Shown here: piece after piece, positions 1-33,118 of the stretch | Layout: each line of letters starts with the position of its first letter | Position numbering within the stretch: position 1 is the stretch's first letter | Source: Rhodothermales bacterium | Lineage (GTDB): Bacteria; Bacteroidota; Rhodothermia; Rhodothermales; VXPQ01 | Length of the DNA stretch: 33,118 nt | NCBI GenBank assembly: GCA_040904565.1 | Contig: JBBDTI010000036.1 | Coordinates: 7,376 to 40,493 of the forward strand | Reading direction: 5' to 3' | Position numbers and translations under genes: made by a program | The notes under the pieces: generated by a model | Told to the model about the DNA's origin: nothing | The model's database searches: none | Seen by the model: the letters and a program-made list of their open reading frames with translations, nothing else

Positions 1-31
1 GAAGTAAACGGACTGCCCGAAGTAAACGGAC
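1..31 (+). repeat. 13-bp direct repeat GAAGTAAACGGAC x2 (1-13, 19-31), probably spanning the stop of the upstream gene
   Basis: Exact repeat seen. AAG-TAA at 2-7 could be the end of infC, which normally precedes rpmI, but that gene is outside the window. Confidence 0.7.
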
Positions 32-145
32 AGCGCGACCGCTTCATATGGAATTCGCCGTTTCCCGCCGCCGCTGCACGCCGGTCAGTTTGCGTTTGCC
101 CTGCGATGGCGCTAGACTCATGAATTAGTCATTCCTTGACAGAGG

Positions 146-177
146 AAGAGGCGCTCCACCGGAACGCCTCTTTTTTT
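146..177 (+). terminator. Intrinsic terminator-like hairpin upstream of rpmI
   Basis: Stem AAGAGGCG(C)TCC / GGA(A)CGCCTCTT with an ACC loop, followed by T7. Confidence 0.7.
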
Positions 178-258
178 GGTCTGTATTAGGAGCCGCAATA
201 CATGGCGGCACGCCAGCCCGCCCTCGCCGGCTATTCGGAAAGGAAAAGATCTACAGTT

Positions 259-453
259 ATGCCCAAGATGAAATCGAATAGCGGCGCCAAGAAGCGCTTC
301 AAGGTGACCGCTAGCGGAAAGATCAAGCGGAGGAAGGCCTACAAGAGCCACATCCTGACCAAGAAGTCGGCCAAGACGAAGCGTAAGCTTCGTAAGGATA
401 CCCTCGTCGACAAGTCGGATGAAGCCCGCATCAAGCAGCTCATCCAGACCTGA
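259..453 (+). CDS. rpmI: 50S ribosomal protein L35
   Basis: [36 protein letters not shown] is the L35 signature. True start is ATG 259, not 202. Confidence 0.98.
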
Positions 454-472
454 TCGGCCAGACCTGATCGGC
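445..472 (+). repeat. Perfect 14-bp tandem duplication CAGACCTGATCGGC x2 spanning the rpmI stop codon
   Basis: 445-458 is identical to 459-472. Confidence 0.9.
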
Positions 473-528
473 GCATCACGCCCGTACCATCCGGCGCTTT
501 CCGCCTGCAGAAACCAGACTGATTCATT

Positions 529-876
529 ATGCCACGCGCTACTAACAAAGTCGCTTCGCGACGCCGCCGCAAGAAACTCATGCAGATGGCCAAGGGCTAT
601 CGCGGCGGACGTTCGAAGATTCACACCGTTGCGAAGCACACGGTCGAGAAGGCCCTGCAGTATGCCTACAGAGACCGCAGGCAGCGGAAGCGGCAGTTCC
701 GCCGTCTGTGGATCACGCGTATCAATGCCGCCGCCCGGCAGAACGGTACGACGTACTCGCAGCTGATGGGCGCACTTCGGAAGCAGGACGTCGAGCTCAA
801 TCGCAAGGTGCTCGCCGAGCTCGCGGTCCACCATCCGGACACGTTCAGCCAGGTCGTGCAGAACGTCACCAAATAG
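529..876 (+). CDS. rplT: 50S ribosomal protein L20
   Basis: MPRA..., [32 protein letters not shown] and [10 protein letters not shown] motifs; follows rpmI. Confidence 0.98.
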
Positions 877-882
877 TTCGTC

Positions 883-936
883 ATGTCGCAGCGACAGACA
901 CAACGATTTTTTTTCCTGCGTCCCTCCTTTCTGTAG
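883..936 (+). CDS. Putative pheST attenuator leader peptide MSQRQTQRFFFLRPSFL (PheM-like)
   Basis: 17-codon ORF with 3 consecutive Phe codons plus a fourth Phe, between rplT and pheS and followed by a terminator. Not in the ORF track. Confidence 0.82.
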   Translation: MSQRQTQRFFFLRPSFL

Positions 937-971
937 CCGGGGGCGTCGCAGGTTGCTGCGCGCGAAGTTAG

Positions 972-1012
972 AATCCCGCCCCTGCAACGACAGGACTGGC
1001 GGGATTTTTTTT
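972..1012 (+). terminator. Attenuator terminator upstream of pheS
   Basis: AATCCCGCC (972-980) pairs with GGCGGGATT (998-1006); inner CCTG/CAGG stem; T8 tail. Confidence 0.85.
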
Positions 1013-1067
1013 ATCTCCATGCTTCGACTGCACCCGTATCGGCCCGGTCCACCATCCCCACGCCAAC

Positions 1068-2066
1068 ATGCTTGAAAACGTCGACGACATCCGGCGAAAG
1101 CTCGAATCCGAGCCCATCGACTCGGAAGAAACCGCCGAGGAATTTCGCATCAAGTACCTCGGGCGGAAAAGTGGACTGATCACGGATCTCTTCAAAGAGA
1201 TTCGCAACGTCGAACCGGCCGACCGGGCTGCCTTCGGTCAGCAGGTGAACGCATTGAAGCAGCTGGCCGAGCAGCGCCTGGAGCATTTCGAGGCGAATCT
1301 CCGGGACGCCGAGACGACGCGGAAGCGGAACGTCGACCTGACGCTTCCCGGCCGCCCCCCGGCCCCGCGCGGATCCATCCACCCGATCACGCAGACGCTC
1401 GAAGACATCAAGCGCGTCTTCGCGCGCTTCGGCTTCGCGGTCGCCGAAGGTCCGGAAATAGAATCGGAGTGGTATAATTTCACGGCGCTCAACTTCCCGC
1501 CCGACCATCCCGCGCGGGACATGCAGGACACGTTTTTCGTCGAGGCGGACCGCGTCGTGCTTCGCACGCATACCTCGCCCGTGCAGATTCGCATTCTGGA
1601 GAAGGAGCCGCCCCCGGTACGGGTGATCGTGCCCGGCCGGGTGTACCGCAACGAGGCCATTTCATACAAGTCGTACTGCCTGTTCCATCAGGTGGAGGGG
1701 CTCTATGTGGATGAGGGCGTTACGTTTGCGGATCTGAAGCACGTGCTGCACGTCTTCGCGCAGGCCCTGTTCGGCTCCGACGTTCGCATGCGCTTTCGTC
1801 CGAGCTTTTTCCCATTCACCGAGCCGAGTGCGGAGGTCGACATCTGGTGGGCCGACGACGCTCTACCCGACGGCGGACGCTGGCTGGAGATTCTCGGGTG
1901 CGGTATGGTCGACCCGAACGTATTCGACTCCGTCGACGTCGACGCCGAACGGTACACGGGGTACGCGTTCGGTATGGGCGTGGAGCGCATCGCGATGCTG
2001 CGGTACGGCATCGACGACATCCGCATTTTTTACGAAAACGATGCCCGTTTCCTCGATCAGTTTTGA
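1068..2066 (+). CDS. pheS: Phenylalanine-tRNA ligase alpha subunit
   Basis: [43 protein letters not shown] and [13 protein letters not shown] motifs. Confidence 0.98.
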
Positions 2067-2101
2067 GGACGCCGGCGATCAGAGATAGCTGTACATAGAT
2101 C

Positions 2102-4573
2102 ATGAAACTATCCTACAACTGGCTCCGACAGTACGCCCCGGTCGACGAGACTCCGGAGGCGCTGGCCGAACGGCTCACGATGGGCGGCCTTGAGGTGGAG
2201 GGAATCGATCGCATCGGCTCGCCGCTCGACGGCGTCGTCGTCGGCCGCGTGGAATCCGTCCGCGCCCATCCCAACGCCGACCGGCTGACCCTCTGCAACG
2301 TCGACCTCGGCGACGGCAGCCCCGTACAGATCGCGTGCGGGGCGCCGAACGTGGAAGCCGGACAGCTCGTCCCGGTGGCCACCGTCGGCACGACGCTGCA
2401 CCTCTCCGACCGCGACGATCCGGATGAGCGGACGCCCGTGTCGATCAAGAAAGCCACGCTCCGGGGCGAAACGTCCGAAGGCATGATCTGCGCGGAGGAC
2501 GAGCTGGGACTCTCAGACGATCATAGCGGCATCATGGTGCTCGGCGAGGACGCGATCGTAGGGCAGCCGTTCGCGGACTACCTCGCGGCACACGGGATCG
2601 ACCCCGCCGATGCCATTCTCGACGTAAGCATCACGCCGAACCGACCGGACGCGGCGAGCCACCTCGGCGTCGCGCGCGACGCCTGCGCGATCACCGGGAC
2701 GCCGCTCGCGCTGCCCGACGTCACGCTGCCGGACGAAGGAGGGGAGGTGTCGGAACGCGTTACGGTCGATATCGAAGCACCGGATGCGTGTCCACGCTAC
2801 GTCGCCCTGCTCGTGCGCGACGTCACCGTCGGAGAGTCTCCGGCGTGGCTGAAGTCCCGCCTTTCCGCGATCGGACTCCGGCCCCGCAACAACGTCGTCG
2901 ATGTGACCAATTTCGTGCTCCACGAGACCGGGCAGCCGCTGCACGCCTTCGATTTCGACGAGATCCGCGGCCACCATATTCGCGTGCGGCAAACGACGGA
3001 CGAGACGGCCTTTACGACGCTCGACGGCAATGAGCGCTCCCTCCCGGCCGGCACGCTGATGATCGCCGACGCCGAACGGGACGTTGCCATGGCGGGCGTG
3101 ATGGGAGGTGAGAATTCGGAGGTCAGCCAGAAAACGACCAACGTACTTCTGGAGAGCGCTTTTTTCGATCCCTCCACGATCCGAAAGGCTGCCAAAACGA
3201 TCGGCGTGCAGACGGACGCGTCCTATCGGTTCGAGCGCGGCGTCGACCGGGACGGGCAGGTGCGCGCAGGGGCCCGCGCGGCGGCGCTCATCGCCGAGCT
3301 CGGCGGCGGCACGCTCGTTCCGGGTATGGTCGACGCCCATCCCACTCCTTTCGAACGAACCACGGTCGACGTCCGACCCGCGCGCGTCGACGCTCTCCTG
3401 GGCACGCACGTGCCGGTCGACGAGGCCGAGCGGCTGCTCGCCTTGATCGGCTTCGACGTCGAGCGCCGCGAGGACGTTCTCCGCTGTACGGTGCCGACCT
3501 ACCGGCCCGACGTCGAGCGCGAGGTCGACGTGATCGAGGAGATCGCGCGCCTGTACGGATACGACAACATCCCCGAGCCGGCCCGGTCCGTCGCCCCGAG
3601 CACCGCGCCGGCGGACCGACCCGAAGACCGGTTTCGGGCGAGCGTACGCGCGCTCCTGAGCAGCCTCGGGTATCGAGAGATCTACACGAACAGCATGCAG
3701 CGCCACGAGACGGCCGAGCGCTTCAACCGGGGCGTGCTCGCCGGAGGGAAAGGGGATGTGGTAGACACCCTCAATCCGATCTCGCGCGAGATGGCCTCGC
3801 TCCGTCCGAGCCTGCTTCCCGGCGCGCTGTCGGTCATGAGTTACAACCGGAATCACGGGCAGCGGCTTCTCCGCTTCTTCGAACTGGGCCACGTGTTTCA
3901 TCGAGGCAGCCGGGACGACGCCGTCGTCGACGGCTACGCGGAGAACGAGACGCTCCTGGTTGCGGCCTCCGGGACGGCCGCTCCGGCCGGTTGGGACACG
4001 GACGATCGATTGATGGACCTGTTCGACCTCAAGGGACTGGTCGCCGCGTTGCTTGACCGCCTCCGGGTACCCGAGGTACGTATGGAAGCCGTCTACGGGT
4101 CGACCGACCTGACCGTGCACCACCTGGACGTATTTTCCGGCGGCGAGCGCCTGGGGGTCGTCGCCCAGTTGGCTGAGGAGTTCGCCGGCGAAAACGACCT
4201 GGACGATCCCGTTCTCTTCTGCGAGCTGGACTGGTCCGCCGTCGTGCGTCTTGCCGCGCCCTTCATCGACGCGACCTACCGCCCGGTCAGCCGCTATCCG
4301 ACCGTTCACCGCGACATTGCCGTAGTGGTCGACCAGTCCAGGGAGGCCGGGGTGTTGATGGACGCCATCCGGCGGTCGGCAGGCGAACTGCTCCTCGAAG
4401 TAGATCTCTTCGATCTCTATCAGGGGGAGCACGTCGACGAAGGCCGCAAGAGCCTCGCCTTCGCCCTGCGCTTCGGGACGAGCCGCACGCTCACCGACGA
4501 GGAGGTCGACGAACGCGTCGACGCCGTCGTACGGACGCTCGAATCGGAGTTCGACGCGCGGCTCAGGTCGTAA
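2102..4573 (+). CDS. pheT: Phenylalanine-tRNA ligase beta subunit
   Basis: HPNADRL, CGAPN, ITPNRPD, ASYRFERGVD, DVIEEIARLYGY and C-terminal FDX-ACB (LFDLYQG..KSLAF). Confidence 0.98.
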   Translation: MKLSYNWLRQYAPVDETPEALAERLTMGGLEVEGIDRIGSPLDGVVVGRVESVRAHPNADRLTLCNVDLGDGSPVQIACGAPNVEAGQLVPVATVGTTLHLSDRDDPDERTPVSIKKATLRGETSEGMICAEDELGLSDDHSGIMVLGEDAIVGQPFADYLAAHGIDPADAILDVSITPNRPDAASHLGVARDACAITGTPLALPDVTLPDEGGEVSERVTVDIEAPDACPRYVALLVRDVTVGESPAWLKSRLSAIGLRPRNNVVDVTNFVLHETGQPLHAFDFDEIRGHHIRVRQTTDETAFTTLDGNERSLPAGTLMIADAERDVAMAGVMGGENSEVSQKTTNVLLESAFFDPSTIRKAAKTIGVQTDASYRFERGVDRDGQVRAGARAAALIAELGGGTLVPGMVDAHPTPFERTTVDVRPARVDALLGTHVPVDEAERLLALIGFDVERREDVLRCTVPTYRPDVEREVDVIEEIARLYGYDNIPEPARSVAPSTAPADRPEDRFRASVRALLSSLGYREIYTNSMQRHETAERFNRGVLAGGKGDVVDTLNPISREMASLRPSLLPGALSVMSYNRNHGQRLLRFFELGHVFHRGSRDDAVVDGYAENETLLVAASGTAAPAGWDTDDRLMDLFDLKGLVAALLDRLRVPEVRMEAVYGSTDLTVHHLDVFSGGERLGVVAQLAEEFAGENDLDDPVLFCELDWSAVVRLAAPFIDATYRPVSRYPTVHRDIAVVVDQSREAGVLMDAIRRSAGELLLEVDLFDLYQGEHVDEGRKSLAFALRFGTSRTLTDEEVDERVDAVVRTLESEFDARLRS

Positions 4574-4748
4574 CAGGAAGGTCACGCGCTGCATCGGCAG
4601 GAGAACGTATCGCCTGTGCGGCGCGTGCCGGATGCATCCCGGAGACCTGTGTCTGATCGACGGGAAAATCCGCGGGGGAGCTGAACTTCTGCGGGAGATG
4701 TGTATATTCACTTAAAGTGTTACTCTAGCAGGAAGCCTCGATACCTTG

Positions 4749-5087
4749 ATGGCAGAGCAATCGGAGCCCCCCGAAATCGATCGGGAACGGGAATCCGGAG
4801 ACGAGACCTCCGAGGCCGGTACGTCGGAACGGGTCAGCCTGAAAGGCATGGCCTCTCTCGAGCGGCTGCGGGACCGCGTCGAGGCGGCCGCGAGTGAGAT
4901 GGAACGCCTGCGGGAAGAGAACGAAACGCTTCTTCAGCGCGTCAAGAAGCTCGAGACCCGTCCGGACGTCGATCCGCGGGGGACCTTTCTGTCCCTCGAT
5001 CACGATCCGGAGGAGCTCAAGCGCAAGATTGCCTCCTTCATCGATGCCATCGACAGTTATCTCGAGAAGGAACGCAGCGGTACCTGA
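4749..5087 (+). CDS. Small coiled-coil protein, positional ZapB-like
   Basis: Heptad-rich LERLRDRVEAAASEMERLREENETLLQRVKKL and C-terminal LKRKIASFIDAIDSYL; lies between pheT and zapA. Confidence 0.65.
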   Translation: MAEQSEPPEIDRERESGDETSEAGTSERVSLKGMASLERLRDRVEAAASEMERLREENETLLQRVKKLETRPDVDPRGTFLSLDHDPEELKRKIASFIDAIDSYLEKERSGT

Positions 5088-5116
5088 TTCTTCGGCCATC
5101 AGCACGATTCACACGC

Positions 5117-5416
5117 ATGTCCGCCACCACGCATTCCATCCGCGTTCGCATTCTGAATCGGGACTTTTCCCTCCGCGTCAGCGAGAAAGACGAGGACCTT
5201 ACGAGGGATCTCGCGCGGTACGTGAACGACAAAATGCAGGATTTCCTGCGCAAGCACCCGGACCAGCCGGAGATTACGGCGTCCATCATCGGTGCGATGG
5301 CCATCGCGGAGGAGCTGTTCACGGAGCGGGAGGAACGCGAACGCCTGGAATCACAGCTTGAAGAAGCGTTCGAAACCATGTCGAACCGGCTCGAACAGGC
5401 ATCTAAGGCTGCGTAG
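5117..5416 (+). CDS. zapA: Cell division protein ZapA
   Basis: SIRVRILNRDFSL...ARYVNDKM...AMAIAEEL followed by a coiled coil; pheT-zapA-6S-rny context. Confidence 0.88.
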   Translation: MSATTHSIRVRILNRDFSLRVSEKDEDLTRDLARYVNDKMQDFLRKHPDQPEITASIIGAMAIAEELFTEREERERLESQLEEAFETMSNRLEQASKAA

Positions 5417-5539
5417 CCCGTCTCGTTTTGACGCACGTCTGTCTTGACCGGTGAAGGTCGGTTTTCTTAAATAGACCTTCGAGGAACAGGTCAAACCGTA
5501 CCCTATTAAAGGGCGTGCTTGCCTTGAGAGGGGCAGGCC

Positions 5540-5730
5540 CGCGATACCGTTTGCGGATGCATAAAAGAACCTGACAACTACGTTAAAGGGAGCCGGTCTT
5601 CACGCTTGGACGGCAGGCCCAGCCTCGCTTCGCGGGGTCCTCTCTTCGGAGGGGCAGGGACGATCGGAAGAGGGTGAGTGGCTCCCACATTGGATGAAAG
5701 AGGTTCTTCTATCCACCGCTCGGAATCGCG
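5540..5730 (+). ncRNA. ssrS: 6S RNA (boundaries approximate)
   Basis: Rod structure: CGCGAT/ATCGCG closing stem, AAGAACCT (5565-72) with AGGTTCTT (5701-08), central A-rich bubble, GGGAGCC (5588-94) with GGCTCCC (5680-86). About 190 nt, in the typical position downstream of zapA. Confidence 0.82.
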
Positions 5731-5740
5731 TGTTTAAGGA

Positions 5741-5799
5741 AACGCCCCGGTGTCGGATACGGTTTGATAGACCTGCACGCACCGGGGCGTTCTTTTTTT
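5741..5799 (+). terminator. Terminator after 6S RNA
   Basis: AACGCCCCGGTG (5741-52) pairs with CACCGGGGCGTT (5780-91), followed by CT7. Confidence 0.8.
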
Positions 5800-5815
5800 A
5801 TAAGGGGATAATCCT

Positions 5816-7507
5816 ATGATTACGGTCGAACTGGCTGTCGCCATCGCCGTGGTCGCGCTTGGCATCGGCATTGCCGTAGATAAATTTCTTCTCTCTCGGT
5901 CCGGGCGAAACCGCCTGAGCGCGGCCGAGAAGGAGGCGGAGGCCATCCTCGAACAGGCTCGGAAAGAAGCGGAGGCGCTTCGGGACGACCGGTTGGAGGA
6001 GGCACAGCAGGAACTAGCTCGTTCTCAAGAGGCCGCCGTCAATCTACAGGAGGAATCCAAGCGTGCCCTTCGACAGACGCGGCAGAAGCTGGAGAAGCAC
6101 AGAGACAAACTGAATCGTCGGACGCAGCGCGTCAACGAGCGCGAACGGCTTCTACACAAGGGATCCGAGGCCATCGACGTGATCCGCAAGGAGGCCGAGC
6201 AGCATCGTCGCGACGCCGAGATGCTGCGTTCGAACGTGACTGCGCTTCTCGACGAAGCCCAATCGCGCGTGGAGGCACTGGAGCGGCGTGAGCACGAACT
6301 GAACGAACGGCTCGAGGAGGTTCAGTCCAGGCGCCGCGAGCTCGATCAGATGATCGACGAGCAGATCCGCAGGCTCGAACAGGTGTCGGGCATGACGGAG
6401 CGAGAGGCGCGCGAGGCCATCCTCGATCAATTCCTGGAAGAGGTCAAGCTGGAATCGGCCTCCCAGGTGAAAGAGATCCGCGACGAGGCGAAGCTTAAAG
6501 CCAACCGGGAAGCCCGCAAGATCATCCTCACGGCCATTCAACGTACGGCGGCAAGCCATGCGATCGAGAACACCGTATCGGTCGTCAACATCGAGTCCGA
6601 CGAGATGAAGGGCCGCATCATCGGTCGGGAAGGGCGCAATATCCGGGCGTTCGAGGCGGAGACGGGGATCGAAGTCATTATCGACGACACGCCGGAGGCC
6701 GTCATCCTCTCCGGTTTCGACCCGGTCCGCAGGGAGATCGCCCGGCTCGCCCTCATCAAGCTCGTGCAGGACGGACGCATCCACCCGGCACGGATCGAGG
6801 AGATCGTCGAACAGGTGCGCGGCGACATCGAAGAGGAGATCGTCGAGATCGGAGAGCGCACCGTGATCGATCTCAATCTGCACGGGTTACACGACGAGCT
6901 CGTTCGAATGGTCGGGCGCATGCGTTATCGGACGAGCTACGGGCAGAACCTGCTCGGACACTCTATCGAGACGGCACACATCGCCTCGCTGATCGCAGCC
7001 GAGCTGGGCCTCGACGCGGCCAAGGCGCGCCGGGCGGGCCTCCTCCACGACATCGGAAAGGTCGTGGAGGAAGATATCGAGAACCCGCACGCCATCGTAG
7101 GCATGGAACTCTGCCGCAAGTTCGGGGAGGATGAAATCGTGTGCAACGCCGTCGGCGCCCATCACGACGAGATCGAGATGACGTCCTTCATCGCGCCCAT
7201 CGTGCAGGCCGCCGACGCCGTCTCCGGGGCTCGTCCGGGAGCCCGACGGGAGGCCCTCGAGGCCTACATCAAGCGTCTCGAGAAGCTCGAAGACCTGGCC
7301 GCCTCCTTCGACGGTGTCGCACAGGTTTACGCGATCCAGGCGGGCCGCGAGATCCGCGTGCTGGTGAATCACGAGCTGGTGTCGGACGCTCAGGCGGAGC
7401 AGCTGGCCGCGGACATTTCGAAACAGATCCAGCACGACATGCAGTATCCCGGCCAGGTCAAGGTCACGGTGATCCGCGAGGTTCGGTCCGTGTCCTACGC
7501 GAAATAG
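5816..7507 (+). CDS. rny: Ribonuclease Y
   Basis: N-terminal TM helix, long coiled coil, KH domain ([14 protein letters not shown]), HD domain (LLHDIGK, HHDE), C-terminal [11 protein letters not shown] and [12 protein letters not shown]. Confidence 0.97.
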
Positions 7508-7545
7508 CTTACCTCCATCCACTTCCTTGATCGACTCCTTGCATC

Positions 7546-8574
7546 ATGCAAGACAAAAGGTCCACGGGTCGGCGCGTTACATTGCAGGATGTCGCCAAAG
7601 ACGCCGGCGTCTCCCGGGCGACGGCTTCCCTTGTGCTTCGGGAAAGCCCGCTGGTGGCCGACGAAACGCGCCGGCACGTACTGGCGTCGATGCAAAAGCT
7701 CGGCTACGTTTACAATCGGGCCGCGGCGAGTCTTCGGACGCAGCGCTCGCACACGGTCGGAGTCGCCGTGACCGACATCATGAATCCCTTCTTCGCAGAG
7801 CTCGCGGTAGGCATCGAGAGCCTGCTCGACGAAGCGGACTACGCCGTCCTCCTTACCAACACGTCCGAGCAGCTCTCGAAGCAGAACCGTCTACTCGAAG
7901 TCATGCACGAGTTTCAGGTCGACGGCGTACTTCTTTGTCCGGTCGAAGACACGCCCGTCGACGCCATTGAACGCCTCCGCCGATGGGAGCTCCCGGTGGT
8001 GCTCGTGGCGCGCTACCTGGCTAACGTCGATGTCGACTACGTGGGGGGCGACAACGTCCGGGGCGCGCAGATGGCCGTGGACCACCTGGTGGATCGAGGA
8101 CACGGCGACATTGCATTCCTAGGGGGACCGGCGCATTCGTCGGCGCGGGCCGATCGCCTGTCCGGGTTCCGGGCGGCGCTCACTCGGCACGGCTTGCACG
8201 AGGTGGCCGCGCCCCGCGCCAGTGGGACCACTCGGGACGGCGGCCACGATGCCATGATGGAACTCCTCGACGAGACCGATGCCGTCACGGCCGTTCTCTG
8301 CTACAACGACGTGGTCGCCATGGGAGCCATGCTGGCTCTGCGAGCCCGCGGCCTCGAACCCGGTAAAGACATCGCCGTCGTCGGCTTCGACGACATTGCC
8401 GATGCATCGCTGTGGCGCCCGTCGCTGTCGACCGTCTCGATACCGCCCCGCCGCATCGGTCAAGAGGCGGTGCGTCTCTTGTTACATCGCATCGAAAAGC
8501 CGGACACCGACGTGCGAAGCGTCATCCTCTCCCCTGAGCTTATCGTGCGCGACTCGTCCGCTCCCCGTGTCTGA
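7546..8574 (+). CDS. LacI-family transcriptional regulator
   Basis: HTH VTLQDVAKDAGVSRATAS, hinge LGYVYNRAAASLR, and sugar-binding domain with VVGFDD. Confidence 0.95.
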   Translation: MQDKRSTGRRVTLQDVAKDAGVSRATASLVLRESPLVADETRRHVLASMQKLGYVYNRAAASLRTQRSHTVGVAVTDIMNPFFAELAVGIESLLDEADYAVLLTNTSEQLSKQNRLLEVMHEFQVDGVLLCPVEDTPVDAIERLRRWELPVVLVARYLANVDVDYVGGDNVRGAQMAVDHLVDRGHGDIAFLGGPAHSSARADRLSGFRAALTRHGLHEVAAPRASGTTRDGGHDAMMELLDETDAVTAVLCYNDVVAMGAMLALRARGLEPGKDIAVVGFDDIADASLWRPSLSTVSIPPRRIGQEAVRLLLHRIEKPDTDVRSVILSPELIVRDSSAPRV

Positions 8575-8697
8575 CGACATTTCGCCGCCTCCGTTCGTCC
8601 CGCGCCCACTCTCACAAACGATTTGATTTCCACGCTACCATCCCAACGGTCTTGTGAAGATTATGTAAAGCCCCGCATCGCATCACTGTTTGCTTTG

Positions 8698-8715
8698 ATT
8701 TAGATCGATCTAAAT
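8698..8715. promoter_or_regulatory. Operator O1, perfect 18-bp palindrome ATTTAGATCGATCTAAAT
   Basis: Perfect palindrome with central CG, as in LacI-family operators; lies between lacI and the operon and overlaps a possible -35 TTGATT. Confidence 0.8.
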
Positions 8716-8738
8716 ACGTACCGTATGGAAGCGATTGA

Positions 8739-8752
8739 TTAGATCGATCTAA
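8739..8752. promoter_or_regulatory. Operator O2, perfect 14-bp palindrome TTAGATCGATCTAA
   Basis: Same core as O1, centres 39 bp apart, 24 bp before the afr start. Confidence 0.8.
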
Positions 8753-8776
8753 GCCCCACGACAGGCTCTCACACCC

Positions 8777-9799
8777 ATGGCAATTCCAGTCAACGCCCTC
8801 GGATGGGGTCTCGTCGGAGCCAGCACGATTGCTCGCGAGTACATGATCCCCGCCATCAATGCGCATCCCGACAGCAGGGTCGTGGCCGTTATGAGCAGCT
8901 CGGCGGAGCGGGGACGGCGCTATGCGAAACAGAACGACATTCCGACGGCATATGACCGTTTGGAAGACTTACTTGCCGATCGGGATGTGGACGTGGTCTA
9001 CGTCTCCACAACAAACGAACGCCATCACGACGAAGCGCTGGCTGCAGCGGCCGCCGGCAAACATGTCCTCTGCGAGAAGCCACTCGCCCTTTCTTTGGAA
9101 GATGCGCGAGAGATGGTCGAGGCGTGCCGCGAAGCCGGCGTGGTCATGGGTACGAACCACCATCTGCGCAACGCCGCCACCCATCGGACCATCCGACGTC
9201 TCGTACAGGAAGGAGCCATCGGCCGCCCCCTGGCCGCTCGGGTGTTCCACGCCGTACACCTGCCCGAGCACCTTCAGACCTGGCGCATTCAAAATCCTCA
9301 GGCCGGGGCCGGCGTAATCCTCGACATCACGGTGCACGACACGGATACGCTGCGCTTCATTCTCGAGGATGAGGTCGCTGAAGTTACCGCCCTTGCCGGC
9401 CGGCAGGGCCTGGCCGTAGAAGGTGTGGAGGACGCCGCCATGGGGGTGATGCGCTTCGAACGGGGCGTCCTCGCTCAGTTTCACGATGCGTTTACCATCA
9501 AGCATGCCGGCAATGGGCTCCAGGTGCACGGAACCGACGCCTCCATCTTCGCCGAGAACGTCATGACGCAGAACCCCGTCGGTCGAGTATTTTTCCGGAA
9601 GGGCGACGTCGTCGAAGACGTCGACGTTGGTAAGCCCGAAGGGCTGTACGCGCGCGCCGTGCGGCTCTTCAACCAGGCGGTTCGCGGAGAGGGCCGCCCG
9701 GCCGCCACTGGTGAAGACGGCATCCGCTCCCTCGCCGTCGCCCTCACCGCACTCAAATCGACCCGTACCGGGCGACACGAATCTGTCGCCTACGTCTGA
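8777..9799 (+). CDS. afr: Gfo/Idh/MocA oxidoreductase, 1,5-anhydro-D-fructose reductase-like
   Basis: WGLVGASTIARE, VYVSTTNE, CEKPLA, GTNHHLRN, ARVFHAV, GVILDITVHD, QFHDAFT and ATGEDG match my recollection of Sinorhizobium Afr closely. Confidence 0.8.
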   Translation: MAIPVNALGWGLVGASTIAREYMIPAINAHPDSRVVAVMSSSAERGRRYAKQNDIPTAYDRLEDLLADRDVDVVYVSTTNERHHDEALAAAAAGKHVLCEKPLALSLEDAREMVEACREAGVVMGTNHHLRNAATHRTIRRLVQEGAIGRPLAARVFHAVHLPEHLQTWRIQNPQAGAGVILDITVHDTDTLRFILEDEVAEVTALAGRQGLAVEGVEDAAMGVMRFERGVLAQFHDAFTIKHAGNGLQVHGTDASIFAENVMTQNPVGRVFFRKGDVVEDVDVGKPEGLYARAVRLFNQAVRGEGRPAATGEDGIRSLAVALTALKSTRTGRHESVAYV

Positions 9800-9838
9800 C
9801 GCTCCTTCCGTTCCATCGCGACTCCTGCAGGATCCCGC

Positions 9839-11419
9839 ATGCCCGCCCATTCGCTCGTAATCAGCCTCGAAGAGGCAGCGCGCCTCATCGAAAACGACCA
9901 GGTCGTCACGGTCAGTTCTTCGAGCGGACTCGGGTGCCCGGACGCGTTACTGAAAGCCATTGGAGAGCGCTTCCGCTCCGAGGGCGCGCCTCGCGGCTTA
10001 ACCACGCTGCATCCCATTGCGGCTGGAGATATGTACGGCATCGATGGAATCGATCACATCGCCGAGCCGGGCCTCCTCCGTCGTGTCGTCGCGGGCTCGC
10101 TGCCGAGCGGGCCTTCGTCGATGCCCTCGCCTCGTATCTGGCAAATGATTCACGCTGACGAGGTGGAAGCCTACAACCTGCCGAGCGGCATCCTCTTCCA
10201 TATGCACCGTGAGGCGGCCGCGAGACGCCCGGGCGTCCTTACACAGGTCGGCATGGACACCTTTGTTGATCCCCGTCGCCAAGGTGGACGAATGAACGAC
10301 GCCGCGACGGAAGACCTCGTCACGCAGGTCGAGTTCGACGGACAGCAGTGGCTGTACTTCCGCGCCATCCCCGTGGACGTAGCTCTCGTGCGCGGCACGA
10401 CGGCGGACGAGGACGGAAACATCTCGATGGAGCACGAAGGGGCTTACCTGGGTGCCTACGACCAGGCACTCGCCGCGCACAACAACGGCGGCATTGTGAT
10501 CGCGCAAGTGAAGCGGGTCGCCGCCGCCGGATCCATCCCTCCCCAGCAGATTCGCATCCCTGGCGTCCTGACCGACTACGTCGTCCTCGATCCGGATCAG
10601 ATGCAGACGACGCAGACACCGTACGACCCGGCGATTAGCGGTGAGACGAGATGTCCGCGCAGTTCGTTCGAGACCGTCGGATGGGGAATCAAGAAGTCCA
10701 TCGCTCGGAGAGCCGCCATGGAGCTTCGCGCGGGCGAGGCCGTCAATCTAGGCTTCGGCATCTCCGCCCTCGTACCCCGAATCCTGCTCGAAGAAGGGCT
10801 CTCTGATGCCGTGACGTGGGTGATCGAGCAGGGTGCGGTGGGCGGCGTTCCTCTGCTTAATTTTCAGTTCGGCTGCGCGGCGAACGCGCAGGCCGTCGTC
10901 GCATCGCCCGACCAGTTCACCTATTTTCAGGGCGGCGGGTTTGACCGTTCCATGCTCTCTTTCCTTCAGGTGGGCGGCGACGGCAGCGTCAACGTCTCTC
11001 GCCTCTCGGCCCTCCCGCACATCACAGCGGGCGTCGGGGGCTTCATAGACATTACCGCCAACGCACGACGGATCGTATTCAGCGGTACGTTCACCACGGG
11101 AGGCCTGAAGGTGGACGTACGCGACGGCCGCATCTACATCCGCCAAGAAGGGAAGGTGCAGAAGTTCGTGCCCGACATCGAGCACGTCACGTTCAGCGGC
11201 CACCGGGCCGTCGCTACGGGCCAGGAAGTGATCTTCGTTACCGAACGCTGCGTCATCATCCTGGAAACCGAGGGCCTGACCGTAACGGAAATCGCTCCGG
11301 GCGTCGACCTCGAGCGCGACGTGCTGGGCCAGACTGACGTGTCGCTGCGCGTCTGCGACGAACTGAAAGAGATGGAACCGCGCCTGTTCTCGCCCGAACC
11401 GATGAATCTGACGTTGTGA
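9839..11419 (+). CDS. Family I acyl-CoA:acetate/3-ketoacid CoA-transferase (YdiF-like, fused)
   Basis: GMDTFVDPR, RGTTADEDGN, VNLGFGI, catalytic Glu in VIEQG, GGFIDI, VTERCV and EIAPGVDL. Confidence 0.88.
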   Translation: MPAHSLVISLEEAARLIENDQVVTVSSSSGLGCPDALLKAIGERFRSEGAPRGLTTLHPIAAGDMYGIDGIDHIAEPGLLRRVVAGSLPSGPSSMPSPRIWQMIHADEVEAYNLPSGILFHMHREAAARRPGVLTQVGMDTFVDPRRQGGRMNDAATEDLVTQVEFDGQQWLYFRAIPVDVALVRGTTADEDGNISMEHEGAYLGAYDQALAAHNNGGIVIAQVKRVAAAGSIPPQQIRIPGVLTDYVVLDPDQMQTTQTPYDPAISGETRCPRSSFETVGWGIKKSIARRAAMELRAGEAVNLGFGISALVPRILLEEGLSDAVTWVIEQGAVGGVPLLNFQFGCAANAQAVVASPDQFTYFQGGGFDRSMLSFLQVGGDGSVNVSRLSALPHITAGVGGFIDITANARRIVFSGTFTTGGLKVDVRDGRIYIRQEGKVQKFVPDIEHVTFSGHRAVATGQEVIFVTERCVIILETEGLTVTEIAPGVDLERDVLGQTDVSLRVCDELKEMEPRLFSPEPMNLTL

Positions 11420-11498
11420 AGCACAATCTTTCTAAGCGAAGCCGGATCTTGCGGGGACGCTGTCGCTGTGCCGCACGATTTCGCGGAGGTGAGCCTCT

Positions 11499-12290
11499 AT
11501 GAGCGACACGATACGTACGAAGAAGATCAGGCTGTCGCTCGACGGACCGCTCGCATGGGTAACGCTTGACCGACCCGACAAGCTGAACGCGCTCGACAGG
11601 GAAATGCTGGAGGGGCTGGAGACGGCGTCCACTCTGATCGACCGAAACGATCGCGTGCGGGTCGCGCTGCTTACCGGCGCCGGGGATCGGGCGTTTTGCG
11701 TCGGTGCCGACATCAATGCCTGGAGCGAGCTGGAACCACTTGACATGTGGCGCCGGTGGACGCGCGACGGACAGCGGCTGTTCGACTGCATCGCCCAACT
11801 CCGGGTCCCGGTCATCGCCGTCTTGAACGGATATGCGTTCGGCGGCGGGCTCGAACTCGCCCTATCCGCCGACCTTCGCATCGCCGCCGACGACGCCGCG
11901 CTTGCCCTTCCGGAGGCTACGATCGGTACGGTTCCCGGTTGGGCAGGTACCCGGCGACTGCCGCGCCTGATCGGGCCGGCGCGCGCGAAGGAAATGATCT
12001 TCTCGGGTGAGCGCGTCGACGCGCGGAAGGCCGAGCGATGGGGCCTCGTCAACGAGGTGGTGCCCCGGGCGCGATTGATGCACAAGGCTGCGGAAATAGC
12101 CGACCGCATCGCCGAGAACGCTCCTATCCCGGTTCAGATCGCCAAACAGCTGGTGAATACGGCGGTCGGGGAAGCCCAACCCTCCACGATTGAATCCGTC
12201 GCCGGGGGGCTCGCCGCCATGACCGACGACGCCCAGGAGGGACTGGTGGCCTTCCGGGAACGCCGCCCCCCGCGGTTCAGCGGCCGCTGA
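11499..12290 (+). CDS. Enoyl-CoA hydratase/isomerase (crotonase) family
   Basis: LDRPDKLNAL, AFCVGADI, GGGLELAL and LPEATIG; both catalytic Glu positions present. Confidence 0.92.
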   Translation: MSDTIRTKKIRLSLDGPLAWVTLDRPDKLNALDREMLEGLETASTLIDRNDRVRVALLTGAGDRAFCVGADINAWSELEPLDMWRRWTRDGQRLFDCIAQLRVPVIAVLNGYAFGGGLELALSADLRIAADDAALALPEATIGTVPGWAGTRRLPRLIGPARAKEMIFSGERVDARKAERWGLVNEVVPRARLMHKAAEIADRIAENAPIPVQIAKQLVNTAVGEAQPSTIESVAGGLAAMTDDAQEGLVAFRERRPPRFSGR

Positions 12291-12367
12291 CCTGCCGCGA
12301 GAATCCGGCCGGTGCCTGCCGCCTGTGATCGACGAACCTACATACGATTCAAACAAGGATACACATC

Positions 12368-13957
12368 ATGTACGATTACATCGTGGTAGGCGCCGGCGCC
12401 GCCGGCTGTGCGGTCGCCCACCGCCTGAGTGAAGACCCGGACACGTCCGTGCTGTTGCTGGAAGCCGGCGGCAAAGATTCCAATCCCCTCATCCACATGC
12501 CGGCGGGCTTTACGAAGCTCACGAGCGAGGACGTCAACTGGGGCTTCAAGACCGTGCCCCAGGAACACGTAAACCGGCGGGAGATGCACTATCCGCAGGG
12601 GCGCACGCTCGGCGGCAGCACGTCGATCAATGCAATGATCTACATCCGCGGCCACCGGCTCGACTACGACGAATGGCGCACGCTGGGCAACGAGGGCTGG
12701 GGCTACGACGACGTGCTCCCATACTTCAAGAAGGCGGAAAACAACGAGCGCTTCGTCGACGAATACCACGGTAGAGGCGGGCCGCTAAACGTCGCCGATC
12801 AGATACAGCACAACCCGCTCACCAAAGCATTCGTTCGCGCCGCCCAGGAAATCGGCGTCCCTTACAATCCTGACCTGAACGGCAGCCGCCAGGAGGGCGT
12901 GAGCTTCTATCAGGTGACGCAGCGCAACGTTCGGCGTGAGAGCGCAGCAACGGCGTACCTCCATCCGGTCAAGAACCGCCCCAACCTGACGGTCGTAACT
13001 AACGCCATGGCGACCAGGATTCTTTTGGAGAACGGCCGCGCCGTAGGAGTGGAGTACCTTCACCGGGGTAAGAAGATCAGGCAAGCCCACGCCGGTGCGG
13101 AGATCATCCTCAGTGGGGGCGCCGTGAATTCACCCAGACTGCTCCTGCTCTCCGGGATCGGACCCGCTGACGAGCTACGCGCCCTTGGCGTTGACGTGCG
13201 GCACGACTTGCCCGGAGTGGGCAAGAATTTTCAGGATCATATGGACGTATACATCGCTGCGAAGGTTAGCCAGCGGGTTAGCTACAACGGCGAGGACCGG
13301 TGGTACCGCGCGATGCTCCACGGTATCCAGTACCTGCTCTACAAGACCGGCCCGGTGACAGCCTGCGTGGCGGAGGCCGGGTGTTTCGTTTACAGTCACG
13401 ACGAAGTTCGCTCGCCCGACATCCAGATCCACTGCCTACCCGCCTACGTCGTCGATCACGGACGAAAGCGGATACCTGGCGATGGGATCACCATCAATAC
13501 GTGCCACCTCCGTCCCCGAAGCGTCGGGGAGGTCACGCTTCGCAGCCCCGACCCCCTGGACCCCCCGGCGATCGATCCCAACTTTCTGGCGGAGCCCTAC
13601 GACCTTGAGAAATCCATCGCAGGGTTCCGATGGGCACGAAGGATCCTCTCGGCCTCTTCGTTCGAGCCGTTTATCGAGGGTGAGATCATGCCGGGACCCG
13701 ACAGTCAGACGGACGAGGAGATCGCGCAGTACATTCGCCAGTGGTCGAAAACCGACTACCACCCCGTCGGCTCGTGCAAGATGGGACAGGATGAGATGGC
13801 CGTCGTCGACACGCAGCTGCGGGTACGCGGCGTGGACGGACTTCGAGTGGTCGACGCCTCGATCATGCCGAAGCTGATCAGCGGCAACACACAGGCACCT
13901 TCGATCATGATCGGTGAGAAAGGTGCCGCCATTATCCAAGCCGGAGAGGTAATCTGA
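12368..13957 (+). CDS. GMC oxidoreductase (choline/L-sorbose dehydrogenase-like)
   Basis: GAGAAG FAD motif, GRTLGGSTSINAMIYIRG, LLLLSGIG, YHPVGSCKMG, GLRVVDAS and GNTQAP. Confidence 0.92.
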   Translation: MYDYIVVGAGAAGCAVAHRLSEDPDTSVLLLEAGGKDSNPLIHMPAGFTKLTSEDVNWGFKTVPQEHVNRREMHYPQGRTLGGSTSINAMIYIRGHRLDYDEWRTLGNEGWGYDDVLPYFKKAENNERFVDEYHGRGGPLNVADQIQHNPLTKAFVRAAQEIGVPYNPDLNGSRQEGVSFYQVTQRNVRRESAATAYLHPVKNRPNLTVVTNAMATRILLENGRAVGVEYLHRGKKIRQAHAGAEIILSGGAVNSPRLLLLSGIGPADELRALGVDVRHDLPGVGKNFQDHMDVYIAAKVSQRVSYNGEDRWYRAMLHGIQYLLYKTGPVTACVAEAGCFVYSHDEVRSPDIQIHCLPAYVVDHGRKRIPGDGITINTCHLRPRSVGEVTLRSPDPLDPPAIDPNFLAEPYDLEKSIAGFRWARRILSASSFEPFIEGEIMPGPDSQTDEEIAQYIRQWSKTDYHPVGSCKMGQDEMAVVDTQLRVRGVDGLRVVDASIMPKLISGNTQAPSIMIGEKGAAIIQAGEVI

Positions 13958-13958
13958 C

Positions 13959-15446
13959 ATGCAGCTTCCAACCGAACCAGAATGCTTCCAGATGCTGATA
14001 GGCGGGCGCTCGGAGGAAGCGCGCAGCACAATGCGCTATACAACCGAGAGTCCTGCCCACGATGTCGCTGTGGGCAGCTATCCTCTCGCCGCCGCCGAGG
14101 ATGTCGACGCCGCTGTCGGTGCAGCCCGCAGCGCCTTCGACGAGGGGCCGTGGCCGCGACTGCCGGGGGCGCAGCGCGCGCGCGCGCTGCGCGCCGTGAG
14201 TGAGGCGATTCGGTCGCAGATCGACGACCTAGCCTACCTCGAAACGCTGGAGAGCGGGAAGCCCATCGCCCAGGCCCGCGGCGAGATGGAATCGACCGCC
14301 GACCTGTGGGATTACGCCGCCACGCTGGCACGTCACGTTTACGGAGACACGTACAACACGCTCGGCAGCGACAAGCTCGGTTTCGTCTTCCGCGAGCCAA
14401 TCGGCGTGGTGGGCATGATCACACCGTGGAACTTCCCCCTTCTCATCGTCAGCCAGAAGCTGCCGTTCGCGCTGGCGGCCGGGTGCACGGCCGTCGTAAA
14501 ACCGAGCGAACTGACGCCGGGTACGACGCTTCGCCTGGGATCCATCCTCCAGGACACCGGCGTCCCCGAAGGCGTCGTCAACATCGTGACCGGCTTTGGT
14601 GACCCCGCCGGGGCCCGTCTTGCCGAGAATCCCGACGTCGACATGCTCTCCTTCACCGGGTCGACCGCCGTGGGGCGGAAGATCGTCGATGCGTCCCAGC
14701 ACAACCTGAAGAAAGTCTCGCTGGAACTGGGGGGTAAGAATCCCCAGATCGTCTTCGCCGACGCTGATCTGGAGGCGGCTCTCGATGCGGTGGTCTTCGG
14801 TGTCTCCTTCAACATGGGAGAGTGCTGCAACAGCGGCAGCCGGCTGCTCGTGCAGCGGGAGATCGCCGATGAGTTTCAGCAGATGGTGATCGAGCGGGCG
14901 AGAACGGTGCCGGTGGGGGACCCCCTGGACGAATCGACAAAGGTCGGGGCCATCGTCAATCAAACGCAATACGACAAGATCATGCACTACGTCGAGGTGG
15001 GGCGGGAGGAAGGGGCCGCGCTCCGCCTCGGCGGTCGCCCGCTGCCGTCGGACCGGGGACGCTACATCGAGCCGACCGTCTTCGTGGACGTCGAACCGTC
15101 GATGCAGATCGCGCGCGAAGAAATCTTCGGTCCCGTTCTTTCCACCATTCGGTTCGACACGGCCGAGGAGGCCGTCCGCATCACCAACCAGACCATGTAC
15201 GGACTGTCGGCCGGCGTCTGGACGCGCGACGTCGACACCGCCTTTCAGGTAAGCAGCGGCATCCGTGCCGGCACCGTCTGGATCAACTGTTTCATGGACG
15301 GTTACCCCGAGCTGCCGTTCGGGGGCTACAAGGAAAGCGGGCTCGGACGCGAACTCGGACGCTTCTCTATCGACGAGTTCACCGAATTGAAAACCGTACA
15401 GCTCCACCTGGGAGCGCGCACGAACTGGTGGCATCGGCCGGAGTAA
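13959..15446 (+). CDS. NAD(P)-dependent aldehyde dehydrogenase, L-sorbosone dehydrogenase-like
   Basis: ITPWNFP, FTGST, LELGGKNP, catalytic Cys in GECC, EEIFGP. SPAHDV and GDTYNTLG segments recall Gluconobacter SNDH. Confidence 0.9.
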   Translation: MQLPTEPECFQMLIGGRSEEARSTMRYTTESPAHDVAVGSYPLAAAEDVDAAVGAARSAFDEGPWPRLPGAQRARALRAVSEAIRSQIDDLAYLETLESGKPIAQARGEMESTADLWDYAATLARHVYGDTYNTLGSDKLGFVFREPIGVVGMITPWNFPLLIVSQKLPFALAAGCTAVVKPSELTPGTTLRLGSILQDTGVPEGVVNIVTGFGDPAGARLAENPDVDMLSFTGSTAVGRKIVDASQHNLKKVSLELGGKNPQIVFADADLEAALDAVVFGVSFNMGECCNSGSRLLVQREIADEFQQMVIERARTVPVGDPLDESTKVGAIVNQTQYDKIMHYVEVGREEGAALRLGGRPLPSDRGRYIEPTVFVDVEPSMQIAREEIFGPVLSTIRFDTAEEAVRITNQTMYGLSAGVWTRDVDTAFQVSSGIRAGTVWINCFMDGYPELPFGGYKESGLGRELGRFSIDEFTELKTVQLHLGARTNWWHRPE

Positions 15447-15450
15447 CCAC

Positions 15451-17088
15451 GTGCAGCTACTCGCCCCTCTCGACTGGGCATTCGTCGCCGCCTATTTTCT
15501 GCTGGTCTTCGCCGTGGCCTTCGGTGCGGCACGCCGCGAGGGATCGATCCTGCAAACCTCCACCGGCTATTTTCTGGCCGGAAGGCACGCCGGCTGGTTC
15601 GTGATCGGCGCCTCTCTGTTCGCCTCCAACATCGGAGCGGAGCACATCGTCGGGCTGGCCGGCTCCGGCGCGGCCGGCGGCATGGCGGTCGGCCAGTTCG
15701 AAATCCTGGCCTCCCTAATCCTGCTTCTTCTCGGCTGGGTGTTCGTTCCCTTTTACGTCAAGAGCGGCGTGTATACGATGCCCGAGTTTCTCGAACGTCG
15801 TTATTCGCCAGGCGCCCGCTGGTATCTCGCCCTCATCTCCATCGTCGGCTACGTCCTGACCAAGATCTCCGTTACCATCGCCGCCGGCGGGATCGTGTTC
15901 GAGACGCTGATGGGCATCAACTTCTGGACGGGCGCGTTGATCGTCATCGTCGTGACCGGCGTCTACACCGTCTTTGGCGGGCTGCAGGCCGTACTCTATA
16001 CCGATCTCATCCAGATGTTCGTTCTCGTCGGGGGCGCCGTGACAGTGACCGTGGTGGGCTTGAACGAGCTCGGCGGGTGGGACCGGATGGTCACGCTGTC
16101 CGACCCCGGCTATTTCAACCTCTGGAAGCCCGCCTCGCACCCCGACTTTCCCTGGACCGGCATCGTGTTCGGCGCACCCATCCTCGGCGTCTGGTACTGG
16201 TGCACGGACCAGTTCATCGTCCAGCGCGTCCTCTCCGGTAGGGACCAGGGACATGCCCGCCGCGGCACCATCTTCGGCGGACTCCTGAAGCAGCTGCCCC
16301 TCTTCATCTTCGTCGTGCCCGGCATCGTCGCCGCCGGCCTGCTCCAGACCGGCGGCCTGACCTTCGAGGAGAGCGACCAGGCGCTGCCCGCCCTTATCGG
16401 GACCCTCCTACCGACCGGTTTTCGTGGGCTGGTGGTGGCCGGGCTCCTGGCCGCCCTCATGAGTTCGCTGTCGTCGGTCTTCAACTCCTGCTCCACGCTG
16501 TTTACGTTCGACATCTACAAGAAGCTGCATCCGCGGGCCTCCGAACGGCGGCTGGTACGCGTGGGGCAGCTGGCAACGGTCGGGCTCGTCGCGCTCGGAC
16601 TACTCTGGATTCCCCTCATCCGAGTGATCTCGGGCCAGCTTTTCGTATACATTCAGAGCGTGCAGGCCTACATCGCCCCGCCGATCGCAGCCGTATTTCT
16701 GGTCGGGGTCGCGTGGCGGAGGGTCAACGCGCGCGGCGCCATGGCATCTCTGCTTTTCGGCTTCGTCGTCGGGATGGGCCGGCTCGTCGCCGAGCTGATG
16801 AAGGACGATCTCGGCGGTTGGCTCTACTGGTTTGCCGACGTCAACTTCCTGCACTTCGCAGGCATCCTTTTCGTCCTCTGCACGGCTGTGATGGTAGGCG
16901 TGAGCCTTTCGGCGCCGGCACCGGCCGCAGCGCAGATCGCCGGACTCACGTTCGCGACCGCCGAGAAGAGTGAGGAGGAACTCGAAGATATGGGATCGGC
17001 CGGAACCGCCTGGCGGCGCCGAGATCTGTGGGCCAGTCTTGTATTACTCCTCGTCGTCGCCATCGTTTGGCTCTCTTTCACCTCGTGA
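15451..17088 (+). CDS. Sodium:solute symporter (SGLT/SLC5 sugar or polyol type)
   Basis: YFLAGR, SLFASNIGAEH, TMPEFLERRY, WYWCTDQFIVQR and LAALMSSLSS; many TM helices; GTG start. Confidence 0.93.
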   Translation: MQLLAPLDWAFVAAYFLLVFAVAFGAARREGSILQTSTGYFLAGRHAGWFVIGASLFASNIGAEHIVGLAGSGAAGGMAVGQFEILASLILLLLGWVFVPFYVKSGVYTMPEFLERRYSPGARWYLALISIVGYVLTKISVTIAAGGIVFETLMGINFWTGALIVIVVTGVYTVFGGLQAVLYTDLIQMFVLVGGAVTVTVVGLNELGGWDRMVTLSDPGYFNLWKPASHPDFPWTGIVFGAPILGVWYWCTDQFIVQRVLSGRDQGHARRGTIFGGLLKQLPLFIFVVPGIVAAGLLQTGGLTFEESDQALPALIGTLLPTGFRGLVVAGLLAALMSSLSSVFNSCSTLFTFDIYKKLHPRASERRLVRVGQLATVGLVALGLLWIPLIRVISGQLFVYIQSVQAYIAPPIAAVFLVGVAWRRVNARGAMASLLFGFVVGMGRLVAELMKDDLGGWLYWFADVNFLHFAGILFVLCTAVMVGVSLSAPAPAAAQIAGLTFATAEKSEEELEDMGSAGTAWRRRDLWASLVLLLVVAIVWLSFTS

Positions 17089-17098
17089 ACATCCAGGC

Positions 17099-18475
17099 AT
17101 GATCGACCTGAGCGCACGCATTCGTCCGTTCGACCTTCGGCCCAAGATCCGGCGATTCTGGGAGCTTTCGGCTGCGAAGATCCGCGCGGTAGAGCGCGAC
17201 TTCGATGTGGCTCGCGGTGCGCCTGTGTTTACGATAGACGGACGCTATACGACGCGCGGGTGGACGGAGTGGACCCAGGGCTTTCAGTTCGGGTCGGCTC
17301 TACTTCAGTTCGACGGGACGGGCGACGATGCATTCCTGGACCTCGGCCGCCGGAAGACGATCGAGCAGATGGCGCCACACGTCACGCACGCAGGCGTACA
17401 CGATCACGGCTTCAACAACGTCAGCACCTTCGGCACGCTACTGCGCCTGCTCGAAGACGGGCGGTTCGAAGCGGGTGAGTGGGAGCGCAGGTATTACGAG
17501 ATGGCCCTAAAAAGCTCGGGTGCCATCCAGGCACTGCGGTGGACGGCTACCGGCCCGGACGACGGATACATCTATTCGTTCAACGGGCCCCACTCGCTCT
17601 TCGCGGACACGATGCGAACGCTGCGCGTGCTGGCACTGGCACATCAGCTCGGTCACGTTCTCGCCGGCGAGAACGACGAGCGGATCTCGCTTCTCGGACG
17701 GGCCATCCGACATGCGCGGACGACGGCTCGGTACGCGGTTTTCTACGGCGACGGACGTGACGGGTACGACGTGCGGGGCCGCGTGGCGCACGAGAGCATC
17801 TTCAACGTCAACGACGGGACGTATCGGTGCGCGGGGACGCAGCAGGGCTATTCGCCGTTCTCGACGTGGACGCGCGGGCTTGCCTGGGTGCTGCTCGGCT
17901 TCACTGAGCTGGCCGAGTTCATTGAAGCCACCGAGGACGAGCTGGCCGAGCACGGTGGTCGCGGAACAATCAAATCGCTGCTGCTCGCCGCCGCGGCAGC
18001 AGCGGCGGACTTCTACATCGACCACACGCCGGTATGCGGCGTGCCGTACTGGGATACCGGAGCTCCCGGGCTGCACCTCATGGGGGACTACCTCGACCGG
18101 CCGGCCGATCCGTACAATCCGCACGAACCCGTAGACAGCAGCGCAGCGGCCATCGCGGCCCAGGGCCTCCTGCGCCTGGGACGACTTCTGGGGAATGCAG
18201 ACGGCAGACAATACGAGCAAGCCGGCCTGCACGTACTCGACACGCTCCTGTCCCCCCCGTATCTTAGCGACGATGAGCGGCATCACGGTCTCCTCTTACA
18301 TGCCGTATACCACTGGCCGAACCGGTGGGATCACGTGCCCGAAGGGCACGAAGTCGCATGCGGCGAATCCACGATGTGGGGCGATTACCACGTGCGTGAG
18401 GCCGTCCTCTACGTCCAGCGCCTGATCCGGGGCGAGCGATACCTGACGTTCTTCCTCGGACCGTACCGGAATTAG
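17099..18475 (+). CDS. GH88-family unsaturated glucuronyl hydrolase-like protein, no signal peptide
   Basis: WTQGF, HDHGF, ADTM, QGY..STWTRGLAW, PYWD, DSSAAAIAA and WGDY. Start placed at ATG 17099, after the SSS stop. Confidence 0.8.
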   Translation: MIDLSARIRPFDLRPKIRRFWELSAAKIRAVERDFDVARGAPVFTIDGRYTTRGWTEWTQGFQFGSALLQFDGTGDDAFLDLGRRKTIEQMAPHVTHAGVHDHGFNNVSTFGTLLRLLEDGRFEAGEWERRYYEMALKSSGAIQALRWTATGPDDGYIYSFNGPHSLFADTMRTLRVLALAHQLGHVLAGENDERISLLGRAIRHARTTARYAVFYGDGRDGYDVRGRVAHESIFNVNDGTYRCAGTQQGYSPFSTWTRGLAWVLLGFTELAEFIEATEDELAEHGGRGTIKSLLLAAAAAAADFYIDHTPVCGVPYWDTGAPGLHLMGDYLDRPADPYNPHEPVDSSAAAIAAQGLLRLGRLLGNADGRQYEQAGLHVLDTLLSPPYLSDDERHHGLLLHAVYHWPNRWDHVPEGHEVACGESTMWGDYHVREAVLYVQRLIRGERYLTFFLGPYRN

Positions 18476-18477
18476 TC

Positions 18478-19974
18478 ATGGTGCGCGATTACGATATCGT
18501 CATTATCGGCACCGGCGCGGGAGGCGGCACGCTGGCGTACGGGCTGCGCGGCACGGGCGCCCGGGTGCTGCTGATTGAGCGGGGCGACTATCTTCCGCAG
18601 GAGCCGGAGAACTGGGATCCGGAGGCCGTCTTCGTGCACGATCGCTACAAAGCGGACGAGACCTGGCTCGACAAACACGGCAACCGCTTCAGACCCGGGA
18701 TCCACTACTTCGTTGGAGGCAATACCAAGGTGTACGGTGCCGCGCTTCCCCGCATGCGAGCGGAAGACTTCGACGCACTCGAGCACGAAGGCGGAACCTC
18801 ACCGGCGTGGCCCATCGACTACAGCGACCTGGCGTCGTACTACGCACGCGCGGAGAAAATCTACCGGGTACATGCGGATCCGCACGAGGATCCAACCGAG
18901 CCGCCGCGATCCGAAGAGCCGCCCTACCAAGCCGTGCCCCACGAACCCTACGTCGCGGATTTGTCCGACCGACTGCGCCGCCAGGGCCTCCACCCGTTTC
19001 ATCTGCCGCTGGGGATTGACCTTCGTCCCGGAGGGCGCTGCATTCGCTGCAAGACGTGCGACGGCTTCGCGTGCCGGGAGCTCGCAAAAAGCGACGCAGA
19101 TGTGTCCTGCGTACGACCGGCACTCGAACGGGACGAGGTCGACCTGATGACCCGCGCATTCGCAGTGCGCCTGAAGACGGATGTATCCGGGAGACGTATT
19201 GCCTCCGTCGATGTGGAACGAGACGGCGAGCGTTTCGAGGTCCGAGCAGATCGCTTCGTCGTCTCTTGCGGCGCCGTGAACTCGGCCGCGCTGCTTCTCC
19301 GGTCCGGCGAAGACGGGGCGCTGGCGAACGCATCCGGACAGGTAGGACGCAACTACATGATGCACAACAACACGGCGCTGGTCGCCGTGGACCCGTTTCG
19401 CCGAAACACCAGCGTGTTTCAGAAGACGCTGGCCGTGAACGACTTCTACCTACATGGCGCAGATTGGCCGTATCCGATGGGCAACCTCCAGCTCGTAGGT
19501 AAGGTGCAGGCGCCCATGCTGGCGGCGGCGCGGCCGCGCGTGCCAATGCTGTTTCTGCGTTTCCTCGCCCGCCGAAGTGTCGACTGGTGGGTCATGTCCG
19601 AGGACCTGCCTAACCCCAACAATCAGGTCACACTCACGGCCGGCGCTACGATCCAGGTGCACTGGTCGCCCAACAACCGCGTCGCCCATCGCAGGCTTAT
19701 TGACGCTGCTGCCGAGATGATGCGAGCGGCAGGCTATCCATTCGTCTTCACCGAGACGATGGGCGTCGCCACGAACTCGCATCAATGCGGAACACTCCGA
19801 TTCGGCGACGACCCGGCCGCCTCGGTGCTCGATCCGTACTGCCGTGCCCACGACATCGCGAACCTCTACGTGGTCGACGCGTCCGTCTTTCCCTCTTCCA
19901 GCGCCGTAAACCCCGCCCTCACCATCGCGGCGATGGCGCTTCGCGTGGCGGATCATTTTAAGAACACGGCATAA
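18478..19974 (+). CDS. GMC oxidoreductase (sugar dehydrogenase type with Cys cluster)
   Basis: GTGAGGG, VGGNTKVYGA, CIRCKTCDGFAC, HQCGTLRFG, NLYVVDAS and VNPALTI. Confidence 0.9.
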   Translation: MVRDYDIVIIGTGAGGGTLAYGLRGTGARVLLIERGDYLPQEPENWDPEAVFVHDRYKADETWLDKHGNRFRPGIHYFVGGNTKVYGAALPRMRAEDFDALEHEGGTSPAWPIDYSDLASYYARAEKIYRVHADPHEDPTEPPRSEEPPYQAVPHEPYVADLSDRLRRQGLHPFHLPLGIDLRPGGRCIRCKTCDGFACRELAKSDADVSCVRPALERDEVDLMTRAFAVRLKTDVSGRRIASVDVERDGERFEVRADRFVVSCGAVNSAALLLRSGEDGALANASGQVGRNYMMHNNTALVAVDPFRRNTSVFQKTLAVNDFYLHGADWPYPMGNLQLVGKVQAPMLAAARPRVPMLFLRFLARRSVDWWVMSEDLPNPNNQVTLTAGATIQVHWSPNNRVAHRRLIDAAAEMMRAAGYPFVFTETMGVATNSHQCGTLRFGDDPAASVLDPYCRAHDIANLYVVDASVFPSSSAVNPALTIAAMALRVADHFKNTA

Positions 19975-20108
19975 CCGGACGTTCCCAACAAACCGTGAAG
20001 AACGAGAGCGGGGAACAGCAATGCGAACCCGGCCTGGAACCGGCCGGCGTCATTCCTTTTCAATGAATGACGATATCCATTTTGTAACCCCTTCCAAGCG
20101 GACCGCCT

Positions 20109-22592
20109 ATGTTCGGCGTAGTCGGACACCTTTTCATCCTCCTTGCCTTCGTCGCCTGCGGGCTGGCGGCCTTCGCCTATTTCCAGAGCGCTCGTACGTC
20201 GGGGTTGACGGCGGACGTCGAGGGGGCGGACTGGAAGCGGATCGGCCGCATCTCGTGGGGCGTCCTCGTCCTGGGCATCCTGGGCGCATCGGCGATCCTG
20301 ATGTATCTGCTGCTGACGCACCAGTTTCAGTATGCCTACGTATATGGGCAGTCGTCCACGGCCCTGCCGACGCACTTTCTGGTGTCCTCTTTTTGGGCTG
20401 GACAGGAAGGTTCGTTTCTGCTCTGGGTCGTGATGATGAGCCTTCTGGGCGCCGTCCTCATCCGAACGACGCGCGAATGGGAGGCCCCGGTGATGTCCGT
20501 CGTCGCCGTCTCCCAGCTGTTTCTCATCTCGATGGTCGTCGGACTCAAGCTGGGTCCGCTGCAGGTGGGCATGTCGCCCTTCATGCTGCTGGCCGACAAG
20601 TTTCCGGACGCCCCCATGCTGCAGGTGCCCGGCTTCGTTCCGGCCGACGGATCCGGACTGAACGACCTCCTGCAGAATTACTGGATGGTCATCCATCCGC
20701 CGACGTTGTTCGTCGGCTTTACGATGATGGTCGTCCCGTTCGCGTATGCGGTATCCGGCCTCTGGAAACGCCAGTACACCCGGTGGGTCCGTCCCGCGCT
20801 TCCATGGACGCTCGCCGCGACGGCCGTGCTGGGCGTGGGCATCGCGCTCGGCGGGTACTGGGCCTACGAGACGCTTTCGTTCGGCGGATACTGGGCGTGG
20901 GATCCGGTCGAGAACTCCTCCCTCGTGCCGTGGATCATCGGCATCGCCGCCGTCCACTCCATGATCATCCAGAAGAAAAGCGGACGCGGGCACAAGACCG
21001 CCCTCTTCTTCTGCGTGCTGGCGTACATGCTGGTGATCTACTCCACGTTCCTTACCCGAAGCGGCATTCTGGGCGACGTCTCCGTGCACTCTTTCGTCGA
21101 CCTGGGGATGTTCAACCAGCTCCTGTTGTGGATTCTCGTCGTCGCCGGCACGGGCTTCGGGCTCTTCGCGGCACGCTACCGCGATCTCCCGGTGCCCGAC
21201 AGCGAGCCCAACATGCTCTCCCGCGAGTTCATGATCTTTTGCGGTGCCATGCTGCTCGCCGCCACGGCGCTGGTGATCACTGTGGGGACGAGCTCCCCGA
21301 TCCTGGGCAAGATTTTTCGAGAGGCGCCGTCCACGGTACCTATCGAGTTCTACAACAAGTGGACGCTGCCCCTGTCGATTTTCTTCGTCTTCCTGGCCGG
21401 ACTCGGGCAGCTCTTCTGGTGGAATAAGATGAGCATCGACAACATCAACCGCGTGCTCGTCAAGCCCATCGCCCTTTCGGTAGCGAGCACGCTGGCCGTA
21501 CTCGTCTTCACGCCGTTCGTCGAGGAGTCCGTTCGCGCCGCCGTGCAATCCGCCCCGCAAACCGCTTCCGTCCAGGCAGGCCTGCTTGCGGGCCTCGAGC
21601 AGTTCTGGTCCATGTACGGTACGGGGCTGCTCATGCTGCTCCTCGTCTTCATGGCCTTTTTCGCCCTGTACGGCAACGGCATGGTCCTCTGGCGTGTCGG
21701 GCGCGGCAATCCGCGCATGGCCGGCGGCGCCCTCGCGCACGTGGGCCTGGCCATCATGATCCTGGGCATCATCGCCTCGAGTGCCTTCAGCCGTCCGGTC
21801 GCGCAGGGCGGGGGCGTTCAGATCGGCGAGAGCCGGGACAATTTCGTCATCTCGCGCGGCGAAACGCGAACGATCAACGGATACCGTGTTACGTACGCCG
21901 GCCAGGAGCGAACGGCCCGCAGCCGGCCCGTCTACGTGCTCGACTTCGTCGACCCCCAGGGCCGGTCGTTCACGGTGAGGCCGGTCGTTTACCGAAGCAA
22001 CCAGGATCAGTGGATCCAGCATCCCGATCACGCGATCTACCCGGAAAAGGACGTGTTCGTGGCGGTCTCTCCGAGTGCCATGTTCGAATCGGCATCGTCC
22101 GAGAACGATGCGTCCGGTGAGAATCAGGGTGAGATAACGATCTCTCGAGGCGATTCCACGGTAGTTGGAAATGACGAGTTCGCCATCGAGTTCGTGAATT
22201 ACCGTACCGACGTCGATGAAGAGATGCTTCCGGATTCGACCGAAATCGCCGTCGCGGCCGAACTGGACGTAACACATCTCCAGTCCGGCGAGACGCGGCG
22301 GATCAGTCCCGTTTACCTGATCATGCAGGATCGATCCCAGCAGTACATCCAGAATCGCATCGGCGACTGGGGACTGACGGTGACGTTTACGGGGATGAAT
22401 GTCGACAACGGCTCCATCAACCTTTTTCTCGAGGGCGTCGACGTCTCCCCGGAAGACTGGCTCGTCGTTCAGGCCTACGAGAAGCCGCTTATCAACTTCC
22501 TCTGGCTCGGTTTCTTGCTGTTGACTGGTGGATTCGGCATTTCTATCTACCGCCGTTTTTCCGACGCCGGCTTCAGTGCTCGCCGGTCCTGA
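20109..22592 (+). CDS. ccmF: Cytochrome c biogenesis heme lyase, CcmF/CcsA/NrfE family
   Basis: FWAGQEGS, IHPP, WAY..SFGGYWAWDPVEN (WWD domain), TFLTRSG and SVHSF; multi-TM. Confidence 0.88.
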   Translation: MFGVVGHLFILLAFVACGLAAFAYFQSARTSGLTADVEGADWKRIGRISWGVLVLGILGASAILMYLLLTHQFQYAYVYGQSSTALPTHFLVSSFWAGQEGSFLLWVVMMSLLGAVLIRTTREWEAPVMSVVAVSQLFLISMVVGLKLGPLQVGMSPFMLLADKFPDAPMLQVPGFVPADGSGLNDLLQNYWMVIHPPTLFVGFTMMVVPFAYAVSGLWKRQYTRWVRPALPWTLAATAVLGVGIALGGYWAYETLSFGGYWAWDPVENSSLVPWIIGIAAVHSMIIQKKSGRGHKTALFFCVLAYMLVIYSTFLTRSGILGDVSVHSFVDLGMFNQLLLWILVVAGTGFGLFAARYRDLPVPDSEPNMLSREFMIFCGAMLLAATALVITVGTSSPILGKIFREAPSTVPIEFYNKWTLPLSIFFVFLAGLGQLFWWNKMSIDNINRVLVKPIALSVASTLAVLVFTPFVEESVRAAVQSAPQTASVQAGLLAGLEQFWSMYGTGLLMLLLVFMAFFALYGNGMVLWRVGRGNPRMAGGALAHVGLAIMILGIIASSAFSRPVAQGGGVQIGESRDNFVISRGETRTINGYRVTYAGQERTARSRPVYVLDFVDPQGRSFTVRPVVYRSNQDQWIQHPDHAIYPEKDVFVAVSPSAMFESASSENDASGENQGEITISRGDSTVVGNDEFAIEFVNYRTDVDEEMLPDSTEIAVAAELDVTHLQSGETRRISPVYLIMQDRSQQYIQNRIGDWGLTVTFTGMNVDNGSINLFLEGVDVSPEDWLVVQAYEKPLINFLWLGFLLLTGGFGISIYRRFSDAGFSARRS

Positions 22593-22746
22593 TCGAGCTC
22601 ATTTCTCTCCAGTAAGACGGATCGCGTCCGTTTAATCGCACCCCGCTCCGGGAAAAGTGTGTCGTTCGGTAACAAAGCGCTTAAAAATGGCGCCGCGCTG
22701 CCGATACTCATGGCAAGGAAAACGATCACACTTTCAGCGCACCCCA

Positions 22747-23139
22747 ATGGACGTCTCTACGAACGGTAGCAGAAGCCTGTCCGGTATGAGCGAGTACCTC
22801 ATTGAGGCACTGCGTACCGAAATCGGCGGTCACAACGAGCTCGACGCCCTCACTTCGATGATGAACGCCGCGGGTAACGACACCCGCATGCGCATCCTCT
22901 ATCTGTTGTGGCGCCGCCGAGAGGTGCGCGTGAACGACCTCGCAGAAATTCTCGAGGTCACGACGCCCGCCATTTCGCAGCAGCTCAAGAAGCTGCGTTC
23001 GCAGCACCTCGTCGACACCCGACGAGACGCGCAGACCGTCTACTACCGGCTCAATCCGGAGACCCCGTTCGTGAATCAGCTCGTAGACTTTTTCCAGGAT
23101 CTAACCCGGCCCGCGGTTGCCATGCGGCGAGCAGTATAG
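22747..23139 (+). CDS. ArsR/SmtB-family transcriptional regulator (start at 22747 or 22786)
   Basis: NDTRMRILYLL, VNDLAEILEVTTPAISQQLKKLR and RRDAQTVYYRL winged HTH. Confidence 0.88.
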   Translation: MDVSTNGSRSLSGMSEYLIEALRTEIGGHNELDALTSMMNAAGNDTRMRILYLLWRRREVRVNDLAEILEVTTPAISQQLKKLRSQHLVDTRRDAQTVYYRLNPETPFVNQLVDFFQDLTRPAVAMRRAV

Positions 23140-23204
23140 GCCCTACCTCGATGGACGGCCTGCCCGTCTACCTCGACCCGCCCACCCCGACCATCCCCTA
23201 GATC

Positions 23205-25511
23205 ATGATGCCCGTGAACCCACCCGGTGCAGGAGACGCCGGATCGCCACGCGACGCCGCGTCGAACCGTGACATCCGTACGGGCGATCAACCTGCCCCG
23301 ACCGACCGGGACCAGGCATACGTCGTTCGGGTTGAGAAGCTCGAAAAGGCCAAAGCTGAGGCGGAACGCCGCGCCGACGCGCTGCAGCGCAAAGTCGACG
23401 ACCTGGAGGATGCTCGCTCGACGGCCGTGAAGGCCACGCAGCAAAAGAGCGAATTCCTCGCCGTCATGAGCCACGAGATCCGCACACCCATGAACGGGGT
23501 GATCGGCATGACGGACCTGCTGCTGCAGACCGAGCTGGGGAAGGATCAGCGGGAGCTCGTCGAGACGATCCGAACGAGTGGTGAAAGTCTGCTGGCCATC
23601 ATCAACGACATCCTCGATTTCAGCAAGATCGAGGCCGGCCGCATCGACCTCGAGCGCGAGCCGTTCGAGATTCGGACGTGCATCGAGGCCGCGTTGAGCC
23701 TCGTCATACCCCGGGCGGCGACGAAGGGATTGAATGTCGCGTATCTGATCGACGACGACGTTCCGGATACGGTCACGGGAGACATCCTCCGTCTCCGACA
23801 GATCCTCGTGAACCTGTTCAGTAACGCCATCAAATTTACCGAGGAAGGTGAGGTCGTTCTGAGCGTCGGACGCGTCGACACCGACGAGGGGCGCCGCATC
23901 CGCTTCTCCGTTCAGGATACCGGCATCGGCATCGCGGAAGACCGTATGAACGATCTGTTCAAGTCGTTCAGCCAGCTGGACGCATCCACGTCGAGGAAGT
24001 ACGGCGGCACGGGCCTCGGACTGGCCATAAGCAAACGCCTCACGGAGATGCTCGGTGGGTCGATGTGGGCGGAGAGCGAGGTAAACGAAGGGTCCACGTT
24101 CCACTTTACCATGGCCTTTCAGGATCCTCTGAAGGCCCCGCCCCCCGACCTCCCCACCGTCGCCGGGAGAAAGGTGCTCATCGTCGAGCGGCACGACGCG
24201 ACGCGGGAGATGCTGAAGCAGCAGCTCGCCCCGTACGGCGTCGACGTAACGACGGCCTTGTCAGGAACCGAAGCACTCAAGACGTTCGAGACGTCACGCT
24301 TCGATCTCGCCTTCATCGAGGCCGATCTCCCCACGCTCGACGGTCCCACGCTCGCGCAAGTCATCACCCAGGTAGACCGGCACCGCGCGCTCAAGATCGT
24401 CTTTCTCCACATGCTCGGCCAGCACGTCCGCGTCCGCGGGCTCGAGCCGGCCGGCCTCCTGGCGAAGCCCGTGAAGAACAAATCGCTTCACGACGTCATC
24501 GCCGACACGCTCGTCCGACGGAAAGAGCCGAACACCGCTGTACCCGCGTCGAACGACGCCCCTGACCCTATGAAAGAAGTACCTGGTCTTCGTGTCCTCC
24601 TCGCGGAGGATAACCCGGTTAACCAGAAAGTCGCCGTACGCATGCTGAGCAAACTCGGCTTCGAGGCCGACGTCGCCGGTAACGGCGTGGAGGCGCTCGA
24701 GATGCTCGAGACGGATCAGTACGACGTCGTCTTGATGGATATCATGATGCCGCAAATGGACGGCATCGAGGCCACGCGGCAGATTATCGAACGCATCCCG
24801 AAAGAGCGGCGCCCGCGCGTCATCGCGCTGACGGCCAACGCCATGCGGGGCGACCGGGAGCGCTGCCTGGAGGCGGGCATGGACGACTACCTCGCCAAGC
24901 CGCTTCGAGTCGATCGCCTCAAGGAAGTACTCGGCGACTGCATCCCCTTGGCCGCGCAAGCGGAACCGGCGGCAGCGAGCGCCGGCAATCCGTCACCGGA
25001 ACTGGAGATGGATGGGGATCGGAAACCGACCGACACGCAGGATTCGTCCGACGCTCTCGAGAGCGTGACGTCGACCGAGGATTCGGTCGAGAACGTAGAC
25101 GCCGCCGGTGGCGACGGAACGGGCGGCGACGGAGCGAACGCCCGCGTAGAAGCGAGGGTGCCGTCCATCAACCTGGCCATCCTGCACGATCTCGAAGACA
25201 TGATGGCGGACGACGATCCGCATTTCCTCGCTTCGATCATCGACGAGTATCTCGAAGACGCCGACAGGCTTATGGCCGCCATCTACGCGGCTGTCGGGGA
25301 CGGTCAGGGTTTTGACCTGCAGCGTGCCGCACACACCTTGAAATCCAGCTCGGCGATGTTCGGCGCCTCGGCGATGGCGGCAACGTGCAAGGAACTCGAG
25401 CAGATCGGTGCCAAACAGCGGATGGACGAAGCGGCGTCGTACGTCGCGCTCCTTAAGAAGCAATACGCGTCGGTTACCAGAGAGCTCAAGGCGCAGGCGG
25501 ATGCCGCCTAG
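23205..25511 (+). CDS. Soluble hybrid histidine kinase (HisKA-HATPase-REC*-REC-HPt)
   Basis: MSHEIRTPMN H-box, NAIKFT, DTGIG, GGTGLGL; intact REC2 (AEDN, LMDIMMP, LAKP); HPt AAHTLKSSS. Confidence 0.93.
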   Translation: MMPVNPPGAGDAGSPRDAASNRDIRTGDQPAPTDRDQAYVVRVEKLEKAKAEAERRADALQRKVDDLEDARSTAVKATQQKSEFLAVMSHEIRTPMNGVIGMTDLLLQTELGKDQRELVETIRTSGESLLAIINDILDFSKIEAGRIDLEREPFEIRTCIEAALSLVIPRAATKGLNVAYLIDDDVPDTVTGDILRLRQILVNLFSNAIKFTEEGEVVLSVGRVDTDEGRRIRFSVQDTGIGIAEDRMNDLFKSFSQLDASTSRKYGGTGLGLAISKRLTEMLGGSMWAESEVNEGSTFHFTMAFQDPLKAPPPDLPTVAGRKVLIVERHDATREMLKQQLAPYGVDVTTALSGTEALKTFETSRFDLAFIEADLPTLDGPTLAQVITQVDRHRALKIVFLHMLGQHVRVRGLEPAGLLAKPVKNKSLHDVIADTLVRRKEPNTAVPASNDAPDPMKEVPGLRVLLAEDNPVNQKVAVRMLSKLGFEADVAGNGVEALEMLETDQYDVVLMDIMMPQMDGIEATRQIIERIPKERRPRVIALTANAMRGDRERCLEAGMDDYLAKPLRVDRLKEVLGDCIPLAAQAEPAAASAGNPSPELEMDGDRKPTDTQDSSDALESVTSTEDSVENVDAAGGDGTGGDGANARVEARVPSINLAILHDLEDMMADDDPHFLASIIDEYLEDADRLMAAIYAAVGDGQGFDLQRAAHTLKSSSAMFGASAMAATCKELEQIGAKQRMDEAASYVALLKKQYASVTRELKAQADAA

Positions 25512-25549
25512 GTCCTCATCCCGCGGCGCTTTCCGCTGCCCGCCGAAAT

Positions 25550-25631
25550 GCTAGGTCTGAACGATGGCCTCGGTACCCTGGTCTGGTGGACTACGAAGCT
25601 AGGTCTGCACGATCGCCTCGGTAGCCAGGTC
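25550..25631. repeat. Imperfect 34-bp direct repeat (25550-25583, 25598-25631) duplicating the troD 3' end
   Basis: 4 mismatches in 34 bp, period 48. On the minus strand the copies read DLATEAIVQT* and DQGTEAIVQT*. Confidence 0.88.
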
Positions 25632-26711
25632 GCGCCCTCGTTCCGTGAGTTCGAGAAATCCGTCCTCGCCGCGGATGAGACCGTCCTCCTCCGCCCTCCT
25701 CACGACCCGCAGCGCGAAGTCCGGCGGCCAGTTTAGATGTTCTTCGAGATGATCGACACGGTTTTCGGTCCGTGCTTCGGGCAGTCTTTCGTGCTGGAAG
25801 AGGTGAATGGCAAGCAGCTTTTCGGCGAACTCCCACTTCTGATTTAGCCGCCTGCGTACGCCGGCGAGGATGCCGTGGCGCGGCGCGAGCAGATATACGA
25901 CGCCGAATTCGACGCCCACCATGCCGGCCATCGCTCCGGCAATGGAGGCATCCAGGAAATGGGCTACCCAGAAGCCCGAGATCGCCGCAGCCAGTCCGAG
26001 CGCGACGCTGATGAGGATCATCCGTTCGAGGCGATCGGTGAGCAGGTACGCCGCGGCGGGCGGACCGATCATAAGCGCGACGACCAGGATGGAGCCGACG
26101 GCGTCGAACGCCGCCACGGCGGTCACCGAGACGAGCGTCATGAGTCCATAGTGAATGGCTGCCGGTGCAAACCCCAGCGCGGCAGCGAGTCCGGCATCGA
26201 ACGTAGCTACCTTCAGCTCTTTATAGAAAAGCGCGATGAACAGGGCATTCAGCACCCCCACCCCGCCCATCACGAAGAGGGAGCGCGGGCCGAGGTCCGT
26301 TCCCATGACGACGAGTCGATCGAACGGAGCGAAGGCGAGCTCGCCCAGCAGCACGGCGTCCGTATCCAGATGCACGTCGCCCGCGAATCGCGCGATGAGG
26401 ATGACGCCGACGCTGAAGAGGACCGGGAAGACGATGCCGATCGCCGCGTCTTCCTTAACGAGACGCGTCGACATCAGCAGCTCGACGAGGAAGACCGTCA
26501 GCACGCCGGTGGCCGCCGCGGCGACGATCAGGAGCGGCGAATTCAGATCGTTCGTCAGGAAGAACCCGATGACGATCCCCGGAAGGATGGCGTGACTGAT
26601 GGCGTCGCTCATCATCGCCATCTTGCGCAGAACGAGGAACGATCCCGGCAGCGCGCAGGCTGCCGCCACGACGGCCGCGATCAGCTGTATGTCGATCTGG
26701 TCCGGCGTCAT
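25599..26711 (-). CDS. Metal ABC transporter permease (TroD/MntD-like) with C-terminal extension
   Basis: DAISHAILPG, VKEDAAIG, HLDTDAVLLGE and AFDAVGSILV; its start overlaps the troC stop (ATGA). Confidence 0.92.
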   Translation of the reverse strand: MTPDQIDIQLIAAVVAAACALPGSFLVLRKMAMMSDAISHAILPGIVIGFFLTNDLNSPLLIVAAAATGVLTVFLVELLMSTRLVKEDAAIGIVFPVLFSVGVILIARFAGDVHLDTDAVLLGELAFAPFDRLVVMGTDLGPRSLFVMGGVGVLNALFIALFYKELKVATFDAGLAAALGFAPAAIHYGLMTLVSVTAVAAFDAVGSILVVALMIGPPAAAYLLTDRLERMILISVALGLAAAISGFWVAHFLDASIAGAMAGMVGVEFGVVYLLAPRHGILAGVRRRLNQKWEFAEKLLAIHLFQHERLPEARTENRVDHLEEHLNWPPDFALRVVRRAEEDGLIRGEDGFLELTERGRDLATEAIVQT

Positions 26712-27826
26712 GTGCGCTTCTCTTTCAACGCGCGTGCTTTTTCAACGCCCGACGACGTCAGCGCCCACCGTGTAGCATCCAGCTGTCGAACAAACCCTGC
26801 CTCGCGGAGCCGCTCGAGTATCTTGACGGCGGAGCCCTTGCGGACGCTCATGACCTCGAGCGCACCGGCCTCGTGCGGATGGAACGGATCGCCGTGCTGC
26901 ATGCCCAGCTCGTGCAGATCCATCAGTACGGCTTCCCGATGGAACCGTCCCGCACTCCGTCGCGCCCGCACGCGCGCCCAGACGAGTCCCCTGTTCGGCG
27001 CGAAGAATATCGATACGATCACGATCACCCCCATGCACAGGACGATCGTGGGGCCCGTGGGCAATCCGGCCGTCGTGCTGCTGATCAGGGCTCCGCTTAC
27101 GCCCGCGGCCGCCCCGAAGGCGGCTGAGAGGGCGACCATCTTGCCCAGGCCGTCCGTCCACTGCCGGCCGGCCGCGGCCGGCGCAATGATCATGGCGCTC
27201 ATCAGCACGACGCCCACGGTCTGGAGTCCGATGACGATCGCCACCACCAGGAGGGTCGTCAGGAGAATGTCTACGGCGCGCATGTGCATGCCCATCGTGC
27301 GGCCAAATTCCGGATCGAACGAGAGCACCTTCAGCTCCTTCCAGAAAAGGGCCATCAGCACGAGCGCACCGCCGCCGAGCACGGCCATCGTCACCACGTC
27401 GCGTTCGACGAGCGCGGCGGCCTGTCCGAATAGAAACGTGTCGAGGCCGGCCTGTCCGGCTCCCGAACGGTGCTGGATGAACGTAAGCAATACGAGTCCG
27501 ACCCCGAAAAAGACCGACAGCATCAGCCCGAGCATGCTGTCGTACTTGATGCGGGTCGTCTCCGTCACGGACATGATGAGCAGTGTCGCGAGCCACCCTG
27601 CGGCTGCCGCACCCGCCATCAGCACGAGGGGTGCCTTGCTTCCGGTCAGCAGGAAGGCTACGGCGATGCCGGGAAGCGCCGCGTGCGAAATGGCGTCGCC
27701 CAGCAGGCTCTGTCCACGCAGCACGGCATACGTACCCAGTCCGCCGCTCACGATACCCAGCGTGGCGGAGCCCATCGCCACCATCTGCAGCGTATAATCG
27801 GTAAAAAGTTGACGGATCAGTTCCAT
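26708..27826 (-). CDS. Metal ABC transporter permease (TroC/MntC-like) with C-terminal extension
   Basis: SLLGDAISHAALPG, LFGQAA, GLQTVGVVLM and LPTGP. Confidence 0.92.
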   Translation of the reverse strand: MELIRQLFTDYTLQMVAMGSATLGIVSGGLGTYAVLRGQSLLGDAISHAALPGIAVAFLLTGSKAPLVLMAGAAAAGWLATLLIMSVTETTRIKYDSMLGLMLSVFFGVGLVLLTFIQHRSGAGQAGLDTFLFGQAAALVERDVVTMAVLGGGALVLMALFWKELKVLSFDPEFGRTMGMHMRAVDILLTTLLVVAIVIGLQTVGVVLMSAMIIAPAAAGRQWTDGLGKMVALSAAFGAAAGVSGALISSTTAGLPTGPTIVLCMGVIVIVSIFFAPNRGLVWARVRARRSAGRFHREAVLMDLHELGMQHGDPFHPHEAGALEVMSVRKGSAVKILERLREAGFVRQLDATRWALTSSGVEKARALKEKRT

Positions 27827-27827
27827 G

Positions 27828-28598
27828 TCAGCTCGACGCCGGCTGCACGGTCGGACCCGTCTCGCCGCGCAGGAAGGCGATGCGTCCGCCGTAGGTCAGC
27901 CGCAGATTTTCCTCCGTGTACACCTCCTCGACCGGTCCCGACGCGATTCGGCGGACGTTCAGCAGCATGACGTGGTCGAAGTACTCGGTCACCGTTTGCA
28001 GGTCGTGGTGAACGACCAGCAGCGTTTTGTCACGGGCCCGCAGCTCGCGCAGCAGCTCGATGATGGCGCGCTCCGTCGTCGCGTCCACGCCCTGGAAGGG
28101 CTCGTCCATCAGATAGATCTCCGCATCCTGCACGAGGGCGCGAGCGAGGAAGACGCGCTGCTGCTGTCCACCGGACAGCTGGCTGATCTGCCGATTCGCA
28201 AACGATTCCATCCCCACCTTCTCCAGCGCGTTCCGGGCCTGCTCCCGCTGCTTGCGGCCGGGCCGCCGAATCCATCCGAGCCGTCCGTAGAGTCCCATCA
28301 TGACCACGTCCAGCACGCTCGTCGGGAAGTCCCAGTCGACGCTCCCGCGCTGAGGCACGTACGCGACGTCCTGTCGCCGCTCCTCGTAGGGAGCGTCGAA
28401 GAAGCGAATGCGCCCGGCGGCCGGTCGGATCAGATTCAGGAGCGCCTTGATGAAGGTCGTCTTGCCCGCGCCGTTCGGACCGACGATAGCCATGAGCACC
28501 CCGGAGGGAACGGTCACGTCCAGGTCCCACAGCACGGGGGTATCGCGATAGGCGACGGTAAGGTCGCGGACCTCGATAGCCGTACGACGTCCGTTCAT
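27828..28598 (-). CDS. Metal ABC transporter ATP-binding protein (TroB/MntB-like)
   Basis: Walker [33 protein letters not shown] and VHHDL. Confidence 0.95.
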
Positions 28599-28600
28599 AG

Positions 28601-29566
28601 CTACGACGTCGGCCTTGTCAGTGAGGATACGATCGTGTCGATGTTCTCGCGCATCATGCCGAGATACGTACCGGCCGGCGTGCCCGGCTCACCGAGTGCG
28701 TCACCGTACAGCGTACCCCCAATCGACACCTCGAACCCTCGCGAGCGAACGGCCTGCCTGACGGCCTCGATGCCGCGCGGCGACACGGACGTCTCGACGA
28801 ACAATGCGGGGATCCGCCGCTCGGCTACAAACGCCGCCAGCTGCTGCACGTCCGCCGTACCCGCCTCCGTGGCCGTGCTGATCCCCTGGAGCCCTCTCAC
28901 GTCGAATCCGTAGGCCCGTCCAAGGTACCCGAACGCGTCGTGCGACGTCACGACGACTCGCTTGTCTTCCGGAATCTCGGCCGTTCGCCGTCGAACGTAC
29001 GCGTCGACATCCTCCATCTCATCCAGATAGGTTTCGAGGCGCTCCTCGTACGCATCCGCATGCTCCGGGTCCATCTCTGCGAGCGCTTCGGCCGTCCGGC
29101 GTGCGACGTCCTGCCACATCTCGACGTCGAACCAGACGTGCGGGTCGTAGTTGCCGCTGAACTGCTCTGACTCGATCAGCCGATCTTCCGAGATGCTTTC
29201 CTCGGCGACGGCGAAGGTAGGAATCCCCCTCCCTTTCATCTGGTCGAACACGTCCGTCATCTTACCTTCGAGATGAAACCCGTTGTACAGGATAACGTCA
29301 GCCCCGCCCATGCGGCCGACGTCTCCCGCGCTGGCCTTATAGAGATGCGGGTCCACGCCGGGCCCCATGAGTCCCGTTGCGTCGACGTGTTCGCCACCGA
29401 GCTGCGCGGCCAGATCGGCGATCATGCTCGTCGTCGTAACCACGGTCAGGCGCCCGGAGTCCTCCGTCCCGGCGTTTGACGCACAGCCCGTCCCGACGAG
29501 GAGAACGAACGGCAGCGCAGGCAGCGCATCCCGCAGTAACGCTAGATGCTCAACAATACAACGCAT
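28601..29566 (-). CDS. Mn/Fe/Zn-binding lipoprotein (TroA/MntA-like); start uncertain
   Basis: Lipobox-like GTGC. DPHLY, DPHVW, SHDAF and GDAL give a His3Asp TroA-type ligand set. Confidence 0.92.
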
Positions 29567-29635
29567 TTCGATGGTGCACTTTTGAGGGAATGCTCGTCTG
29601 CCTACACGATACAGCCTACCCAACGCGCGACAAGA

Positions 29636-29655
29636 TATTTAGTTTATGCTAAATA
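29636..29655. promoter_or_regulatory. DtxR/MntR-like operator TATTTAG-N6-CTAAATA
   Basis: 7-6-7 inverted repeat in an AT-rich patch upstream of the troA-like gene. Confidence 0.65.
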
Positions 29656-29832
29656 ATAAATTAGGATATACAGGCCGCCGGGCGGATCGTGTTCTTGGAA
29701 AATGAGGCTAAGAATGCGCCGGGCCCGGATGATTTACGCCGCCTGGCGGGGCAGAGATAGAACGCGGCCGGAATACCGGAGTAGAAAGTTTGAATTGGGC
29801 GCACGTTTACGACCAACCGACGAGACGAACTG

Positions 29833-30651
29833 ATGAACGTCGAAGCAGACTTCGAGGTACGAAATTTCGAACGGGATGTGATCGACGCGAGCCGCTCGAT
29901 GCCGGTGCTGGTGGACTTCTGGGCGCCGTGGTGCGGTCCCTGTCGCACGCTCGGTCCCGTGCTGGAGAAGCTGGTCGGGGAGACGGACGAGTGGAAGCTC
30001 GTCAAAGTGCACACGGATCAGCATCCGGAGGTCTCGTCTCGCTACGGCATCCGCGGCATCCCGGCGGTCAAGCTGTTTGTAGATGGAGAGGTGGCCGACG
30101 AGTTTACCGGTGCCCTGCCGGAGTATGCCGTCCGGCAGTGGCTGGAGAAGGCCCTGCCGTCCGAGACGAAGCAGATGACCGAAGAGGCGGAAGCCGCCAT
30201 CGAAGAGGGACACGCCTCGCAGGCCGAAACCCTTCTCGAAGCCGTGCTCGAACGGGATCCGTCCAATGCGAAGGCGGCCGTCTTGCTGGCCCGCCTGATC
30301 GTGTTCGAGGATGCCGATCGTGCAGTGGAGCTCGTAGCAGGCTCCTCCTTCGCCGGACCGTCTTTCATGCACATCGAAGAGGCCGTCAGGACGGTAGCAC
30401 GGTTGGTAGAACTGGACCTCGACGACCTGCCGGACGGTGAGGCGGCGGCGGCTTATGCCGACGGCGTTAAGGCCCTCCGGCGGCTGGACTTCGAGGCGGC
30501 CCTGGAGCACTTTATCGACGTCATCCAGCGGGACCGCTACTACGACGACGACGGCGCACGAAAGGCCTGCGTGGCGCTTTTCGCACTGCTCGGCAACGAC
30601 CATCCGGCCGTGAAGGCCTATCGGCGGCGGTTCGACATGGCGCTGTACTGA
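29833..30651 (+). CDS. Thioredoxin-TPR chaperedoxin (YbbN/CnoX family)
   Basis: VDFWAPWCGPC, IPAVKLF, helical TPR-like C-terminus ending YRRRFDMALY. Confidence 0.88.
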   Translation: MNVEADFEVRNFERDVIDASRSMPVLVDFWAPWCGPCRTLGPVLEKLVGETDEWKLVKVHTDQHPEVSSRYGIRGIPAVKLFVDGEVADEFTGALPEYAVRQWLEKALPSETKQMTEEAEAAIEEGHASQAETLLEAVLERDPSNAKAAVLLARLIVFEDADRAVELVAGSSFAGPSFMHIEEAVRTVARLVELDLDDLPDGEAAAAYADGVKALRRLDFEAALEHFIDVIQRDRYYDDDGARKACVALFALLGNDHPAVKAYRRRFDMALY

Positions 30652-30691
30652 CGCGGCTTGACGCCCTGACGCACGCAGGTACCGTGCGCCC

Positions 30692-31831
30692 CTACGCCGT
30701 CTGCCCGCCGCACGAGCTGCCGGCTCCCGCGGTGCAACCGTAGCAGTGCCGTTCCGTGCGGACGACGTGGTGTTTCCAGGCCTCCAGGTCGAAGTCCTTC
30801 ACGTGCGGCCGGCCCGGGACGTCCATCTTCATGTCGAGCTGCTGGTTGAAATCGCAGTCGTACAGGTAGCCGTCCCACGAGACCGAGAGCGTATTGCGGC
30901 ACATCAGTCCGTCGATCGTGGCCGGATTGAAGGCGTTCACGAGGCGCTCGAGATATTCTTCCACGAGGCCCTTCTCCATCAGCCACTCCAGGTAGCGCGA
31001 CATCGGCATATTATTGAGCGCGATGAGGCGGTCGAACGTGACGCCGTGCTTCGCGGCCAGCGCCTCCTTCCACTCGCGCTCGAGCGACGACTGGCTGCCG
31101 GCCAGAAAGGCACCGACGGGGTTCGTAACCAGCGTAAGGGTCAGATCCTGGTTACCCCGCCCGTATCCCACTTCGTTGAGCCTGCGAAGCGCCTCCAGGC
31201 TCTTTTCGTACGTCCCGGCCCCGCGCTGGGCGTCCGTTCCAAGCTTGCGGTAGTGCGGGAGCGAGCACACGATCTCGACGCCCCGGTCGGCCATCCATTG
31301 CGGCAGATCGGAATACCGGCGCGTGGTGAGAATGGTGAGATTGCAGCGGTCGATCACATGCTTGCCCCGCCGCACGCATTCGTCGACCAGATACTTGAAG
31401 TGGGGATTCAGCTCCGGCGCTCCGCCCGTCAGGTCCACCGTGTGGGCGCCCGACACCTCGATGGCCCGGAGGCAGGCTTCGACCGTTTCCAGATCCATAT
31501 TCTCCTCGGTACGGTCGGGTCCGGAGTCGACGTGGCAGTGCCGGCACGTCATATTGCAGAGCTTGCCGACGTTGATCTGGAAGATGTCCAGCTGCGCCGG
31601 TCTGAGCTCGTCCCACCCCGAGGTCTCGAGATCGCGCTGAAACCGGCCCGTCCCGGTGGGGCCTCCGTCGACGTCGGCCTCATGCAGCACCCGAAACTGC
31701 TCGTCCGGGTCCGTAAGCGGTGCGCGGCGGTACCGCATGCTCGTCGTCGTACGCGGACCTTCGACGTCGAGCATACTCCCGTCACCGCCTGGCATCTGCT
31801 CGAGCGGAATTAATTCGTTCTGGCCTTCCAT
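30692..31831 (-). CDS. arsS: Arsenosugar-biosynthesis radical SAM protein ArsS-like
   Basis: QINVGKLCNMTCRHCHV (CxxxCxxC), DLTGGAPE, LMCRNTLSV, YDCDFNQ and HCYGCTAGAGSSCGG. Confidence 0.85.
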   Translation of the reverse strand: MEGQNELIPLEQMPGGDGSMLDVEGPRTTTSMRYRRAPLTDPDEQFRVLHEADVDGGPTGTGRFQRDLETSGWDELRPAQLDIFQINVGKLCNMTCRHCHVDSGPDRTEENMDLETVEACLRAIEVSGAHTVDLTGGAPELNPHFKYLVDECVRRGKHVIDRCNLTILTTRRYSDLPQWMADRGVEIVCSLPHYRKLGTDAQRGAGTYEKSLEALRRLNEVGYGRGNQDLTLTLVTNPVGAFLAGSQSSLEREWKEALAAKHGVTFDRLIALNNMPMSRYLEWLMEKGLVEEYLERLVNAFNPATIDGLMCRNTLSVSWDGYLYDCDFNQQLDMKMDVPGRPHVKDFDLEAWKHHVVRTERHCYGCTAGAGSSCGGQTA

Positions 31832-31894
31832 GTATGGGGATGGATCACGTGCGTGCTACTTCGATCGTTCGAGCTCGCGTGGACGTCGTGACGT

Positions 31895-32230
31895 CTACAT
31901 CATCTTCTTTTCGACCTGCTCCAGCATCTGGATGCCATGGACGAGGGAAGCACCGCCCCGGATAGCCGTGGCCACGTGCACGGCTTCCGTCATCTGTTCC
32001 AGGTCCGAGCCCTTCTCCAGGCAGTCGTCCGTATACGCATCGATGCAATACGGACACTGTATCGTATGGGCCACGGCCAGTGCGATAAGCGATTTCTCTC
32101 GGGCCGACAGCGCACCGTCCTCGAACACCTTTCCATAGTAGGAAAAGAACAGGTCGGCCAATTCCTGGCCGCCTTCCGCGATATCTCCGAAACGGGGAAG
32201 CTGGTGCGGCTTGTAATACGTATCGTCCAT
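31895..32230 (-). CDS. AhpD/CMD-family peroxidase-like protein associated with arsS
   Basis: GALSAREKSLIALAVAH, CPYC, and IRGGASLVHG; adjacent to arsS. Confidence 0.85.
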   Translation of the reverse strand: MDDTYYKPHQLPRFGDIAEGGQELADLFFSYYGKVFEDGALSAREKSLIALAVAHTIQCPYCIDAYTDDCLEKGSDLEQMTEAVHVATAIRGGASLVHGIQMLEQVEKKMM

Positions 32231-32325
32231 GGGATGCTCCGTAAATTCGAGCTCTCAACGTTATGTTCAGGTGAAGTGCGTAGCGTTACACGCGGCGCGC
32301 CGCGATCCGTTGCGTGCCGCCGCGC

Positions 32326-33117
32326 TCACCGCGACGACGCGGCCGGCTTCGTCCCGCGAACGGTCACGCTCAGCAGCCCGCCCCCGTTTGCTCTAAACCT
32401 CGCCAGATCGTCTTCGGATGCCGCCTCGCGCAGTACGTCGTCCGGCACCTCGATCACCTTCGCTCGTGCGACCTCAACGTCCGTGAAGCCCGCCGCCCGC
32501 AGGAGATCCACATACTCTTCCCGCGGAATGGCCCCGGCGACGCAGCCCGCATAGAGCTCGGCGGAGCGCTTGAGCGACTCCGGAAGGCGGCCCCGCACGA
32601 CGACGTCCGACACGCAGAAACGACCGCCCGGAGCGAGCACGCGGTACATCTCGTCGAACGCGCGCGGCTTATCCGGTACCAGGTTAAGCACGCAGTTGCT
32701 GATCACCACGTCGATGCTGTCGGACTCGACAGGGAGGTCCTCGATGTCCCCGTCGCGAAACTCGACGTTGTCGAATCCGAGCTCGGAGGCATTCGAGCGG
32801 GCCTTCTCCGTCATCGACGGCGTCATGTCGACCCCGATCACGCGTCCCCCCTCACCCACGACGGAGCGGGCGATGAATGCATCGAGCCCTGCTCCGGAGC
32901 CCAGGTCGAGCACGGTCTGTCCGGCTTCGAGTCCGGCCAGATCGGTCGGCATGCCGCAGCCCAGGCCCAGGTCGGCGCCGGCGACGTAGCCCTCCGCTCC
33001 CTCGTATTCGTCACCTATCATGGAGACCTCCGTCCCGCAGCCGCAGCCGCAACCCGCCTTCTCTCCGCGACGAGCAATCTCGTCGTACTTGGTTTTTACC
33101 TGTTCTTTTAACGTCGT
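32326..33117 (-). CDS. arsM: Arsenite S-adenosylmethionine methyltransferase (5' end beyond the window)
   Basis: Frame is open to the window edge (TTLKEQVKTKYDEIA..GCGCGCG). LGLGCG, VLDLGSGAG, ISNCV and GCVAGA carry the ArsM cysteines. Confidence 0.88.
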   Translation of the reverse strand, partial: TTLKEQVKTKYDEIARRGEKAGCGCGCGTEVSMIGDEYEGAEGYVAGADLGLGCGMPTDLAGLEAGQTVLDLGSGAGLDAFIARSVVGEGGRVIGVDMTPSMTEKARSNASELGFDNVEFRDGDIEDLPVESDSIDVVISNCVLNLVPDKPRAFDEMYRVLAPGGRFCVSDVVVRGRLPESLKRSAELYAGCVAGAIPREEYVDLLRAAGFTDVEVARAKVIEVPDDVLREAASEDDLARFRANGGGLLSVTVRGTKPAASSR

Positions 33118-33118
33118 C

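Follow-up and report, generated by a model that had tools for sequence, protein, structure and literature searches.

The 191 nt that separate rplT from pheS in a Rhodothermales genome raise the question of whether the terminator found there is the plain end of a ribosomal protein operon or part of a device that adjusts the synthesis of phenylalanine-tRNA ligase to the supply of phenylalanine. The initial annotation of the window, the whole stretch of 33,118 nucleotides analyzed here, opted for a ribosome-stalling attenuator comprising a short open reading frame (sORF), an antiterminator and a terminator, a reading which is supported by the conserved sORF and the covarying stems but which lacked one essential part, the hairpin referred to below as hairpin 1:2. 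We consider the element to be a Phe-sensing, ribosome-mediated (leader-peptide) transcription attenuator of pheST, with a probability of about 80%. The parts exist and are conserved, and hairpin 1:2 covaries; from this anatomy and conservation we infer the translation of the leader, the stalling at its Phe codons, the kinetic competition between the hairpins and the response to phenylalanine.

The element is flanked by genes assigned with protein family models, and its features are collected in Table 1. The rplT stop codon TAG occupies positions 874-876, and the leader ATG lies 6 nt further on, at position 883. Rfam returned zero matches at gathering score in the whole window, and only sub-threshold chance matches (anti-hemB, 24.3 bits; ASdes, 20.5 bits) at E up to 1 in window positions 1-6000; the whole window contains no tRNA genes. 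Other features of the window include (i) a 13-nt direct repeat, GAAGTAAACGGAC, present twice at its start (1-13 and 20-32); (ii) a GC-rich hairpin followed by a seven-T run at 148-178, ca. 80 nt upstream of rpmI, which could either terminate the gene before it or belong to the leader of rpmI-rplT, and for which Rfam gives no match, L20_leader included; and (iii) a weak ZapA-like ORF at 5117-5416 (26.7 bits, under the 80-bit cutoff), followed downstream by RNase Y at 5816-7507 (646.6 bits), with a 400-nt spacer between them that has no Rfam match.

Table 1. Genes and proposed regulatory parts of the rplT-pheS region, in window coordinates
Feature	Position	Strand	Basis
rpmI	259-453	+	NCBIfam equivalog model
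rplT (ribosomal protein L20)	529-876	+	NCBIfam TIGR01032 rplT_bact, 150 bits versus a cutoff of 65.65
Leader ORF, 17 codons, MSQRQTQRFFFLRPSFL and stop	883-936	+	ORF list, translation
Regulatory codons CGA TTT TTT TTC (Arg-Phe-Phe-Phe), proposed stall site	904-915	+	read from sequence
Segment 1, 5' strand of the predicted anti-antiterminator hairpin, within the leader ORF	915-927	+	MFE folds
Segment 2, G-rich 3' strand of hairpin 1:2, alternatively the predicted antiterminator strand	939-952	+	folds, conserved GGGGCG core, cross-partner test
Small internal hairpin CGCAG/CUGCG (947-951:956-960) plus CGC (961-963)	947-963	+	fold of 929-990, antiterminator state only
Intrinsic terminator	970-1012	+	fold of 968-1014
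Segment 3, terminator 5' arm, core CCCGCCCCUG	973-984	+	fold
Terminator loop	985-990	+	fold
Segment 4, terminator 3' arm, with a 3-nt bulge at 995-997	991-1005	+	fold
U tract	1005-1012	+	fold
pheS (phenylalanine-tRNA ligase alpha subunit), proposed regulated gene	1068-2066	+	TIGR00468, 314.6 bits versus a cutoff of 237.45
pheT (beta subunit), 3' of pheS, same direction	2102-4573	+	TIGR00472 pheT_bact, 777.8 bits

Translation confirms the sORF with four Phe codons described in the initial annotation, the codons being TTT TTT TTC at 907-915 and TTT at 928-930, ahead of the stop codon TAG at 934-936. The 4.02 Mb genome was scanned by script for short ORFs in which two or more consecutive Phe codons are preceded by an ATG at a distance of 2-14 codons and followed by a stop no more than 14 codons on, with a strong terminator not farther than 120 nt away. 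This leader was the single match, and thus no second Phe leader elsewhere in the genome, e.g., before pheA. The reading frame was further analyzed with a control free of any selection for Phe, comprising the 45 unique sequences of the 46 top-ranked matches (at least 44.3 bits) to a covariance model of the element, R1. An ATG 4-11 codons upstream together with a first stop 6-16 codons downstream occurs in the Phe frame in 37 of the 45 sequences, whereas the two alternative frames give 1 and 2. The ORF is, judging from these sequences, under coding-frame constraint, and its translation is presumed.

The comparison of relatives discloses which properties of the leader are preserved. An sORF of the form M-x6-8-R-F-F-x-stop is present in 16 of the 30 nearest-relative loci, and the 47 unique leaders start with ATG (45) or GTG (2), most of them carrying 7-9 codons ahead of the Phe run (39/47) and 5-9 codons past it (35/47). 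The residues that precede the Phe run are free to vary across families while their number is kept, and Arg-Phe-Phe are the sole conserved residues of the peptide. Most leaders display two adjacent Phe codons; where the arginine is lost the Phe run is still present (SFFF, PFFF, TFFF), and a single Phe (RFM, RFI or RFS) is seen in 8 of 109 genomes. The codon choice is marked: the Phe runs of the 47 unique leaders contain 76 TTT versus 23 TTC, and the codon before the run is CGA in 36 of them, while in the window's own genome, the only one for which usage was counted, TTT accounts for 25.7% of Phe codons and CGA for 14.7% of Arg codons. In 17 of 48 leaders the start codon shares bases with the rplT stop (ATGA or TAATG), and in 11 more it follows that stop by 0-10 nt; because of this overlapping or abutting arrangement the sequences suggest that the leader is initiated by coupling to rplT translation. 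Bacteroidota largely do without Shine-Dalgarno-led initiation, and since no Shine-Dalgarno-like sequence was seen ahead of the leader ATG, initiation at this codon is putative.

Downstream of the leader, the strong terminator previously placed at 972-1012 was recovered with nearly the same limits. The hairpin extends over 970-1008 around a GC core at 974-1004, with the eight-U run overlapping its end, and the fold of window positions 968-1014 reaches -22.0 kcal/mol (z -5.72; 0/200 shuffles as good). The structure is conserved in relatives, in which it is predicted to terminate transcription, and its core is nearly invariant, with four pairs identical in 74 of 74 aligned rows. Upstream of it, a second hairpin, 915-927:939-952, connects the leader ORF to the G-rich stretch that follows the stop codon (-19.1 kcal/mol, z -3.19; 0/200 shuffles as good), the final nucleotide of the third Phe codon being the first of its segment 1. 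In the folding model, this hairpin 1:2 is the anti-antiterminator of a four-segment design: because it shares segment 2 with the proposed antiterminator, the predicted layout is that of a full four-segment attenuator. The geometry is preserved in relatives: 43 of 47 leaders have the first paired base of helix 1:2 no more than 2 nt to either side of the point where the last Phe codon ends, and 44 of 47 have the stop codon in the loop (31) or the 3' strand (13) of this hairpin.

RNAalifold applied to plain MAFFT alignments recovered the terminator only, because the middle part of the element was misaligned; a well-aligned subset and a covariance model were therefore used. In the subset, the MAFFT alignment A3 of 17 sequences, hairpin 1:2 is paired in 83.6% of cases and 4 of its 13 pairs changed on both sides, with slid controls, computed for the whole scored structure (hairpin 1:2 plus terminator), at 38-44%. 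In the covariance model alignment A4, with 74 distinct rows and a bias towards the structure of R1, to which it was fitted, 82.6% of the cells of hairpin 1:2 are paired (whole-structure slid controls, 37-47%) and 0/500 shuffles reach the score. The two signs of conservation that the initial annotation had looked to in relatives are thus both present: the position, frame and length of the Phe-containing sORF are kept across many Rhodothermales families, and the stems covary, with compensatory changes in 13 of 13 pairs of hairpin 1:2 in A4 and a preference for native partners.

This preference was quantified by exchanging the partner strands between families. For pairing 1:2, native partners give -16.8 versus -13.4 kcal/mol for cross-family partners, the native being better in 15 of 16 families; for pairing 2:3, the values are -22.3 versus -19.9 kcal/mol and 14 of 16 families. 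In both cases 0/5000 permutations were as low, figures that overstate the significance because related genomes are non-independent. Both alternative pairings are, on this comparison of predicted energies, co-evolving with their own partners.

The positions given in the initial annotation for the proposed antiterminator are right except for one. Segment GGGGCGTCGCAGG is at 940-952 and CCTGCAACG at 981-989, as described, whereas CGCCCC lies at 977-982 and not at 976-981. The predicted pairs in the window connect 938-942 with 974-978 and 932-936 with 982-986. When segment 1 is masked, the mask covering the ORF up to 13 nt beyond the point where the second Phe codon begins, and the 3' arm of the terminator is absent, segment 2 is predicted to pair with the terminator 5' arm in 21 of 21 sequences, and the stop-codon region often joins segment 2 in pairing this arm and the loop. 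With segment 1 masked in the full RNA, the terminator is still the minimum free energy (MFE) structure in 13 of 21 sequences, and the switch to read-through must therefore be kinetic. The support from native partners and masked folds is set against two results: the antiterminator segment 929-990 (-23.0 kcal/mol, z -0.62) is unexceptional for its composition, with 48/200 shuffles as good, and its columns, although 74.4% paired versus 40-64% when slid, covary weakly (20/500 shuffles reach the covariation score), because the core pairs are nearly invariant. In addition, a CUGCGCGC-like motif (window 953-964) occurs in six of the seven leader-bearing genomes of the window's own family (L001-L007), the seventh, L007, having CCGCGCGC; once segment 1 is occupied, this motif is predicted to be able to pair with CGCAG of segment 2. 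It was also considered whether CGAUUUUUU pairs with the A-rich sequence that flanks the terminator on its 5' side, an idea that was dropped because no fold predicted such a pairing.

These parts can be assembled into a mechanism in which transcripts running through rpmI-rplT would continue into the 17-codon leader ORF. If charged tRNA-Phe were plentiful, the ribosome would reach the stop codon, which lies in the loop of hairpin 1:2 beside segment 2, and segment 2 would be either covered or, after release of the ribosome, re-paired with segment 1. With segment 2 unavailable, the terminator would form and transcription would end ahead of pheS. If charged tRNA-Phe were scarce, the ribosome would stall at 907-915 and cover segment 1, so that the freed segment 2 and the stop-codon region could capture the 5' arm and loop of the terminator (974-986) before its 3' arm is made; with the terminator blocked, RNA polymerase would continue into pheS-pheT and expression of the synthetase would rise. 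With zero translation, hairpins 1:2 and 3:4 would both form, as they do in the full-length MFE structure.

The distribution of the element was addressed at two levels. A search for the exact pattern (codons for Arg-Phe-Phe, then a spacer, then the core of the terminator) in one genome each of 185,579 species gave 18 matches, of which 14 lie between rplT and pheS; 13 of these loci hold both genes, and in the remaining one, L046, the locus is cut and L20 alone is visible. All 14 are MAGs, 12 of them titled Rhodothermales, Rhodothermaceae or Rhodothermia, one "Bacteroidetes bacterium" and one "uncultured bacterium", in line with the non-proteobacterial lineage surmised beforehand, which is Rhodothermales, Bacteroidota. 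The other four matches, two Megasphaera among them, are without rplT or pheS and without a proper sORF, and were discarded as chance. A loose pattern run across the order produced many chance matches in GC-rich genomes, at a rate similar to that of a reversed-pattern control, and served to retrieve loci and not to count them.

Within the order, for which the searched collection contains 285 genomes in 27 families, R1, built from 17 sequences, was run on 151 evenly drawn genomes, and found exactly one copy in each of 58 genomes from 19 of the 27 families (51 of 123 among good-quality genomes), every match compared being directly upstream of pheS. In family f3, the complete genomes carry it without exception (7/7). 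The remaining 93 of the 151 sampled genomes give no R1 match, and because it is not found in most sampled genomes of the order the element is dispensable. A script sorted the rplT-pheS spacers of 109 genomes, a sample enriched by 30 loci that the pattern search had supplied, 58/151 being the less biased figure, into (i) an sORF with FF or FxF and a terminator 15-65 nt past its stop (48 genomes, 16 families); (ii) an sORF that contains one Arg-Phe and is followed by a terminator (8 genomes); (iii) a terminator only (33 genomes); (iv) a short gap of <40 nt (12 genomes); and (v) spacers in which the script found no terminator (8 genomes). R1 has no match in the sampled genomes of g8 (0/11), a genus from the same family as the window; in 12 of 12 genomes of this genus (L009-L018, L020, L024), rplT and pheS are 5-18 nt apart, without leader or terminator, which on gene spacing marks a clean loss of the attenuator inside the family. 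Matches are likewise absent from the sampled members of f10 (0/13), f19 (0/10), f26 (0/5) and f4 (0/3); the fetched loci of the first three families usually carry a plain terminator after rplT, and in those of f4 rplT is not upstream of pheS.

Beyond the order, the RFF element was found neither in 16 genomes of sister orders of the class nor in 18 loci taken from the phylum's other classes. Some individual loci display arrangements of their own. L146 and L147, from family f29 of a sister order, have very short frames with two Phe codons each (MFLFSIM and MYFVFDDTGKLN, both followed by a stop) between rplT and a plain terminator; no alternative pairing was seen in these two loci, and it is doubtful that the frames are Phe leaders. 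In L180 (G328, from another class of the phylum), the first 70 nt after rplT hold a Phe-rich frame that continues from the 3' end of rplT and closes with IFGFADFYVSFIGL and a stop codon within the 5' arm of a terminator-like hairpin; it may represent an independent Phe leader of different design. Inside Rhodothermales, the attenuator is intact but the rplT-pheS gap extends to 877 nt in L068 (G135) and 556 nt in L076 (G139), and in L068, where a tandem repeat of the GGGTCTTG type is present, an ORF of ca. 120 codons is inserted past the terminator.

Could the terminator simply close the rpmI-rplT operon, with pheST transcribed from its own promoter and the sORF a chance frame? A plain terminator after rplT is common, since a terminator without an sORF stands right after rplT in 33 of 109 Rhodothermales genomes, in the 16 sister-order genomes and in ca. 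8 of 18 loci of other classes of the phylum, and E. coli likewise has a terminator-like hairpin directly after rplT. For the loci that carry the leader, however, this account is highly improbable. A chance frame is at odds with the frame control (37/45 versus 1 and 2), with the conserved number of codons before the Phe run and with the overlap of leader start and rplT stop in 17 of 48 leaders; the covariation of hairpin 1:2, its anchoring at the Phe codons and the preference for native partners would be left unexplained; and a scan for promoters of the sigma-70 type, the one type covered, gave no promoter-like site between the terminator and pheS.

A different possibility is that the hairpins are switched by a trans factor, i.e., L20, PheRS or, in a T-box-like manner, uncharged tRNA-Phe, the sORF serving translational coupling only. 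The near-invariance of CGAUUUUUU, GGGGCG and CCCGCCCCUG goes beyond what a hairpin needs and could mark a binding site, and pheS of Firmicutes is under T-box control (PMC5314783). The conservation of GGGGCG and CGCCCC is nevertheless accounted for by their mutual complementarity, and no Rfam family is matched, neither T-box nor L20_leader being found with E relaxed to 1. Along with an element of only ca. 110 nt, Phe codons that alternate between TTT and TTC, and a Phe run kept where the arginine is lost, this makes switching by a trans factor very unlikely. Nor is much probability left for an attenuator that is coupled to translation but senses ribosome traffic in general, or the translation of rplT, and not the Phe supply specifically: 28 of 48 leaders have a start that overlaps the rplT stop or lies close behind it and eight genomes have one Phe codon, as such a device would allow, but the peptide conserves Arg-Phe-Phe alone, the controlled gene is that of the Phe-tRNA ligase, and the geometry puts the implied stall site exactly on the Phe run. 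We therefore retain the Phe-sensing leader-peptide attenuator as the reading of the element.

A more specific version of the Phe-sensing attenuator, which we regard as unlikely though worth stating, is that of a sensitized two-codon device, composed of CGA and the rarer UUU and read by a ribosome that has just finished rplT. In this version, CGA in the P site, with its I:A wobble pair, would slow A-site decoding of Phe, so that two Phe codons would be enough, and the ATGA/TAATG overlap would deliver the sensing ribosome by termination-reinitiation; if true, PheRS synthesis would be wired to L20 translation.

The mechanism itself is textbook, and the gain is therefore one of breadth and not of principle: leader-peptide attenuation of an aminoacyl-tRNA synthetase operon would be extended to a deep branch of Bacteroidota, a phylum in which, to our knowledge, few attenuators have been described. 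Noteworthy are the lineage, the way in which the leader is tied to the rplT stop, and the conserved choice of the codons CGA-UUU-UUU. The element, in part conserved in sequence (CGA-UUU-UUU, GGGGCG, CCCGCCCCUG) and in part covarying, is well defined, occurs across the order in a single copy per positive genome and is a candidate for a new curated RNA family that would help genome annotation; a seed alignment and a model have been built for it. It also offers a natural system for the minimum number of regulatory codons and for the initiation of a leader ORF by coupling to the preceding gene.

Among the known systems, the proteobacterial attenuators of the pheL (the pheA leader) and trpL type share with the Rhodothermales element the cognate codons and, as predicted for the latter, the alternative hairpins 1:2, 2:3 and 3:4, and trpL likewise has only two regulatory codons; they differ in serving biosynthetic operons from a dedicated promoter. 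The T-box of Firmicutes pheS is a terminator/antiterminator switch that responds to tRNA-Phe charging (PMC5314783). Compared to the Rhodothermales element, it senses uncharged tRNA directly, is free of an ORF and is much longer; the T-box model RF00230 has no match at E up to 1 in window positions 1-6000 nor at gathering score in the whole window. In the same phylum, leader-peptide attenuation has been proposed for Flavobacterium psychrophilum from structured 5' regions before amino-acid biosynthesis operons (PMC9723704), a mechanism of the same kind, with pheS and pheT absent from the main text of that article (PMC9723704). Attenuation of pheST is cited for gamma-proteobacteria in PMC1262725. 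A search of the full-text literature, with supplements and subscription papers outside its scope, found no description of a pheST attenuator in Rhodothermales or Bacteroidota in the accessible texts (including PMC4833913, PMC1262725, PMC2965389, PMC5314783, PMC9723704 and PMC7366714), in agreement with the initial annotation, which knew of none for the lineage.

The closest counterpart is the pheM/pheST-ihfA attenuator of E. coli (RF01859), which, as stated in the initial annotation and verified here, occupies the same position between rplT and pheS, with an R-F-F-F ORF followed by an intrinsic terminator. The Phe_leader model RF01859 (gathering score, 55 bits) scores E. coli pheM at 75 bits as a positive control, and gives no match to the window at E up to 1 and none to L029, L030 and L142 at gathering score; the element is thus predicted to work like pheM but without detectable homology to Phe_leader. 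The two leaders are also built differently: pheM has 14 codons with 5 Phe and lies 122 nt after rplT, behind the terminator-like hairpin, whereas the Rhodothermales leader starts 6 nt past the rplT stop, overlapping it in many relatives, and usually carries 2-3 adjacent Phe codons after CGA. Besides these differences, the E. coli element and, as proposed, the Rhodothermales element have the same controlled genes and the same four-segment logic in common.

What the first reader, a model, noticed from the sequence alone, without database searches (positions are those of the whole stretch)
8777..19974. Candidate CoA-dependent ring-opening pathway for 1,5-anhydro sugars (afr + GMC + ALDH + CoA-transferase + crotonase + GH88)
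Seen: eight co-oriented genes, the last five only 1-10 bp apart, behind a LacI operator. They mix sugar enzymes with a CoA-transferase and a two-Glu crotonase, which is odd for sugar catabolism, and the GH88 has no signal peptide and no polysaccharide lyase nearby to make its substrate. Established: Afr reduces 1,5-anhydrofructose to 1,5-anhydro-D-mannitol; GH88 hydrates the vinyl ether of 4,5-unsaturated uronates; C1-reduced DEH from the manno series is KDG. Inference: GMC and ALDH oxidise C6 to a carboxylate, the CoA-transferase activates it, the crotonase eliminates the 4-OH to give a 4,5-unsaturated uronate, and GH88 hydrates and opens the ether ring to give KDG. This would explain why Afr makes the manno epimer and could extend to glycosides. 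I recall a similar afr neighbourhood in rhizobia but know of no characterised pathway of this kind.
Basis: partly seen in the sequence, partly recalled or inferred. Interest (0 to 1): 0.85.

Follow-up and report, generated by a model that had tools for sequence, protein, structure and literature searches.

The report
Candidate CoA-dependent anhydro-sugar breakdown operon
A repressor-controlled set of eight genes, found together in many unrelated soil and sediment bacteria, probably breaks down 1,5-anhydro sugars by an undescribed route that uses coenzyme A to open the sugar ring.

Summary
Window 8777-19974 carries eight co-oriented genes behind a LacI gene and two copies of a 14-bp palindrome found nowhere else in the 4.02-Mb genome. 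The true order is AFR-like reductase, family-I CoA-transferase, two-Glu crotonase, choline-DH-like GMC, ALDH, SSF symporter, distant GH88, second GMC. The last five are 1, 4, 10 and 2 nt apart.

In 401 genomes of the phylum, AFR and CoA-transferase orthologs occur in the same 6 genomes, and all 6 carry the GH88-like gene (30 of 401 overall). In 80 metagenome loci of the CoA-transferase, AFR lies directly upstream in 41 of 59 testable loci. A GH88-type gene is present in 18 loci. KDG-kinase and KDPG-aldolase genes adjoin the cluster in three.

Sinorhizobium meliloti has the same afr-CoA-transferase-crotonase-ALDH-GMC cluster but no GH88, so GH88 ring opening is one variant, not universal.

No chemistry was tested. 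I found no paper describing this route, and a 2025 review calls aerobic 1,5-anhydroglucitol catabolism unidentified. Verdict: real, conserved, probably a new pathway; the mechanism is inferred (about 0.45).

The parts
7546..8574 (+). LacI-family repressor gene
   Evidence: Pfam LacI HTH plus Peripla_BP_1/3. No NCBIfam equivalog reaches its cut-off. A LacI gene precedes afr in many related loci.
8700..8713 (.). Candidate operator 1: TTAGATCGATCTAA, centre of an 18-bp perfect palindrome at 8698-8715
   Evidence: Read. One of only two exact copies in the 4.02-Mb genome. Binding not tested.
8739..8752 (.). Candidate operator 2: TTAGATCGATCTAA, 25 nt before the afr start codon
8777..9799 (+). 1,5-anhydro-D-fructose reductase ortholog (GFO/IDH/MocA)
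   Evidence: PDB 2GLX E 4e-121 and 4KOA E 1.2e-117. 58% identity to the annotated S. meliloti AFR, with GASTIA, EKP and LDITVHD kept.
9839..11419 (+). Fused family-I CoA-transferase (YdiF/FadX type)
   Evidence: PF01144. PDB 2AHU YdiF E 5.2e-113. VIEQGAVGG motif present (motif recalled).
11499..12290 (+). Crotonase-fold enoyl-CoA hydratase/dehydratase with both catalytic Glu motifs
   Evidence: PF00378 E 3e-60. GGGLE and PEATIG present.
12368..13957 (+). GMC1, a choline-dehydrogenase-like flavoenzyme; proposed primary-alcohol (C6) oxidase
   Evidence: NF002550 644 bits against a cut-off of 605. Nearest structures all oxidise primary alcohols: choline DH 9LQ0 E 7e-123, chloramphenicol oxidoreductase 8B7S, alcohol oxidases.
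13959..15446 (+). NAD(P)-dependent aldehyde dehydrogenase, 1 nt after GMC1
   Evidence: PF00171 E 2.8e-170. No NCBIfam equivalog reaches its cut-off.
15451..17088 (+). Sodium:solute symporter (SSF/SGLT-type), proposed uptake of the neutral substrate
   Evidence: PF00474 E 1.3e-88 and TIGR00813. Replaced by a CUT1 sugar ABC system in relatives and rhizobia.
17099..18475 (+). GH88-like (alpha/alpha)6 protein, cytoplasmic; proposed vinyl-ether hydratase
   Evidence: Pfam GH88 26.0 bits against GA 26.6. PDB UGL 1VD5 E 8.8e-10, with a profile 1.3e-13. AF2 model pLDDT 77.9; the Foldseek top 10 are all GH88. D102 and D170 are invariant and align to the two catalytic Asp motifs.
18478..19974 (+). GMC2, flavoenzyme of the FAD glucose/fructose-dehydrogenase large-subunit type; proposed 1,5-anhydroglucitol C2 dehydrogenase
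   Evidence: PDB 8HDD/6A2U E 2e-27, fructose DH 7W2J E 1.3e-23, weaker pyranose oxidase matches. Found with afr-type clusters; not found in the 6 clusters examined that lack afr.

Best explanation
This is a LacI-repressed operon for uptake and aerobic catabolism of a 1,5-anhydro-hexose-type compound: 1,5-anhydroglucitol, 1,5-anhydrofructose or 1,5-anhydromannitol.

Proposed flow. Every enzymatic step is inferred from family and gene context; none was shown.
1. The SSF symporter imports the sugar.
2. GMC2 oxidises 1,5-anhydroglucitol at C2 to 1,5-anhydrofructose.
3. AFR reduces it to the manno epimer. This is the only step with a characterised ortholog.
4. GMC1 and ALDH oxidise the C6 alcohol to the 1,5-anhydro-uronate.
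5. The family-I CoA-transferase makes its thioester.
6. The two-Glu crotonase removes the 4-OH, giving a 4,5-unsaturated (vinyl-ether) uronyl species without any polysaccharide lyase.
7. CoA is passed on to the next substrate molecule, as in the carnitine CaiB/CaiD pair.
8. The GH88-like enzyme hydrates the vinyl ether. The hemiketal opens and gives 2-keto-3-deoxygluconate.
9. The unlinked KDG-kinase-like and Eda genes feed this into central metabolism.

By my Fischer-projection reasoning, only the manno series gives the D-erythro product (KDG). The gluco series would give the L-threo isomer.
For: Families.

Phylogenetic profile in one 401-genome phylum sample:
- AFR orthologs (E<=1e-80) occur in 6 of 401 genomes.
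- CoA-transferase occurs in 7 of 401 (E<=1e-60): the same 6 genomes plus one 42%-identity paralog.
- GH88L occurs in 30 of 401, and all 7 CoA-transferase genomes have it.
- By genus the overlap is 5 of 5 against 22 of 180 overall; Fisher P 1.8e-5. Kin are not independent.
- Within genus g12, 3 of 4 genomes have all three genes and G328 has none.

Synteny: AFR-CoAT-ECH-GMC1-ALDH is kept in 4 relatives (L090, L092-L094), with GMC2 on the fetched stretch in three (L090, L093, L094).

Metagenome loci of the CoA-transferase (80 loci):
- AFR (>=50% identity) lies within 1.5 kb upstream in 41 of 59 loci with enough sequence.
- Of 20 loci with >=8 kb downstream: ECH 16, ALDH 11, GH88-type 11, GMC2 9.
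- GH88-type genes occur in 18 of 80 loci. Seventeen are a 28-31% paralog that passes the Pfam GH88 cut-off in the 3 loci scanned (L104, L119, L134). One is a 64% ortholog.
- KDG-kinase-like pfkB plus KDPG aldolase adjoin the cluster in L104, L119 and L122.

Other points:
- L069 (an alphaproteobacterial MAG) joins a TRAP acid transporter, ECH and CoAT with an SDR and GH88L, and has no GMC1 or ALDH. That fits a substrate that is already an acid.
- The cluster holds no thiolase, acyl-CoA dehydrogenase or reductase, which fits catalytic use of CoA.
- G000 has a KDG-kinase-like gene and an eda gene.
- The operator is unique to this promoter region.
Against: - No biochemical or expression data; no RNA run was listed.
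- GH88 is not universal. The afr clusters of S. meliloti, Rhizobium and Paraburkholderia lack it. No rhizobial record in the plasmid collection matches GH88L (2 records match, neither rhizobial). Four of 5 alphaproteobacterial genomes with the CoA-transferase have no match to the GH88L profile.
- GH88L is not dedicated to this route. 23 of 30 GH88L-bearing genomes lack the CoA-transferase. In 79 of 80 ortholog loci its neighbours are an SDR, a 386-aa GFO and a cupin, not this cluster. In the 5 relatives it is unlinked to the cluster.
- GH88L scores just under the Pfam cut-off.
- The CoAT-ECH-GMC1-ALDH module also occurs without afr, GMC2 or GH88, so it is not specific to anhydro sugars.
- A 2025 review reports that S. 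morelense converts 1,5-anhydromannitol to mannose by C1 hydroxylation.
- The kinase and aldolase genes of G000 are elsewhere and carry no copy of the operator.
- Whether a GH88 enzyme accepts a 1,5-anhydro or CoA-bound substrate is unknown.
Confidence: 0.45

Rival explanations
1. Same chemistry (C6 oxidation, CoA activation, 4,5-elimination, GH88 hydration) but on another substrate, such as an O-glycoside or another pyranoside. GH88 would release the aglycone, and AFR would reduce a 2-keto or 5-keto intermediate rather than free 1,5-anhydrofructose.
For: The CoAT-ECH-GMC1-ALDH module also serves clusters without afr. CUT1 ABC transporters with SBP_bac_1 binding proteins replace the symporter in relatives. 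Canonical GH88 enzymes cleave glycosides. The usual partners of GH88L (SDR, cupin, pfkB/eda) resemble the unsaturated-uronate route.
Against: AFR and CoA-transferase orthologs occur in exactly the same 6 of 401 genomes. GMC2 was found only in afr-type clusters. A C2 oxidise-and-reduce pair is needed only if C2 survives into the product, as it does for a 1,5-anhydro sugar (my inference). The AFR catalytic and NADP motifs are kept.
Confidence: 0.2
2. The CoA-transferase and crotonase handle a small hydroxy-acid fragment made late in the pathway (3-hydroxypropionate or lactate type), not the C6 sugar acid. GH88L is an ordinary cytoplasmic unsaturated-uronate hydrolase that was merely recruited to the operon.
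For: YdiF/Pct-type transferases act on short acids, and the nearest structure is YdiF. Crotonases include 3-hydroxypropionyl-CoA dehydratases (paper title seen in the listing). GH88L is unlinked in relatives and common elsewhere. The clusters that lack afr carry an acyl-CoA dehydrogenase and ETF.
Against: No enzyme in the afr-type clusters would consume an enoyl-CoA. The window holds no lyase to supply GH88 with substrate. GH88-type genes of two clades sit directly after ECH or ALDH in 17 loci. All 7 CoA-transferase genomes have GH88L.
Confidence: 0.15
3. The published rhizobial route applies. AFR makes 1,5-anhydromannitol, and an oxygenating enzyme (perhaps one of the GMC proteins acting at C1) turns it into mannose. 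The CoA genes would belong to an unrelated function.
For: The review PMC12441222 summarises Kuhn et al. 2006: 1,5-anhydromannitol goes to mannose through an unidentified P450-like hydroxylase (passages read).
Against: It leaves the strictly co-occurring CoA-transferase, crotonase, ALDH and GH88 without a role. No P450 or monooxygenase family is present in the window or in the S. meliloti locus. I could not read the original paper.
Confidence: 0.08

Closest known systems
Polysaccharide-lyase / GH88 (or GH105) / KduI-KduD / KdgK-KdgA route for unsaturated uronates
   Same: A GH88-fold enzyme with both catalytic Asp motifs. The proposed product feeds KDG kinase and KDPG aldolase, which adjoin the cluster in three loci.
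   Different: No lyase is present. The double bond would be made inside the cell by a CoA-transferase plus crotonase on a monomer. GH88L is cytoplasmic, about 80 residues longer than solved UGLs, and below the Pfam cut-off.
Carnitine CaiB/CaiD system (CoA-transferase plus crotonase dehydrating a beta-hydroxy acid with CoA recycling; recalled)
   Same: A transferase plus a two-Glu crotonase, with no enzyme that consumes the CoA ester. The crotonase matches the crotonobetainyl-CoA hydratase model at E 7.8e-51, below its cut-off.
   Different: CaiB is a family-III transferase (recalled); this one is family I, YdiF type. The substrate would be a sugar acid.
Rhizobial 1,5-anhydrofructose catabolism (AFR of Sinorhizobium morelense / S. 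meliloti)
   Same: An orthologous reductase. The same afr-CoAT-ECH-ALDH-GMC cluster is present in S. meliloti.
   Different: The published downstream step is C1 hydroxylation to mannose by an unidentified enzyme. The role of the cluster genes is undescribed. The rhizobial clusters have an SDR and a DHDPS-like gene instead of GH88.
Anaerobic glycyl-radical route for 1,5-anhydroglucitol-6-P and 1,5-anhydromannitol-6-P (YbiW, PflD)
   Same: The same class of substrate, and the same problem of opening a ring that has no anomeric OH.
   Different: That route uses PTS phosphorylation and oxygen-sensitive radical chemistry and gives 1-deoxyfructose-6-P. No such genes are here. The route proposed here relies on FAD-dependent GMC oxidoreductases and uses no oxygen-sensitive radical enzyme.
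L-sorbose dehydrogenase (GMC) plus sorbosone dehydrogenase (ALDH) pair (recalled)
   Same: A GMC enzyme and an ALDH side by side, turning a sugar primary alcohol into a carboxylate. The rhizobial ALDH is annotated sorbosone dehydrogenase. A Sinorhizobium sorbose dehydrogenase reacts with 1,5-anhydroglucitol (Araki 2015, reference title only).
   Different: That pair is not linked to CoA chemistry or to GH88.

Membership tests
1,5-anhydro-D-fructose reductase (AFR, GFO/IDH/MocA) | Close sequence similarity to the characterised enzyme | tested here: met
   E 4e-121 to 2GLX and 1.2e-117 to 4KOA; the next structure scores 4.7e-31. 58% identity over 323 residues to the S. meliloti protein annotated AFR.
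1,5-anhydro-D-fructose reductase (AFR, GFO/IDH/MocA) | Catalytic Lys/Asp/His (K94, D176, H180) and NADP-site residues (S10, A13, S33); residue roles recalled | tested here: met
   All six positions are identical in the BLASTP alignment to the S. meliloti AFR.
1,5-anhydro-D-fructose reductase (AFR, GFO/IDH/MocA) | NADPH-dependent reduction of 1,5-anhydrofructose to 1,5-anhydromannitol | not testable with these tools
   Needs an enzyme assay.
GH88 unsaturated glucuronyl hydrolase | Pfam PF07470 above its gathering score | tested here: not met
   26.0 bits against 26.6. In the whole-genome scan, 19.4 bits. The paralog in 3 related clusters scanned passes at 32.7-34.6 bits.
GH88 unsaturated glucuronyl hydrolase | (alpha/alpha)6 barrel closest to solved GH88 structures | tested here: met
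   AF2 model pLDDT 77.9, pTM 0.86. Foldseek ranks 1-10 are all GH88 UGLs with TM (target) 0.70-0.80; GH105 follows.
GH88 unsaturated glucuronyl hydrolase | Two catalytic Asp (D88 and D149 of Bacillus UGL) | tested here: met
   D102 (VHDHGF) and D170 (LFADT) are invariant in 26 sequences. hhalign places them on the conserved Asp of VHDLGF and FIDIMMN in the paralog family (prob 100%, E 9.4e-40). Those motifs match the HH(D/N)IGF and IIIDCLLN stretches of UGL printed. The direct HMMER pairwise alignment is unreliable in this region.
GH88 unsaturated glucuronyl hydrolase | Hydration of a 4,5-unsaturated uronate | not testable with these tools
   Needs an assay.
Crotonase (enoyl-CoA hydratase/dehydratase) | ECH_1 domain and both catalytic Glu motifs | tested here: met
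   PF00378 E 3e-60. GGGLE and PEATIG read (motif meaning recalled).
Family-I CoA-transferase | CoA_trans domains of a fused alpha-beta enzyme and an E-x-G catalytic motif | tested here: met
   PF01144. Both the pcaI and pcaJ halves match. YdiF 2AHU E 5.2e-113. VIEQGAVGG present (motif recalled).
Lyase-dependent polysaccharide utilisation locus | A polysaccharide lyase and a secreted or periplasmic GH88 | tested here: not met
   No lyase family in 24 window ORFs; 7 ORFs have no Pfam match. The GH88L N-terminus has no signal-like hydrophobic stretch (by eye).
LacI-type repressor/operator unit | A LacI gene beside palindromic sites in the promoter region | tested here: met
   Binding and effector not testable here.

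The most novel reading that the evidence does not exclude
A widespread aerobic pathway, unrecognised so far, opens the ether ring of 1,5-anhydro sugars by turning them into uronyl-CoA thioesters. A crotonase then acts as an intracellular, lyase-free maker of 4,5-unsaturated uronates, and GH88 (or an SDR/DHDPS-like alternative in Proteobacteria) converts these to KDG. This would be the missing aerobic route for 1,5-anhydroglucitol, the real function of the afr cluster of rhizobia, and the first use of CoA thioester chemistry on a sugar ring.
Probability: 0.4. Interest if true: 0.88.

Novelty: new variant of a known kind. Interest (0 to 1): 0.78.

Why it matters
1,5-Anhydroglucitol is a common food and plant polyol and a clinical marker. 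Its phosphorylated form causes the neutropenia of GSD Ib and G6PC3 deficiency. A 2025 review states that only oxygen-sensitive bacterial routes are known, and that an enzyme working under aerobic conditions would be needed for a probiotic approach.

This cluster gives concrete, testable candidates for that aerobic route. It would also explain why AFR makes the manno epimer. It would assign a function to a conserved afr operon in Sinorhizobium, Rhizobium and Paraburkholderia and in many soil and sediment bacteria. It would add a new logic to carbohydrate catabolism: CoA activation of a uronate to permit beta-elimination.

No paper in the held library mentions a uronyl-CoA.

Tried and rejected
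- RNA evidence: no RNA holder listed, only 4 DNA runs of one study. I did not lay reads.
- Promoter and terminator scans: near shuffle expectation, uninformative.
- Regulon search with the operator: no further site upstream of any gene.
- Pfam GH88 as a genome probe: too insensitive. It missed the GH88L ortholog of G401, so I used the A1 profile instead.
- Direct HMMER alignment of GH88L to UGL: unreliable around the catalytic Asp residues. I replaced it with a profile-profile alignment to the paralog family.
- Locus tags for S. meliloti, guessed from memory: 2 papers matched (one each for two of the six tags), neither opened and neither title concerns this cluster.
- Literature searches that found no description of this route.
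- Kuhn et al. 2006 and Araki et al. 2015 are not held. Supplementary files were not consulted.
- Chance adjacency: rejected because of the conserved synteny and the phylogenetic profile.
- A choline/betaine (BetA/BetB) reading of GMC1 plus ALDH: rejected because of the sugar context, and because the BetA and BADH equivalog cut-offs are not reached.

Full report
WHAT IS THERE

Window 8777-19974 holds eight ORFs on the + strand. In order they are:
- an AFR-like GFO/IDH/MocA reductase (8777-9799);
- a fused family-I CoA-transferase (9839-11419);
- a crotonase (11499-12290);
- a choline-dehydrogenase-like GMC flavoenzyme, GMC1 (12368-13957);
- an aldehyde dehydrogenase (13959-15446);
- an SSF sodium:solute symporter (15451-17088);
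- a GH88-like protein (17099-18475);
- a second GMC enzyme, GMC2 (18478-19974).

The gaps between genes are 39, 79, 77, 1, 4, 10 and 2 nt.

A LacI-family gene (7546-8574) precedes the block. The 202-nt spacer holds TTAGATCGATCTAA twice, at 8700-8713 and 8739-8752. These are the only exact copies in the 4,020,002-base genome. The one 1-mismatch site lies inside an ORF.

The rest of the window encodes PheS/PheT, RNase Y, a CcmF-like protein, an ArsR/MarR-type regulator, a hybrid histidine kinase and a radical-SAM protein. It has no polysaccharide lyase family, though 7 ORFs have no Pfam match.

THE PROTEINS

- **AFR.** It matches the two solved 1,5-anhydro-D-fructose reductases at E 4e-121 and 1.2e-117, against 4.7e-31 for the next structure. 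It is 58% identical to the S. meliloti protein annotated AFR. The EKP lysine, the LDITVHD Asp and His, and the GASTIA/MSSS nucleotide-site residues are all kept (residue roles recalled).
- **CoA-transferase.** Closest to E. coli YdiF (E 5.2e-113).
- **Crotonase.** It has GGGLE and PEATIG.
- **GMC1.** It passes the NCBIfam choline-dehydrogenase subfamily cut-off (644 against 605 bits) but not the BetA equivalog. Its nearest structures all oxidise primary alcohols.
- **GMC2.** It resembles the FAD glucose-dehydrogenase and fructose-dehydrogenase large subunits (E 2e-27 and 1.3e-23), with weaker pyranose-oxidase matches.
- **GH88-like protein.** It scores 26.0 bits against a Pfam cut-off of 26.6. 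It matches Bacillus UGL at E 8.8e-10, or 1.3e-13 with a 26-sequence profile. An AlphaFold model (pLDDT 77.9, pTM 0.86) finds only GH88 structures in Foldseek ranks 1-10, with TM 0.70-0.80 on the target. Asp102 and Asp170 are invariant. A profile-profile alignment (prob 100%, E 9.4e-40) places them on the conserved Asp of a paralog family that does pass the Pfam cut-off. Those motifs correspond to the D88 and D149 stretches of UGL as printed by HMMER.

ARE THE GENES CONSERVED TOGETHER?

The hypothesis survives it.

In one evenly drawn sample of 401 genomes of the window's phylum:
- AFR orthologs (E<=1e-80) occur in 6 genomes.
- CoA-transferase matches (E<=1e-60) occur in 7. These are the same 6 at 68-74% identity plus one 42% paralog.
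- GH88L orthologs (E<=1e-100) occur in 30, including all 7.
- By genus that is 5 of 5 against 22 of 180 (Fisher P 1.8e-5). Relatives are not independent.
- In genus g12, three genomes have all three genes and the fourth (G328) has none.

In four relatives the order AFR-CoAT-ECH-GMC1-ALDH is kept, and GMC2 lies on the fetched stretch in three of them (L090, L093, L094). The symporter is either present or replaced by a CUT1 sugar ABC system. GH88L lies elsewhere in those genomes.

In 80 metagenome loci found with the CoA-transferase (64-75% identity):
- AFR lies within 1.5 kb upstream in 41 of the 59 loci with enough upstream sequence.
- Of the 20 loci with at least 8 kb downstream: 16 have the crotonase, 11 the ALDH, 11 a GH88-type gene, 9 GMC2, 5 GMC1, and 10 a 750-aa fusion of a gluconate-2-dehydrogenase small subunit with a GMC domain.
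- GH88-type genes occur in 18 of the 80 loci. Seventeen are the 28-31% paralog, placed right after the crotonase or ALDH. One is a 64% ortholog.
- Some loci are near-duplicates (L129/L130, L155/L157).
- A KDG/KDGal-kinase-like pfkB and a KDPG aldolase adjoin the cluster in L104, L119 and L122.

PROTEOBACTERIA

The CoA-transferase has 285 matching records in the plasmid collection, 74 of them at 60-80% identity, mostly Rhizobium and Sinorhizobium. I opened 5 of them.

- **afr type (3 of 5).** S. meliloti has LacI-AFR-CoAT-ECH-ALDH, then four sugar ABC-transporter genes, then GMC2 (44%), an SDR and GMC1 (59%). A DHDPS-like gene lies divergently upstream. Rhizobium sp. ACO-34A is alike, and Paraburkholderia shows AFR-CoAT-ECH-ALDH, an SDR and GMC1 but no GMC2 on the fetched stretch.
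- **No GH88.** None of these has a GH88, and GH88L finds no rhizobial record in that collection.
- **Cluster type without afr (2 of 5).** Paracoccus and Sagittula keep CoAT-ECH-GMC1-ALDH but lack AFR and GMC2. They add an acyl-CoA dehydrogenase, an SDR, a DHDPS-like gene and a TIM-barrel isomerase. Paracoccus also has ETF and glycerate kinase on the fetched stretch.
- **Class sample.** In 301 alphaproteobacterial genomes the transferase occurs in 5. Four of the 5 regions fetched from the four newly found genomes are of the type without afr, and one is of the afr type. Only the centre genome has GH88L.

WHERE GH88L USUALLY LIVES

Its orthologs (58-68% identity) are spread over many phyla. Within 7 kb in 80 loci, the recurrent neighbours are:
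- an SDR (47 loci), of the same NCBIfam model PRK12745 as the S. meliloti cluster SDR;
- a 386-aa GFO (41 loci);
- a TIM barrel (18);
- a cupin (13);
- an OYE-like protein (11);
- pfkB and eda (6 each).

The CoA genes appear in only one of these loci, L069. There a TRAP acid transporter, the crotonase and the transferase sit beside a GFO, the SDR and GH88L, with no GMC1 or ALDH on the 21-kb stretch fetched. In G000 the cupin and GFO orthologs are on another contig.

HOW IT MOST LIKELY WORKS

Every step below is inferred.

- The cluster contains no enzyme that consumes an enoyl-CoA. The transferase and crotonase therefore probably act as a pair that dehydrates a beta-hydroxy acid and recycles the CoA.
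- GMC1 plus ALDH, 1 nt apart, would make that acid from a primary alcohol.
- For a pyranose uronyl-CoA the alpha carbon is C5 and the beta hydroxyl is 4-OH. Elimination gives exactly the 4,5-unsaturated vinyl ether that GH88 enzymes hydrate.
- This explains a cytoplasmic GH88 with no lyase.
- For a 1,5-anhydro sugar the ring cannot open by itself, because there is no anomeric OH. Hydration at C5 is therefore needed.
- The opened product keeps C2 and C3. By Fischer-projection reasoning the manno series gives 3-deoxy-D-erythro-hexulosonate (KDG) and the gluco series gives the L-threo isomer.
- That gives AFR a reason to exist. It also suggests that GMC2, which was found only in afr-type clusters, makes 1,5-anhydrofructose from 1,5-anhydroglucitol, so that the two enzymes together epimerise C2.
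- G000 has a KDG-kinase-like gene and an eda gene elsewhere.

WHAT SPEAKS AGAINST IT

- Nothing was measured.
- GH88 is missing from proteobacterial afr clusters, so ring opening there needs another enzyme or other chemistry.
- GH88L is mostly found without the CoA genes.
- The CoA module also works in clusters without afr.
- The review PMC12441222 (passages read) reports that S. morelense converts 1,5-anhydromannitol to mannose by an unidentified P450-like hydroxylation.

LITERATURE

That review names only the anaerobic glycyl-radical routes and the rhizobial AFR route, and says no enzyme for aerobic 1,5-anhydroglucitol metabolism is identified.

Searches for anhydro-sugar terms combined with CoA, KDG, gene cluster or operon found no description of this pathway. 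Neither did searches for anhydro-uronates or for uronyl-CoA names. The uronyl-CoA search returned zero papers.

Kuhn 2006 and Araki 2015 are not held. I saw only the title of Araki 2015, which says that a Sinorhizobium sorbose dehydrogenase reacts with 1,5-anhydroglucitol. Subscription journals and supplementary files were not searched, so prior description cannot be excluded.

VERDICT

This is a real, regulated and widely conserved operon. I add three points: a role for GMC2 and the symporter; the finding that GH88 is one of at least two solutions; and the finding that the CoA-transferase/crotonase/GMC/ALDH module is a more general device.

Noticed in passing
L001-L080 (GH88L ortholog loci); in G000, L081 8354-12823 (= C83): A highly conserved 455-aa cytoplasmic GH88-like family (58-68% identity across many phyla) sits beside a PRK12745-type SDR, a 386-aa GFO oxidoreductase and a small cupin. 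It is sometimes near pfkB/eda, and no lyase family was among the 13 commonest neighbour families scanned. Its substrate is unknown. In G000 the cupin and GFO genes lie apart from GH88L, next to two TIM-barrel genes, a DUF993-like gene and two SSF transporters.
   Followed up: partly
L177, L179, L195-L198: A second cluster type in Rhodobacterales and other Alphaproteobacteria keeps CoA-transferase, crotonase and GMC1, with an ALDH match in 4 of the 6 loci (not L196, L197), but lacks afr, GMC2 and GH88. In the two annotated loci (L177, L179) it adds an acyl-CoA dehydrogenase, an SDR, a long DHDPS-like protein, a TIM-barrel isomerase and aldo-keto reductases. Paracoccus (L177) also has ETF and glycerate kinase. 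This looks like a CoA-dependent sugar-acid route for another substrate.
   Followed up: partly
L119 5358-7622 and equivalents in L112, L113, L122, L129, L134, L164: A roughly 750-aa fusion of a gluconate-2-dehydrogenase small-subunit domain (PF13618) with a GMC domain sits between the CoA-transferase and the crotonase. No GMC1 was found on those contigs. In L129/L130 no ALDH is seen either.
   Followed up: partly
L176 6472-7641 (-), with 57-61% relatives in L161, L196, L197: A 389-aa DHDPS-family protein with no NCBIfam match accompanies the GH88-less clusters together with the SDR. It may replace GH88 or act as a KDG-type aldolase.
   Followed up: no
L093 1033-1512 (-): A SnoaL_3-like 159-aa gene lies directly after GMC2 in L093, one of the genus g12 relatives; the other two were not checked for it. 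It could be a partner subunit. There is no equivalent after GMC2 in the window.
   Followed up: no
L180 3687-4121 (-): The PLSDB table marks a 'VIM-73 beta-lactamase, identity 100%' prediction on a 2.3-Mb Paraburkholderia replicon about 6 kb from the afr-type cluster. I did not check it, and it may be a database artefact.
   Followed up: no
window 25875-28913 and 29734-33111: Five ORFs have no Pfam match: 640 and 362 aa at 25875-28913, and 289, 137 and 265 aa at 29734-33111. The last three lie around a radical-SAM/DUF3641 gene (30692-31831, - strand).
   Followed up: no
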